From the NCBI RefSeq assembly GCF_964213995.1, contig NC_135828.1, positions 30,566,001 through 30,630,000 of the forward strand: a stretch of 64,000 nucleotides of DNA. Reading direction: 5' to 3'. Under the pieces are notes generated by a model. It saw only the letters and a program-made list of their open reading frames with translations, was not told where the DNA came from and searched no databases. Made by a program: the position numbers and the translations under genes. Positions 1 through 64,000 of the stretch are shown here, piece after piece; the first letter of the stretch is position 1, and each line of letters begins with the position of its first letter. Source of the stretch: Mustelus asterias. Taxonomy: Eukaryota.

Positions 1-110
1 ATGCAATTGACTTAGGCCATGAAGAAATCTGGTATCAAAATATTGCATCAGTAATTGTGTCATGAAACATGTAAAATTGCCATTAAAAGTGGACATCCGT
101 TTCAAGAAGA

Positions 111-1150
111 AAGATGTGCACGTGAGGTGGATTGGCCATGCTAAATTGCCCCATAGTGTCTGGGGGATTAAAGTGGCAGAACATAGAACAGTACAGCACA
201 GAACAGGCCCTTCGGCCCACATTGTTGTGCCGAGCTTTGTCTGAAACCCAGATCAAGCTATTTCCTCCCTATCATCTCGAAGTACTCCATGTGCCTATCC
301 AATAGCTTCTTAAATGTTCCTAAAGTTTCTGACTCCACTATCACTGCAGGCAGTCAATTCCACACCCCAAACACTCTCTGAGTAAAAAACCTACCTCGGA
401 CATCCTTCCTATATCTCCCACCATGAACCCTATAGTTATGCGCCCTAGTTACCACTCCATTCACCCGAGGAAATAGTCTTTGAACATTCACTCTATCTAT
501 TCCCCTCATCATCTTATAAACCTCTATCAAGTCACCTCTCAACCTCCTCCGATCCAAAGAGAAAAGCTCAAGTTCCCTCAACCTTTCCACATAAGACCTA
601 CCCTCCAAACCAGGCAGCATCCTGGTAAATCTCCTTTGCACCCTTTCCAGTGTCTCCACATCCTTCTTATAGTGAGGTGACCAGAACTGCACACAATATT
701 CCAAATGTGGTCTCACCAAGGTCCTGTACAGTTGCAGCATAACCCCACGGCTCTTAAACTCAAAGCACCTGTTAATGAACGCCAACACACTATAGGCCTT
801 CTTCACGGCTCTATCCACTTGAGTGGCAACCTTCAGAGATCTGTGGATATGAACCCCAAGATCTCTCTGTTCCTCCACATTCTTCAGAACACTACCTTTG
901 ACCCTGTAATCCACATTTAAATTTGTCCTACCAAAATGAATCACCTCGCATTTGTCAGGGTTAAACTCCATTTGCCATTTTTCAGCCCAGCTCTGTATCC
1001 TATCTATATCTCTTGGCAGCCTACAACAGCCATCCACCTCATCCACAATAAATGCATGTGGTTGCGGGGATAGGGCCTGGGTGGAATTGTTGTCATTGCA
1101 GGGTCAATGGACCGAGTAAACTACTTCTGCATTGCAGGTATTCTATTCTA
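111..1150 (+). mobile_element. HE1-like SINE 3' portion, split by a CR1 insertion (SINE parts ~111-178 and ~1049-1150)
   Basis: aagatgtgcacgtgaggtggattggccatgctaaattgcccc... resumes as ...ggggatagggcctgggtgg...ttctattcta after the CR1; matches other SINE copies in the window. Confidence 0.75.
179..1048 (-). mobile_element. 5'-truncated CR1 LINE (RT C-terminus plus 3' UTR)
   Basis: ORF 354..1046 has W.MEFNPDKC, RDLGV, LYRTLVRPHLEYCVQFW motifs; (ttctatg)n-type tail; closely similar copy at 62709-63267. Confidence 0.95.
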
Positions 1151-1639
1151 GTCTAAAGATAGATGCTTACCTGGTCTGTGGCATATTTGACACCAGGCCC
1201 TCGCCCAGGCGTTGACTACTAATTGACCTCTGAAATAACCTAGCAAGCCATTCAGTTGTACCACCAAGGCATGCTCTAGGACAACTTGACATGGACAACA
1301 TCCTTTCTGGACACGCCGACATTACAGAATACCAAAAGCAAAAGCAAACAACAGGATACATTTCTGTGATAAATACAAAATGAAACCCAACTGCCTTTGA
1401 CTAAGAATTTGTCTGAGTCCCTAATCATATTTGGAAATGCATTGTGTATTTCTATTCTGCCAGCAAGATGGATGGTTTCAGGCTTCATCATGGTATGTTA
1501 AGTCTTGCCAAAGGTTTTGGTTGGTCCAATTAATTTGCCTTCGCTCTAGGTCCCTCTCAGGTCAATATTCCCCACTTTGCTTTTCATCACCAAGAAAAGT
1601 GAGCCCACCATATTAGGTCTGCATTTTATTTATTTATTT

Positions 1640-4600
1640 TTCAGTTAAATTTGGCTTAATAATCGGAGGTTTTTTTTCAAAACAGGAAGTAGGCCCAGGA
1701 GCAGCCTGGGGAGGTTTTTTGGAGGGTTTAAATGCAGGCCGCACTTTTGAGCGGGCAGCGTCTGGAGCGGGCAGTGGAGTGAGCAGGGAGCAGAGTGTGA
1801 GCTGTAAGGGCTTTGGCTCACAGGGCTTAGGCGAAGGCGAGGAAGGTTGTTTGTTTTTCTTCTGTTACACCCCCTTTTTTGTTTTATCTCCCAAAAACTA
1901 AACAGGACATGGCTGGTATGAGGGGGAGGCCAGTATACTGCATTCGGTGTGGGATGTGGGAGTTCCTGCAGACAACTTGCCTCCCGGAAGTCCATATCTG
2001 TGCCAGATGCGTGGAACTGCAACTCCTGAAGGAACGTGTAAAGGAGCTGGAGCTGAGGCTCGATGAACTCAGTTTAGTTAGGGAAAATGAGAGATTAATA
2101 GATAAAAGTTATATTCAGGGTCTCGGAAGGAAGACACGTGGGTGACAGTTAGGAGGGGTAATAGTCGGAAGGTGATGTGCCAGAAAGTACACCAGTGGCA
2201 GTCTCCCATAAAAGAAAGGGATGGGCAACAGATGGGAGAAGGGAAGGGAGTGAGCAGTCTGTGGTGGGATCCCCTGTGGTTGTCCCCCTCCAAAATAGGT
2301 ATATTGTTTTGGATTCTGTGGAGGGGGATGACCCTTCAGGGGTAAGCCACGAGGACAAGATCGCTTCCACGGAGACAGGCTCAGGGGTCCGGAAGGGAAA
2401 GAAGGGGTTTAGGAGAGCGATAGTTGTGGGGGACACAATGGTTAGAGGCACGGACAGGCGGTTCTGTGGGAGTGAACAAGAATCCAGGATGGCAGTCTGC
2501 CTCCCTGGTGCCGGGGTACTGGTTGTCTCCGAGAGGGTAGGAAGCATATTTAAAAAGGAAGGTAGTCAAACGGATGTGATTATACACATTGGTGAAAATG
2601 ATGTAGGTAGGAAGAGCAGGGGGGGTCATACGAGAGAAATTCAGGGAGTTGGGTGCTAGGCTAAAAAGTAAGGCCTCCAGGGTAGCAATCTCTGGACTGC
2701 TCCCGGTGTGTAGTCCAAGTGAGGCTCGGAACAGGGTGATTCTACAGTTGAACGCGTGGCTAAAGGACTGGTGCAAGAGGGAGGGTTTAAAATTCATAGA
2801 TAACTAGGAAATCTTCAAGTCAGGATGGCAACTGTACAGAAAGGATGGGTTACACCTTAACTGGAAGGGGGCAAATATCCTGGCTGGGAGTTTTGCTAGA
2901 TTGTTTCGGCAGGATTTAAACTAGTGTGGCAGGGGGGTGGGGAACAAAACAGTAGGTCAGTAAATACTGAGGCTGGGGTTGAGCTGGGGGCCAGGGCAAG
3001 GCTAGCTAAGAAGAGGAGCACTCTGGAGGAGGATGACCTGAGTGGGCCTGGAGGTCTGGAGTGCATCTGCTTCAATGCGAGGAGCGTAACGGGTAAAACA
3101 GACGAACTTAGGGCCTTAATGCTTATGCGGAATTTGGATATGATTGCGGTGACGGAAACTTGGTTAAACGAAGGACAGGACTGGCAGCTGAATATTCCGG
3201 GGTATAAGTGTTTTAGGCGAGACAGAGGAGGGGCTAAAAAAGATGGGGGAGTAGCGATATTAGTTAAGGAGCATATTACCGCGGTGCAGAGGGTAGACAA
3301 CTTAGAGGGGTCATATACTGAGTCGCTGTGGGTGGAACTCAGAAACAGGAAGGGTGCAGTCACTATGCTGGGGGTGTACTACAGACCACCCAACAACCCA
3401 CGGGAAGTGGAGGAAAGGATATGTCAGGAGATTCTGGATAGGTGCAGAAAAAATAGGGTTGTTGTAGTGGGGGACTTTAATTTCCCTGGCACAGACTGGA
3501 AAGTGCTTAGAGCTGGGGGTCCGGACCGGGAGGAATTTGTAAAATGCGTACTGGAAGGTTCTTTGGAACAGTATTAGATAGCCCGACTAGAGAGGGGGCT
3601 ATACTGGACCTAGTTCTGGGAAATGAGCCCGGTCAGGTCGTCAAAGTTTCGGTAGGGGAACATGTGGCAAATAGTCACCACAACTCTGTTAACTTTAGAA
3701 TAGTAATGGACAAGGATGAGTGCTGTCCTACGGGCAGGGTGCTAAATTGGGTGAAGGCTAACTATAGCCGGATGAGGCAGGAATTGGTGGATGTTGATTG
3801 GGAGAGGATGTTCGAGGGTAACTCCGCGTCTAGCATGTGGGAGTCTTTTAAGGAACTATTGATAAGGCTGCAGGATAGGCATGTGCCTGTAGAAAGGAAA
3901 GATAGGAAAGGTAGGATTCGAGAGCCGTAGATAACCAGGGAAATTGAGGATCTGATTAAAATGAAAAGGGAGGCGTACGTTAAGTCCAGGCTACAGAAAA
4001 CAGATGGAGCTCTGGAGGAATACAGAGAGAGTAGGAAAGAACTCAAACGGGGAGTTAGGAGGGCAACAAGAGGTCACGAGATGTTCTTGGCAGGCAGGAT
4101 TAAGGAGAATCCTAAGGCATTCTATTCATACGTTAGGAACAAAAGAGTTGTCAGGGAGAAAATCGGACCTCTCAGGGACAAACGAGGGGAATTATGCTTA
4201 GAGCTCAAGGGAATAGGGGAGATCCTAAATGAATACATTGCATCGGTATTCACGAAGGAGAGGGGCGTGTTAACCGGGAGTGTCTCGGAGGGAGGTGTTG
4301 ACCCGTTAGAGGAAATCTCTATTACAAGAGAGGAAGTGTTAGGTTTTTTAGGGAACAGTAAAACTGACAAAGCCCCAGGGCCTGATGGCATCTATCCTCG
4401 ACTGCTCAGGGAGACGAGAGATGAAATTGCTGGGCCTCTGACGGAAATCTTTGTCGCTTCTTTGGACACGGGTAAGGTCCCTGAGGATTGGAGGATAGCA
4501 AATGTGGTCCCGTTGTTTAAAAAGGGTAGTAGGGATCAACCAGGAAATTATAGGCCGGTGAGCTAGACGTCCGTGGTAGGGAAGTTGTTGGAAGGGAATC

Positions 4601-5925
4601 TTAGAGACAGGGTGTATGTGCATTTAGAACGGAACAATCTCATTAGTGACAGACAGCATGGTTTTGTAAGAGGGAGGTCGTGCCTTACAAATTTGGTGGA
4701 GTTCTTTGAGGAAGTGACAAAAACGGTTGATGAAGGAAGGGCCGTGGATGTCGTCTATATGGATTTCAGTAAGGCATTTGACAAGGTCCCACATGGCAGG
4801 TTAGTTAAGAAGGTTAAGGCTCATGGGATACAAGGAGAAGTGGCTAGATGGGTAGAGAACTGGCTTGGCCACAGGAGACAGAGGGTAGTGGTCGAAGGGT
4901 CTTTTTCTGGCTGGAGGTCTATGACTAGTGGTTTTCCGCAGGGCTCTGTACTGGGACCTCTGCTATTTGTGATATATATAAATGATTTGGACGAAGGTGT
5001 AACTGGTGTAATCAGCGAGTTTGCGGATGACATGAAGATGGCTGGACTTGCGGATAGTGAAGAGCATTGTCGGGCAATACAGCAGGATATAGATAGGCTG
5101 GAAAATTGGGCGGAGAGGTGGCAGATGGAGTTTAATCCGGATAAATGTGAAGTGATGCATTTTGGAAGAAATAATGTTGGGAGGAGTTATGCAATAAATG
5201 GCAGAGTCATCAGGAGTATAGAAACACAGAGGGACCTCGGTGTGCAAGTCCACAAATCCTTGAAGGTGGCAACACAGGTGGAGAGGGTGGTGAAGAAGGC
5301 ATATGGTATGCGTGCCCTTATAGGATGGGGTATAGAGTATAAAAGCTGGAGTCTGATGATGCAGCTGTATAGAACGCTGGTTAGGCCACATTTGGAGTAC
5401 TGCATCCAGTTCTGGTCGCCGCACTACCAGAAGGACGTGGAGGCGTTAGAGAGAGTGCAGAGAAGGTTTACCAGGATGTTGCCTGGTATGGAGAGTCTTA
5501 GCTATGAGGAGAGATTGGGTAAACTGGGGTTGTTCTCCCTGGAAAGACGGAGAATTAGGGGAGATCTAAAAGAGGTGTCCAAGATTATGAAGGGGATAGA
5601 TAGGGTGAACGGTGGGAAGCTTTTTCCCAGATCAGAAGTGACGTTCACGAGGGGTCACGGGCTCAAGGTGAGAGGGGCGAAGTATAACTCAGATATTAGA
5701 GGGATGTTTTTTACACAGAGGGTGGTGGGGGCCTGGAATGCGCTGCCAAGTAGGGTGGTGGAGGCAGGCACGCTGACATCGTTTAAGACTTACCTGGATA
5801 GTCACATGAGCAGCCTGGGAATGGAGGGATACAAACGATTGGTCTAGTTGGACCAAGGGGCGGCACAGGCTTGGAGGGCCGAAGGGCCTGTTTCCTGTGC
5901 TGTACTGTTCTTTGTTCTTTTGTTT
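1640..5925 (+). mobile_element. Near full-length CR1 LINE: ORF1 (Zn finger, coiled coil, SGNH esterase) and ORF2 (APE endonuclease plus RT), disabled
   Basis: ORF1 from ATG 1909: CIRC...CARC, LxxRVxELE, IVVGDT, IHIGENDV, DGLHLN. ORF2: CFNARS, AVTETWL, VVGDFN, APGPDG, MDFSKAFD, PQGSVLGP, FADD. Stops at ~3575, ~3928, ~4564; (tgttctt)n tail. Confidence 0.96.
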
Positions 5926-8900
5926 GTCTCTTTATGTAAGTCACAAGCATCACTTGTAATTAACTGAAACCTAAAGAATTGAGGCTTTAGCCTGCGAGTT
6001 ACAAGCTTCCAACCCAGGAGAATTGCTCATTTCTAATCTCTGTATTGACACTACTGCAGTCATTTGCTCCAAATGAATACATTTACATCGTGCTTTTTCT
6101 GCACTGAGGCGAAATACACATTTATTTCCTTTGAACTTTTAATGACTATTCATTTCAGACAAGCCAGTCATGACCAGGAATTTGCATGTTTTATGACTTG
6201 CCATGCTTGTTGCACAACCTCATGATTTTATCAGTTCATTAATGACAATGAGTTGGAGAAAGTAATGGGAAAACTTGAATTGATTCATGAAAAAAAAAGA
6301 AGATTTCAGAAATGCCCCTTCCCCCCGCAAGATTATCCTCCCTCAAACAGCCGCACAAGCAAAACAAATGTCGAAGCAATTGAGGTCAAGTAATTGTGAA
6401 TAGACACAATATCATATAAATAATTCGGTGAGTCAAAATGAATTGCTGAGGCCTCGAAGAGTGCACAAGAGGAAATAAATTGCTTCAGTTCTGTCCAGGG
6501 CATGAGGATCTTGGTTTATTCTTCCTGCAACAAAATAGGTTCAGGAGAGATTGGATAGAAAGGTACAAATCGTGAAGGGCTTTGCTGACACTAAGTTTGT
6601 TAACCCAATCCAGTGTCAAAAGCATCGGCAAGCCCAGATTGCTGATTGTTAAAAGAAACAGTGGATCATTTTATGGACCATTATTTCCAGTGATTCTTTG
6701 GGGTCACGGTTGCACTGCCTTTGAGGGTGATGGAATCAGATCTCTCATATCTTTCAATAGTGATTTGTAAAAATGTTTGCCGGTGTGACAGTAGGGCCGT
6801 CTATGAGGAGTCGGGAAATGGGAGCGATTGGGTTGGTTTTTCACAGTTCCTGTGTCTGCAAGATAGACATAAATACTTTTCCCCGTGCTGTATCATTCTA
6901 TGATTCTGCGCTGACACTAACAAGATTTTTTAAATATACGTTGCTTTAGACCTCGTACAGCAAGAGGTTCGACTGAATAGCACATAAAAGAAGGAATTAA
7001 AGAACCGACAAACAGTGCAACATATGGGAAAGGATGAAAACCATGGGAGCGATTTTTGCCATGATAACTTCCACCAGTGAAAGATAAGCAGATAGCTCTT
7101 ACGTTCCACCGACACCACAGGGAACAGCAGAAAAAGTGTTTACACTCTAATGTGTTTTTCCAGGTTGATTGCACCATTTCATTTAAGTCACAATTCTTTA
7201 TGTTCTTGATTAAATCGGTTAAACTCTCAGGATTGTGCAACGATTCTTTGGCTATTTCATTGATTCCCAATTTGTTGTCATGGTTCTTTGAATATTTTAA
7301 TATAATCATACAACCTTGTAGGTTTTATGACTAATTAGACCATGGTTTTATAACCCGTTAGGTCATGATATTGCCAACTGTTAAGTACAATTAATATATG
7401 GCAAAAAATAACAACAGCTTGTATTTTGTGCTTTTAGCTTATTTTCTGAATCTCTTACTATAGATTTCTTTCTAAATTATGTGCATATTATTAAAACGTA
7501 GGGAGATAGAATGAATTTATTGTTGCTTAGTTCACCAATAACCTTGTATCCTCTCGTCTCCAGTAAAGCAATAATGTTATTGCTCGGTTCAGATTCCTCT
7601 TCATAATTTGTAGAAGAAATCTCGATCAGAATGGTCCATTGTTTGTCATAGAGTTTCAAATGGGTTGAATAACATCAGGCCGTTTGGCTGTTGTAGCATC
7701 GTTTCTTTCCTCATTGCTTAAGAAATAAAGATACTATTTTTGCAAAGAGAACTGTTTCTTTGGTAACGTTATTTCAATGTCTTCCTGGGTCCCGAGCACA
7801 GAATTCTGAGCAGTAACAAAATATTCAAATAGATGTTTGATAGGTGTTTCTTGGGGAAAAGAACAAAAATGTATTGAGCAAAGGAGGGAAGATTTCCTTT
7901 AGTTGCAGCACAGCAATTATTTGAACGCCAAATGCAGGATCCAGGGATGCATTCTACATTAATTTTAATCTCTTGGAGCTGAATGAAATCACTCGGTTCC
8001 ATGCAGTAGGTCTCCATGAGCTGGACAGTTTCCTATTGCTCTGGGAGCAGTTCATAATGAAGGGGTCTTTGAGTGCAATGGGTCAAACATCTACTGCTAT
8101 GTTCGAATCCCATTCCAGAATACGATGGCCAAGTAAGGTGTATTTCTAACCAGGTCCAACATGCTTGATCATTAACCTACAAATCATTTGTGTACACCTA
8201 TGGCAGGGGGTAAAAATCTGACGGCCATACTTGTTAAAAGGCTGCACCCCACAAACTCTTACTTCAGATCTGTTACAGGAAAAAATGAAAGCGGCAGAAA
8301 AAGATTTTAGCATGTGCTTCACAGGATGCATAAAGGCTTCTGAGCTTCCTGGAGTTGAATGATCTTCAGTATTTATATCACAAACGTTGCCCTACATGTT
8401 TGTGTGTGCCATATATTGGGCTAATACGTCTGGGAATGAATAACATTGTACTTTATCAGTGGAAATCAACGTCGCTGGAGAGGGCAGAATGTATTGTCCA
8501 TTTCAATTCCCCTAGAAATGTACAGAACGGCCACCGTATGTGATGCAGCAAAGCAGCTTAGCAGAACATCTCAGAGAGGACTTAATGTTGAAGAGCATTG
8601 TACGGTTCTGCAATCTCAAAGAGCTGGACGGATAAATGACGGGCATTTCACTTCCCTAAAATAAACGAGGAAACTGGATTTATTTACTAGATTTATGGCC
8701 ATTATTTATTGTGTTAATTTTTGAGTCCAAGTTTTCTTTTAATTTATTGATTTTAAATTATAATTTTGTTATGATGGGAGGATGTGGGCATAAATTACTC
8801 GGCCAGCATATATTGTGCTTGATTAAGTGCAATCCATAAGGTGGTAGTGAGGTTTTTCTGGAATCTTTGCAGTCCACTTAGTGTAGGTATACTGTTGAGA

Positions 8901-11338
8901 AGGGAGTTCCAGGTATTTGACACAGTGACAGGAAGTAACCCATCCATGTCAGGATGGTATGTGGCTTGATGCGGAATATGAATGTGATGAAATGTCCATG
9001 CGTCTGCTTTCCTAGGTGGCTGGGTGCACAGATATGGAAGATGCTATGGAAGGAGAATTGGTACGTTAATGCAGTGTATTTTGTCAGTGGGCTCTCACTC
9101 TACGTCAGTGGTGAAGGGAGTGAATAGTTAAGAATGTGATGGGGTGCCAATCAAATGGGTGGCAGAGGCTTGGAGGGTTTTTAGCATCTTGAGCCTTGTT
9201 GGGGCTTCACTCAGCCAGCAAAGTAGAGACTGTTCCACTGCACTACTGACTCATTCCCTGTAGAATGTAAACTTTATTTTCGGTATTGGAGAGGCGAATT
9301 GTAATGCGCATTGCAAAATCGTCAGTCTGTCCTTGATGATGAAGCGGAGGTCATTTATGGAACTGCTGAAGGTATTTGTGCCTCGACACAACTCTGAGAA
9401 ACTTCTGCAACGATCTAATGTGACTGAGGCCCTGGCATCAAACATCGACGATCATCTAAGTTTCAGATGTGCATGACTCCAACTAAAGGCGTGTTTCCCT
9501 TAATTCCCATTCATTCTGGTTTTCCTGGCGTTGCTTAATGCCGAGATATCAAGTGAGCAATTTTCACCTCAACTCTTGAGATCAGCTGATTTATTTCCCA
9601 CGTTTGGACCAAGCTACATTGTGGTCAGGAGCTGAGTGGACATTATATAATCCAAGCTGAGTTTTCCTGAGCAGTTTACTGCTGGCCATGTGCCATGTGA
9701 CATTGTTGCTTTTGACAACTTCTATCACTTTGCTAATGACAGTGAGAGGATGTATGGTATGGCTTTGTGTCTAATGTAATTAGTCTTGCATTCTGTGGAC
9801 CAGTCATAACTGTCCAATTCACAACATTGCCAGTTAGATGCTCCTATTGGAGATAAACAAGAACAACTTGCCCAGGGGAGTAATGAGTTCTGGAGCACAA
9901 CTTTGCAAAAATATTGTCAAAGTCCATAGTGTTTTACAGTATTGAGTGTCTTCAGCTGTTTCTCGATATTATGTGGACTGAATCGACATACCTGGCATCT
10001 GTGACCCTCCAACTCGTTCAGGAGGAGGCCAAGATGGGTCATCCAATTCGCATCTCCCCATTGATGAAGTACTCCCCCCTTTTCTTTTGCACTCGGGTGC
10101 TCGTACCTTCAACATCGTTGATACAGATGTTTGTGGAGCGTCTTCCCTTTAACCATAGAAACATAGAAAATTACAGCTCAGAAACAGGCCTTTTTGCCCT
10201 TCTTGTCTGTGCCAAACCACTTTATGCCTAGTCCCACTGACCTGCACTTGGAGCACATCCCTCCACACCCCTCTCATCCATGAAACCATCCAAGTTTTTC
10301 TTAAATGTTAAAAGTTGTTTACCACTTTATCCGGCATTATCCGGCAATTACCACTTTATCCGACAGCTCATTCCACAGTCCCACCACTCTCTGCGTGAAG
10401 AAGCCCCCCCTAATATTCCCTTTAAACTTTTCTCCTTTCACCCTTAACCCATGCCCTCTGGTTTTTTTCTCCCCTAGCCTCAGTGGAAAAAGCCTGCTTG
10501 TATTCACTCTATCTATACCCATCAAAATCTTATACACCTCTATCAAATCTCCCCTCAATCTTCTACGCTCCAGGGAATAAAGTCCCAACCTATTCAATCT
10601 CCCTCTGTAACTCAGCTTCTCAAGTCCCGGCAACATCCTTGTGAACTTTCTCTGCACTCTTTCAATCTTATTTACATCCTTCCTGTAACTAGGTGACCAA
10701 AACTGTACACAATACTCCAAATTCGGCCTCACCAATGCCTTATATAACCTTACCATAACACTCCAACTTTTATACTCGATACTCCGATTTACAAAGGCCA
10801 ATGTACCAAAGGCAGTCTTTACGACCCTATCCACCTGTGACGTCACTTTTAGGGAATTCTGTACCTGTATTCGCAGATCCCTCTGTTCAACTGCACTCTT
10901 CAGAGTCCTACCACTTACCCTGTACGTTCTTCTTTGGTTTGTCCTTCCAAAGTGCAATATCTCACACTTGTCTGCGTTAAATTCCATTTGCCATTTTTCA
11001 GCCCATTTTTCTAGTTGGTCCAAATCCCTCTGCAAGCTTTGAAAACCTTCCTCACTGTCCACTACACCTCCAATCTTTGTATCATCAGCAAACTTGCTGA
11101 TGCAATTTACCACATTATCATCCAGATCATTGATATAGATGACAAACAACAATGGACCCAACACCGATCCCTGCGGCACACCACTAGTCACAGGCCTCCA
11201 CTCAGAGAAGCAATCCTCCACAACCACTCTCTGGCTTCTTCCATTGATGTGGAGATGCCGGCGTTGGACTGGGGTAAGCACAGTAAGAAGTCTCACAACA
11301 CCAGGTTAAAGTCCAACAGGATTATTTGGTAGCAAATA

Positions 11339-11375
11339 CCATAAGCTTTCGGAGCACAGCTCCTTCTTCAGATGG
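11339..11375 (-). ncRNA. Minimal type I hammerhead-ribozyme-like motif (left arm, copy 1)
   Basis: Reverse strand reads ccat-CUGAAGA-A-GGAGC-ugu-GCUCC-GAAA-GC-UU-augg: core boxes, stem II and stem I. Confidence 0.7.
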
Positions 11376-11436
11376 AGTGGATATCTGTTCTCAAACAGTG
11401 CAAACAGTTTGCACTGTTTGAGAACAGATATCCACT

Positions 11437-11473
11437 CCAGCTGACGAAGGAGCTGTGCTCCGAAAGCTTATGG
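11437..11473 (+). ncRNA. Minimal hammerhead-ribozyme-like motif (right arm, copy 1; one stem I mismatch)
   Basis: ccag-CUGACGA-A-GGAGC-ugu-GCUCC-GAAA-GC-UU-augg. Confidence 0.6.
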
Positions 11474-13284
11474 TATTTGCTACCAAATAAACCTGTTGGA
11501 CTTTAACCTGGTGTTGTGAGACTTCTTACTGTTCTTCCATTGAGCCAGTGTCTAATCCAAGTTACTACCTCCCCATGTATACCTAGCGACTGAACCTTCC
11601 TAACTAACCTCCCATGAGGGACCTTGTCAAAGGCCTTGCTGAAATCCAGGTAGACAACATCCACCGCCTTCCCTTCATCCACTTTCCTGGTAACCTCCTC
11701 GAAAAACTCTAATAGATTGGTCAAACATGACCGACCACGCACAAAGTCATGTTGACTCTCCCTAATAAGTCCCTGTCTATCCAAATATTTGTAGATCCTA
11801 TCCCTTATCACACCTTCCAAACACTTGCCCACCACTGACGTCAAGCTTACTGGCCGATAATTTCCCGGATTTCTTTTGGAACCTTTTTTAAACAACGGAA
11901 CAACATGAGCCACCCTCCAATCATCCGGCACCTCCCCCGTGAATACTGACATTTTAAATATGTCTGCCAGAGTCCCTGCAAGTTCAACACTAGCTTCCCT
12001 CAAGGTCCGTGGGAATACCCTATCCGGTCCTGAGGATGTATCCACTCTGATTTGCCTCAAGACAGCGAGCACCTCCTCCCCTTTAATCTGTAAAGGTTCC
12101 ATGGCCTCCCTACCAGTTTGCCCTATTTCCGTAGACTCCATGCCCGTTTCCTCAGTAAATACGGATGCAAAAAAACCATTTAGTATCTCCCCCATCTCTT
12201 TTGGTTCCATACACAGTGTACCACTCTGGTCTTCAAGAGGACCAATTTTATCCCTCACTATCCTTTTGCTCCTAACAGACCTATAGAAGCTCTTTGGATT
12301 TTCCTTCTCTCTGTCTGCCAAAGCAACCTCATGTCTTCTTTTAGCCCTCCTGATTTCCCTCTTAAGTAGCTTCTTGCACTTTTTATACTCCTCGAGCATC
12401 TGATGTGTTCCTTGCTGCCTGTACATTTCATACAACTCTCTCTTCCTCTTAATCAGCGTTACAATCTCCCTCGAGAACCAAGGTTCCTTATTCCTATTTA
12501 CTTTGCCTTTAATCCTGACAGGAACATACAAACTCTGCACTCTCAAAATTTCTCCTTTGAAGGCCTCGTGGTTTCCATTTACATCCTTACCAGAGAACAG
12601 CCTGTGCCAATCCACACTTCCCAGATCCCTTCTCATTTCATCAAATTTGGGCTTTTTCCAGTTCAGAACTTCAACCCGAGGACCAGATCTATCCTTACCC
12701 ACGATCAGGTTGAAACTAATGGCATTATGATCACTGGATCCAAAGTGTTCCCTCACACTCACATCCATCACCTGCCCTAACTAATTTCCCAATAGGAGAT
12801 CCAATATCGCATACTCTCTAGTTGGCACCTCTATATACTGATGTAGAAAATTCTCCTGAACACATTTTACAAACTCTACCCCGTCTAAACCTTTAACAGT
12901 ATGCGAGTCCCAATCTATATGTGGAAAATTAAAATCCCCTACTATCACAACTTTGTGTTTCTTGCAGTTGTCAGCTATCTCTCCGCTGATTTGCTCCTCC
13001 AATTCTCGCTGACTATTGGGTGGTCTATAATACAAGCCCATTAATGTGGTCATACCTTTCCTGTTATCTTTTTTAACGGTCTAGTATCATTCATGATTGT
13101 ATGTGCCTGGATTGCCGAGTTTAATTTTATTCTGCTGACTTTGGTATCACTTTCGCCATCCATTGCGTGCTGCCACCGCTATTTCACATTGAAGTAGTCC
13201 AATGTTTCAGCTTCATCAGGTTGACACCTAAATTTGGTTTGCCTGATGCTCCTGTTCTGCACCGTTCTTTGAGCAATGGTTCAT

Positions 13285-13505
13285 TGAAGCATAGAATCCC
13301 TAGTGTAGGAGACTCTTCTGCCCATCGACCTTACCGAACTAACACGCACATCCTTGGAGTGTGGGGGTAAACCGGAACACCCAGAGGGATCCCACACAGA
13401 AAAGGGGAGAACGTGCAAACTCCACAGATTTACCCAAGGGAGGAATTGAACCCGTCCGCTGGCACAGTAAGGTAGCAGTGCTAACCAGTGTGTCACCGTG
13501 CCACC
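13285..13505 (-). mobile_element. tRNA-derived HE1-like SINE
   Basis: Reverse strand: ggcacggtgacacactggttagcactgct...gggttcaattcc (A/B boxes), then ctgtggagtttgcacgttctccc. Confidence 0.85.
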
Positions 13506-16499
13506 GAGGTTGATCACTTGCCCAGACTGGTATATTCTAGGCAATGCTTTCGCGGGGAGTAGCATCTCATTCAACTGCTAATTATGTCACAGAGTGCCAC
13601 ATGGGTGTCAAGTTTGCAGTTGACGACATTTTCCAAATCAATCCCTTAACGCCGCACAATACACAGAGGATATTTTCAATGTGAAGACAGGACCATGGCT
13701 CCACAAGAACCGTGCGGTTATCAATCTTAACAATGCCATCTTGGAGAGAGACATGTGTGGCATAACTGGTGCGAGGACGAGGTCAATAAGTTTATTTCTC
13801 CTCCGCTCATTCCCTCATCACAATCCGTGCAGGGAATCTAGCAGCTATATTGTTCAGGACTTGGATAAAACGGTCAGAACTGATGTTTCCAAAGCAATCT
13901 TGCTGACCGACGTTCTCACCAACAGTGCATTCGGTGCCCTTGACAGCAAATCTTCCAATTGGTGTTCTGCATCAAGGATTTATTATTCATCAGCTGTTGG
14001 TGGAGTTTCTTCTGAGTTTCATACTTGATGGATATGAATTCATGAGCTCTGTAGTCATTGTTGTTGTCTCGCAGCGCAATTATACAATGACAACCTCTGG
14101 TGCACTTGTCCTGTCAGTGGGGCATACCAAGGGTTGGAGATGGTGACAAATCAGACATTGTCTATATGGTGTGTTTCCCTGTCAGGCATTTGCTCGACTA
14201 ATCTTCTGAACGACACTCCCAATTTTGGAACAGGCTCCCAGATAACTTTTCCACCTTTACAATGCCTGGTGTGCCATTTCCCATGTCGATGATGGGTTCT
14301 ACATTCAATTTGATTCCTTTTTAACTTGGTAGCAGATTGCCACAACTAAATTGCTTTCTAGGTCGACCACAATGCTTTGGATCTGGAGGCACATGTAGGA
14401 GATAAAAGTCAGGAGAGCAAAGTTCCTTCTCGGAGGGATATTATAGAACTAGATGTTTTACTGTTTTTAGTTTCAACTGCAATAAATAGTGAGTTCATGA
14501 TCATTGTTACTGAGGCTAGCTTTCACATTATTATTGGGAAACTAGCCTCAGGTTAGACATACCAACGAAATCTAATTTCCACACGTTTTCATGGTGAGAG
14601 CGGAACTCGTGTCCCCAGAACATTAGTCTGGACCTCTGAACCACCAGAAATGCAAAATACAAACGAGTCCATCCCTCCTACCCCCTGCACTTTGTACCTG
14701 GGCGATTTGCTTAGGCCTCTGTTAACAGCATGCTCCTTCGCTCCTTTTGCTGCAATTTCCTTCACACAACCTTCCTATTGGTTATGAACTTGGTAAATGT
14801 TATTCTCTGGCTATCGCGAACAGGGCACAACAAACATTCTTTGCAAATGATTTTCTCTAACCTAAATGGTACACGTAGAACATCAATAATGCTACCCGAT
14901 TGGAATGTTTCTGTTTTATCTGTAAGAGAATGAGCAGCATCATTGCACACGTAGGCCCACTCACCTCGGCCTTTAACAGCACTTGAGACAATCTGCACAA
15001 AATAGGAATTTATGAGGAGGAAGAGCAGACAGGCTCTCTGTTCCACCAATTCATTAAATAATGGCAGATCTGCTCGTTAACTCTTAGGATTATTCGATCT
15101 TTTCAGTAATGACCCAGCTTAATATCCCGGCTGGATGATGACTCTTTTTCAAAAGATTCCTCACGTGTCTCCTTCCAATCCTCGTTTTCATCCACCTCTC
15201 TTCCCAAGATATCCTTTTATTCCTTCCTCTTTCTTATCTGTATTCAGTGTCCCGCTTAAATACATAAGAAAGATTCACCTCAGCTGTGTCAGCCAGGTCC
15301 AGATTCCCACCATTCTCTGGAGAAAATAATGTTTTCCTGGATTCTCTATTGGATTGACTTGCGATTACCAAATAATGATACCTCCTAATTTGCTTGACAA
15401 TGCAAGCGGAAACATTGACTTTCCCCCTAACCGAAGCACCCCTTCAGAAGATTCACCAATTCAATCAGGCTCTCCGCCAATATCACTTTCACAGTAATCT
15501 CCTCGCCCAATCCCTGTGGTTACGAGATCCAGTTTCTCATCCGCTGTGGGGGAGCAGGTTTCTCCTCAACATCTGATTTGATTTGTCAATTACTGTTTAT
15601 ATTTTTGCTGCCACTAACAGTTCTGTTTTCCCGCAAAACTGGGAACATCTTATCGATGCATACCCCGCTAAAAGCTCCTTTTGAAGTGTAAATACCTTTA
15701 CCAAACCATCGGGCAGCCGTTTCTTTCCAATTTAATGGTTCCACCAGACGAGCTTTAGCCTATTGGCTCAGAATGAAAACTGGCAAAGGTCTGCTCAAAA
15801 CTGAAAAATTACATTTCATTGAATGTAAAGAGTACATGAGAATGTTATTGTCATAGATATCAGTGCACATGTATTCAATTCCCTCATTTAGCCATATTTA
15901 GAAAGTTGCATGCATTTACTACGTATTTCAGTAAGTCAGACATTTTTGTCAGAGGTCGTCTCTCTTACCCTTTCTCTATTCGCCGTATTATCAATTTGTT
16001 TAGCTATATCAAATGTATCAACTCTCTGTTGTAACTCCTTCCACTTTTTCTCTGTCTCCATATGTTCCCTGTCTCTCTGTTATTCTGAGGCAGGCTTTTC
16101 ACCCTCGTACTGCTGCCGCCATTATCTTCATCTGTCATTTGCTTCTCTCTCTTCACTTCCGACCTTCTTCTGTCTCTCTTATATCTAATTCTCGCTGCCC
16201 CATCATTTGGTTATTTTTCTTTGCATCTCTTGTGTGTCTATCCATCGCCATGCCTAATTGGATTCCCCCCTCTGCCTCTCAACCAACTTCTTTCATCCAC
16301 TGCCACAGTTTAGTTTTCTACCTCATTCCACCTCATTAATTTCTATTTTTCGGTTTGTCACTTATTTTACAGTCTAAATTCTTCCAATGCCCATACAGTT
16401 TATTGCCTCTGCCCCCTTCCTGCCGTGTGCTCTTGTGTGTGTCCTGGAATCATAGAACCCCTACAGTTCTGAAGGAGGCCATTCGGCCGATTGAGTCAG

Positions 16500-18805
16500 G
16501 TCTGATAAATCTGTTAGAGTTCCTTCAGGAGGTGACAATGCAGTTAGATAATGGAGAACAAGTGGACGTGATTTATTTAGATTTCCAGAAGGGCTTTGAC
16601 AACATGTCGCATGGGAGACTTTTAAAGATGTTAAGTGCCCATAATGTTAAGGGTAAGATGCTGGCATGGATAGAGGATTGACTGACTGGCAGAAGGCAGA
16701 GAGTGGGGATAAAGGGGTATTTTTCAGGATGGTAGCCGGTGACCAGTGGTGTGCCTCAGGGTCAGTGCTGGGACCAGAACTTTTCACAATATGCATTAAT
16801 GATTTGAAAGAAGGAACTGAAGGCACTGCTGCAAAGTTTGGAGATGGTGCAAGGATATGTAGAGGGACCAGTAGTATTGAGGAAGCAGGGGGCTGCAGAA
16901 GGACTTGGATAGGTTTGGAGAGTGGGCAAAGAAGTGGCAGATGGAATACAATGTGGAAAAGTGTGAGGTTATGCACTTTGGATGCAGGAATGGAGGCATA
17001 GACTATTTTCGAAATGGGAATATGCTTAGAAAATCAGAAACACAAAGGGACTTGGGAGTCATTGTTCAAGATTCTCTGAGGGTTAACGTGTAGGTCCAGT
17101 CGGCAGTTAGGAAGGCAAATGCACTGTTAGCATTCATTTTGAGACGGCTAGAATACAAGAGCAAGACTGTACTTCTGAGGACTTATACGCCTCTGGACAG
17201 ACCCCTTTTGGAGTATTGTGAGCAGTTTTGGGCCCCATATCTAAGGAAGGATGTGCGGCTTTGGAAATGGTCCATAGGAGGTTCTCAAGAATGATCCTTG
17301 GAACGAAGAGCTTGTCGTATGAGGAACGGTTGAGGACTCTAGTTTTGTATTCGTTGGAGTTGTGAAGGATGGTCAAAGAAGACAGAGGGTAGCAGTGGAA
17401 GGGTGAGTTTCTGAATGGAGGGCTGTGACAAGTGGTGTTCCTCAGTGTTTGCTGTTTGTAATATATATAAATGATTTGGATGAAAATTTAACTGGATTGA
17501 TTGGTAAGTTTGCGGACGACACAAAGGTTGGCAGATTTGTGGATAGCGATGATGGCCATTAGAGGATACAGCAGGATATAGATCAGTTGGAGACTTGGGT
17601 GGAGAGATGGCAGATGGAGTTTAATCCGGACAAATGTGAAGTAATGCATTTTGCAAGGTTTAATACAGATAGCAAATATACAGTAAATGGCAGAACCCTT
17701 AAGAGTATTGACAGGCCAAGGGATCTGGGTGTACAGGTACACAGGTCACTGAAAGTGGCAATGCAGGTGGAGAAGGTAGTCAAGAAGACATATGGCATGT
17801 TTGTCTTCATCAGCCGGCGTATTGAGTTTAAAAATTGGCAAGTCATGTTGACGCTTTATAGAACCTTAGTTCGGCCGCACTTGGAATATAGTTTTCAATT
17901 CTGGTCGCCACACTACCAGAAGGATGTGGAGGCTTTGGAGAGGGTACGGAAAATATTTACCAGGATGTTGCCTGGTATGGAGGGCATTAGCTATGAGGAG
18001 AGGTTGGAGAAACTTTGTTTGTTTTCACTGGAGGTGGTTGAGGGGAGACCTGATAGAAGTCTGCAAGATTATGAGAGGCATGGACAGAGTGGATAGTCAG
18101 AAGCTTTTTCCCAGGGTGGAAGAGTCAATTACTGGGGGGCATAGGTTTAAGGTGCGAGGGGCAAGGTTTAAAGGGGATGTACGTGGCAGATCTTTTACAC
18201 AGAGAATAGTCAGTGCCTGCAAATCGTTGCCGGGGGAGATAATGGAAGCAGACGGTAGTGACTTTTAAGGGGCCTCTTAACAAGCATATGAATAGGATGG
18301 GAATAGAGGGATGTGGTCCCAGGAAGGGTAGGGGGTTTTAGTTAAGTCACGCAGCATGGTCGGTGCAGGCTTGGAGGGCTCGGGGGCCTGTTCCTGTGCT
18401 GTAATTTTCTTTGTTCTTTGTTCTTTGATGAGCGGGGATTGTATTGAAACTTACAGGATACTGCGAGGCCTATATAGAGTGACGTGGAAAGGATGTTTCC
18501 AATAGTAGGAAAAACGAGAACCAGAGGACACAACCTCAGGCTAAAGGGACGATCCATTTAAACAGAGCAGAGGAGAAATTTCTTCAGCCAGAAGCGGCGA
18601 ATCTGTGCCGCAGAAGGCTGTGGAGGCCAGGTCTTTGAGTGTATTTAAGACAGAGATAGATAGGTTTTTGATTAACAAGGTTCTTGATTAAAAATGGGGG
18701 AAAGGGAGGAGAATGGGGATGAGAAATATATGAGCCGTGATTGAATGGTGGAGCAGATTCCATGGGCCAAGTGGCCTAATTCTGCTCCCATGTCTTATGG
18801 TCTCA
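16500..18805 (+). mobile_element. Decayed CR1 (16500-17370, resuming 18428-18805) hosting a second CR1 fragment (~17370-18427)
   Basis: DVIYLDFQKGFD; the host C-terminal sequence is broken and resumes (gggggattgtattgaaacttac) after the (tgttctt)n tail of the nested copy. Confidence 0.85.
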
Positions 18806-20289
18806 TGGACTTTCCAACAAAGTACCTTTCCCCAGAACGACCACCCCCTCCCCCGCCCTATCCCCATAACCACACCAATTTACCCCGCCAATCCCTCAAA
18901 CTTACTGGCGTCAGTCCCTCTCTGTCTCTCATTGTTTGTCTGTATTTCTTTTGTCTTTCTCTCTCAGCTCTTATTATCCGTCTTTCCTTTTTTATCTTTC
19001 CTGTTGCTCACTACATATTTTTTCTCTGTCCACTAATTTCGCTTCAAGTAACTCAATCTGATATGTAGCCTACTCCTGTGCTTTTTGGAAAAAAATAGCC
19101 TTCTACTCCGAATATTTATTTCAAGCAACATCCCAATTTTGAGATTATGAGCAAAACCAACTCTGAAATGGGGAATGGCAGAGTGGAATTTACTGATTGT
19201 CTGCAATACCATAACGTGTAATCTAATTGGTTAAACATATTGGCTCCGTTGGTGCCGAAACCTGCGACGAGCGATGCAGATTTTGACTTTCAGATTAACG
19301 TCCTGTGCCATTTATATTTCTTGCTCAATCATTTCTGGAAAACATTGAATCAGACGAAGACTAGAACTGGAATAAATCAGCGTTGCTCAGCTGCAGAAAA
19401 ATAAGTCAAACGGAAGTGGTGGGATGTGAACTTTTCAATGTTATGTTGCAGCCTTCAGTTGAAATGAGAAAGTCATGATTTCCAAAGTGGGTCACTGAGC
19501 AGGCGTTTCACTCAGTGGTTGAACGGAATGCAGTGCCTCTTGTTGTTGTGGTGTCTGTTTGGAAGCCAGTTCTTTCTGCCTGATTTCCTCCTCGTTGATA
19601 TTCTGTATGCTTGGTACAGCAGCTGCTGCCCCAATGGAAACTAAAGTAGTTGCTGGTTGAATTTCTTAAAGTCGCAGATCGAAATTCTTCTGCAGCTGAG
19701 CGCCCTTCTTATCAATGGTGCTTTATTTATTTAATTAAATCTGAATTCAATCTTAATTTGTTTATTCAGAATACCTTTCTTCAATCTTTATTTTTCTTCA
19801 ATACTTTCTTGATGTAAGTTTTCCTCTGCTTTTGTATAGTCAGCCCTTCGTGAAGTACTTGGTTTGAATTTCCTTTATTGGTTTGATTCTAACAATGTTG
19901 ACATTTGGTTAATTCATTTGATTATTTGAATCTCTCTCTTACATTAGAATGCAGCTCTCTCTCTCTCTCTGTCTCTCTCCTGGTTATTCCGTTGCATCAT
20001 ATCCTTGTCTTTAACTCTCTTTTATATTTCTTAGCTATTATTCTTTGCTTTCTTTTAACCGTTTGTTCCTCAAGCCATTTCTGCCATTGAATTCCCATTT
20101 GTGCCCAGCAATCCACCTTCCCACGTTTATCCACAGATCTCATCTCTTTTCCAGTTGTAAATCGTTCTGTCATGCCTCCTGTATTTCAGGAGTTCAAGAT
20201 GAATAAATTTGAGCGAATGTTGACATCTGCTGCTACCTGCTGTCCTCTCAAAACTGATATACAGAGACAGTAACAGAGCTGGAGACAAA

Positions 20290-23200
20290 GTGAGGGAGCA
20301 GTGACCACAATATGATAGAAATAACCCTGTAGTTTGAGGGGGAGAATCTGGAATCAAATGTAACAGTATTACAATTAAATAAAGGTAAGTACATCGGCAT
20401 AATGGATGATCTGACCAGAGTTGATTGGAAAGGGAACCTAGTAGGGCAGGGAAGACAGTGGAAAAGAAATGGCAGGAGTTTTTGAGAGTTATTCGGGAGG
20501 CGCAACAGAAATTCATCCGAAGCAGGAGGAAACATGCGAAGGGGAGGACGAGGTATCCATGGCTGACGAGGGAAGTCAAGGACAGCGTAAAAGCAAAAGA
20601 AAAAGCATACAAAGTGGCGAGGATTATTGGGAAGCCAGAGGATTGGGAAGCCTTTAAAAGTGAGCAGAGGAAAACAAAAAAAGCAGTTGGGTGTGTGTGT
20701 GGGGTGGGGGGGGGGGGGGGGGGGGGGAGGGCGTGGGGGGGAGGGTGGGGGTGGGAGGGTGGGGGGAGGGGGAGGTGCATCAGTCTTCATGGTGGAAGGC
20801 ACCAGTGGGATGTCGGAACTCCAGGAGAGTCAGGGGGCACAGGTGAGTGTAGTGGCCATCACTAAGGAGAAGGTTCTGGGGAAACTGAAAAGCCTGAAGG
20901 TGGATAAATCACATGGACCGGATGGACTATACCCCGGGGTTTTAAAAGAGATAGCTGAGGAAATTGTGGAGGCATTGGTGGTGATTTTTCAGGAATAACT
21001 GTAGGCAGGAGGGAGGGTACCAGAGGACTGGAAAGTAGCTAATGTAACACCGCTGTTTAAGAAGGGAGTGAAGCAGCAGACAGGAAATTACAGGCCGGTT
21101 AGCCTGATTTCGGTCATTGGCAAGGTTTTAGAGTCCATTATTAAAAATGAGATCGCAGAGTACTTGGAAGAGCATGAGAAAGTAGGACTGAGCCAGCTCG
21201 GCTTTGTCATGGGGAGGTCATGCCTGACAAATCTGTTAGAGTTGTTTGAGGAGGTAACAAGGAATTTAGATAAAGGAGAACCAGTGGATGTGATTTATTT
21301 AGATTTCTGGAAGGCCTTTGACAAGGTGCCACATAATAGCCTGTGAAATAAGTTAAGTGCCCATGGCGTTAGGGATAAGATCCTGGCATGGATAGAGGAT
21401 TGGCCGACTGGCAGAAGGCAGAGTGTGGGGATGAAGTGGTCTTTTTGAGGATGACAGCTGGTGACTATTGGTGTGGCTCAGGGGTCAGTGCTGGGACGAC
21501 AACTTTTCACAATATACATGATTGATGTGGAGGAAGGAACTGAAGGCACTGTTGCTAAGTTTGCAGATGATATAAAGATGTGTAAATGGACAGGTAGTAT
21601 TGAGGAAGCAGGGGGGCTGCAGAAGGACTTGACCAAGTAAGGAGAGTGGGCAAAGAAGTGGCAGATAGAATACAATGTGTAAAAGTGTGAGGTTATGAAC
21701 ATTGGAAGGAGGAATGGAGGCATAGAATATTTTCGAAATGGGAAAATGCTTCGGAAATCAGAAACACAAAGGGACTTGGGAGTTAATGTTCAAGATTCTC
21801 TTGAGGTTAACGTGCATGTTCAGTCGGCAGTTAGGAAGGCAAATGCAATGTTGGCATTCATGTCAAGAGGGCTAGAATACAAGAGCAGGAATGTACTTCT
21901 GAGGCTCTATCAGCCTCTGGTCTGACCCCATTTGGAGTATTGTGAACAGCTTGGTGCCCCATATCTAAGGAAGTGCTGCCTTTGGAAAGGGTCCAGAGGA
22001 GGTTGAAAAGAATGATCCCTGTAAATAGACCCTTAGACGAGGGAAGAGTGGAAGATGCAGTTTATATGGATTTCAGCAAGGCGTTTGATAAGGTGCCCCA
22101 TGCAAGGCTCATTGAGAAAGTGAAGGGGCATGGGATACAAGGGGACATTGCTGTGTGGATTCAGAACTGGCTTGCCCACAGAAGGTAAAGAGTGGTTGTA
22201 GATGGGTCTTCTTCAGCATGGAGATCGGTCACCAGTGGAGTGCCCCAAGGATCTGTTCTGGGACCCTTGCTCTTTGTGATTTTTATAAATGACCTGGATG
22301 AGGAAGTGGAAGGATGGGTTGGCAAGTTTGTTGATGACACAATGTTTGGTGGGGTTGTGGATAGTGCAGAGGGATGTCAGCAGTTGCAACGAGGCATAGA
22401 TAAGATGCAAGACTGGGCGGAGAAGTGGCAGATGGGCTTCAACCCAGATAAGTGTGTGGTCGTTCATTTCGGCAGTTCGAATAGGATGAAGAATATAATA
22501 TTAAGGGTAAGACGCTTGGCAGTGTGGAAGATCAGAAGGATCTTCGGGTCGGTTCATAGGACGCTCAAGGCAGCTTCGCAGGTAGAGGCTGTGGTTAAGA
22601 AGGCATATGGAATACGGGCCTTCATCAATAGAGGAATTGAGTTTAGAAATCGGGAGATAATGCTGCAGCTGTATAGGACCCTGGTCAGACCCCACCTGGA
22701 GTACTGTGCCCAGTTCTGGTCGCCTCATTACAGAAAGGATGTGGAAGCCAAAGAAATGTTGCAGAGGAGATTTACAAGGATGTGGCCTGGATTAGGTGGC
22801 ATGCCTTATGAGGATAGGTTGAGAGAGCTAGGTATTTTCTCCTTGGAGAGGCGAAGGATGAGAGGTGACCTGATAGAGGTGTATAAGATGTTGAGGAGTA
22901 TTGATAGAGTTGATTCTTAGAGGCTTTTACCCAGGGCTGAAATGGTTGCCACAAGAGGTCACAGGTTTAGGGTGCTGGGGAGTAGGTACAGAGGAGATGT
23001 TCGGGTAAGTTTTTCACTCAGAGGGTGGTGGGTGCGTGGAATCGGCTGCCGGTAGTGGTGGTGGAGGCGGAATCGATCGGGTCTTTTCAGAGACTTTTGG
23101 ATAAGTTCATGGAAGTTGGTAAGATAGAGGATTATAGGTAAGCCTAGTAGGTCGGGACATGTTCGGCGCAACTTGTGGGCCGAAGGGCCTGTTTGTGCTG

Positions 23201-23680
23201 TAGCTTTTCTATGTTCTATGTTCTATGAAGAGCTTGTCGTATGTGGAACGTTTGAGGACTCTGGGTTTTAACTCGTTGGAGTTTAGAAGGGTGAGGGGGG
23301 ATCTTATTGAAACTTACAGCGTACTGCGAGGCCTGGATAGAGTAGACGTGGAGACGATGTTTCCAGTAGTAGGAAAAACTAGAACCAGAGGACACAACTT
23401 CAGGCTAAAGGGACGATGCTTTGAAACAGCGCTGAGGAAGAATTTATTCAGCCAGAAGTGATATATCTGTGGATCTCTTTACCGCAGAAGGTTGTGGAGG
23501 CCAGGTCATTGAGTGTCTTTAAGACAGAGATAGATAGGTTCTTGATTAACAAGGGGGGCAGAGGTTGTTGGCAAAAAGGGAGGGGAATGGGAATGAGAAA
23601 AATATCAGCCCTGATTGAATGGCGGAGCAGACTCAATGGGACGAGTGGCCTAATTCTGCTCCTATGTCTTATGGTCTTAT
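20290..23680 (+). mobile_element. Decayed CR1 hosting a nested CR1 (~22021-23225) and a G-rich tract (20691-20775)
   Basis: PWLTREVKD, GPDG, YRPVSL, DFWKAFD; nested copy ends in (ttctatg)3 and the host resumes at atgaagagcttgtcg. Confidence 0.88.
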
Positions 23681-23824
23681 GGAATGAGAGGGGAAAGAGA
23701 GAAAGAGAGAGATCAATAGATAGTTAGAAGGATATGCATAATGGATGACAAAATGATAGATGGTATATGAATCGAGAGAAATGGTAGATCGAATGCAGAA
23801 GATAGACAGAGATTATGACAAATC

Positions 23825-24140
23825 GGCGTCACGATGGCACAGTGTTGACCCCGGCGCCAGGGACCTGGGTTCAATTCAGGCCTTGGGCCATTGTCTGTGT
23901 GGCGTTTGTGCATTCTCCCCATGTCTGCGTTGGTTTCCTCCGGGTGCTCCAGTTTCATCCCACAATCCAAAAAATATGCGGGTTAGGTAGATTCGCCATG
24001 CTAAATTAATCCTAGTGCCAGGGGGATTAGTAGAGTAAAGATGAGGGGTTACGGGAATAGGGCCGGGTGGGATTGTTGTCGGTGCAGAGTCGATGGGCCG
24101 AATGATCTCTTTCTACACTGCAGGGGTTATATGATTCTAT
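23825..24140 (+). mobile_element. HE1-like SINE
   Basis: ggcacagtg...gggacctgggttcaattc, core tgtgcattctcccc, tail tatgattctatga. Confidence 0.85.
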
Positions 24141-27100
24141 GAAATAAAATGACAGAAAGACGAAGAGATGGACTTCCAGACGGCAAAGAAAATAAAGATA
24201 TGGTGTATAATGTGGAGGGGAGCTGACTGGTGGTAACCTGAGGGACGCCACACCTCAGCCGAGTGACATGCTGGAGAACTCTGGATAACCTCAGCGGAAT
24301 GGGAATTCAACGCACATTCGTTGTGGGCGCTTTGCAGTTTTAACCAGCCGTGTAGCCATCTTATGCCGACTCAAGTCTGATTATGAACACAGGAACATCA
24401 CAAGATAATATAGCAGTGGCAATGAATTTATGTAGCGTGTTCTTCCTCTTGACTAGCATGCATATTATCAAATAAACTGCGTTGATGTTCCGAATGATTC
24501 ATTCTCATACAACATCGTGGAAAATTAATACAACTTGTGTTCTGAACAAAAAAATGATCTGGTCCATTCCAAAAAAAAATCCTCCCAGTGTTCAAAGAAC
24601 ATCACATCTCGATGGCCTTTATTCTAAATTGAAGTTTCCACTGACTTACTCTGCCACCAGTTGTTTGCTGGCCCTCTTCCGGCCTATTAACCTGGCTATT
24701 TAATTCAAAGACCCCAGCATCTCAATTTTGCTTCATGTTTTTGGGAAATTAAAGTCAGTCATAGAAATAACGTGAGCGTTATCATATCTCAATGCTTGAT
24801 TCATTCAGAAAGTACATGTGAAAACCTCAAGCAGCTGAAATGTTTTTCCCTCTGTCACAGAAACAAAAGAACAGTTAAATCATAGAACAGTCGCACTGTT
24901 CCATTGTCTGCTCCCATGCTCTCTCCAGATTTAATCTAGGTAGGCATGCCCCTTTCATCTGACCTGTCAATTAAACTAATCAACCTCAATCCCGAAAAGC
25001 TCCCGACAGCGAGGAAAGGAGAAGAATTATCAAATGTCAGAAAGCTGCCGAGACACAGAACACACATCTCTGGTGCGTAGTTGTGAGAGTGCAGCTGCCA
25101 ACGTTTAAATAGGTCAACAGATGTAGCGAGAAAGAACAACAGCCGGATGTGTGGGCTTAACAGCAAACCAATCTGATCATCACACAGCACTTGCAGAAAA
25201 CCACACCGTATTTTTCCACTGATGCATTTGAGGCACGGAAGCAGGTGAAGTGCTACACTAGCAGAGTTGTTATGTTAAGAGATAATTCAGCAAAATACTG
25301 CTCTATTAATCTGGAGCCGGTACTTTTAGTTTACATCAAGGTCAGAACATACAATCAGATAACCACGAAAGCGGAGAAGGAGGCCTTTGGGCCTACGTGA
25401 CCTCAGCGGCTCTCTGAATGAACATTTCACGTCGTGTCATTCTCCTGCCCTCTACTTGTAACCCTTCACACTGCTCACTTTCAAACGATCACCTAATTCC
25501 CTCTTGAATGCCCTTTTTCAATCTGTTTCCTCACATTCCTGGGAATTACATGCTGAAACACTCGCTGTGTAAAAAGAAAGCAATGAACACCGTCCATCTC
25601 TTTGCACCCATTTCAGACGCCTCATGGTTCTGAATTCTTTTGATTTCCCCAAGGAAATGATTCCCAACTTCTCCAATCGTTCTTCGGAACTGAACATCTC
25701 AACCCTGCAATCATTCGAGAGAATATCTTCCACAAGTTCTCCAATATATTCAAATCCTTCCTAAAATGTGTTGTAAATAACCATGCGTAACACTCCAGCT
25801 GAGGTCTGAGTACTGTCTTATACAAGTTCAATATAACCTTCTGGCTCTTGTAATCCACAAATAAAACCGTGGATGTTGGATGCATTCTCATGTAATGTTT
25901 AATTATGAAATAAATTCGAATTTGAAAACAAATGCATCAATAATAGTGTTGACGAAACTTTTGAATTGTCCTTAAAATCCCCCTGGATCAGTGATGTCCT
26001 GTTTTGAGTAGAACCAGTTACTTTTATCCAGTTTGGCCCACATGTCAGTCCAGGCACGCAGCAATGCTGCTGATTCTTAACTTCCCTCAACATTGTTCAA
26101 ATTAGCCTTGCCTTCTCTAGTAATCGTTTGACCTGTTGCAAACTTTACTCTCAGGGTTCTCTACCTCATCCATTCAACTGGCATATGACCAATTGGGTGT
26201 GTGTGCTGGCAATATCCACGCCAGACACCTCATTAATATTTGTACATTTCCTAACACTCCGTGCTCCTGAATTCGAAGAAAATAGTAATGTTTTCGTAAT
26301 TCCTTCAATTTAGGCCGTCTCTTAATTTTTTTGTCGATTCTTGCAATTCCTGCTGTCTCTTTCAGCTGTGTACCTGTTGTGCAATTTCTCGTTTTACAAA
26401 CATCACTTAATCTTTTTATATTTGTTGGCATTCCATATGTATGCTCTACATTTCCTATAATTGCAGATTCTCCTGTAAAAACTGTACCTAATAGAATAAT
26501 AGAGTCATGGAAATGTTCTGGGCGGTAGGCGCTTGGTTTGTAGCTGTGTGAGTTACAACGCTTCAAGTGTCTCTGCTGGTATTATAAATGTTATGCTCAT
26601 CTACCAACACTGTTTCATGCCGTGAGTTGCAGATCCTCACCACCCTCTGGGTGCAAAAAGTAAATCTCTTTGAAAGTCCTCTGCAGATCTTTTTTCTTAG
26701 CCTGGATCCATATCCATTGCTCTGCTGAACCGGGGGGATTACGTTCTTTCTCTTCATTATGCTTGGTCTCAAATAATTTCAAATATCACAGATAGTTCTC
26801 TCCATAACATCCTGTGTTCCAATGTAAATAATTCTAGACCAATAAACTATTCTTCATCAGTAGAATTCTCGAGTTCAGGCAGCATATTCTTGAATCTATT
26901 TTTTCCCGCTGTGGTAATTATATGTTCTGACAGTTGTAATGATCAGAAATGTACAGAAACATCCAATGACGGTATATTTAGTAAATTAGAAAGTTTTTAA
27001 ATTTAATAGTGGGACCTGGGCCTTGCTGGCTGGCCAGCATTTATTTCCTATCCCGAGTTGTCCTTGAGAGGTGGGCTGCCTTCTCGAATTGCTGCAGTCC

Positions 27101-28344
27101 ATGTCCAAGTCCAGCATATCCTCCCACCTCTTTGATTTGTGTTCCATCTATTAAGGCAACCACACCACATGTCTTATTGACCACTTTATCTGCATCTCCA
27201 GTCACATCCCTTGATCGGTTGTGCATTTTCTCGTGTAAGCTGGAGAAGTGCAATGTTCAGAGACTTAAATCTTAAAGGTAGCCATTTGCTGAAGTTACAA
27301 ATTACAAGAATTGATTACTTAAATAATTATTTTAATTCACATTTGAAATGATGATTCACAAGAGATCGAAGGAGATTCCCACTACTTTATCCTTCAAACT
27401 TAAAAAATACATTTTGTGAAACATGTCAAAGATAGGAAGGGAGCACCTCAACTGGTGAGGACAATTGAATAAACAAAGTCAACTCAACTAACTAACTACA
27501 GATGACTAAATGGTTCAAGTGAAAAAGAAGTTTCAACGATTTAATAAATGGTGTCCCACACATCTATTTTCTTCAAAGTTAAGTGCTTTCCAAGAATCCA
27601 AAGTTGCAGAACGATGCAGAAGAAACGGAAAATGACAACATATCAACACTGTACATATATTTCAATCTTCTCCTCCTTCTTTCCGATCTTTTTTTTTGTG
27701 ACCATGATGTTGAGGATGTCCTGCTGCTTGATCCCTGTTCCAGCATTGCTAATCAAAGTGCTTTGCCAATTTTCCCGAAAACTGGAAGTGAGAGAAAAAA
27801 TGAGGGACAAATATTGAGTATCTTGTGGATTATTGCTTTGATATTTGCTCTTCAAAGAGCTTCTAATCAAAAGACAGATGCTTGTGATATGAATATTTAT
27901 CGATATAGATTAGAAATAGATCTTTATATGCACAAATGTATGATTGCTTGCAACACACCCTCAAGGAGTGATGAGGAGGGAGTTTCTTTATGTCCCAACA
28001 TATTGTGAAATGGAAGTTGTTACCTGAAAGAATGATGGCAGCAGAATGACTGGTAAAGGTCAAGTAGAAAAGGGGAATGCATGCAGCTCATCAAGTGCAA
28101 ATATTGCAAGAAAATCAAACAGGGGAGGAGGGAAAGCCAAAGGTCAGACGATACAGAACGGTGCACTTCAAATCCTGGTGTCTCGGTTCAGAAGATTCAA
28201 ACCGAGAAAAAGCTTGCAATGGCCCCCACTTGCCAAGTCATGTTGATCTATTCAGCCCACGTAAGGTACGACTCCCACCAACAAGACCTATCTGGAAAAA
28301 CTCTTCCACACAGGACATCAACGCAAACACCAACTAATTTAATT

Positions 28345-29915
28345 ATTTTGAAATTTGATTGGGTTTTTTCAACGGGTAACCAAGAAGGTAAATGAGGGCA
28401 CTGCAGTTGATGTTGTCGACATGGGCTTTAGCAAGGCTTTTGACATGATACCCAATGGTAGGTTGTTGCATAAGGTTGAATCTCAAGGGATCCAGGGTGA
28501 GGTAGCTAACTGGATATAAAATTGGCTTCTTGACAGAAGTCATGATGTGGAGATGCCAGCGTTGGACTGGGGTAAGCACAGTAAGAAGTCTCACAACACC
28601 AGGTTAAAGTCCAACAGGTTTATTTGGTAGCAAATACCATAAGCTTTCGGAGCACAGCTCCTTCGTCAGATGGAGTGGATATCTGTTCTCCAACAGTGCT
28701 CTGACACAGAATCTGTGCACTGTTGGAGAACAGATATCCACTCCATCTGACGAAGGAGCTGTGCTCCGAAAGGTTATGGTATTTGCTACCAAATAAACCT
28801 GTTGGACTATAACCTGGTGTTGTGAGACTTCTTACTGTTCTTGACAGAAGCCAGAGGGTGGTTGCAGAGGGATGCTTTTCAAACTGGACGCCTGTGACCA
28901 GCGGTGTGCCTCAGGGATCAGTGCTGGGTCCGCTGTTATTTGTCATTTATATTCACGATATGGATGAGAATATAGGAGGCATGGTTAGTAAGTTTGCAGA
29001 TGACACCAGGATTGGTGGCAGAGTGGACAGCGAAGAAGGTTATCTCGGATTGCCACGGGATCTTGATCAATTGCGCCAATGGACTCACGAATGGCAGATG
29101 GAGTTTAATTTAGATGAATGCAACGTGATGCATCTTGGTAGATTGAACCAGGGCAGGACTTACTCAGTTAATGATAGGGCGTTGGGAATCGTTAAAGAAC
29201 AAAGAGATCTCGGGGTACATTTTCATAGCTCCCTGAAAGTGGAGTCACAGGTGGACAGAGTGGTGAAGAAGGCAATCACATGCTTGGTTTCGTTGGTCAG
29301 AACCATGAATACAGGAGTTGGGACGTCTTGCTGAAGTTGTACAAGACATTGGTAAGGCTACACTTGGAATACTGTGTACTGTGTACAGTTCTGGTCACTG
29401 AAAGGATATTATTAAACTAGAAAGACTGCAGAAAAGATTTACTAGGATGCTACCGGGAATTGATGGTTTGAGTTATAAGGAGAGGCTGGATCGACTGGGA
29501 CTTTTTTCTCTGGAGCATAGAAGGCTGAGGGGTGATCTTACAGAGGTCTATGAAATAATGAGGGGTACAGATCAGCTAGATCGTCAATATCTTTTTCCAA
29601 AGGTGGGGGAGTGTAAAACTGGAGAGCATAGGTTTAAGGTGAGAGGGGAGAGATACAAAGGTGTTCAGAGGGGGATGTTTTCCACACAGAGTGTGTTAAG
29701 TGTCTGGAACAGGCTGCCAGAGGTATTAGTAAAGGCGGGTACAATTTAGTCTTCTAAAAAGCATTTTGACAGTTACACAGGTAAGTTGGGTATAGAGGGA
29801 TATCGGCCAAATACGGGCAATTGGGACTAGCTTAGGGGTTTAAAAAAGAGGTGCCATGGACAAGTTGGGCCGAAGGGTCTGTTTCCATGCTGTAAACCTC
29901 TATGACTCTATGACA
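28345..29915 (+). mobile_element. 5'-truncated decayed CR1 interrupted by a Penelope-derived palindrome
   Basis: PVTSGVPQGSVLGP, FADD, RDLGVH motifs; ctctatgactctatga tail. Confidence 0.92.
28540..28837. mobile_element. Non-autonomous palindromic Penelope-like element, copy 2, with hammerhead-like motifs at 28637-28673 (-) and 28743-28779 (+)
   Basis: Arms ~28579-28699 and 28717-28837; 13-bp TSD ttcttgacagaag at 28527-28539 and 28838-28850; near identical to copy 1. Confidence 0.9.
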
Positions 29916-31276
29916 ACCTGGACCAATGAATGGGAATCTTTGGACTTGACAAACAATTACCTGGTTTCAAATCCAACCCAGCTGTCTGGTTGCAACCTTC
30001 CTTGGAAAGAGTGGTGCAGCCTCAACAGTTTCAAGAGTGGCCATCGCGCCTGCTTGGCAGATAGGGCATTAGTGCCAGCCCACTATGTGTTTCAGGGAAA
30101 GAGAAAACTTTGCACCATATCATAGAGGAGCGTCCAATCACAGACTCAATGGAGGCCTACCGCACTCAAGACGGCAACACCATCAGAAAGAACTGGGCTT
30201 GGGGACTTTTGATCGGTTAAATAAAATAAAGATCAGATATATGAATGAGTAGTCCTTGCCTTCCGAAACCTGTCTGATCTCTTCTCCAGGTCCCATTCCA
30301 TCATATGCGTGCTAGCCATTTGTTTTTCTCTCTCTTTCCATCTGTGTCTTATTAATCTGCTTTCTTCCTAATTCTCCATTCTTACACGTCTCCACACTCT
30401 TCCCTATATCTCGAGCTTATATTGTCTTCCTCGATCTGCCACACTCACCTCATCTATATCTCTTCCGTTTGTTGTTTCTCACATTCACTCTCTCTCCACA
30501 CGTACTTTAATTCCTCCGTGTTAACCTCTATCCACCTCTCATCGTGTTCCCTCAGTGTCCCGCACATTTCATTAATTTCCCTCACCCCTCAGTCCCTCCT
30601 TTTGTTAATGTGTTCGATCACTGTTTGACTCCCCTCAATCTGGCTCTCGCTGCCCCGAACTCTTACAGTTGCAGCATCTAACACCTAATCGCTCTATTCT
30701 CACCCTGCGTCTTGTAATTCTGTCCCTAGTTCCTTATCTGTGTCTGACTATATGATTTTCCATGTCACTTGATTTCTCTCGTCCTGTTTCTGGTCATTTA
30801 TCTTTGTTTACATGGCTATCTGTTTATTTCATTCTTATTCTCTCACTGCCATTCTCTCTCTGCCTTTGACTTGTTCCATCTGTCATTCTAACTTTATTTT
30901 TTATCTTCCTGTTCCAATTGTCTAAATCTGTCTCTTTCTGTCCTTCTCTTCCTCTGCTGTCCTTCTCGTACACTTTCCCTTCCTTCTCTTTGTTTCTATC
31001 TCCATTTCCTCCACCGCCCCCCCCCCCCCGCCCCCACACACACACACCCTATCCTCTCTATCTCTCTGTCTCTATGTAGGATCTCTATTCAAATATCCAA
31101 TCGTCCCCGTGATGTAATTGCACTGCGGATTTGCGTGCTGGCGTCACCTGGATTGTATGTGATATATTCAGAAACGTCTGATGAAAATGTCGCAATGTTT
31201 CTCAAAGTGTGCTGAGTGTTGAAGTCTGGGAGGAAGGAATGGAGTTGAAATTTCACCTGATGATGGCATTGATTCT

Positions 31277-31401
31277 CTACTTAACCCATCCCTTCATCTT
31301 CAGCACTAAGATGGTAATGACAGTCGTATACAGGATACTCTTCGAGATGAGTAACATGTAGGTAGTTTTGGCCATAACTTGTTGCTTCTGTATCCGCTCC
31401 A
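31277..31401 (-). CDS. TRBC: TCR beta-like constant region exon 3 (connecting peptide, transmembrane and, by read-through, cytoplasmic tail)
   Basis: Acceptor ttttccttctgactttcag|TG; translates (V)ERIQKQQVMAKTTYMLLISKSILYTTVITILVLKMKGWVK*, with the antigen-receptor TM pattern YxxLLxKSxLY including the CD3-binding Lys; phase matches the hinge exon. Not in the ORF track; 3' end uncertain. Confidence 0.9.
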
Positions 31402-33487
31402 CTGAAAGTCAGAAGGAAAAACAATACAACTAAACAAGCAGTTGTCTGAACAGGCAGCCTCCTGCAAGTAGACACAGTCACAACAACAACCCACATTCAC
31501 GTGCCAATTTGGTCCAAGTACTTTACAAAAATACAAAACAGACATAAATGTAGAACGAGCTGAACAGGGGAAATTTAGGATTGGTTTTGAATGATTGAGA
31601 AGTTGAAGGGGCCCTCAAGAAGAACAGGAAGGTGGATAAATTCTGTGGGCGTATGTGTGCAGATTAGTTGGGAAGCAGTGATAATCCCAAAACTTGGGTA
31701 TAGTTACCTGAATTCACGTAAAACCGTTAAGAGCAATTTTAATTAAAGCAATTGTAAGTCAGTTGGACCCTATAACCTTTTCCGATATTTATTAAGATCA
31801 TTTTTCATCTATTCCGTCAGCTTCATTTTCCCCACACGATCCCAATATGCCTTAATTCCATTTTTCCAAAATGTTTCACTCTCCATTTTATATATTCTGA
31901 ACGAACGAGCAAGCAGTTCTGTTTTGTGTAGAGAATTGTAAAGATTCATCTAACACATTTGAGTCAAAGTATTTCATATAAACTCAGTCCTATTTTTTTT
32001 TCTTTTGCTCTCCCTAATCTGATCTGCTATTCAACTGTTATGAACCGTGTTATAATCAGCGACTCTCTCGAGACGGTCAGCTGCCCAGGTGTGTATGACT
32101 TGGTGGGAAACCAGTTTGTACTAATGGTGGAAAAATCCTGAGGAGGGATATTTGTGAAAGGCATCAAAGAGTTAGAAGTGATCCAGAGTAAAACATGATG
32201 GTGCTACGCATAAGGTCTTCAGCTCTGTGCACAGCATGGATAAACTGGGGCTGTTCACCTTGAGCAGGATAAAGGTATATCAACTGGATACATTCACAAT
32301 TATGAAGGTTTTCGGAAAAACTGAGTGGGAAGTTAACATTTGGGATGTCAATGGGCTCGGTCACTAAAGGAAGCAGAATTCAGGAACCCAGTGAAAGGAT
32401 GGAAGTTGAGGGGGTGGGGGGGAGGGGGGTGGTTGGGGGTGGGAGTGGGGGGGGGGGGGCGGAGGGGGCGGGGGGGCGGAGGGGGCGGGCGTTGTTTTGT
32501 TTTGCTGGCAGGGTTACTATTATCTGTAAAAAACTATTGAAGATTGAGTTGGTTTCAGCTTACACCGGGCGTTCTAAATGGGAATAGGACACAAACGGTT
32601 GAAGACACAATGTCAACGTTATAGGGAGAAGCTCGGATATGAAACAATGTATTGCCCAACTCTCTACAAAAAACTGGAGCAAACTCCGCCTTTTCTGAGT
32701 ACTGCTTAATCCCATCAGTCATGCCATGCATTTCATTCAATGCAACATTAATGATGATGAATCAAGTGCATGTGTACAGAAGGAGACTATTCAGCCTGTT
32801 AACCCTGTTCCACCATTCACTAAGAATGACAAAATAACAGGTCAATGGCTCTAGTTTCCAGCTACAATACATATCCACTTACAACCTTGGCTAATCAATG
32901 ACTATCAATCTCAGATATAGATATGACAATCGATCCAGCTTTTGTTGGCACTAGTGGAATGGAGTTCCAAGCCTTTGCAGTGCATTGTCTGCAGCAGAAT
33001 TTCCTAAGTCGGCCCTGAAATGTTCATCTCTATTTTTTAGACAATGCCCCTAGCTCTAGACATCCAAGTTATCCCAAACTATCTTCTGTTTCCCTGAATA
33101 TCTTGAAATCTTTGATTCTATGGATTCTATGTATTCTCCTCGATTCAAGCGAATGCAACCCCAGTTTATGTATTCTCGCCTCACAATGTAACCATTGCTG
33201 CCCAGTTATCACCCAGTTAACCTGTTACGCTCCATCCAAGGCCAGCATATTCTTCCTGACATGTGATGTCCAGAACGGAGCACAGAGTAGCAAGTGTTCT
33301 GTAATGAGATCACATGATTTTTGAACTTCTGCATTTTGCTGATTGGATAAAAAAGTCCAGCATGCGTTTGGCATAATTAATGTTGCTTTTGCACTTTCCC
33401 GGACCATCCTAATAATATATGTCCATTTTGTGTGAGAAAAAGACAACTACGTACAGGGAAAACAAATAGAAAACTTAAAGTTCTCAC

Positions 33488-33505
33488 CGTTGCCTTCACA
33501 TAGAC
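33488..33505 (-). CDS. TRBC: TCR beta-like constant region exon 2 (18-nt hinge exon with interchain Cys)
   Basis: tttattacag|GTCTATGTGAAGGCAACG|gtgaga; phase 1-1; encodes (G)LCEGN; same length and Cys position as mammalian TRBC exon 2. Confidence 0.88.
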
Positions 33506-33824
33506 CTGTAATAAATAAATTGAAAAATCGATCACATTAGTTGCTTATCAGTACAGCTTTCACATCACACAAACATGCTGCTACGATAGACGCCATTTCA
33601 CGGAGATAATTGGTTAAAAAAGATTGACAGCGCAGAAAATAGTGAACGCGATCACGATTCATCTCTCGGGGAAATCAACATAAATAGGAAGAAACCTTGC
33701 TAGATGCAGTTTAAGGACAAAATTGTAAGGATACTGACGGGAAGAATTAAGAATCGTAATGTAATGCTTGATGGTGCAGTTTTGAAGGGGTTAGAAAGAA
33801 TTGGTGTGCACACAGTTAGCATGA

Positions 33825-34778
33825 TTGGTGCTGGGTCCACTTTTATTTGTCGTTTATGTTAATGATTCCGATGAGAATATAGGAGACGTGGTTCGTAAGT
33901 TTGCAGCTGACACCAAGATTCGTGGCATAGTGGACAGTGAAGAAGGTTATCTCGGATTGCAACGGGATCTTGATCAATTGGGCCGGCGGGCTGACGAATG
34001 GCAGATGGAGTGTAATTTAGATAAATGCAACGTGATGCATTTTGGCAGATTGAACCAGGGCATGACTTACTCAGTTAATTGTAGGGTTTGGGAAGAGTTA
34101 CAGAGCAAAGAGATCTCGGGGTACAGGTTAATAGCTCCTTGAAAATGGACAGAGTCGTGAAAAAGGCATTCAGTTTCATTTATCAGAACATTGAATACAG
34201 GAGTTGGGACGTCTTGTTGAAGCTTTACAAGACATTGATAAGGCTACACTTGGAATACTGTGCACAGTTCTGGTGACCCTATTATAGAAAGGATATTATT
34301 AAACTAGAAAGAGTGCAGGAGAGATTTGCAAGGATGCTACCGGGTCTTAATGGTTTGAGTTATAAGGAGAGGCTGGAGAGACTGAGACTTTTTTCTCTGG
34401 AGTGTAGAAGGGTGACCTTATAGAGGTCTATAAAATAATGAGGGGCATAGATCAGCTAGATAGTCAACATACTTCCCCAAAGGTAGGGGAATCTAAAACT
34501 CGAGGGCATAGGTCGAAGGTGAGAGTCAGAGATACAAAAGTTGTCCAGAGGGGCATTTGTTTTCTCACAGAGTGTCTGGAACAAGCTGTCAGAGGTAGTA
34601 GTAGAGGTTGGAACAATTTTGTCTTTTAAAAAGCGTTTAGACAGTTACATGGCTAAAATGGGTATACAGAGATATGGGCCAAATATGGGCAACTGGGACT
34701 AGCTTACGGGTTTAAAATAGGCAAATGGACAAGTTGGGCCGAAGGGCCTGTTTCCATGCTGTAAAACTCTATGACTGT
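33825..34778 (+). mobile_element. 5'-truncated decayed CR1 in a TRBC intron
   Basis: VLGPLLFVVYVND, FAAD, HLEYCAQFW; ctctatga tail; same family as 28345-29915. Confidence 0.9.
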
Positions 34779-36877
34779 GAAAGCAACACATTTAATCCTG
34801 ATTGGAAACAGAGCAAGGTGCGATAGGGGGTGAGGGTGGAGGTGAGTGTTGGCGGTGGGGGGGTGGGATGTGGTTGGAGGCGGAGGGCATGGGGGGGGCT
34901 TCTTTGCAGTGAATGGCTAGGAATTGGTGTGCAGTCCCTGGGAGGGCTGCATTATATGATTCAATATTAGCTTCCAAATGACAATTGTATAAATAATTCC
35001 AAGAGGAAAGATTTGCAGGAATAGTGGTGAGGATTTGGAGAGTTGCACTGTGCATTTGAAAGATTTGGCGTAGACACAATGTGCTGCACTATTTGAGAAA
35101 ATTATGGAGTTATATTATGTCTCCAAATTCGGCATTTTGTTTTGTAACTTCCATGGGTATCGACTATCAATGCATGATCTAACAGATTAAAAAGGAACAC
35201 ATGAGTGAATGACTTGATCGAGTTGATTGAAGGACGTCTTCAACATGAGTGTCAACAGTCCATAATAATAGGACGTAATTTGAAAATTGGAGGCAGGCTG
35301 TTGTGGGCACATATTATGAAGCACATTACTAACGCTGCTTTATGAAAGCCTTGTTTTCCAAAGTACTGTTGGGTCTGGGGGTGAATTGAAAATGTCAGGT
35401 CTCTGGTATGGACAAGTCTGACTGGCCGGTCGGGAACAGGAAAATCAGTGATCGCTATGGAACCAAGGCGAGGAAGGACGACTCATCCTTATATTAAATG
35501 GTCGGAGAGGTGAGAGGAGTTGAAGGCCAACTCAAGTTCTTATCTCATTTATGAAGCATCAAACTGTAAATTCCTCTTTCCCTGTACTTCCTTATCCTCA
35601 ATAACTCCTTCTCCGTCTCTTATTATCAGATCATGTTTTATAGATTGGCTTTCTATTTCCCCTGATGTGAACTGGCATTGTATTCTCATTTTCTTGTTTT
35701 GCCACCCGCTCTCCTTCTCAAAATCCTGCCTCGGGTAATGAAACCAATGCTGCATTCAGTCCTCAGCAAGGTAATATATACTGATAGTATCTCTTTGTAA
35801 CATTTCCTAATTCTTTGCTGCATCTGGAGGTGAGTGATGTACAAGGGTAACGAGCTCCCGCTGGATACCAACTGAACAAATTCTACAATGTTGACACCAT
35901 TCTGATACAAATTCTGGCCGGTCGGGAGTCCAAACAAGCGACAGCATCTCATCTTCACCCTTCTGGACCCGCATGGCACCAATGCGCAGCTGAAATCCTG
36001 AATGAATGAGCACTGTTGCAGAAGGGTGTGACTAATGAATAGAACAAATCCATCCCTTTCTCTGTGTGCTGTTCAGCAGAAGTTTGATTCTGGCCCACTT
36101 TCCCAGGCACCTGATGTTATACGATACAACAGTACTTTGCGCCCGATTTGAAACTCTCCACTGGTGCCCCTTTGAGGCAGGAATGTGGTTACTGTAATGT
36201 AAGTACATATCAGCTTGTTCATCTCCTCCTCCTTACAACCTCATGCCCTTGGAATTTACTTACAATTTCAGTAAAAAAATGCAGTTAAATTCTGAAAGAC
36301 TGTTTGATTCTGTCTCCATGACAGTCTGAGGTTCATTCCTCCCAATACATTCACCACTTACACAGGAAAAATGAAGTGTAGTTATTTCGATGGACTGAAA
36401 TACCTACTTTCTGCTCTTATGGCTTATGGGCTCATAGTCCCGGGGTGTGGCATTCACTTTGATAATTGAGCAATACACATTCGTGCACCCACCTCCTGCC
36501 AGTAGTATCATTATCTCACAGTTTGCCATGTCAAATCTGCTTAAGAGTTGGAAGACATTTCTCTCAGCCTTCTTTCTACAAGTAGACCAAATACATCTCA
36601 TCCTGTTTGCTGTTCCTAACTGAGAAGTCTCTGATCCTTGAACAATTTTGGTAAATATTTACCTCTTTAGTAGCTTCGCATATGTCTGAATTGCTGCACA
36701 ATATTCCAGTTGAGGCCGCACAAGTGGTTTTTGTCTCCCCCCACCCCGCCCCCCACAACCCCCCCCCCCCCCTCCCCCGCCCCGCCCCCCTCCACACACA
36801 CATACACATACACTTTTTTCAGGTCGGGTAAACTAAAAGACCGATCAGGGCTGATTCCAGAATGTGAAGACACCCAC

Positions 36878-37213
36878 CTGTCTTACTTCTAATCTTCTCC
36901 TCGGCATGCACCTCCTTCCCTTCTTTACTGTAATGCGTTACTTTGCACGAAAACTCCTGGCGTCCCCAATCCTCCCGGGACACAGTCACCCGGCTGCTCA
37001 CACTGTAGACGTTGAGCTGGGCCTTCACCGGCCTGTCCGTCACCACATACTTCTCCTCGACCTCTTGGCCGTCCGCGCTCCAGTAGAATTTCACATAGTC
37101 CGGAAAGAAGTGACTGGCCAGGCACACTATGGTAACTTTCCTGTGATCCCGGATCTCTTCTTCCGATGGCTCAAAAATCGTCACCTTGGGGTGCTTAACC
37201 TCCTGACCTGCCT
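36878..37213 (-). CDS. TRBC: TCR beta-like constant region exon 1 (C1-set Ig domain)
   Basis: cattccag|AG GCA...; (E)AGQEVKHPKVTIFEPSEEEIRDHRKVTIVCLASHFFPDYVKFYW...YSVSSRVTVSREDW...FSCKVTHY...KIRSKT|gtgggt. TRBC hallmarks FEPSxxEI, VCLAxxFxPD, YxxSSR, W and both Cys are present; frame is open. Confidence 0.95.
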
Positions 37214-37479
37214 CTGGAATGTGTGGAGGACACGGGGAAGAAGGGAGGTGCAACAAACGAAATTTGTTAACAGATGGAACAGATGGAGAGTAACGAAGAT
37301 GATGTTAAACAGGGTTATTTCTCTCTCACCGTTATTCTGGTTGGCAATTGACATTTGTTCACCTGATTATTTGACCTTGTGTTGCATCACACTAAACCTT
37401 GATTCCGCTGCAAACGAGGGGCATTCCATTATCAGATTGTCCCGGAGTGTGTAAAGACATAATTTGAGAAATCGAGCAG

Positions 37480-37930
37480 AACATACACTCAAATACTCAC
37501 TCACACCCACACGCGTATACACACACAGGCACACATATACTCACACACTAAGTCTCACCCAAGCTGTCAAACTGACTCTCATACACAATTATATTCACAC
37601 AGTCACACACACATACACACACTCGCACAAACTCTCGCACACAATCATATCCACATACTCACACATTCAGTCATGCACACACACATTTATGCAGATGCAC
37701 GCTCACAGGCAGACAGACCCGCTCACAGGCAGACAGACGCGCAGGCGAGCATATATGCACACATATACACATACAGACTCAGACATGCATTCTCACACAT
37801 GCAGACATAAACGCTCATAATCACACACATGCTCAGATGCACATACACTCTCATTCATGCGCACACACACATACAATCACACACGTAATTCATACACATG
37901 CACACACACACATACATATACACACACACA
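37480..37930. repeat. Degenerate (CA)n-rich microsatellite
   Basis: Extended cacacata/cacact runs. Confidence 0.85.
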
Positions 37931-38397
37931 AAGTGAAAACATTCAAAACCCTATTTATGAATCCAAATAGAGCATATGGTATTGAACATGGCAATGGTTT
38001 AGTATTTTACTGGACAACAATGATTACAGCTCATTCGTAAAATATATCATCATAAAACATTCCAAAGTTGCTCAAGATACCGATGCTATAAACGTGACAC
38101 AATATATTCCAATATTACCACAAATCCAGTTCGTTTCCTCTCAGCCTCATTTTCCAGCTACTGCCCCAGTCCCTCTCCACATTTTCACATTAATTTTTTA
38201 CTCGCCTCTGTTCCCTTGCAATCTCAAGCCATTTTTTCCTTTCTTCTCCCCTTCTTCCAACCATTTCCCTTGAAACCAACCAATCTTCTTTTTATCTATA
38301 TTCGCACCTCGTTGGCCTTCTCATGTTTTGATTAGAACCTTCTACCCAGCAGATTTCAATCACATTCACTCCCTCTCTTTCTCTGTACATCAGCTGT

Positions 38398-40891
38398 TAA
38401 GACCATAAGACCATAAGACATAGGAGCGGAAGTAAGGCCATTCGGCCCACCGAGCCCACTCCACCATTCAATCATGGTTGATTTCAACTCCATTTACCCG
38501 CTCTCTCCCCATAGCCCTTAATTCCTCGAGAAATCAAGAATTTATCAATTTCTGTCTTGAAGACGCTCAACGTCTTGGCCTCCACAGCCCTCTGTGGCAA
38601 TGAATTCCACAGACCCACCACTCTCTGGCTGAAGAAATTTCTCCTCATCTCTGTTCTAAAGTGACTCCCTTTTATTCTAAGGCTGTGCCCCCGCGTCCTA
38701 GTCTCCCCTGTTAATGGAAACAACTTCCCTACGTCCATCCTATCTAAGCCGTTCATTATCTTGTAAGTTTCTATCAGATCTCCCCTCAACCTCCTAAACT
38801 CCAATGAATATAATCCCACGATCCTCAGACGTTCATCGTATGTCAGGCCTACCATTCCTGGGATCATCCGTGTGAATCTCCGCTGGACCCGCTCCAGTGC
38901 CAGTATGTCCTTCCTGAGGTGTGGGGCCCAAAATTGCTCACAGTACTCCAAATGGGGCCTAACCAGTGCTTTATAAAGCCTCAGAAGTACATCCCTGCTT
39001 TTGTATTCCAAGCCTCTTGAGATAAATGACAACATTACATTTGCTTTCTTAATTACGGACTCAACCTGCAAGTTTACCTTTAGAGAATCCTGGACTAGGA
39101 CTCCCAAGTCCCTTTGCACTTTAGCATTATGAATTTTGTCACCGTTTAGAAAATAGTCCATGCCGCTATTCTTTTTTCCAAAGTGTACGACCTCGCACTT
39201 GCCCACGTTGAATTTCATCAGCCACTTCTTGGACCACTCTCCTAAACTGTCTAAATCTTTCTGCAGCCTCCCCACCTCCTCAATAGTACCTGCCCCTCCA
39301 CCTATCTTTGTATCATCGGCAAACGTGGCCAGAATGCTCCCAGTCCCGTCATCTAGATCGTTAATATATAAAGAGAACAGCTGTGGCCCCAACACTGAAC
39401 CCTGCGGGACACCACTTGTCACCGGTTGCCATTCTGAGAAAGAACCTTTTATCCCAACTCTCTGCCTTCTGTCTGACAGCCAATCGTCAATCCATGTTAG
39501 TACCTTGCCTCGAATACCATGGGCCCTTATTTTACTCAGCAGTCTCCCGTGAGGCACCTTGTCAAAGGCCTTTTGGAAGTCAAGATAGATAACATCCATT
39601 GGCTCTCCTTGTCTAACCTATTTGTTATCTCTTCAAAGAACTCTAACAGGTTTGTCAGGCACGACCTCCCCTTACTAAATCCATGCTGACTTGTCCTAAT
39701 CCGACCCTGCACTTCCAAGAATTTAGAAATCTCATCCTTAATGATGGATTCTAGAATTTTGCCAACAACTGAGGTTAGGCTAATTGGCCTATAATTTTCC
39801 ATCTTTTTTCTTGTTCCCTTCTTGAACAGTGGGGTTACAACAGCAATTTTCCAGTCCTCTGGGACTTTCCCTGACTCCAGTGACTTTTGAAAGATCATAA
39901 CTAACGCCTCCACTATTTCTTCAGCTATCTCCTTTAGAACTCTAGGATGTAGCCCATCTGGGCCCGGAGATTTACCAATTTTCAGACCTTTTAGTTTCTC
40001 TAGCACTTTCTCCTTTGTGATGGCAACCATATTCAACTCTGCCCCCTGACTTTCCTGAATTGTTGGGATATTACTCATGTCTTCTACTGTGAAGACTGAC
40101 GCAAAGTACTTATTAAGTTCCTCAGCTATTTCCTTGTCTCCCATCACTAGATTACCAGCGTCATTTTGGAGCGGCCCAATGTCTACTTTTGCCTCCCGTT
40201 TGTTTTTAATGTATTTAAAGAAACTTTTACTATCATTCCTAATGTTACTGGCTAGCCTACCTTCATATTTGATCCTCTCCTTCCTTATTTCTCTCTTTGT
40301 TATCCTCTGTTTGTTTTTATAGCCTTCCCAATCTTCTGACTTCCCACTACTCTTTGCCACATTATAGGCTCTCTCTTTTGCCTTGATGCATTCCCTGACT
40401 TCCTTTGTCAGCCATGGCTGCCTAATCCCCCCTCTGATAACCTTTCTTTTGTTTGGGATGAACCTCTGCACTGTGTCCTCAATTACTCCCAGAAACTCCT
40501 GCCATTGCTGTTCTACTGTCTTTCCCACTAGGCTCTGCTTCCAGTCGATTTTTGTCAGTTCCTCCCTCATGCGCCTGTAATTATCTTTATTTAACTGTAG
40601 AACCTTCACATCTGATTCTGCCTTCCTTCTTTCAAATTGCAGACTGAATTCTACCATATTATGATCACTGCTTCCTAAGTGTTCCCTTACTTTAAGATAT
40701 TTTATCACGTCTGGCTCATTACATAACACTAAGTCCAGAATAGCCTGTTCCCTCGTGGGTTCCATCACAAGCTGTTCCAAAAAGCCATCCTGTAAACATT
40801 CAATGAATTCCCTTTCTTTGGGTCCACTGGCAACATTATTTACCCAGTCCACCTGCATATTGAAATCCCCCATGATCACTGTGACCTTGCC
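38398..40891 (-). mobile_element. Young 5'-truncated CR1 in the J-C intron, same orientation as the TCR gene
   Basis: ORFs 39536..40879 and 38484..39599 joined by a single frameshift; (cttatggt)n tail. Confidence 0.95.
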
Positions 40892-41162
40892 AAATCTCCC
40901 CCGCTTCCATGTGTTCTATTTCCACTTCTGAATTTATTTTCCTTCCCCATCTTCATCCTTGTCTCTGTTTCTTGCAATTTACCAGTGTCTGCCACTGTTT
41001 ATCTCAAAACCTCCCTCTCTTTCCTATTTCTCTCCCTCTCTTTGACTCTTTCCCTCTTTATCAACAACAATCTATCTCCAATCGGCAATCAAGGAAAGAA
41101 AAACATTCTACCCATGGCCAATGTTTCAAAGATTAAAAATAACTGCCGTTTGGAGTACTCAC

Positions 41163-41208
41163 CTAAAACAGTCAGCCTGGTCCCTGCTCCGAAGTGCTGT
41201 TCAGCATT
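41163..41208 (-). CDS. TRBJ: TCR beta-like J gene segment
   Basis: Reverse strand AATGCTGAACAGCACTTCGGAGCAGGGACCAGGCTGACTGTTTTAG|gtgagt = NAEQHFGAGTRLTVL; FGxG motif; phase-1 donor in frame with the C exon. Confidence 0.95.
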
Positions 41209-41236
41209 CACAGTGTTATTGAGCCAGACGCAAACT
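41209..41236 (-). promoter_or_regulatory. 12-spacer recombination signal sequence of the J segment
   Basis: On +: heptamer CACAGTG 41209-41215 (consensus), 12-nt spacer ttattgagccag, nonamer ACGCAAACT 41228-41236 (6/9 to ACAAAAACC). Confidence 0.92.
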
Positions 41237-43729
41237 AGTTGCTGCTCGAAACCATTCCTAGAGAGGAGTCACCGACCCAGAGCGGCTGGTTCCTGCACAC
41301 TTACATTCGGAATCAGAGGCTTGGATGTTTCCCAATAGAGGCTGGTAGCAGGAATCAGTGTGAAGCTCAGAATCCTCTGTAACACTATCATGAGGGTAGG
41401 TGCTGGAGATCATTTTTTAATGGGCAGTTCTTGTAGCGAGGGCACCAGCAAATGAGGCACGGTGGAAGTTGATTGTCCCCACGGTGATACATCTGAGTTC
41501 AAAAAATGCACCTGGGTTCAGAGATCACTGCATTTTATATCTGATGCAAAGAGATTTTACGAACCCTTCATTTCACCAAAGTTTGGATCTGCCCCTAATA
41601 TTTCACGGTCAGTGTCTTGTTCTGTTTTTGTCTCTGCCTATTTTTCTTTCAATCTCTGTCTTATCACAGCTTATCTGTTCACCTCCCCTGTAACTCTTAT
41701 ATCCCTGTATCATGCATCTTCTGATGATTTAAATCACTGCCTCGCCCTCTCTTTCCCTATTTCTGTATTTCCCATACATGTCTCCTATGTTCTCTGTCTG
41801 AAACTCTATCCCTATTTTCAATCTCTCCCTTTATGCCTTGGTATCACCCTGTCTCTCCCAGTGTCCTTATCTTCCCGTCCCCCTCTACCTCTTTCTGTCT
41901 ATATGCCCTTCTGTCTTCCTAGCTATGACTTCCTCTGTTTGCCCATCTGTGGTTGCTCTCCCTAACTCTAAATCTCCACTACTGATTTTGTGGAACTATG
42001 CAAATTTATTTCTTAAATTTGTTTCTCCATCTCCTTTTCTGCAAGGGCTTCCCAACTCTCTCTTGAGTTCTGCCTTTCTCACACTTCATCTGTACCTCAA
42101 AGAATGTCGTGTTTCCTCCGGACTTCCCTTGGTGTATAATACTTGCTGTGCAACATTTCACTGAAGCGCCAATATGAATAAACAACAACATAAATGAATA
42201 ACAAGGCAAATACTGAGCCAAAGGGGCAGATAGGCCAGTCTTTATCAGTTCAACGTCCATATACATCGGAATTCTTAGTGTTAGAAAGAGCAGCCAGCTG
42301 TAAGAGCACAACTCAAATACAAATATCCATGGTTGGTGTGAATGTCGATGTCTCAGAGCGATGAACCTACGTCATGCTGATCCTATGTAACAAACAAGCA
42401 GCAAACAGAAGAAAGAGGGAGCGTCTATAAAGGAGAGAAGCAATGTGAGGAGGAACTGTGAGGGTGAATGGAGCCAGTGGCATCGGCTGAAACAAGAGAG
42501 TTTTCATTTGTTGGCCAACACTCCCGCTTGGTGGCGGCGTGGAGGAATGACCGAGGATCCCAGAATCACAGACCTGTGACATGGCAGAGGGAAATAATTG
42601 AAAGCAGCGTGTCTGCACTGGCACTTCAAGTGATCAATCCGAACCGAGACCCCCCCCCCACCCAACACACACCCCCCACAGCTCCCCTCCCCCCCCCCCC
42701 GCCTCCCTCCTCCGTTTCCCCTTAAAATTGCACTTCTCTGCTTGATAGGTAGCAATCTTATTCCCTCTGGAATATTTAACCTAAAACTGCCTCCAACACA
42801 TTCTGATACAGGTCATTCCGATTCCGGTTCCAGACCAATCATGTCCCCATCTCATATGTTGTCAAGCACTTTAAATCTCTGTCCTCTCCTTTTCCATCCC
42901 CAAAAAACATTACCCTCCTCAAGACAGTATGTTACTAATTGAAGCATCTCCAAGAAGTGGAACTGGGGCTTTCCCTTAATGAATCCCTGCTGACTTCACG
43001 TAATGAACGCACATCAGTCAAAGTCCTGCGAGGGTTCTCCAGAATTGTTTTTTTTTATCACAATCACCAATGGGCATGAGGCGGAAAAGTTGAGTTGAGG
43101 ATGATCCTATCAGAGCAGTCACGGTCACATTTAATGATGGAGTGGTGTTGATGCACCGAATGGTCTACCTTTGCACCTACATCTTATCAGCTTACAGTTT
43201 GTAACGGGCAGTTGTGTTCAGAACTGGGAAAATTATGATAAGAAATACAAACAGGCGGTTAGAATAGAGGTGGTTAGCTGGAGAAATGATGAGATGCAGA
43301 TCAACGGGGAACAATCATTTTTACGTATGTGACTCGGAAGAAAAATGGGGCGATGGAAGTAACATTTCAAAGTGGAGAGATAACTAAATTAATTAGTACA
43401 CGTCAAAAGCCAACTGCACCGGGGTAATGTCAATGCGAAATAAATCGTATAATTGGAGACACTAGGAAGAAAAGTGATAGAGGTAGCCGACTTCCGAACT
43501 GCACCAAGTCGCAGCAAAAGTTGTTGGGCAGAAAGTGCTGGCCCAGCCAGTGATACGTCTGATCAGAAGCAAATTCCTGTCTGGGATGGAAAAAAACTCC
43601 TCCGCACTGCGACTAAAATGGACTGGGATGGGAACTTGAAATGCTGTGACTGGACATGGAGGAAGTAGATTGGCATAATAGGCACTGAGAAATAATGTTG
43701 GGAGTGAGTCATTGAATTGTAAGAACACA

Positions 43730-44160
43730 GGAAAGAGATTTAGCGAAAGAGATAGAGAAACAAATAAAGATTTAGGAAGAAACAGAAAGGTCGAATGAGG
43801 GAGATAAAGAGAAAGTGACACACAGCTACAGAGAGAGAGAAAGATAAAGGTAGGGAATGAGAAAGAGAGAGAGATAGAACGATGGCTAGAGGAAAGATAG
43901 AAAGAGAATTGTAGCAAGAGTGACGGATAAAGAGAGTGACAGATAGAAAGAGAAACAAATACAAAGAAAGAGATAGATAGAATGAGTTAGAAAGAGGGAC
44001 AAGTATAAAGGACAGACTGATAGAAAGAAGACAGATGGAAAGAAAGAGAAATGGAAAGAGACAAACAGCAAATGTGATGGAAAAATAGGGAAAGTCAGGG
44101 AAAAGAAAAGCCAAGTGCAGAAAAAAGAGAGAGAGAAAGATAGAACAGAGGAAGCCAGAT
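43730..44160. repeat. Purine-rich (GA/GAAA) low-complexity tract
   Basis: Nearly all A/G. Confidence 0.8.
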
Positions 44161-44437
44161 ATCATTTTGAGAGATCAAGACATGAGGGGAAAAGGTACAG
44201 AATAAGAAGTTTACAGAATAAAAGTGTACAAAATAAAAGGTACAGAATAGGAAGGTTGTAGGCCATTATCTGTTGGAACCCCTGTATCGGTTGTGTGTTA
44301 TCTGACAGTGGAGCTGTGTTACCTTTGTGTTAGTCGGAGCCTCTGTATCGGTTGTGTGCTCTATAACAATATCACTATGTGAGTTGTGTCACTTAAATGA
44401 CCTTTATCAGTTATGTGTTCTATGTCAGTGGATATCT

Positions 44438-44572
44438 ATGATGTGGAGATGCCGGCGTTGGACTGGGGTAAACACAGTATCCATGTGACGAAGGAGCAGC
44501 GCTCCGAAAGCTAATGGTATTTGCTACCAAATAAACCTGTTGGACTTTAACCTAGTGTTGTTAAAACTCTTA
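44438..44572 (+). mobile_element. Single-arm Penelope-derived element, copy 3, with a core-mutated hammerhead-like motif (44481-44517)
   Basis: Same 5' leader tgatgtggagatgccggcgttggactgggg and same 3' arm; TSD cagtgga(t/c)atct at 44426-44437 and 44573-44584. Confidence 0.85.
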
Positions 44573-44643
44573 CAGTGGACATCTCTACCAGTCGTGTCAG
44601 TTGGCCCTCAGTATACCCGAACAGGCGTTGAAGTGTGGCGACT

Positions 44644-47600
44644 CATGTGCCTGTAAAAAGGAAACATAGAACATAGAACATAGAACATTACAGCGCAGAA
44701 CAGGCCCTTCGGCCCACGATGTTGCACCGACCAGTTAAAAAAAAAAACTGTGACCCTCCAACCTAAACCAATTTCTTTTCGTCCATGAACCTATCTACGG
44801 ATCTCTTAAACGCCCCCAAACTAGGCGCATTTACTACTGATGCTGGCAGGGCATTCCAATCCCTCACCACCCTCTGGGTAAAGAACCTACCCCTGACATC
44901 GGTTCTATAACTACCCCCCCTCAATTTAAAGCCATGCCCCCTCGTGCTGGATTTCTCCATCAGAGGAAAAAGGCTATCACTATCCACCCTATCTAAACCT
45001 CTAATCATCTTATATGTTTCAATAAGATCCCCTCTTAGCCGCCGCCTTTCCAGCGAAAACAATCCCAAATCCCTCAGCCTCTCCTCATAGGATCTCCCCT
45101 CCATACCAGGCAACATCCTGGTAAACCTCCTCTGCACCCTCTCCAAAGCCTCCACATCCTTCCTGTAATGTGGGGACCAGAACTGCACACAGTACTCCAA
45201 GTGCGGCCGCACCAGAGTTGTGTACAGTTGCAACATAACGCTACGACTCCTAAATTCAATCCCCCTACCAATAAACGCCAAGACACCATATGCCTTCTTA
45301 ACAACCTTATCTACTTGATTCCCAACTTTCAGGGATCTATGCACACATACACCTAGATCCCTCTGCTCCTCCACACTATTCAAAGTCCTCCCGTTAGCCC
45401 TATACTCAACACATCTGTTATTCCTACCAAAGTGAATTACCTCACACTTCTCCGCATTAAACTCCATCCGCCACCTCTCGGCCCAACTTTGCAACCTGTC
45501 TAAGTCTTCCTGCAAACTACGACACCCTTCCTCACTGTCTACCACACCACCGACTTTGGTGTCATCAGCAAATTTGCTAATCCACCCAACTATACCCTCA
45601 TCCAGATCATTAATAAATATTACAAACAGCAGTGACCCCAAAACAGATCCCTGAGGTACACCACTTGTAACCGCACTCCATGATGAATATTTACTATCAA
45701 CCACCACCCTCTGTTTCCTATCCGCTAGCCAATTCCTGATCCAATTTCCTAGATCACCCCCAATCCCATACATCTGCATTTTCTGCAGAAGCCTACCATG
45801 GTGAACCTTATCAAACGCCTTACTAAAATCCATATATACCACGTCCACTGCCTTGCCCCCATCCACCTCCTTGGTCACTTTCTCAAAAAACTCAATAAGG
45901 TTAGTAAGGCACGACCTACCTGCCACAAAACCATGCTGACTATCACCTATCAATTCATTACTCTCCAAATAACTATAAATCCTATCCCTTATAATTTTTT
46001 CCAACATCTTGCCGACAACAGAAGTGAGACTCACCGGTCTATAATTCCCGGGGAAGTCTCTGTTCCCCTTCTTAAACAATGGGACAACATTCGCTAACCT
46101 CCAATCTTCTGGTACTATACCAGAGGCCAACGACGACCTGAAGATCAGAGCCAGAGGCTCTGCAATCACTTCTCTTGCCTCCCAGAGAATCCTTGGATAA
46201 ATCCCATCCGGACCAGGGGATTTATCTATTTTCAGACCCTCCAGAATATCCTGCACATCCTCCTTATCAACTGTAATACTGTCTATTCTACTCCCTTGCA
46301 ACCCAGTGTCCTCCTCAGCTATATTCATGTCCCCTTGCGTGAACACCGAAGAGAAATATTGGTTCAATGCTTCACCAATCTCCTCCGGTTCCACACATAA
46401 CTTCCCTCTGCCATCTATAACTGGCCCTAAACTTGCCCTAACCAACCTTCTGTTCTTGACATACCTATAGAACGCCTTAGGATTCTCTTTAACCCTATCC
46501 GCCAAAGTCTTCTCATGTCCCCTTTTAGCCCTTCTAAGCTCGCTCTTCAACTCCCTCTTAGCCAATCTAAAGCTTTCTAGTGCACTACCCGAGTGCTCAC
46601 GTCTCATCCGAACATAAGCCTCCTTTTTCTTTTTAACCAACAAAGAAACTTTTTTGGTGCACCACGGTTCCCTAGCCCTACCAATTCCTCCTTGCCTGAC
46701 AGGGACATACCTATCACAGACTCGCAGTAGCTGCTCCTTGAAAAAACTCCACATGTCGGACGTTCCCAGTCCCTGTAATCTCCTAGTCCAACCTATGTTT
46801 CCTAATTCTCTCCTAATAGCCTCATAATTACCCTTCCCCCAGCTAAAACCACTGGCCCGAGGTTCATGCCTATCCCTTTCCATCACTAAGGTGAACGTAA
46901 CCGAATTGTGGTCACTATCACCAAAATGCACACCAACTTCCAAGTCCAAGAAAGATAGGAAAGGTAGGATTCGAGAGCTGTGGATAACCAGGGAAATTGA
47001 GGATCTGATTAAAATGAAAAGTGAGGCGTACGTTAAGTCCAGGCAACTGAAAACAGATGGAGCTCTGGAGGAATACAGAGAGAGTAGGAAAGAACTCAAA
47101 TGGGGAGGTGGAAGGGCAAAAAGAGGTCACGAGATGTTCTTGGCAGGCAGGATTAAGGAGAATCCTAAGGCATTCTATTCATACGTTAGGAACAAAAGAG
47201 TTGTCAGGGAGAAAATCGGACCTCTCAGGGACAAAGGAGGGGAATTATGCTTAGAACCCGAGGGAATAGGGGAGATCCTAAATGAATACTTTGCATCGGT
47301 ATTCACGAAGGAGAGGGGCGTGTTAACCGGGAGTGTCTCGGAGGGAGGTGTTGACCCGTTAGAGAAAATCTCCATTACAAGAGAGGAAGTGTTAGGTTTT
47401 TTAGGGAACAGTAAAACTGACAAAGCCCCAGGGCCTGATGGCATCTATCCTCGACTGCTCAGGGAGACGAGAGATGAAATTGCTGGGCCTCTGACGGAAA
47501 TCTTTGTCGCTTCTTTGGACACGGGTGAGGTCCCTGAGGATTGGAGGATAGCGAATGTGGTCCCGTTGTTTAAGAAGGGTAGCAGGGATAACCCGGGAAA

Positions 47601-48975
47601 TTATAGGCCGGTGAGCTTGACGTCCGTGGTAGGGAGGTTGTTGGAGAGGATTCTGAGAGACAGGATGTATGTGCATTTAGAACGGAACAATCTCATTAGT
47701 GACAGACAGCATGGTTTTGTAAGAGGGAGGTCGTGCCTTACAAATTTGGTGGAGTTTTTTGAGGAAGTGACAAAAACGGTTGATGAAGGAAGGGCCGTGG
47801 ATGTCGTCTATATGGATTTCAGTAAGGCATTTGACAAAGTCCCACATGGCAGGTTGGTTAAGAAGTTTAAGGCTCATGGGATACAAGGAGAAGTGGCTAG
47901 ATGGGTGGAGAACTGGCTTGGCCATAGGAGACAGAGGGTAGTGGTCGAAGGGTCTTTTTCCGGCTGGAGGTCTGTGACCAGTGGTGTTCCGCAGTGCTCT
48001 GTACTGGGACCTCTGCTATTTGTGATATATATAAATGATTTGGAAGAAGGTGTAACTGGTGTAATCAGCAAGTTTGCGGATGATACGAAGATGGCTGGAC
48101 TTGCGGATAGTGAAGAGCATTGTTGGGCAATACAGCAGGATATAGATAGGCTGGAAAATTAGGCGGAGAGGTGGCAGATGGAGTTTAATCCGGATAAATG
48201 CGAAGTGATGCATTTTGGAAGAAATAATGTAGGGAGGAGTTGTACAATAAATGGCAGAGTCATCAGGAGTATAGAAACACAGAGGGACCTAGGTGTGCAA
48301 GTCCACAAATCCTTGAAGGTGGCAACACAGGTGGAGAAGGTGGTGAAGAAGGCATATGGTATGCTTGCCTTTATAGGACGGGGTATAGAGTATAAAAGCT
48401 GGAGTCTGATGATGCAGCTGTATAGAACGCTGGTTAGGCCACATTTGGAGTACTGGGTCCAGTTCTGGCACTACCAGAAGGACGTGGAGGCGTTAGAGAG
48501 AGAGCAGAGAAGGTTTACCAGGATGTTGCCTGGTATGGAGGGTCTTAGCTATGAGGAGAGATTGGGTAGACTGGGGTTGTTCTCCTTGGAAAGACGGAGA
48601 ATGAGGGGAGATCGAATAGAGGTGTACAAGATTATGAAGGGTATAGATAGGGTGAACAGTGGGAAGCTTTTTCTCAGGTCGGAGGTGACGATCACGAGAG
48701 GTCACGGGCTCAAGGTGAGAGGGGCGAAGTATAACTCAGATATCAGAGGGACGTTTTTTACACAGAGGGTGGTGGGGGCCTGGAATGCGCTGCCAAGTAG
48801 GGTGGTGGAGGCAGGCACGCTGACATCGTTTAAGACTTACCTGGATATTCACATGAGCAGCCTGGGAATGGAGGGAAACAAACGATTGGTCTAGTTGGAC
48901 CAAGGAGTGGCACAGGCTTGGAGGGCCGAAGGGCCTGTTTCCTGTGCTGTACTGTTCTTTGTTCTTTGTTCTTTT
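44644..48975 (+). mobile_element. 5'-truncated CR1 of the same family as 1640-5925, split near its 5' end by an inverted CR1
   Basis: catgtgcctgtaaaaaggaaa (44644) continues as gataggaaaggtagg (~46954), as at 3880-3915; TSD gactc at 44640-44644 and 48976-48980. Confidence 0.93.
44665..46945 (-). mobile_element. Very young 5'-truncated CR1 with an uninterrupted ORF2 remainder
   Basis: No stops from ~46940 to 44763; all RT motifs present; (ttctatg)n tail. Confidence 0.95.
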
Positions 48976-49036
48976 GACTCGGGATTATCAAAGTAACTTT
49001 ATTGGAGTGTTAATGTGACCAATCAAAAAAAAATTG

Positions 49037-49370
49037 GGGTGACACCGTGGTTAGCACTGCTGCCTCACCGCTCTAGGGACCCGTGTTCAATTCCCGGCTT
49101 GGATCACTACCTGTGTGGAATTTGTAACTTCTCTCCGTGTCTGTGTGTGTTTCCTCCGAGTGATCCGGTTTCCCCCCACAGTCCAGAGATGTGCAGATTA
49201 GGTGGATTGGCCATGCTCAATTGCCCCTCAGCGTCAGAGGATCTACCTGGGGTAACTGCATGTGGTTATGGGGATGGGGCCTGGGTAGGATTGTGGTCAG
49301 TGCAGACTCGATGGGCCGAATGGCCTCCTTCTGCACTGTAGAATTCGATGATTTTATGAATCTATGTATC
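49037..49370 (+). mobile_element. HE1-like SINE
   Basis: gtggttagcactgctgcctcac...gttcaattccc, conserved core and tail. Confidence 0.85.
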
Positions 49371-50744
49371 ACTGGGGACTTTTGTTTGCCTAGGCCTCTT
49401 ATGAGTTTAACATGTCTAACCATGCAACCGCATGCATTAGAAGCACGAGTGGACTAATCAGCCATTTTGATATTGTTCTACCATCCAATAAGATCATGGT
49501 TGTCCTACCTCGCCTGCCCCGAATTACAATTCACCCCATGTTTGCCAAGAATCTCATTATTGCTGCCATTGAAATTATCAAAAAGATACACTTCCACTGC
49601 CTAAGACTTAAATGCTATATTCGTCAAATCCTGCAAAGTATAGTCATAAAGAACCTGCTTTAATCACTTGTCTGCATTTTTTCACCATTAAAAACGGCAG
49701 CTACAACGTGCAAAAAGCCCTGAGAGGTTCAAACTAACATTTCCAATTTCATTATTTCATGATCACTATGGATTCAATGACATCTCTGACATAACATCAG
49801 ATCTGGTGTTGGGAATATTGACTGTATTATTTGTTATTTCATTATTGTGATCTGAACTGTAATGTTGAATCACATTTCTTTGTTCGAGCACATCTGGGAA
49901 TTAACCTGCTGCAGTAATCTGTTTATTCATTTATTCAAGAACAATAAAGGTACTGCAACTTCAGTATCTCAGTGGGATACCCACATGATAGAAATTAAAG
50001 GCCCTCGGAATGCATTGCCTCATAATACAGAAAGATCACTGACAGAAGGATGGGGCAGACTGCATCAGCGAGAAGATGCATCGACCAATTCCACAAGTGC
50101 AGAAATATTACTACGCAGTGCTCGCCATCCTTGGTGTTCACGGTACGTAAATATAATCTTTGAACTTGTGTGGAAGCACGTCAAAGCTTCTCTCTGTTTC
50201 TGCTCTTATTATTGTTATACGCTGATTTCGTGGCGATTGGAACACATACACCCGAACACTCAGACCGTTTCACTCAGAGCGAGCAGGTCACACTCTCTGG
50301 TGTTCATTTAATTTTATTTCCTAAGTGAATGCTTCCATTGCATCTCATGCCCGTGCTCAATCGTTACATTTGCTGCACTGTCCTGGAGCCTGGGCCATAT
50401 AATCATTTCTCGATCTGTCAATTGATATTTGTACAAAGGGATCAGTCAATGTCAAATTAATTGCATGTAAACCACTAAGTAGAGAGAAGCGCCTGGCCCC
50501 ATTGAGCATGTACTCCTGGGAGTATCAGTCCTTCTAAAGTTGTACTGAACGTAATTCACTAACTGCAATCATTAAAACAGTTATGTTTTGAAATAATAAT
50601 GCGAGATCTCAACTCCATTGATCTAAAGTAAAGTTTATTTATTAGTCACAAGTAAGGCTGACATTAGCACTGCAATTAAGTTACTGTCAAATACCCTGAG
50701 TCGCCACACTCCAGCGCCTGTTGCGGTCAATGTGCCTAACCAGT

Positions 50745-51726
50745 GATGCATTACAGTGAGAAACCGCACCGACCTCCTCAGAAGGCAAACACGGGACACG
50801 GCCGACAGAGTGCCCTTTGTTAGCCAGTACTTCCCTGGAGCGGAGAAGCTACAACATCTTCTGCGAAGCCTTCAACACGTCATTGATGAAGACGAACATC
50901 TCTCCAAGGCCATTCCCACACCCTACTATGTGCCTTCAAACAACAGCGCAACCTCAAACAGACCATTGTTCCCAGCAAACCACTCAGCCTTCAGGAGAAC
51001 AGCGACCACAACACCACACAATCCTGCCACAGTAACTTCTGCAAGATGTGCCAGATCACCTAGACGGATGCCATCATCTCACGTGAGAACACCATCCACC
51101 AGATGCACTGTACATACTCTTGAGACTCGGCCAACGTTGTCTACCTGATACACTGCAGGAAAAGATGTCCCGAGGCATGGTACATCGGCAGACGCTACAA
51201 CAACGGATGAATGGACACCGCTCGACAATTACCAGGCAGGAGTGTTTTCTTCCTGTCGGGGCACACTTCAGCAGTCAAGGGCATTCAGCCTCTGATCTTC
51301 GGGTAAGTATTCTCCAAGGCATCCTTCAAGACACACAACAATGCAGAATTGCCGAGCAGAAACTGATGGTCAGGTTCCGCACACATGAGGACGGCCTCAA
51401 CCGGGATCTTGGGTTCACGCTATACTACCATTTGTTACTGTCCCATTCTGGGATTGCAATATCTTACTCACTGTCCTGGCTCGAGACAATTCACACCTCT
51501 TTAATCTGTGCTTAACCGCTCTCCACTCGCATTTTGTACACCTGTAAAGAATTGATTACCTGTTAAGACACGCATTCCAACCATTTCCTTTAATTGAGTT
51601 TTTGTCTATATATGCCCTGTTTGTGAACCCGATTCTTCACTCACCTGATGAAGGGGCAGTGATCCGAAAGCTCGTGCTAACAAATAAACCTGCTGGACTT
51701 TAACATGATGTTGTGAGACTTCTCAT
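50745..51726 (+). mobile_element. Penelope-like retroelement 3' fragment (GIY-YIG endonuclease plus terminal repeat), decayed
   Basis: DSANVVYLIHCRKRCPEAWYIG...QTLQQRMNGHR...EQKL...GLNRDLG; 3' end shared with the palindromic elements. Confidence 0.9.
51642..51676 (+). ncRNA. Minimal hammerhead-ribozyme-like motif of the Penelope terminal repeat
   Basis: cac-CUGAUGA-A-GGGGC-agu-GAUCC-GAAA-GC-UC-gug; stem I (cac/gug) covaries with ccau/augg of the other copies. Confidence 0.65.
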
Positions 51727-52057
51727 GCAGTCGGCTTGTCAGTGGATGGATTTTAACCTGGAACACACCAAACTGACAAGGCAGACCAGAAATCCTCAAC
51801 ACAACTCACACGAGCGATCAAGGAAGGTAAGGGCTTTGCGCCATTTGGAAAAGGACCCTGACTCACTGGTTTGGTGGCGCCACTGTTATCCCGTCCATAC
51901 ACGGCAGCTGTGATTGTCGGAAACTCGCCTTCCCTGTGGTTTGCTTTCCGTTTTTTTCTGCCATGCTCGATTTATTTGCCTTCCCCTCGCCTGCTGTCTC
52001 GCTCTGTCCTTTTCTGCTTGTCTGTCTACATTTACCAGCATCTGTGGCTCATGGGAC

Positions 52058-52358
52058 AGCAGCGTGGCACAGTGCTTAGCACTGCTGCCTGACAGCACCA
52101 GGAACCCGGGTTCGATTTCCGCTTGGGTCACTGTCTGTGTGGGGTTTGCACATTCTCCCCATGTGGGTTTCCTCCAGGTGCTCTGATTTCTTCTCACACT
52201 CCAAGAAAGTGTGGGTTACGTGGACTGGCCATGCTAATTTGCCACTTAGTGTCAGGGGGACTAGCTGGGGTAAGTGCACATGGTTATGGGGATACGGTCT
52301 GGGTGGGACTGTGGTTGATGCAGACTTGATAGGCCGAATGTCCTCCTTCTGCACTGTA
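52058..52358 (+). mobile_element. HE1-like SINE
   Basis: gtggcacagtgcttagcactgctgcc...gggttcgatttcc, conserved core. Confidence 0.85.
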
Positions 52359-52954
52359 TGCAGAAGGAGGACATTCTCCCTGCTACTGCCTCTCTCATTC
52401 TATTCATCAGGATCACATTCTATCTCTCTCTCTCTCAGAATATCTCCGTGTGCTTTTAAATACTTAATCTTTTCTTTATCTATGTTTTTCTTTGTCTTTC
52501 TCTTTCAGGATCACATTCCGCATCGATCTCTCTCTCTCTCCCACTCTCTCTCGCTCTCCCTCACTCCAACTCTCTCTCCCTCTCCTTCTCCCTCTCTCCC
52601 TCTCTCTCTCTCTCTGTCGTCATCCAATTTCTCTTCCTCGTTATCTCTCTCTCTCCCTCTGAAGAATGCGTGGAGGAACATACAAAAGAATACACCAATT
52701 GTCCCTTACGGTATTTCTCGGTGAAAGTTTGAGAGATTTATCCCATTAAACCTATTCCACTATCACGTTCCCCTTTACCTGTTTGCCGGCTATCTGCAAC
52801 AGATCTGCGACAGTGTCAGCTCTTTCCAATTAACCATCCGATATACTAATCAGAGCCAATTCCATCTCAGCACATTGACAAGTCCCTCTCCTCCACCCTG
52901 TCCCTGTAACCCTGAAAAAATGCAACGGCCAATTCACCAAACCTTGTTTTTTTT

Positions 52955-53655
52955 TATTTGATTTATTTTTGTCACATGTATTAGCATACAGTGAAAAGTA
53001 TTGTTTCTTGCGCGCCATACAGACAAAGCGTACCATTCATACAGAAGGAAACGAGAGAGTGCAGAATTTAGTGTTACAGTCATAGCTGGAGTGTAGAGAA
53101 AGATCAGCTTAATGCAAGGTAAGTCCACTCAAACGTCTGACAGCAGCAGGGAAGAAGATGTTCTTGAGTCAGTTGGTACATCACCTCAGACTTTTGTATA
53201 TTTTTCCCGATGGAAGAAGGTGGAAGAGAGAATGTCCGGGGTCCGTGGGGTCCTTAATTATGATTGTGCTACATTCATAGCTTTATGGAGTTACTTGTAG
53301 TCTTGGGCAGAGCAGGAGCCATATCAAGCAGGAGCCATATCAATGTATTATTTCTGATACAACCAGAAATAATGCTTTCTATGGTGTAACTGTAAAAGTT
53401 GGCGAGAGCCCTAATTGACATGCCAAATGTCCTTATACCTCTGAGAACGTAGAGGCGTTGGTGAGCATTCTTAACTATAGTGTCGGTATGGGGGGACCAG
53501 GACAGGTTGTTGGCGATCTGGACACCTAAACACCTGAAGCTCTCGACCCTTTCTACTTTGTCCCCGTTGATCTAGACAGAGGTTCTCGTTTACGCTCCCT
53601 GACGTCGATGACCACCTCCTTCGTTTTGTTGACACTGAAGGGGAGATTATTTCAC
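52955..53655 (-). mobile_element. Rex1/Babar-type LINE 3' fragment
   Basis: Reverse frame GDKVERVESFRCLGVQIANNLSWSPH...AHQRLYVLR...FY..TIESII. Confidence 0.75.
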
Positions 53656-53659
53656 ATCT

Positions 53660-53860
53660 TTGGACACTAAAGGTCAGTTTGGCATTGGCAATCGTCATAA
53701 CCCGCACATCTTTGGACTGAGGGAGGAAATGGGACCACCTGGACGAATCCCACGCAGACATGAGGAGAATGTGCAAACTCCACATAAACCGTCACCCAAG
53801 GCTGGAATTGAAGTTGGTTGCCTGGTGGTGTGTGGCAGCAGTGCTAACCACTGTGCTACG
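53660..53860 (-). mobile_element. HE1-like SINE
   Basis: Antisense A/B boxes and core. Confidence 0.8.
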
Positions 53861-54544
53861 AAGTGATATCGCTCGCAGTGCAAACAAGCTGGATCATTAT
53901 GGTCTCAACTATTTGCAATGAAAGCACTTTTCAATTATTTTTCTGCCCACATCCATGCACAGAGGCAGCTTCCTTGTACAGAGACCAAACGCTGCAGCCG
54001 CCATTTTAAAGGTATTGATCGTAATTCCAACCATGATACCCTCCACTGCTACCCACCATTGAATGGAGGGGCTGGCAATTCGAACATTTGCCCCTTCATT
54101 CTGCATTGGCTATCTCGTGGCACAGAGTGAGAATTAGTTGTCACAGGACTGTCAGGAAAACGCCAGGACATTCATCATGCAATTGCACTGCATTTCTCGT
54201 ACAACAGTCCTCTCAGTACCCCACCCACCAATCTTTCATCATCCACCGGGCTGCAAACACCCTCTCCAAACTTCAATGACGGCCACCATCACATGCGCGA
54301 GCAGCTCTCGATAGCACCCACACATTTCCCACAATAACTTTATTCAAAATGCCTTCTTCCCTCAACACCTACTCCGCCTCGAAATGCAAACTTGGAATTG
54401 CACATCTAAACACTTAAGTTTAACGCACTTGTGCACATGCAGTTTTTTGCCAGACAGTTAATTTTCTATTCAGGCTAAATTGTAGGCACATACACCACCA
54501 TCTCTTATTTGCTGGAATAAACATTGATGCCATCTCTTCCATAT

Positions 54545-55045
54545 AATTTCTACAGTGCTAAAGGGGGCCATTCGGCCCATCGAGTTTGCAACCACCCACC
54601 GAGGGACCTTCCCACCCAGCCTCCGCCCTATCCCCATAACCTGGCGCATTTTCCATGTATTGTCGACATTACCTACACATACTTGAACAGTAATGGGCAA
54701 TGTTGCATGGCCAACACGCATAACCTGCACATCATTGGACAGAAAAGGGCAATTTACGATGGTCAGTCCATCCAATCTGAATATCTTTGGACACTAAATG
54801 GCAATTTAGCGTGTTGGATCCACCGAACCACATCATCTTTGGACACTAAGGAACATCTTAGCATGGCATATCCACCTAACCTGCAATCTTTTGTCTGTGG
54901 GAGCAAACCACAGCACCGGGATGAAACTCACGCAGACAGAGGGAGAATGTGCAAACTCCACATAGAAAGGCACCGGAGGCCGGACTCGAACCCAGGTTCC
55001 TGGTGCTGTGAGGCAGCCGTCCTAACCATGGTGCCACCGTGCTGC
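54545..55045 (-). mobile_element. HE1-like SINE with an internal ~52-bp unit amplified about four times
   Basis: Repeated atctttggacactaa..ggcaatttagcatggc..atccacctaacctgc-like units at ~54678-54885. Confidence 0.8.
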
Positions 55046-55994
55046 CGAACTCATAATCTGGCCAACTGATCAACTATCGCCTGGAAATGCAGTACAGTAC
55101 AATCAGAGATTCCCCTCTACCCACAGCATATGCCACACCTTCAAGACACTCTCGTGAAGTTGGCTAACATGATTCATCTTTTGTGAACCATGCTGATTCT
55201 TCTTGATTTGCTTGGGGTTTTCTAACCAGACAGCTAGAACCCAGTTAATGATTTATTCTAACACATTTCCCAACGCAAAGGTAAAGCTGACGGACCTATA
55301 ATTTCCATGGTCTTTGCCTGCCTCCCAGTTTGAAAGGAAAGTTTATATTGACGACTTTCCAGTCTAATGGAAGCTTTCCAGGACCTCGGGAATTTTGGAA
55401 AAATTACAACAATGCACCTAGTGGCTCGTCAGCTATTGCTTTTCATCTCATAGGATAAAATCCATCCATACTCGGAGACTTCTTCACCTGCAAGTTCCGT
55501 TAGTTTGCCCTGCACTGCTTCAGTCCTCCACCTCCCAATTTACAACTATTACTAGAATGTTTTAATGTCCTTTATAGTGAAGACCGAAGCATAATATTTG
55601 CTCCCTTTATCCATCATTTCCTGTTCATCTACAAATGAATCCCCATTCTAATTGTCTGGTGGACCAACACAAGTTTGTAATTGTTTCCTGTTCAAAGACC
55701 TATCCGTCTGATATTCTATTTAACATACCTCACTAACTTATTTTCCCTAACTATATTTTAATCAATCTATTATGCTTTTTTTCATTTGGAAGTCATCTGA
55801 ATTTTTCAGTGGAGATCACCTCGACTATTAACTCAGCAGGCAAAGGTGATTTAATCTTAGAGGTTGACTGGATGAGATAATGCGTGTCAGCGTATGCATG
55901 GGCATGTATGTGTATGTGTGTATGAGCGGGGAGAGTGAGTGTGAGTGATTATGCGTGAGACTGAGTGAAAACTCAATATTTGTCAGTGCATGAG

Positions 55995-56302
55995 TGTGGT
56001 GAACCATAGATGGTTACCACTATGGGTACTGAACCATACATGGTTATCACTATGGGTACTTGTACATATGTTACTCTTGTTACTGTTGGGGTTAGGGTTG
56101 GGGTGTTCCACCTGTTGGTATTGTTCTGTGGTACACTCCGGTTGGCTCCGCCTACCTATAGGAGTATAAAGGTCACTGCATTGCCTGGTGACCCTTTAGT
56201 CTGGGATTGTGTTGTTAAGCAGTATGCTCTATTCTTGTTACGAATAAAAGCCTTTATTTCCCGGGTACGATCCAGCCTCCCGAGTGAATTAATCGCGCAT
56301 CA
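55995..56302 (+). mobile_element. Solo LTR
   Basis: TG...CA ends; 5-bp TSD ATGAG (55990-55994, 56303-56307); TATAAA 56165; AATAAA 56243; internal 30-bp tandem pair 56001-56060. Confidence 0.88.
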
Positions 56303-56607
56303 ATGAGTGACTGTGAATAAGAGAATTTGAGAGTGCGAGTGTCCGGACGAGTAAATGTGTGCAACTCTATGTGTACGATTGTGCGTGCATGGAAGGCAGT
56401 GAAAGAGATTGTGTACGTATGTGAGAGTGAGAGAGAGTATATGTCTGTTTGGGTGAGAGTATTCGGTGGTGGACAAACTCATATTTTGCCGTCAAAAATT
56501 GTAGATAGGGCCTGGCATTCGCTCCTAGAAACAAACCCTTTTCTATGCTGCTGCTTACAGATGGAAAAATGGGAGACTAATATGACGCTCGACGTCTCAC
56601 TATTACA

Positions 56608-56885
56608 TCGAGTCTGCACTGACCACAATCCCACCCAACCCCATATCCCTACATATTTTACCCGCTAATCCACGCATTCCAGGACACTAAGGGGCACTTT
56701 TAGCATGGCCAGTCAACCTAACCCGCACATCTTTGGACTGTGGGAGGAAACCAGAGCACCCGGATGAAACCCACGCAGACACGAGGAGAATGTGCAAACT
56801 CCACACAGACAGTGACCCGAGCCGGGAATCGAACCCAGGTCCCTGGAGCTGTGAAGCAGCAGTGCTAACCACTGTGCTACCGTCC
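56608..56885 (-). mobile_element. HE1-like SINE
   Basis: Well-preserved antisense copy with A/B boxes. Confidence 0.88.
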
Positions 56886-57527
56886 CGTTCTGTCCATGGG
56901 TTGCTTGCATTTTCCATATTTCCAAGGAATTAAGTTTGTGAAATTTAGCTTGCTGCCTCCATATCTTATAAAACCATATATATTTTATTGCGAAAGACAT
57001 TTTTATAATGCCCTTAAGGATCTGGTCTCTGCAGCCCGCAGCTGTGGTTAACATCTCTTCAGAGATAACGAGGCAGTGGTTCTGCAATACCTCCAAATCA
57101 CTCTCATTGTACACGGTTCACAATCAGGCAATGTTGTCTGACGATGGTGTAAACCTGACTCACGTTCCCAATTACAGGATGTACAATTCAACGTTTTGTG
57201 AATTATTCTTCACAATGATAGAAAAACTCAATACCAAAGGATAAACATGTGATGTTGCCAAGAACGCTTGGCCGGCACAATTATTATTTCATGTTCTAAC
57301 TTTTCTGACTCCTTCGCCTTAAAATCCAGAACATTGTCAGATGCAATTCTCGTCTTTTGTGTTGGTGGTAGAAATCAATGGTCCAATAAATGTAGCTCAT
57401 CTGCTCCAGGTGGGTTTCCTCCATTGCGTGAGCTCATTATTTGACACCTGCATTGGGCTGGAAAACAATTGTGCAGCTCCTTCAAAATCTTCATCTGTCA
57501 TGTTCCCAAGACCGGCTATCACAAGGA

Positions 57528-58225
57528 GTTGGTTTGCAGGTGCAGCAGGTAATTAAGAAGGCAAGTGGAATGTTGTCCTTCATTGCTAGAGGGATGGAGT
57601 TTAAAAACAGCGAGGTTATGTTGCAGCTGTATAAGATGCTGGTGAGGACACACCTGGAGTACTGTGTACAGTTTTGGTCTCTTTATTGAGAAAGGATATA
57701 CTGGCACTGGAGGGGGTGCAGGGGATATTCACTAGGAGATTCACGAGGAGATTCCGGAGTTGAGAGGGTTGGCTTATGAAGAGAGACTGAGTAGACTAGG
57801 GCTATACTCATTGGAATTCAGAAGAATGAGGGGAGATCTTCTTGAAACGTATAAGATTATGAAGGGAATAGATAAAATAGAAGCAGGGAAATTGTTTCCA
57901 CTGGCAAGTGGAACTAGAACTAGGGGGCATGGCCTCAAAATAAGGGGAAGCAGATTTAGGACTGAGATAAGGAGGAACTTCTTCACACAAAGTGTTGTGA
58001 ATGTGTGGAATTCCCTGCCCAGTGACGCAGCTGAGGCTACCTCATTGAATGTTTTTTTAAGGCAAGGATAGATACATTTTTGAACAGTAAAGGAATTAAG
58101 GGTTGTGGTGAGCGGGCGGGTAAGTGGAGCTGAGTCCATGAAAAGATCAGCCATGATCTTATTGAATGGCGGAACAGGCCCATGGGGCCAGGTGGCTTAC
58201 TCCTGCTCCTAATTCTTTTGTTCTT
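57528..58225 (+). mobile_element. CR1 3' fragment
   Basis: MLQLYKMLVRTHLEYCVQFW, RRMRGDL, RRNFFTQ; tail. Confidence 0.9.
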
Positions 58226-58709
58226 ACCTTCTTATTATTTGGACTGAGCAACAGCGAATGGTCCTTGAGCCTCTCCTCCGTGATTTATCGGGTGACTGAA
58301 TAAATGATAAATATCGTTGACTTGCACCGGGGGCCAATGCCACCCACTTACGCTGAAACTTGCATATCCCCTCAAAGTGCCGGAATGGAGTGGTGCTGAG
58401 TTGCAGATTTCCATTGGTGATTCTGCAAATCTGAGACCCTTGGTGTTAACTTGAGAATCCTCTCTACTTTTCACCTCATGCACTCATGACATGCTCTTCA
58501 GTGTGGGACGGCAAATCATTTTCTGATTAGGTCTGCTCTGCCTCTCAGAACACTGAAATGAGGAACTTTAGGTTAAAGTGGCCGCTCCCCTTTCGGAGGA
58601 CAGCCATTATTACTAATTGACAATGGCATAACAGAGTCATTTAGACTGTTTGAGATGTGGCTGTCACTGGGATTGAGGGATAACCTTTTCCTCAAATCAT
58701 AATTTTTTT

Positions 58710-59470
58710 ACAGTGCAGACAGAGGTCATTCAGTCCGTCGAGCCTACACTGGCAACAAACCCACCCAGGCCCTATCCCCATAACCACACACATAGACCCT
58801 GCCAGTCTCCCTGTCACGAAGGGGCATGGCCAATCAACACAACCTGCACATCTTTGGAATGTGCGAAGAGACGAACGCAGACACGGGGATCATGTTCAAC
58901 CTCCACACAGATGGTTCAACAAGGCCAGATTTGAACGCGGGTCCCCGGCGCTGCGAGGCATCAGTGCTAACCACCATGCTGTCTCTAGCCTTTGGTACAG
59001 GGCTGAAGGGTTGTTCTGCACCCTTCTATCTACTCGCCATTATGCCTCAGTTTTCAAGGCAAAAACAGCCTCCTGCTGTGTTCAAGATTTTCCATGCTCA
59101 ACCTAGCCGGGGAGGGGGGGGGGGTGGGGGGGGGGGGGGTGGCGGTATAGTGGCACATTGGTTAGCACTGCTGCCTCACATCGCCAGGACCTGGGTTTAA
59201 TTCTGTCCTTGGGTGGCTATCTGTGTGGAGTTTATACGTTCTCCCCGTGTCTGCGTGGGTTCCCTCTGGGTATTCCAGTTTCCTCCAACACTCCAAAAGA
59301 TGTGCGGGTTAAGTGGATTGGCCATGATAAATTACCCCTCGGTGTCAGGGTAATTAGCAGGGCAAATACGTGGGGTTACGGGGAGAGGGCCTGGGTGAAA
59401 TTATTTTCGGTGCAGTCTCGATGGGCTGAATGACCTCTTTCTGCACTTTGATAATTCTACGTTGATTCTA
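58710..59470. mobile_element. Two divergently oriented SINEs (58710-58980 minus; 59141-59470 plus)
   Basis: tRNA-like heads tggttagcactg..gcctc facing outward; SINE cores. Confidence 0.8.
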
Positions 59471-59776
59471 TGTACGCTTCAGTTATTCCACATTCGCTGA
59501 ACCCTTCTCTTTATTTAATTGCCCCATTGAAGATGCACCAATATCAATTTTGTTGCTGAATCACATCCGGTCGTTATCCAATCACACACCTTTCATTTGC
59601 ATCCCCAACGCCCCTCTACCCCCCCCCCCCCACTATCCCCCCACCCTCCCACCTCACCCTTATACCGCACATTTCAGTTACTCTATTATTGCTTTCAAAT
59701 TCATCATGAAACATTACCCTGATCTGAGAAAACCTATTTCAGACTGAAAAGTTGAAACACAATGTCTAGTTTACAG

Positions 59777-60646
59777 TGAACCTCGTGGCGTTTGTGATCC
59801 TGTCAAGGGGAAACTGCGGCCTCTCCACCTGCACCACTCGGTGGATCTAGTGGTCATTATCACCGAGGTTCTATTATATCACTATTTACTTTTGTGGCGT
59901 TTCCTCTGTGTAGTGTTATTGTTCTGCATGCTTCGTGCAGCCAGGGACTGCTCAGTCTGGTTCACAGTTACTTTCTCCTTTTGTCGGTGTGTGGCCATTT
60001 GCTGCCAGCATCTAAAAACAAAAGGTTGTTCCGATGAAACTGCGGCTGTGGTTCTAGCAACAACATGCAGCCTGCTCTGTTACCAAAACATCCCTTTCTA
60101 TTTCCATTATGAACCTTGGAAGATAATGAAAAATGCTCCATGGTACTGCAAGGCAAAGAAAATTAATCCCACCCTGCTTGGGTGGGATTAGACTGGCTGG
60201 ATACTGTTTTAGTACCATTGTTCCCATTCGTCTAAATGATATTCGTCTCAACTCCTTGATGGTCAGACATATTTTAGTGGCCCGTCAAGTTCGGAAACGT
60301 CTGAAGGATCAGAGCAAGAGAGAGAATCGCAGTGACCCAGAGATGGAGAGCAAAAGGAAGTCCGTGGTTTTGCTCTTCGCCATATTGGGTAGCTTCATAT
60401 TTATGTGCTTATCGTATGGTATTAACTTCCTGTAATATACTACTGCAGGAACAAAACCCGCCGACTACAAGGGATTTTTCTATAATTTTTTAAAATGTTG
60501 GATTTATGCTAGAGGTTTGAAATTGCTGCACAAACACATTTATTTATGGGGTCACTCAATCCAAGTTCAGAGAGCAGATCATGCACTCTGTGAAATATCT
60601 GGTTCCATCAATTATTGAATTAATTAATAAACAGAAAAAAAACTGA
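59777..60646 (+). pseudogene. Class A GPCR pseudogene, GPR139/GPR142-like family expanded in sharks (main coding exon)
   Basis: ttacag|(V)NLVAFVILSRGNCGLSTCTTR, DLVVIITEV, DCSVWFTVTFS..R.VAICCQ, LNSLMVRHIL, DPEMESKRKSVVLLFAILGSFI, NCCTNTFIYGVTQSKFREQ; deletions, frameshifts and in-frame stops. Confidence 0.88.
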
Positions 60647-60660
60647 GAGCAGTCCAAAGG

Positions 60661-60782
60661 CTTTTGTGGCGTTTCCTCTGTGTAGTGTTATTGTTCTGCT
60701 GCGTCGTGCAGCCAGGGACTGCTCAGTCTGGTTCACAGTTACTTTCTCCTTTGGTCGGTTTGTGGCCATTTGCTGCCAGCAT
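60661..60782 (+). repeat. Direct duplication of 59889-60011 (TM3 region of the GPCR pseudogene)
   Basis: cttttgtggcgtttcctctgtg...gctgccagcat occurs twice with only a few differences. Confidence 0.92.
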
Positions 60783-62708
60783 GTTTACAGTCAAAAATGA
60801 TTTTATTTTATGAACCAACTTGCATTCACTTCATCACTCGTGATCTAAAACGACCTCCAGAGGTGCGGACAGGGAGGCAACAGTGCCTTCGGTACATCTG
60901 ACGGTTTTTGTTTTGAGTACAGACCTAGCAAAGATTCAAGTGGATGAATCAACAGCTGGCCGTTGGAGTACTGCAAGAAGGGAAATAGGAGAAGTAAATG
61001 TGCTCCAAATCTCTACAGTCCAGCCTGAGGTAACAGACGATATATCTTATGGGGTATAAGGGAAGAGCGTTGATATACAGTGCCTGCTGATAAAAGGGCG
61101 AATGTACCACCCGAGATATCTGCTGCAAGGTTCAATCGCTGACAATGTTGTTCAATAGGTATACTTAAGCAATCAGTTCCTACATGCAGGCATGGGACTT
61201 ACTGAACTTGCCTGAGGCTCACAAAGAGGCACGCCTGCAGTAGCTGTAAGACGTCAGCTCTCTCTCTCTTTCTCTCTCGCACAATATCTCCGAAACTCAG
61301 TCTCATTTCACATACTCGATCTCTCACGCACACACTTTCTCACACACACTCACCTTCTCACACACTCACTCAGAATGAGAGTGGATAAACATTACTGCAC
61401 GCTATAATCCCTGCGCCAGACATTGTCAATGTTCAATCTTACGCAATGAATCTTGCGAAAAGCCTTGTTAATGTTTCCAACATAAATGTCTCAATTTCAC
61501 GACAGCTTGTTGGAACGGGAAAACACAATCATTTTAGGGCACAGAATTTTGTTTTACATATTTATGCCCATTGTGTCCGTGCTCTACCAGAAAAGGAGTT
61601 ATAAACAAAATGCTCCCATTTTGCAACAATTGGTCTGCAACTCGACAGGTTTCGATGAGACAGAGAGAGTAGCTCCGTTGGGATCCAAATGCCTGACTTC
61701 CACTGTCGCCCGTCTTTACCGTGACAGTTGTAAACGTCAACAAGTGTTCCCACATACTTCCAGATAAATTTTCAGTGTTTACTCTCGTGAAACAGGGTAA
61801 CCATTCATTCGTACACAACAAGCACAAAAAGGGAAATGATGCTTCAATAATTTCTGGAAATGTTAACATCCAGAATGCACAGGATGGTTGAAGTGATTCT
61901 GTTCCAAAGGTGAAATGGGTTTCTGATTTAAAATCTCAATCTGACAGCGGTAGTGACATTCACACAAAAGCATAAATCATCCAAAGCATAATGTCACTCA
62001 GGCGCGCGCACACACACACAGACACACACTCACATAAATACATGATTATACAAGTAACAGAACGCCACACACATAGAGATATATAGTTATCCCACACAAA
62101 CCCCTACACTCACAGAAGCACGAAGTGACACACAAATTCTGATGTGCACACGGATGAAGATGTTCAGATGCAGAAACAGGGAAACACAGACATTCTCACA
62201 AACACGCACACAAGCTCAAACACATGCACACTCATCCACGCACTGACAGGCAGAGAGACGTGCAGATAGAGAAACACAGAATCCCTCCCAAACACACATT
62301 CATAAGCACCTATACAAACACTGACACATACAGCCACAAACTCGCTGACACACAGGAAGGTACACACGAAGGACAGATGTCCTCAAACAAACATTCCCAC
62401 ACACAAAGACGGACAATATTGTGAATTAATAATGATCTCACTCTCGGCACCCTGGGGACAGCCGAAGTGTAACACAAACAACGTTAGCATTCTGAGTGAA
62501 TTTTGTATTTAAATGATGAAATACTCACAGCCAAGGGTGTAAATGTAATTCATGATGTTACGGCACAGAGGTTAATCCCCTTTACCTCGCGTCATAATTA
62601 AGGTACAGTTCGACTGGAATGCTGTTCGAATATTGCAAGGAACATTCATTACCAAAATAGTAATAACGGATTTTTGTCATTCTCAAATCAATTATATAAC
62701 CAGGTCTG

Positions 62709-63267
62709 ATAGAACATAGAACATAGAACAGTACAGCACAGAACAGGCCCTTCGGCCCACGATGTTGTGCCGAGCTTTATCTGAAACCAAGATCAAGCTA
62801 CCCCACTCCCTGTCATCCTGGTGTGCTCTATGTGCCTATCCAATAACCGCTTAAATGTTCATAAAATGTCTGACTCCACTATCACTGCAGGCAGTCCATT
62901 CCACACCGCAACCAAGTAAAGAACCTACCTCTGATATCCTTCCTATATCTCCCACCACGAACCCTATAGTTATGCCCCCTTGTAATAGCTCCATCCACCC
63001 GAGGAAATAGTCTTTGAACGTTCACTCTCTCTATCCCCTTCATCATTTTATAAACCTCTATTAAGTCTCCCCTCAGCCTCCTCCGCTCCAGAGAGAACAG
63101 CCCTAGCTCCCTCAACCTTTCCCCATAAGACCTACCCTCCAAACCAGGCAGCATCCTGGTAAATCTCCTCTGCACTCTTTCCAGCGCTTCCACATCCTTC
63201 TTATAGTGAGGTGACCAGAACTGCACACAATATTCCAAATGTGGTCTCACCAAGGCCCTGTACAGTT
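62709..63267 (-). mobile_element. Short 5'-truncated CR1, same family as 179-1048
   Basis: ORF 62882..63253 (VRPHLEYCVQFW); (ttctatg)n tail. Confidence 0.93.
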
Positions 63268-64000
63268 GGTCCTGATAGCATGCGGAAGTTTTGGAATTCT
63301 TTGGTAGTTGTCCGCATTCTATTTGAGCTGTCAGATTTGGGACCTTTTGCTGGGTAGCGAGTGATTTATCTTAAGACTGGCAGAGTTAGGGACTGACTGC
63401 TCCAGTTGATCTAACTGCCCTTAAATGTATTTAGCTGCTTCAGGTGATCGAGCTCTGCTTATGGTTGAACTCCTGGCTCAACACTGGTGGAACTGAACTC
63501 AAGGCAGTTAATTAATAATCATTTTTATAATCATTTTGACCTATCAATATTCCTGTATACTCAGATTTGCCTGATGTTCACAACAACAGCAAATTCAAAC
63601 CTCACAGGTTAGCTTTCGCTGAGCGTTTTCTTTAAACTGACAGGCTGTTAGCTGATTGCCATATTTAAATTCATCGGCAAACAAAATGCAAAAATCTACA
63701 GAGCCGGTTAACAAGGCAACCGTTATGCTTGGTGCTCGCATCAAATGCTGCAACTTAGAGTCTGTGTGTACTCTGCATTTTAAACATCTCAGCATTGAAT
63801 AATTTCAGCTTCTGAAGGCATTGACACACCAGCTTTTAAAGGGAACACGCACTGCTTTCCCCGACAGTGTTTGACATTATTTACAGACACTCTGTACGTC
63901 TATTAAACTCAACTTGACAACACCTCCCCCCTTCCGGATAAAAATGTGCCATCAACATGAGACAATGGCTTCCTTGTTTTTCTTCCGTGGTCTGAGACAT

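What the first reader, a model, noticed from the sequence alone, without database searches (positions are those of the whole stretch)
11245..11531. Palindromic Penelope-derived mini-elements carrying two antiparallel minimal hammerhead ribozymes
Seen: ~125-bp inverted arms (also at 28540-28837), each containing CUGANGA-stem II-GAAA-GC-UH. Across the copies, stem I covaries (ccau/augg versus cac/gug at 51642) and the cleavage-site base varies among U, C and A but is never G, as the NUH rule requires. Stem III is reduced to the self-complementary AGCU. Established: Penelope-like elements carry minimal type I hammerheads thought to act as dimers. Inference: this is a non-autonomous, ribozyme-bearing hairpin family that encodes a ribozyme on either strand and could make long dsRNA. 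The head-to-head layout could alternatively be a recurring by-product of Penelope integration.
Basis: partly seen in the sequence, partly recalled or inferred. Interest (0 to 1): 0.72.

Follow-up and report, generated by a model that had tools for sequence, protein, structure and literature searches.

The report
Hairpin-shaped Penelope retrotransposon insertion remnants
These hairpins are real but are the shortest form of a known retrotransposon insertion, with their ribozyme motifs trapped in the hairpin; the unexpected part is that both landed on the same symmetric spot inside another retrotransposon, which hints at how this element chooses and cuts its target.

Summary
Two elements (11245-11532, 28540-28838) have 124-126-bp head-to-head arms, each with a minimal type I hammerhead motif. 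Each also has a 32-38-nt one-sided tail and a 12-13-bp target-site duplication. That is the published Penelope-like element (PLE) insertion layout with no ORF; opposite-strand pairs of minimal hammerheads are also already reported.

A self-propagating palindromic family is not supported. The two fold-back junctions differ, variants are shared by both arms of one copy and never by same-side arms of different copies, and a third copy has the layout with a 6-nt inverted arm. In any through-transcript the antisense arm comes first and the hairpin beats the ribozyme fold by about 60 kcal/mol. One arm per copy is damaged.

Unexpected: both copies sit at the same codon of two CR1 LINEs only 71% alike, in opposite orientation. 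The duplication is centred on a TGGC-N12-GCCA dyad. Contigs from three organisms join CR1 to the arm end at that same base (12 contigs; 45 of 60 joint rows hidden), although most flanks are heterogeneous. Ordinary structure, with one testable lead on target choice.

The parts
11236..11247 (+). left target-site duplication of copy 1 (12 bp; last 3 nt also match the tail end)
   Evidence: exact 12-bp repeat with 11532-11543
11245..11279 (-). one-sided Penelope tail of copy 1 (32 nt, or 35 with the letters shared with the duplication)
   Evidence: present on one arm only, in copies 1, 2 and 3; matches the 30-40-bp tail of PMC8557442 and PMC11167929
11280..11405 (-). left arm: inverted pseudo-LTR (pLTR) copy
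11339..11375 (-). minimal type I hammerhead motif, intact (C3 at 11371, cleavage-site U at 11343)
   Evidence: strict scan hit
11406..11407 (.). fold-back junction of copy 1 (arms differ by about 2 nt, 1-nt overlap)
   Evidence: onward sequence of the arm from the loose end
11407..11532 (+). right arm: direct, tail-less pLTR copy
11437..11473 (+). hammerhead motif with broken stem I closing pair (C3 at 11441)
   Evidence: private T>G at 11440; fails the scan
11532..11543 (+). right target-site duplication of copy 1 (first base shared with the arm end)
10337..12780 (-). host CR1-type LINE reverse-transcriptase frame, split by copy 1
   Evidence: Pfam RVT_1 on both sides; the frame is continuous once the insertion and one duplication are set aside. 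The name CR1 is recalled.
28527..28539 (+). left target-site duplication of copy 2 (12-13 bp)
   Evidence: exact repeat with 28838-28850
28540..28577 (-). tail of copy 2 (37-38 nt)
28578..28713 (-). left arm of copy 2 with intact hammerhead motif (28637-28673); reaches about 11 nt further than the right arm
28712..28838 (+). right arm of copy 2; hammerhead 28743-28779 has AGGU instead of the AGCU palindrome; 2-nt overlap with the left arm
28838..28850 (+). right target-site duplication of copy 2
44438..44577 (.). copy 3 (another subfamily): tail, 6-nt stub of the inverted arm, 98-nt direct arm with one hammerhead whose C3 is changed
   Evidence: no clean duplication (best exact 7 nt)
50750..51726 (+). 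copy 4: decayed 5'-truncated ORF-bearing Penelope ending in a 3' pLTR with hammerhead (C3 at 51645)
   Evidence: frameshifted frames with a cysteine-rich linker and a VVY...YIG motif; Atlas hits at 0.91-0.94, one cluster with GIY-YIG on 15% of members; no Pfam hit

Best explanation
Each hairpin is a dead-end, minimal Penelope insertion made anew at its own integration. SHOWN: it consists of tail + inverted pLTR + direct pLTR between 12-13-bp duplications, with no ORF. INFERRED: the element's GIY-YIG/RT protein nicks both target strands about 12 bp apart. Both 3' ends prime reverse transcription at the two internal start sites that bound the tail, one giving the tailed arm and the other the tail-less arm. 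Both cDNAs stop early near a preferred 5' boundary about 125-140 nt upstream, possibly the RNA 5' end, and are joined through 1-2 nt of microhomology. The two hammerheads are passengers of the pLTR. They are conserved because of selection in the active master elements, and in this head-to-head layout they cannot fold in a read-through transcript or form the cis dimer.
For: Tail, duplications and head-to-head arms match published PLE anatomy: inverted pLTR overlapping the direct one, 31-bp tail, 8-10-bp duplications, palindromes at the junction (PMC3846280; PMC8557442). In vitro, a PLE protein cuts and extends both strands and starts at two RNA sites that bound the tail (PMC11167929). The junctions of copies 1 and 2 differ. 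Of 8 variable columns in 124, 2 are shared by both arms of one copy, 6 are private to one arm, and 0 are shared by same-side arms of the two copies. Copy 3 has arms of 6 and 98 nt. Contigs leaving the arm at 28699 continue into other, non-fold-back sequence (9 contigs of X3, agreement 0.97), and go-back joints show varied 5' truncation points. The hairpin is favoured over the hammerhead fold by 58-64 kcal/mol, with stem II probability about 1e-17. Both tail-less-end primers end in AGAA, which can pair at 4 of 5 positions with the RNA at that start site.
Against: Only two palindromic copies were compared and no genome was held. Both copies fold back within about 12 nt of each other, which random truncation would not predict; this needs a preferred boundary, or favours collapse of a longer insertion or a master with an unstable loop. 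Arm-to-arm gene conversion could also give copy-specific variants in both arms. Contigs lose hairpins and 45 of 60 joint rows were hidden. PMC3846280 proposes a different route (self-priming) and reports that pLTRs alone sufficed to mobilise foreign sequence in trans.
Confidence: 0.6

Rival explanations
1. Collapse of a longer insertion: a standard inverted pLTR - pLTR - ORF - pLTR insertion lost its ORF by recombination between the two direct pLTRs, as in solo-LTR formation. This also makes it a passive remnant.
For: The long layout is the typical one (PMC3846280) and would leave exactly this remnant with intact duplications. It explains why both arms end near the same pLTR boundary. Solo pLTRs are ascribed to recombination or deletion in the same paper.
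Against: Only about 125 bp of homology is available. Copy 3, with a 98-nt direct arm and a 6-nt inverted arm, shows that short asymmetric products exist. No long allele was seen, but none could be looked for.
Confidence: 0.2
2. One reading: a non-autonomous palindromic family copied from a hairpin master by Penelope enzymes in trans.
For: Similar size (288 and 299 nt), 94% identity, nearly the same fold-back zone, own duplications. pLTRs can mobilise in trans (PMC3846280), and PLE-derived non-autonomous retrozymes exist (bioRxiv 10.64898/2026.07.22.740005). Nine joint rows link a tail end to a tail-less arm end on opposite strands, as tandem or circular units would.
Against: Different junctions, and no arm-specific variants shared across copies. 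None of the 15 listed joints is a fold-back at the centre (45 hidden). The RNA would be a -230 to -244 kcal/mol hairpin, and it lacks the sequence downstream of the tail that the anole PLE protein needed in vitro (PMC11167929).
Confidence: 0.12
3. A functional RNA element: either divergent transcription from the centre gives two single-arm RNAs whose hammerheads dimerise in trans through AGCU, or read-through gives a 125-bp duplex that feeds anti-Penelope small RNAs.
For: A bidirectional pLTR promoter was suggested (PMC3846280). An isolated core folds stems I and II and can dimerise in silico (-28.7 against 2 x -11.4 kcal/mol). A near-perfect 125-bp hairpin would form if transcribed.
Against: 3 of the 6 private mutations fall in the 37-nt hammerhead (30% of the arm), and 2 of them break a helix, so there is no sign of maintenance, on small numbers. 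In whole single arms stem I probability is 0-0.33. PLE minimal hammerheads cleave weakly or need protein (PMC4209133, PMC11167929).
Confidence: 0.06
4. Assembly or library fold-back artefact.
For: Near-perfect hairpins can arise as chimeric reads (general knowledge).
Against: Exact 12-13-bp duplications, a host LINE frame continuing on both sides, private arm differences and a one-sided tail.
Confidence: 0.02

Closest known systems
EN+ Penelope-like elements, inverted-pLTR insertion structure (Arkhipova 2013, PMC3846280; Craig 2021, PMC8557442)
   Same: Head-to-head inverted pLTR next to a direct pLTR with a small overlap, a 30-40-nt tail on one side, target-site duplication, 5' truncation.
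   Different: Here nothing lies between the inverted and the final direct pLTR (no ORF); duplications are 12-13 bp against the 8-10 bp in the passages read; two copies share one LINE site.
Minimal type I hammerheads of metazoan PLEs (Cervera and de la Pena 2014, PMC4209133)
   Same: Extra base between A9 and G10.1, G10.1-C11.1 pair, 4-bp stem I, palindromic stem III remnant; that paper already notes pairs 100-700 bp apart on opposite strands in Schistosoma.
   Different: Stem II is 5 bp rather than 7-8; the two cores are only 70-78 nt apart, inside one perfect hairpin.
Poseidon element of Anolis, in vitro (Frangieh 2024, PMC11167929)
   Same: Two internal reverse-transcription start sites bounding an AC-rich tail, both target strands cut and extended, hammerhead dispensable for insertion.
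   Different: That protein preferred AT-rich ATT sites; the two copies here are nicked at A|GCCA on both strands of a dyad. Copy 4 has a cysteine-rich linker that recalls the Neptune type, which was not tested.
Non-LTR retrozymes (bioRxiv 10.64898/2026.07.22.740005)
   Same: Non-coding, PLE pLTR-derived, type I hammerhead.
   Different: Retrozymes are head-to-tail tandems with same-strand hammerheads able to dimerise in cis; these are head-to-head.
MITEs (miniature inverted-repeat DNA transposons; recalled)
   Same: Short, hairpin-forming, non-coding, flanked by a duplication.
   Different: Ends are asymmetric (tail on one side), arms are retroelement pLTR, and junctions differ between copies.

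Membership tests
EN+ Penelope-like element insertion | pLTRs in direct or inverted orientation, inverted 5'-truncated copy adjacent | tested here: met
EN+ Penelope-like element insertion | 30-40-bp tail at one end only | tested here: met
   32-38 nt in copies 1-3
EN+ Penelope-like element insertion | target-site duplication | tested here: met
   12 and 13 bp exact in copies 1 and 2; not clean in copy 3
EN+ Penelope-like element insertion | arm is the terminal repeat of an RT/GIY-YIG ORF element | tested here: inconclusive
   Arm 78% identical to the 3' end of copy 4, whose broken frames show a GIY-YIG-like motif by eye and a weak Atlas lead (GIY-YIG on 15% of one cluster); no Pfam hit; no RT domain in that truncated copy
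Minimal type I hammerhead of PLEs | CUGANGA/GAAA/UH core with stems I and II, extra base after A9, palindromic stem III remnant | tested here: met
   met in both left arms; right arms each carry one lesion; 4 hits against 0.13 expected
Minimal type I hammerhead of PLEs | core conserved while loop II and cleavage-site base vary, G avoided at the cleavage site | tested here: met
   Among the 40 listed differences of 85, none at 28662-28669 or 28642-28647; G12 5.7% (CpG); cleavage-site G 0.2-4%, A 40-69%. Depth-weighted contigs of several subfamilies.
Minimal type I hammerhead of PLEs | self-cleavage as dimer or with protein | not testable with these tools
   needs an in vitro assay; folding predicts trapping in the hairpin
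Non-LTR retrozyme | head-to-tail tandem units with same-strand hammerheads | tested here: not met
   arms are head-to-head on opposite strands
Non-LTR retrozyme | circular RNA expression | not testable with these tools
   no raw RNA reads could be laid
Non-autonomous palindromic family or MITE | copies share one internal junction and arm asymmetries by descent | tested here: not met
   2 of 2 junctions differ; 0 of 8 variable columns are side-specific; only two copies
Non-autonomous palindromic family or MITE | symmetric terminal inverted repeats reaching both ends | tested here: not met
   tail on one end only
Target-specific retroelement | recurrent insertion at one nucleotide of a repeated target | tested here: inconclusive
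   2 of 2 window copies and 12 contigs in three organisms at one CR1 base, but bulk flanks are heterogeneous (agreement 0.33-0.41) and 45 of 60 joint rows are hidden

The most novel reading that the evidence does not exclude
This Penelope subfamily has a sequence-defined hot spot inside CR1 LINEs. A dimeric RT-endonuclease recognises the dyad TGGC-TTCT-N4-AGAA-GCCA, nicks both strands symmetrically at A|GCCA 12 bp apart, and primes two cDNAs at once, helped by pairing of the AGAA primer end with the RNA at the internal start site. The hairpin would then be the direct footprint of concerted two-ended integration, and the element a retrotransposon that preferentially parasitises another retrotransposon's RT gene. 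My searches (listings only) showed no paper reporting a CR1-directed Penelope; Repbase/Dfam annotations and subscription papers could not be seen.
Probability: 0.35. Interest if true: 0.6.

Novelty: new member of a known kind. Interest (0 to 1): 0.3.

Why it matters
As a ribozyme finding it matters little: the layout and the opposite-strand hammerhead pairs are published, and the motifs here are passengers. The target site is what could matter. How PLEs make their inverted and tailed insertions is stated to be unresolved (PMC8557442, PMC11167929). A natural, defined, symmetric target with a 12-bp stagger and a minimal two-arm product would give a ready substrate to test whether a PLE dimer primes both strands together, and whether primer-template pairing steers insertion. 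It also warns annotators that such hairpins can be mistaken for MITEs or microRNA precursors (weak mir-203 and mir-305 hits, far below gathering scores).

Tried and rejected
Whole-genome copy survey: impossible, no genome held. Rfam: no hammerhead family at E<=1; the two microRNA hits (31 and 26 bits against cut-offs of 65 and 66) only reflect the hairpin and were rejected. Pfam on copy 4 fragments: no GIY-YIG hit. Expression: no RNA holder listed; this says nothing either way. Depth falls from 123,202 to 104 (X1) and from 19,070 to 4 (X3) just past the copy-2 fold-back, with no cover in X5 and X13. I do not count this as proof against a family, because it is the edge of the stretch, contigs lose hairpins, and depth is no copy number. 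Earlier findings of the scan: nothing by sequence or words. The variant table had an off-by-one error in one arm and was redone; only one search is used. Table 5c joints ending at 28537-28538 and the 28535-28576 joint were left out of the hot-spot count, because partial similarity of the element's onward sequence can explain them. Copy 3 shows no TGGC-N12-GCCA dyad and no clean duplication, so the target motif is not general. Segmental duplication as the reason for the shared site was rejected: hosts are 204 of 287 identical and the orientations are opposite. No covariance model was built: six arms from four copies give too little variation.
Full report
OBSERVATION. The feature is real. Copy 1 has arms at 11280-11405 and 11407-11532, and copy 2 at 28578-28701 and 28715-28838, 96-97% complementary. 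A local search found two more relatives, at 44439-44577 and 51613-51723. A strict type I hammerhead scan of both strands gave 4 hits in 64 kb, all in these copies, against a mean of 0.13 (maximum 2) in 100 Markov-1 controls. However, the right arm of copy 1 has a broken stem I closing pair and the right arm of copy 2 reads AGGU, so each element has one intact motif, on the minus strand. Rfam gave no hammerhead hit at E<=1.

ANATOMY. Each element is bounded by an exact duplication of 12 bp (11236-11247/11532-11543) or 13 bp (28527-28539/28838-28850). Each carries 32-38 extra bases on the left arm only. Both interrupt a LINE reverse-transcriptase frame (RVT_1) that is continuous when the insertion and one duplication are set aside; calling it CR1, and the genome a cartilaginous fish, is recalled and was not tested. 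Copy 4 is the 3' end of a decayed ORF-bearing element, with a cysteine-rich linker and a VVY...YIG motif in broken frames. Pfam did not detect it, and the Atlas gave only a lead (GIY-YIG on 15% of one cluster at 0.91). The arm is therefore most likely the pLTR of a Penelope-like element.

WHAT IS PUBLISHED. PMC3846280 (passages) describes the typical Penelope insertion: direct pLTRs, an adjacent inverted pLTR overlapping the direct one, a 31-bp tail on one side, 8-10-bp duplications, and abundant head-to-head junction palindromes, which it ascribes to self-priming. PMC8557442 (passages) repeats this and calls the mechanism unresolved. PMC4209133 (parts 1-2 of 4) defines the minimal hammerheads, reports low activity in vitro and notes pairs 100-700 bp apart on opposite strands. 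PMC11167929 (parts 1-2 of 4) shows a PLE protein cutting and extending both strands, starting at two RNA sites that bound the tail, needing RNA beyond the tail, and not needing hammerhead cleavage. The 2026 preprint 10.64898/2026.07.22.740005 (part 1 of 5 and passages) treats head-to-tail retrozymes as PLE derivatives. Papers were otherwise seen as listings only. No supplements were opened.

FAMILY OR BY-PRODUCT. The two junctions differ: copy 1 folds back with about 2 nt of asymmetry, copy 2 with about 11. Of 8 variable columns in 124, 2 are shared by both arms of one copy, 6 are private to a single arm, and none is shared by same-side arms of the two copies. This is what a single-arm template copied twice per insertion gives; gene conversion could mimic it. 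Copy 3 has the same order of parts with a 6-nt inverted stub and a 98-nt direct arm. Contigs of four runs (organisms A, A, B, E) laid on flank, tail and one arm numbered 72,682, 22,717, 50,999 and 143,902, so the repeat is very abundant. Nine contigs of X3 leaving the arm at 28699 continue into non-fold-back sequence (agreement 0.97), go-back joints start at varied points, and none of the 15 listed joints is a central fold-back (45 hidden; contigs lose hairpins). Against a purely random process, both copies fold back within about 12 nt. That needs a preferred 5' boundary, or points to collapse of a longer insertion between direct pLTRs, which I cannot exclude.

THE RIBOZYMES. At family level the motif is conserved. 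Among the 40 listed differences of 85, none touches the CUGANGA or GAAA-GC-U positions except G12 at a CpG (5.7%), while loop II and the cleavage-site base vary; G at that base is 0.2-4% by depth. Loose ends of 118-733 contigs per row show the CAC/GUG-type variant with the same core in all four runs. That reflects the master elements. In the hairpins, a read-through transcript of either strand meets the antisense arm first and holds only one sense motif. The hairpin wins by 58-64 kcal/mol, with stem II probability near 1e-17. Three of the six private mutations fall in the 37-nt motif. Cleavage from these loci is unlikely unless transcription starts at the centre. Long dsRNA is expected if they are transcribed, which is untested.

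THE UNEXPECTED PART. Both copies lie at the same codon of their hosts (W-L-x-x-R-S-Q-R-V-V), in opposite orientation, in LINEs only 204 of 287 identical. Two random insertions into the LINE frames of this window would share a codon with probability 0.0016 (post hoc). The duplication is centred on a dyad, TGGC-N12-GCCA, and all four inferred nicks read A|GCCA. Of 9 LINE copies spanning the site, the 2 with AGAAGCCA are occupied and the 7 without it are empty (1 in 36 by chance), and no empty TGGC-N12-GCCA exists in the window. I noted this before laying reads. In one search, 3 of 15 listed joints run on one strand from the LINE flank to the tail-less arm end, and all 3 break the LINE at 28538 (one written 28537 with a shared letter), the predicted nick, in the orientation opposite to copy 2: 3 contigs in X1, 1 in X3, 3 in X5, 5 in X13. 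Against: flanks at the tail and arm ends are heterogeneous overall and mostly AT-rich (agreement 0.33-0.41), copy 3 lacks the motif, two of the three joints may have letters between, 45 rows are hidden, and one amplified chimera could give several contigs. I read it as a probable hot spot rather than strict specificity. Searches showed no report of it.

VERDICT. A real but ordinary minimal Penelope insertion product (0.6 made at integration, 0.2 by later collapse), not a demonstrated ribozyme-bearing family (0.12). Novelty: new member of a known kind. Interest 0.3, carried mostly by the target-site lead (probability 0.35, interest 0.6 if true).

Noticed in passing
window 36819-37301 (-) and 41130-41230 (-): An immunoglobulin C1-set exon (Pfam PF07654, E 2e-18; top PDB hits are antibody constant domains) and, upstream on the same strand, a J-like segment ending FGAGTRLTVL before a GT donor. 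It looks like a T-cell receptor beta J-C region (recalled, not tested). Copies 1 and 2 lie downstream of it.
   Followed up: partly
joints between 28535-28543 and 28575-28601: Nine joint rows (31 contigs in X1, 22 in X5, 17 in X13) link a tail end to a tail-less arm end on opposite strands. This is what back-to-back insertions, tandem units or circularised units would give. Unexplained.
   Followed up: no
window 28541 (loose ends): A share of contigs continue past the tail in a common sequence, with the ATG near the tail end in it, suggesting the tail overlaps the start of the element's ORF as in PMC3846280.
   Followed up: partly
window 57135-57287 (-): Decayed fragment of large-subunit rRNA (Rfam RF02543, 65.7 bits).
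   Followed up: no
window 49000-59500: Cluster of SINE-like repeats in both orientations that give most of the other inverted pairs; they resemble V-SINE/HE1-type elements (recalled).
   Followed up: no
window 44763-47126 (-), 38484-40915 (-), 3931-5847 (+): Long, nearly intact LINE ORF2 frames of several subfamilies; such frames cover about 19.6 kb of the window.
   Followed up: partly
window 44260-44440: Copy 3 sits at the end of a short degenerate tandem-like stretch and just before a LINE 3' end; its duplication is unclear.
   Followed up: no

Follow-up and report, generated by a model that had tools for sequence, protein, structure and literature searches.

A Penelope-like element (PLE) has repeatedly entered CR1-type ORF2 copies at one and the same codon. 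In the 64,000-nt stretch of the Mustelus asterias genome analysed here (GCF_964213995.1, contig NC_135828.1; referred to below as the window), two short palindromic insertions split two different CR1 copies at the same codon, each between exact target-site duplications, as a first-pass annotation of this DNA had noticed. Two predicted proteins from database searches join an element of this kind to CR1 at that codon as well, and we regard the hotspot at the W-L-x-x-R-S-Q codon as very probably real. On balance we favour the explanation that the PLE endonuclease nicks both strands symmetrically and with moderate sequence specificity and that reverse transcription of the element RNA then starts from both ends, the conserved CR1 codons being the commonest near-match to the preferred site.

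Copy 2 (28540..28837, minus strand in the sense of the element) is a short PLE insertion consisting of two head-to-head pLTR arms (28579-28704 and 28712-28837, complementary at 122/126 positions) and a tail of 39-40 nt (28539/28540-28578). It lies between exact 13-nt duplications (28527..28539 and 28838..28850, plus strand), which would be 12 nt long if G28539 is element-templated, and the GCCA half-site follows at 28850-28853. Copy 1 (11245..11531, minus strand) belongs to the same PLE family and has arms at 11281-11405 and 11407-11531 (122/125 complementary), a tail of 36 nt and an exact 12-nt duplication (11236..11247, plus strand, and 11532-11543, again followed by the GCCA half-site); its first 3 nt are common to element and duplication. 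The same tail opens all three short copies in the window, at 11245, 28543 and 44439. In the proteins P0010, P0028 and P0064 the element continues as GS-HDVEM into its own ORF, the tail being read as G-S-H-D-V-E-M. Judging from these proteins the extra tca of copy 2 is element-templated and G28539 probably is too, and copy 2 would therefore also be compatible with a 12-nt stagger.

The tails of copies 1 and 2 have opposite orientations relative to their CR1 hosts, and the copies differ from each other at the centre of the palindrome and, among the first 120 bases of the arm, at a single arm-symmetric position. Because the duplications are different and the hosts share 67.8% identity over 1041 nt, these differences make the insertions independent events, as the first-pass annotation had argued, and a single duplicated event behind both is excluded. 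The two palindromes (11281-11531 and 28579-28837) nevertheless turn at nearly one point, with arms of 125-126 nt, although their origins are independent, which suggests a preferred stop of reverse transcription or an annealing point in the pLTR.

The inserts are probably short non-autonomous products of a shark element of the Penelope/Poseidon type. The Poseidon clade name is our assumption from structure, and not from a phylogeny. The Penelope-like layout is present, i.e. an inverted pLTR, a tail of 36 and 40 nt at one end and duplications of variable length (12 nt and 12-13 nt exact, imperfect in copy 3), and inverted pLTR, tail and duplication make up the typical Penelope layout in the available text of PMC3846280. 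The three short copies have no ORF, no element RT was seen, and a GIY-YIG-like region was found only in a decayed relative, by inspection and via P0028. This relative is the older 3' part of a related PLE (50747..51725, plus strand) with a frameshifted GIY-YIG-like region and a pLTR at 51611-51725, which the arms of the inserts match. The residues VVYLI...WYIG were recognised there by inspection, and this older copy reveals the family and its orientation; the sequence is 70% identical to P0028 over 70 aa, and Atlas neighbours of P0028 carry PF01541. Pfam scans detected no GIY-YIG domain in the window fragments or in P0028. Searching the window with nhmmer gave no copies besides the four known ones. 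Of the 57 proteins that the element profile retrieved, three were named Scyliorhinus torazame, pointing to a cartilaginous fish as the source.

A minimal hammerhead-like core (CTGACGA, stem II, GAAA) was recognised by inspection in the tail-bearing arm of copy 2 (28645..28669, minus strand), with its mirror at 28747-28771 (plus strand). By the same kind of inspection the putative core CTGAYGA-stem II-GAAA is present in all arms, and stem II forms in two of three arm folds (copy-1 and copy-3 arms). Hammerheads are already known in PLEs, according to the available text of PMC6155905. At its gathering score Rfam gave no hammerhead, and its sole match in the window was an rRNA fragment, a decayed piece of 28S rRNA (57135-57287, minus strand; RF02543, 65.7 bits) that might belong to an rRNA-derived SINE. 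Folds of copies 1-3 (eight stretches with filled junctions) gave no significant z-score, and hairpin stability is not claimed; the tail region 28540-28640 (minus strand) folds as a long stem with CCAGUCCAAC paired with the pLTR (z -1.17, not significant). The window also contains an immunoglobulin C1-set constant-domain exon (36819-37304, minus strand; Pfam E 2.1e-18), for which the PDB matches are antibody constant domains. It may be a T-cell receptor constant exon, which it resembles.

Both hosts are CR1-type ORF2 sequences. Host 2 is a decayed fragment (28352..29776, plus strand; tblastn; Pfam RVT_1 E 8.7e-12) split at W-L-L-D-R/S-Q-R-V-V, and host 1, of another subfamily (10343..12864, minus strand; RVT_1 E 1.1e-15), is split at W-L-N-G-R/S-Q-R-V-V. 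Pfam recognised the non-LTR RT domain (RVT_1) in each host as well as in the 787-aa frame used as reference; the CR1 label is presumed from the first-pass annotation together with this Pfam match, and not from a clade phylogeny. The window is animal DNA rich in repeats, and matches to one long CR1-type ORF2 cover 19,592 of its 64,000 bases. One ORF2 (44763-47126, minus strand) is open for 787 codons and apparently young, and two copies of one young subfamily (3640-5847 and 46828-48894, plus strand) are 93-97% identical in repeat blocks.

Seven homologous CR1 sites in the window are empty: 4861..4880 (plus strand) and those starting at 16679+, 21401+, 22168+, 39482-, 45731- and 47914+. The AGC (Ser) codon completes the symmetry of the site and is absent from all seven; among the nine window copies spanning the site, hosts with the Ser codon were occupied in 2/2 cases and the others in 0/7 (Fisher p 0.028, post hoc). 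The empty sites had been described as quasi-palindromic, and the outer arms of the inverted repeat indeed match at 8/10 positions in host 2 and 5/10 in host 1, compared to 1-2 in eight other homologous CR1 sites (the seven spanning the W codon and one fragment starting inside the site). Among background 20-mers, arms of at least 5 occur in 0.14% and of at least 8 in 0.003%. One CR1 fragment starts within the hotspot interval (17361-17380, plus strand), where it is joined to the end of another CR1; this start may reflect breakage at the same site, or a coincidence given the many 5' ends.

For the three pairs of copies in the window, the probability that any one pair falls on homologous CR1 positions to within 1 nt by chance is 4.8e-4. 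If a genome of 3-4.5 Gb made up of similar windows is assumed, about 22-34 of them would have such a pair by chance, so that the window alone is suggestive, not decisive. As an outside test we used predicted proteins that read from the flank into the element tail; at this protein level neither a duplication, a flank base nor the second junction is visible. A blind search with a 30-residue peptide, of which 28-29 residues are from the element, gave 29 matches among 1.84 billion representatives, a profile search gave 57 of 623 candidates, and two further searches gave 2 and 4 proteins. Out of 66 proteins, 36 had the tail motif and a flank of at least 8 residues, and subtraction of three that run into the element's own ORF left 33 junctions, a pattern-based count that misses a few more with variant letters. 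Of the two further searches, the first, a 40-aa query of element plus flank, returned two proteins, neither at the site. The second, for read-out fusions of the copy-1 type, returned four proteins, i.e. three empty hosts and a PLE N-terminus (P0006), and no fusion at the site; such a search favours empty hosts because intact frames are favoured. A match in the flank of P0009 was a 7-residue chance match and was dropped. Scanning the GTDB genomes with the tail motif gave two bacterial matches; L001 has no further element sequence and was taken as chance.

Five proteins have in-frame CR1 ORF2 flanks, namely P0011, P0055, P0017 and P0020 by tblastn and P0054 by eye. P0011 reads N-W-L-S-H-R/S-Y-D-V-E-M and P0055 N-W-L-S-H-R/S-H-D-V-E-M, the junction being at the same codon as in copy 2 (W-L-L-D-R/S-H-D-V-E-M). 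Their hosts belong to different subfamilies (75% identity over 55 residues, element part included), both differ from host 2, and the element in P0011 is of another subfamily. The W-L-S-H-R of these hosts is absent from the nine window copies; its S-H codons could repeat the junction bases of the element or form a second short inverted repeat. In the blind search, one of three in-frame ORF2 junctions was at the codon (P0011; p 0.004-0.013, or 0.065 if gene-calling bias is allowed for by a factor of five), and with all searches combined two of five were (p 2e-5 to 5e-3), window coverage serving as the weight for these p values. P0011 came from the blind search and P0055 from a search seeded with the flank of P0011, so the latter is not fully blind. 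The preferred site proposed in the first-pass annotation has thus gained two further independent junctions, seen at protein level. Use of the hotspot amounts to 2/3 window copies and 2/33 database junctions. With the other 31 junctions elsewhere and copy 3 not in CR1 at all, insertion is not restricted to CR1.

With a 12-nt stagger for copy 2, the sequence at each of the four nicks in copies 1 and 2 is A^GCCA (^, nick), and together these give the symmetric site TGGC^N12^GCCA. The first-pass annotation had described the target as TGGC^TTCTT...AGCCAG. Of this, TGGC...GCCA at 12-nt spacing is retained as the likely core, while TTCTT is probably not required, since the W-L-S-H-R hosts of P0011 and P0055 cannot encode TGGC^TTCTT in the orientation of copy 2. 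The inner 12 nt also differ between host 1 and host 2. Once the elements are taken out of the window, exact matches to the 8-base motif number two in about 63,200 positions (0.78 expected) and both occurrences are occupied, a circular count in that the motif was derived from these two sites. With at most one mismatch there are 31 sites in the emptied window, of which 14 are in CR1 ORF2 and 6 at the hotspot position; the motif alone therefore predicts a CR1 hotspot without recognition of CR1. P0017 joins after F-G-R-L-N-Q, and the nick of its homologue in the window, an empty near-consensus site (34043..34062, plus strand; CR1 codons F-G-R-L-N-Q/G; 7/8), falls exactly there; the host-2 homologue matches at 6/8. 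This match is non-circular, but the host DNA of P0017 is inferred from homologues. Against the motif, the CR1 junctions of P0020 and P0054, whose elements belong to other subfamilies, are at positions where the window homologues show none. A spacing scan of the whole window with a looser motif gave no clear 12-nt peak (8 compared to 9 at 15 nt), as expected for unselected sequence.

Copy 3 (44439..44573, minus strand) is of a related subfamily and has the tail and one arm, with an imperfect duplication (44427-44438 and 44574-44587). Its site had been called unrelated: it does lie outside CR1 and has 4/8 mismatches to the strict 8-base motif, which counts against the motif, but next to its junctions it keeps CCAG, on the 3' side of the one at the tail (a post hoc match with a chance of about 0.8-1.0%), and, on the opposite strand, GACA. 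In each of the three copies the CCAG 3' of the junction at the tail also occurs within the tail itself. Copy 3 lies in degenerate repeated sequence (44190-44438) that includes a neighbouring 15-nt tandem array (44190-44249).

From these observations we infer a GIY-YIG endonuclease, probably a dimer, that would nick the two strands at positions about 12 nt from each other and would moderately prefer A^G(C)CA on either one, resulting in TGGC^N12^GCCA. Each 3' end would prime reverse transcription on the element RNA, possibly aided by 1-4 nt of microhomology. The end primed at the distal start would give arm plus tail, the other, primed at the proximal start 36-40 nt upstream, would give the arm only, and the two truncated cDNAs would join in the middle to form the head-to-head insert. 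The CR1 RT codons W-L (TGG CTN) and R-[S/R]-Q (AGR AGC/AGR CAG) spell both half-sites at the right spacing. As these are conserved codons of a very abundant repeat, a recurrent hotspot would be expected, best in Ser-codon subfamilies and in either orientation. In the anole, the Poseidon protein cuts the two strands and extends each of them, initiates reverse transcription at either limit of the tail in the RNA and is a predicted dimer (PMC11167929, available text). The inserts, with tail-end and arm-end junctions, head to head on a symmetric target, map onto these two starts, which suggests two nicks of one specificity with both 3' ends priming. The counts behind our explanation are small, and two published points speak against it: the characterised PLE endonucleases prefer AT-rich DNA (PMC11167929, available text), and self-priming has been proposed for inverted PLE arms (PMC3846280, available text). 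A bolder version, which we consider doubtful, is that the dimeric GIY-YIG enzyme acts like a small homing endonuclease on a GC-rich symmetric site fixed by the CR1 RT codons, cutting 12 nt apart and priming both ends, so that CR1 ORF2 would be a selected, self-renewing landing pad on which each landing disables a CR1.

Nicking could instead be loose, and only those nicks whose 3' ends resemble the two starts of reverse transcription would become insertions. Microhomology is indeed found at most junctions (3 nt at the tail of copy 1, AAGAA compared to AAGCA of the template at both arm junctions, CACT compared to CACA in copy 3), and the S-H-D-V at the end of several database junctions would fit a primer with A or AG as its last bases. 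Microhomology, a contribution of which the first-pass annotation had suggested, amounts to 1-4 nt at the junctions, but alone it leaves unexplained the GCCA shared 3' of the nicks, which is 4/4 in copies 1 and 2 and outside the primer. It explains neither the P0017 match nor the W-L-S hosts (P0011, P0055), in which the TTCTT that gives the arm-side homology is missing, and we find such primer selection unlikely. The same annotation had called the element a CR1-targeting parasite, and a dedicated subfamily with long-site specificity, using CR1 ORF2 as a safe haven, would account for one codon taking 2/3 window copies and 2/3 in-frame ORF2 junctions of the WGKHSK-type element; multicopy repeats including transposons are a known target strategy (PMC4640811, available text). 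With 31/33 database junctions elsewhere, copy 3 outside CR1, P0017 at another CR1 position and inner 12 nt that differ between hosts, the dedicated strategy does not hold up and is quite unlikely.

Coincidence from the scanning of many windows must be considered given the 22-34 windows expected under simple assumptions, and the blind replicate is one protein; two further junctions at a codon named beforehand and the motif match at the P0017 position make it very unlikely. A further possibility is RNA-guided retrohoming, in which the CR1 flank of a read-through RNA from a CR1-nested copy would pair with other CR1 copies. Both empty targets have TGGCTTCTT adjoining the duplication in the orientation of the element, and PLEs can carry flanking DNA (PMC3846280, available text). 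Copies 1 and 2 differ arm-symmetrically and P0011 has another element subfamily, so no donor-daughter link is visible, and the RNA sites at which the anole protein primes lack homology to the DNA that it cuts (PMC11167929, available text); we hold retrohoming to be highly improbable. Finally, the common codon, element family and similar lengths could reflect a single old insertion whose carrier CR1 was multiplied by duplication, gene conversion or retrotransposition. The host-specific duplications, host divergence and opposite orientation contradict this, as do P0003-P0005, database proteins of host 1's subfamily that are empty and keep the same WLNGRSQRVV site, and its probability is close to nil. 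The moderately specific double nick remains the explanation that we prefer.

The choice of target by PLEs and the formation of head-to-head repeats are stated to be open questions in the available text of PMC8557442, and searches of the open full-text literature showed no report of a GC-rich symmetric PLE target or of a PLE hotspot in CR1. If true, a symmetric GC-rich target cut with a constant 12-nt stagger would supply the in vitro system of PMC11167929 with a defined substrate and would allow two-ended priming to be tested directly against self-priming. Under the homing-endonuclease-like reading the palindromic inserts would be direct genomic records of two-ended priming. With a recurrent hotspot, PLE insertions nested in CR1 at this codon are also homoplastic and should not be relied on as phylogenetic markers.

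The closest counterpart described is the Anolis carolinensis Poseidon PAc, which has similar inserts with a hammerhead core in the pLTR and a 30-40 nt tail between two starts of reverse transcription; both strands are cut and extended by a predicted dimer, and the arm-plus-tail and arm-only ends of the window inserts fit its two starts (PMC11167929, available text). PAc prefers AT-rich DNA (ATT), whereas the window half-site would be the GC-rich A^GCCA with a 12-nt stagger, and no CR1 hotspot is described in the available text of that paper. Penelope of Adineta vaga and Drosophila virilis shares the inverted pLTRs, the optional tail and occasional nesting in retroelements, and its duplications of 8-10 bp are counted as a likeness; it differs in its AT-rich targets, in the self-priming proposed for the inversion and in that the available text reports no recurrent site (PMC3846280). 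Human transposon nesting hotspots are alike in the reuse of one host-repeat position, MER1 entering MIR3 in both orientations via an integration motif, but they concern Alu, hAT, ERV1 and MaLR, and the word Penelope does not occur in the available text (PMC2836564). R2, the Tx1 clade and Utopia also use a conserved site in multicopy sequence, and reptile Utopia shows weakened specificity for short target-like sequences (PMC4640811, available text). Multicopy targets are likewise used by the rDNA-targeting PLE-X and the microsatellite-biased Naiad, Chlamys and Hydra (PMC8557442, available text). Unlike all of these elements, the window element is mostly off-site and its target is a coding motif of another retrotransposon. 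Target-specific elements in the sense of R2, Tx1 and Utopia have most copies at one long site; here 2/3 copies in the window and 2/33 in the database are at the codon. A nucleotide-precise recurrent junction is present, with the same nicks in copies 1 and 2 and the same codon, at protein level, in P0011 and P0055. GIY-YIG homing endonucleases such as I-BmoI also target conserved codons, where the site is held constant, and make two nicks. Enzymes of the I-BmoI type act as monomers on long asymmetric sites, leave a 2-nt overhang and involve no reverse transcription, and the PLE endonuclease inferred here would have the same nuclease fold.

Follow-up and report, generated by a model that had tools for sequence, protein, structure and literature searches.

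No living group with T-cell receptors is older than the sharks, whose beta chain is generally taken as one type encoded at one locus. In the catshark Scyliorhinus canicula, two TCR-beta copies were reportedly found by Pettinello et al. in 2017 (Dev Comp Immunol). In mammals, a second D-J-C unit behind the first (TRBC1 and TRBC2) offers the locus further rearrangement. PMC2806336 describes these two cassettes as near-identical, lying on the same strand and carrying 6-7 J each. Amniotes possess an inverted TRBV gene downstream of TRBC (human TRBV30, mouse TRBV31, opossum TRBV28), which is termed an ancient arrangement in PMC2275272. A second beta-derived chain is TCR epsilon (TRE) of squamates. 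According to PMC11754216 and 10.1101/2023.09.04.556186, its V, D and J are few in number, its transmembrane segment has one Lys, its predicted partner is alpha and its V genes are sister to the inverted TRBV. The genome of the shark Mustelus asterias contains three canonical beta loci together with a deeply diverged, conserved and spliced second isotype that has one D and one J. No inverted one-J TRB cassette of sharks was found described in the openly available literature searched.

This second unit lies in a stretch of 64,000 nucleotides (contig NC_135828.1, positions 30,566,001 to 30,630,000), hereafter the window, numbered from its first letter. The features of the unit are as follows.

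27749..27781, minus strand: former cytoplasmic-tail exon, now 3' UTR; the exon extends to at least 27600
31257..31401, minus strand: connecting peptide and transmembrane (TM) exon encoding one Lys; stop codon 31277-31279, donor in use at 31257
33488..33505, minus strand: 18-nt hinge exon with the interchain Cys; its length fits the gap in contig X4/17
36878..37213, minus strand: constant Ig C1-set exon ("C2", divergent beta-type chain), covered by the spliced contig X4/17
38399..40875, no strand assigned: LINE insertion within the J-C intron, not present in the second copy on contig C73
41163..41208, minus strand: sole J segment, with FGAGT motif and GT donor
41209..41236, minus strand: 12-RSS of J, heptamer perfect, 3 mismatches in the nonamer
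41426..41464, minus strand: 3' recombination signal of D (heptamer, 23-bp spacer, nonamer), 1 mismatch in the heptamer and 2 in the nonamer
41465..41479, minus strand: D segment, 15-nt core starting with GGGACA, with a 12-RSS 5' and a 23-RSS 3'
41480..41507, minus strand: 5' recombination signal of D (nonamer, 12-bp spacer, heptamer), 1 mismatch in the heptamer and 3 in the nonamer
59748..60435, plus strand: decayed GPCR-like reading frames, a bystander between D and the inverted V genes, below Pfam cut-offs

The original prediction had described a unit with a single J and neither D nor V. The D had been missed: it stands 256 bp upstream of J with its 12/23 signals, is open in all three frames and shares its GGGACA start with the three canonical TRBD of the genome, without their G-run. 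Under a strict paired-RSS rule this D was found once in the window, compared to 0 of 200 resamples preserving dinucleotide frequencies. The single J was borne out, with one J-like motif carrying an in-register donor in the 4257 bp separating D and C and one in the 1777 bp of the C73 copy; a relaxed scan farther upstream returned 3 matches, none J-like and all without RSS. The J and V types of the cassette recur as read-through in gene models of the catshark orthologues: models P0001-P0003 carry a near-identical J, and the S. torazame model P0001 is matched by read-through translation across the D stretch. The read-through of the non-coding D-J stretch reaches only about 42-46%, with stops, while C2 and its S. 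canicula orthologue share 69.4%.

The J with its 12-RSS and the C-Ig, hinge and TM exons had been predicted to splice in frame, and they do: their borders are AG/GT and they join as one open frame of 174 aa. The last exon had been overlooked; its old tail portion is identical to the catshark tail at 9/9 residues. Since the ancestral TM donor is apparently lost, the cytoplasmic tail is truncated. Read contigs were compared over the constant exons, J and D lying outside the compared stretch. Contig X4/17 (run X4; 1297 nt) runs from C across a gap the size of the hinge into TM and on to the last exon, with 0 mismatches in the three listed pieces, the hinge length being matched by 15 unaligned and 3 overlapping letters. 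In contig X9/23 (run X9, from a different study and with a different organism label), TM is spliced to the last exon. Contigs of run X2 were unspliced and covered introns, and run X20 gave nothing on the cassette exons. None of the sequencing runs listed as containing the sequence was on record as RNA, which tells neither for nor against expression. By contigs X4/17 and X9/23, the cassette is transcribed and spliced. The 333 letters of X4/17 past the C exon fit either J and a V or J and germline DNA reaching just beyond D; no rearranged V-D-J junction to C2 was seen in this comparison of the constant exons.

The unit is inverted and stands on the 3' side of a canonical TRB locus, 31.5 kb away from it. 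This locus, just left of the window, comprises a V cluster, a D, 7 J motifs and a C. The predicted lack of V genes holds within the window; beyond it, two inverted TRBV stand 42 and 50 kb upstream of the cassette (window-equivalent positions 83659 and 91230). The first, V1, is intact on C69, with an in-frame leader, V exon and 23-RSS, and groups in the V tree with forward TRBV of C69 and C22 (SH-aLRT 96). The second, V2, is TRBV30-like and broken, being frameshifted on both copies (C69 and C73). Both fall in TRBV families, and their best TCR matches in the PDB are beta chains. The V with 23-RSS, D between 12- and 23-RSS and J with 12-RSS reproduce the TRB layout, and the unit is a complete V-D-J-C cassette; a D-less orphan unit is ruled out by the D and by the V genes beyond the window. 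The GPCR pseudogene proposed upstream is there as decayed GPCR-like frames, with Pfam support that stays below threshold (E 0.018 and 0.067). The synteny suggested with EPHB6 and MOXD2 was not recovered: no match to the Eph ligand-binding family lies on C69 or C24 or nearer than 8 Mb to the C22 locus, and C69, C22 and C24 all lack a match to the copper monooxygenase family.

We propose, with a probability of about 0.7, that canonical TRB is followed, in inverted orientation, by a second cassette of TCR-beta type that is intact, transcribed and spliced and has a single D, a single J and a divergent C, that this cassette likely undergoes 12/23 V(D)J recombination and that it likely yields a distinct low-diversity beta chain, which would pair with TCR-alpha and CD3. 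Rearrangement and pairing of the C2 chain with TCR-alpha are what we infer from sequence. D-to-J joining would delete 256 bp and the intact inverted V would likewise join D-J by deletion, while the forward V cluster could reach the cassette D-J, and the inverted V the canonical D, by inversion. Because joining of a forward V to the canonical D would spare the cassette, a second try on the same chromosome would be possible. Given the Cys of the hinge and the lone Lys of the TM, the chain would be expected to form a disulphide-linked heterodimer with alpha. If C2 rearranges and pairs with alpha, sharks would have a second alpha-beta-like receptor of narrow repertoire, and C2 would be a candidate marker of an innate-like T-cell subset.

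C2 is not the only TRBC of the genome, since the count of paralogs gave three canonical-type genes besides it (on C69, C22 and C24). At the C22 and C24 TRB loci, decayed inverted copies of the C2 TM exon occupy the same spot (scores 61 and 62 versus shuffled maxima of 37 and 32, respectively). The canonical TM exon did not match these relics, and on C22 and C24 the matches to other parts of the cassette (C2 Ig exon, hinge, J, D, tail exon) did not rise clearly above those of shuffled sequence. The occurrence of inverted TM-exon relics at two further TRB loci argues that the arrangement is old. The cassette itself could also be a fading relic, giving sterile (unrearranged) spliced transcripts and no receptor in this lineage, with inverted V genes that are mere donors to the canonical D-J-C. 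Apart from the TM relic, the cassette has been lost at two paralogous loci; moreover V2 is broken on both copies and V1 is frameshifted on C73, where the C exon has a Tyr-to-Cys change, the ancestral TM donor is apparently gone, and a germline D-J-C transcript would account for the length of the unread 5' part of X4/17. We nevertheless consider this explanation unlikely: D, J, C, hinge and TM are free of stops and frameshifts on both copies, RSS and splice sites are retained, V1 is intact on C69, and conservation relative to catsharks equals that of canonical TRBC (69.4% between C2 and its S. canicula orthologue, 70.2% between the canonical TRBC of this genome and of S. canicula).

A pairing of C69 and C73 as X and Y chromosomes was unsupported. 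Matches to the CNPY family and to Eph sit on C72, no Hox-like cluster was listed for either contig among 81 homeodomain matches (150 of 400 candidates), and the DNA left of the C73 copy matches C73 alone. In a term search of two shark sex-chromosome papers, TCR was unmentioned.

The C2 Ig exon is 68-72% identical to the S. torazame and S. canicula orthologues and 31.6% identical to the neighbouring TRBC on C69. S. canicula has both a canonical C (P0005) and C2 (P0003), hence the C2 chain may already be one of the two catshark copies of 2017. Protein searches (63 and 34 candidates; 7992 scored; best 150 of 9372) gave no C2-type protein beyond the two Scyliorhinus species among 166 proteins and no short C-only orthologue among 34 candidates. 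For the C trees we chose 36 named or representative proteins from 80 extracted C and TM domains, with holocephalan, coelacanth, lungfish, TRA, TRD and TRE rows left out. Canonical shark and ray C formed their own clade (99/99) with C2 outside, so that C2 is not orthologous to the TCR beta known from nurse and horn sharks. This position and the low identity to the neighbour agree with the original prediction of a one-J paralogous beta-type chain distinct from canonical TRB.

We also examined how deep the separation goes. In the best tree C2 fell outside shark and bony-vertebrate TRBC (91/49), a placement that may be an artefact of the long stem leading to C2 (about 1.0 changes per site). A younger TRBC duplicate, restricted to sharks or to galeomorphs, that evolved fast after an inverted duplication would reach this deep position by long-branch attraction. 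AU tests rejected C2 as sister to carcharhiniform canonical C (p 0.001) or to its C69 neighbour (p 0.006), and the rejection was borderline (p 0.048) for C2 as sister to the canonical C of all sharks to the exclusion of rays; a grouping with all elasmobranch canonical C was not rejected (p 0.29). The distribution of C2, so far seen only in Carcharhiniformes within the search scope given above, the long stem and these last two tests speak for a younger origin. On the other hand, the rate within the C2 group is not raised, canonical shark and ray C keep to a clade of their own, and in identity C2 resembles tetrapod TRBC (33-39%) as much as it does shark canonical C (29-40%). In addition the relics place the cassette before the split of C69 from C22 and C24, and the canonical C of C69 groups with nurse and whale shark C (96/86). 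We hold a younger duplicate to be unlikely. C2 may instead be a very old duplicate, and under our proposal the duplication would be older than the spread of TRB to three chromosomes of this genome and probably older than the shark-ray split.

A gamma origin of the constant region, that is a TRG C behind TRB-type V, D and J whose chain would pair with TCR-delta, is very improbable. All TRB rows including C2 formed a clade against TRG and IgL (95/80, with one long TRG row), C2 is only 26% identical to the TRG Ig domain compared to 29-40% for shark TRBC, and its alignment with shark TRBC extends to the hinge, in both length and Cys, and to the tail exon. The TRG of this genome lies elsewhere, on C7 (V, 3 J, no D found); in TRG, V joins J directly without a D, which the cassette has. 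The AU test did not reject C2 with the one long TRG row (p 0.11-0.12), and a single TM Lys is common to beta and gamma according to PMC11754216. The Cys hinge, the TM with a single Lys and no Arg, and the tail exon are together TRB features. The top Foldseek matches listed for C2 are TCR structures, and a protein atlas search gave generic TCR-beta constant clusters. When the C exon or alignment A1 was searched by sequence against the PDB, multi-domain antibodies dominated the results.

With the canonical TCR beta of elasmobranchs (P0006, P0016-P0020; nurse and horn shark), the cassette shares the V(23)-(12)D(23)-(12)J order, the GGGACA start of D and V genes of TRBV families, and C2 has the same C1-set exon, 18-nt Cys hinge, one-Lys TM and homologous tail exon. 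It differs in its identity of only 29-40%, its inversion, its one J (canonical loci have 7-8), its D without G-run, the lack of a Cys before the TM Lys and the N-glycosylation sequon, absent in 3/3 C2 rows and present in 13 of the 14 rows for canonical C of sharks and rays. As in mammalian TRBC1/TRBC2, a second D-J-C lies behind the first, but the shark cassette lies in the opposite orientation, carries a single J and has diverged from its neighbour as far as tetrapod TRBC has. TRE resembles it as a second beta-type chain with a single TM Lys and predicted alpha pairing, and differs in lying on another chromosome than TRB and in being reported from squamates only; compared by eye in the published supplementary alignment, TRE C showed no special likeness to C2.

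For the shark inverted V genes of CAWS type, the best TCR matches by single domain are to the beta chains of 5xov and Mel5. The Mel5 chain uses TRBV30, and orthology to TRBV30 rests on such best matches because the V tree has no mammalian TRBV30 row. It is possible, though doubtful, that the ancestral jawed-vertebrate TRB consisted of two facing cassettes (V-D-J-C and an inverted C-J-D-V) encoding two beta-type chains, that Carcharhiniform sharks retain the second as a nearly invariant isotype, that the lone inverted TRBV30 seen in mammals and birds was orphaned when that cassette was lost and that squamate TCR epsilon may descend from this end of the locus. The position of C2 outside shark and bony-vertebrate TRBC fits such an ancestor without showing it. 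A cassette behind TRBC with TRBV30-like genes at its head offers a testable origin for the unexplained inverted 3' V of amniote TRB, which stands alone in amniotes, whereas in Mustelus asterias the inverted V heads its own D-J-C.

The J segment, the constant-domain exon, the hinge and the transmembrane (TM) exon are intact, as in the original prediction: their borders are AG/GT throughout, and once spliced they form a single open frame of 174 residues containing a Pfam C1-set domain. The single J was also borne out. The claimed absence of a D segment, on the other hand, proved wrong, as a D flanked by two recombination signals (RSS) lies 256 bp upstream of the J; a strict paired-RSS rule returned this one site in the window, compared to 0 in 200 resamples with dinucleotide frequencies kept. 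The inverted D-J-C cassette comprises, in window coordinates:

41465-41479, minus strand: D segment of 15 nt beginning GGGACA, 12-RSS on the 5' side and 23-RSS on the 3' side
41163-41208, minus strand: J segment, 12-RSS at 41209-41236
36878-37213, minus strand: C1-set exon
33488-33505, minus strand: 18-nt hinge exon with a cysteine
31401 (start), minus strand: TM exon, stop codon at 31277-31279
27781 (beginning), minus strand: last exon

Its constant region, C2, lacks a cysteine before the TM lysine, and N-glycosylation sequons occur in 0 of 3 C2 rows, compared with 13 of the 14 rows for canonical C of sharks and rays.

Contigs from 4 of the 23 listed sequencing runs were aligned to window positions 27600-37400. 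Contig X4/17 (1297 nt) joins 36876-37213, a 15-letter gap, 31257-31402 and 27600-27781 with 0 mismatches in these pieces; the gap, together with three overlapping letters, fits the hinge exon. X9/23, from another study and under another organism label, joins the 31257-31402 piece to the last exon. Since the donor used, at 31257, comes 3' of the stop codon, the protein has a short cytoplasmic tail (KMKGWVK) and the old tail exon, although identical to catshark at 9 of 9 residues, is untranslated here. We infer from the catshark proteins that the ancestral TM-exon donor was lost. X4/17 extends 333 letters past the C exon, a length that fits J plus V as well as J plus germline DNA to just beyond the D, and V(D)J rearrangement therefore stays a predicted step.

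We consider it unlikely that the cassette is a fading relic giving sterile transcripts. The C exon matches three NCBI gene models of Scyliorhinus torazame and S. canicula at 68-72%; the reading of each model runs through the same J, and taken together the models also take in the same D region and V genes of both types. The canonical C exons of this genome match records labelled Mustelus, which places the host among the carcharhiniform sharks. C2 is 69.4% identical to its S. canicula orthologue, a level comparable to that of canonical TRBC between these two lineages (70.2%), while the non-coding D-J read-through matches catshark far less (about 42-46%, with stops), which we read as purifying selection on C2. 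No C2-type protein from another order was present among the 166 proteins compared, which came from searches with capped candidate lists.

A 534 kb stretch of C69, the contig holding the window (C69:30566001-30630000), was read around it. The canonical TRB locus lies to the left, tail to tail with the cassette and 31.5 kb apart, and two inverted V genes lie to the right:

C69 30.42-30.51 Mb, plus strand: about 14 canonical V genes or fragments, 23-RSS called for 9
C69, plus strand: canonical D with G-run, 7 J motifs, and C at 30561904
right of the window, 42 kb from the cassette D, minus strand: V1, with leader in frame, V exon and 23-RSS
right of the window, about 50 kb from the cassette D, minus strand: V2, with two frameshifts

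No further V gene was found on C69 up to 30.83 Mb. V1 clusters with forward TRBV of C69 and of contig C22 and with one catshark V (SH-aLRT 96). V2 falls in the V family ending in CAWS; among single-domain TCR entries of PDB, this family is best matched by the 5xov and Mel5 beta chains, which we take to use TRBV30. In human TRB, the V gene lying inverted at the 3' end is TRBV30 (PMC2275272). Decayed GPCR-like frames were seen in the DNA that separates the cassette D from the inverted V genes, at window 59748-60435 and around 49995-50138, and a similar piece is caught between V and D in the S. torazame model P0001. Reading frames that by eye resemble retroviral gag, pol and env directly precede the canonical V cluster on its left (C69:30395398-30405800), and a tandem-repeat array of about 30 kb lies left of the TRB locus (30.33-30.36 Mb).

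V(D)J joining is governed by the 12/23 rule. Under this rule the cassette D could join the J by deletion, as could V1 the resulting D-J; the forward canonical V cluster might reach the cassette D-J by inversion, and V1 the canonical D likewise. A chain of beta type would result, carrying a single J, a D that lacks the usual G-run and possibly one dominant V, features for which a narrow repertoire is predicted. Judging from sequence, we propose with a probability of about 0.7 that the cassette is a beta-type chain gene working by ordinary 12/23 rearrangement, narrow in repertoire and pairing with alpha and CD3. Such pairing is predicted from the hinge cysteine and single TM lysine, following the rule given in PMC11754216.

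Trees were built from 44 C-hinge-TM rows; 7 rows of the first tree consisted of the Ig domain alone, as did 6 of the second, where the TCR gamma (TRG) TM was added. C2 groups with its catshark orthologues (100/99-100), outside the clade of canonical shark and ray C (86/99 in the first tree, 99/99 in the second), in agreement with the suggestion of a beta-like paralog instead of canonical shark TRB; bony-vertebrate TRB forms a third clade in both trees. On the first tree, AU tests rejected a grouping of C2 with the canonical C of carcharhiniforms (p 0.001) or with its C69 neighbour TRBC (p 0.006); placing C2 together with the canonical C of all sharks gave a borderline rejection (p 0.048, against p 0.385 in the control lacking C2). 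A young, fast-evolving duplicate, which differs from our main reading in age and overlaps it on function, appears quite improbable. C2 was not rejected with all elasmobranch C (p 0.29) or bony-vertebrate TRB (p 0.30), and we are unsure of its deep position because its stem branch is long. The second tree united all TRB, C2 included, against TRG and Ig light chains (95/80), with C2 as first branch within TRB (91/49, not starred). C2 with TRG was not rejected either (p 0.11 and 0.12 in the first and second trees); we hold a gamma-derived C region to be very improbable. The AlphaFold model has a pLDDT of 81, and the Foldseek matches listed are TCR structures in every row.

Within the genome, 150 of 468 candidate matches to the C exon were scored. 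Among these, the exon matched itself, a 96% copy on contig C73, Ig light chains (up to 42%) and the canonical-type TRBC of C69, C22 and C24 (34-40%), so that three canonical-type paralogs were counted besides C2. This one shark genome has three TRB loci, on the same contigs, two of them being:

C22 53.01-53.17 Mb: complete canonical-type TRB locus with D, J motifs and C, followed downstream by many V in inverted orientation
C24 52.55-52.83 Mb: complete canonical-type TRB locus with D, J motifs and C, followed downstream by many V in inverted orientation

Both have a D and a C, with V genes to either side; J motifs number 7 on C22 and 8 on C24, and CAWS-type V genes show a large tandem expansion on C24. 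In the interval from TRBC to the first inverted V, both contain an inverted, frameshifted copy of the cassette TM exon with its acceptor (scores 61 and 62; 30 shuffles per locus reached at most 37 and 32). The canonical TM exon has no match at these sites, and no other part of C2 stands clearly above shuffles on C22 or C24. Because of these relics, we infer that the inverted cassette is older than the spread of TRB to three chromosomes and was later lost from two of them, where the inverted V genes would have stayed behind on their own, the situation seen in amniotes.

C73 (7.8 Mb) carries, starting at C73:7056912, an about 98% repeat of C69 that begins at the last exon of the cassette and extends at least 100 kb to the right. 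In this copy D, J and C keep open frames, but both V genes are broken; LINE insertions differ from C69, the canonical TRB locus is absent, and the DNA left of the copy matches C73 itself only. The repeat may be a segmental duplication, sex-linked or supernumerary sequence. A TRG-type locus with V, 3 J, C and TM exon is located on C7 (140.71-140.74 Mb), where no D segment was found. Contig C72 bears a CNPY-family gene and a divergent Eph receptor (3.3-4.5 Mb); since PMC12318234 lists Cnpy2 among the pseudoautosomal genes of the shark X, C72 may be the X chromosome.

In the literature searched, which covered few subscription journals, we came across no description of an inverted cassette with one D and one J, nor one of the TM relics or of a shark with three TRB loci. 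Pettinello et al. 2017 reportedly described two TCR-beta copies in catshark; the cassette chain could well be among these, and would then be less novel. C2 and the beta chain of nurse shark and horn shark are not orthologues. On sequence grounds, the cassette nevertheless has most of the attributes of TRB and would work like a TCR beta cassette. The C region of squamate TCR epsilon shows no special likeness to C2 by eye (supplementary figure 4 of PMC11754216). Protein record P0098, labelled Sphenodon punctatus TRBV6.1 by NCBI, has a constant region matching Tiliqua rugosa TRBC in the same figure, and its organism label is therefore possibly wrong. TCR epsilon, with V genes that form the sister group of inverted TRBV (PMC11754216; 10.1101/2023.09.04.556186), offers a functional parallel to the cassette.
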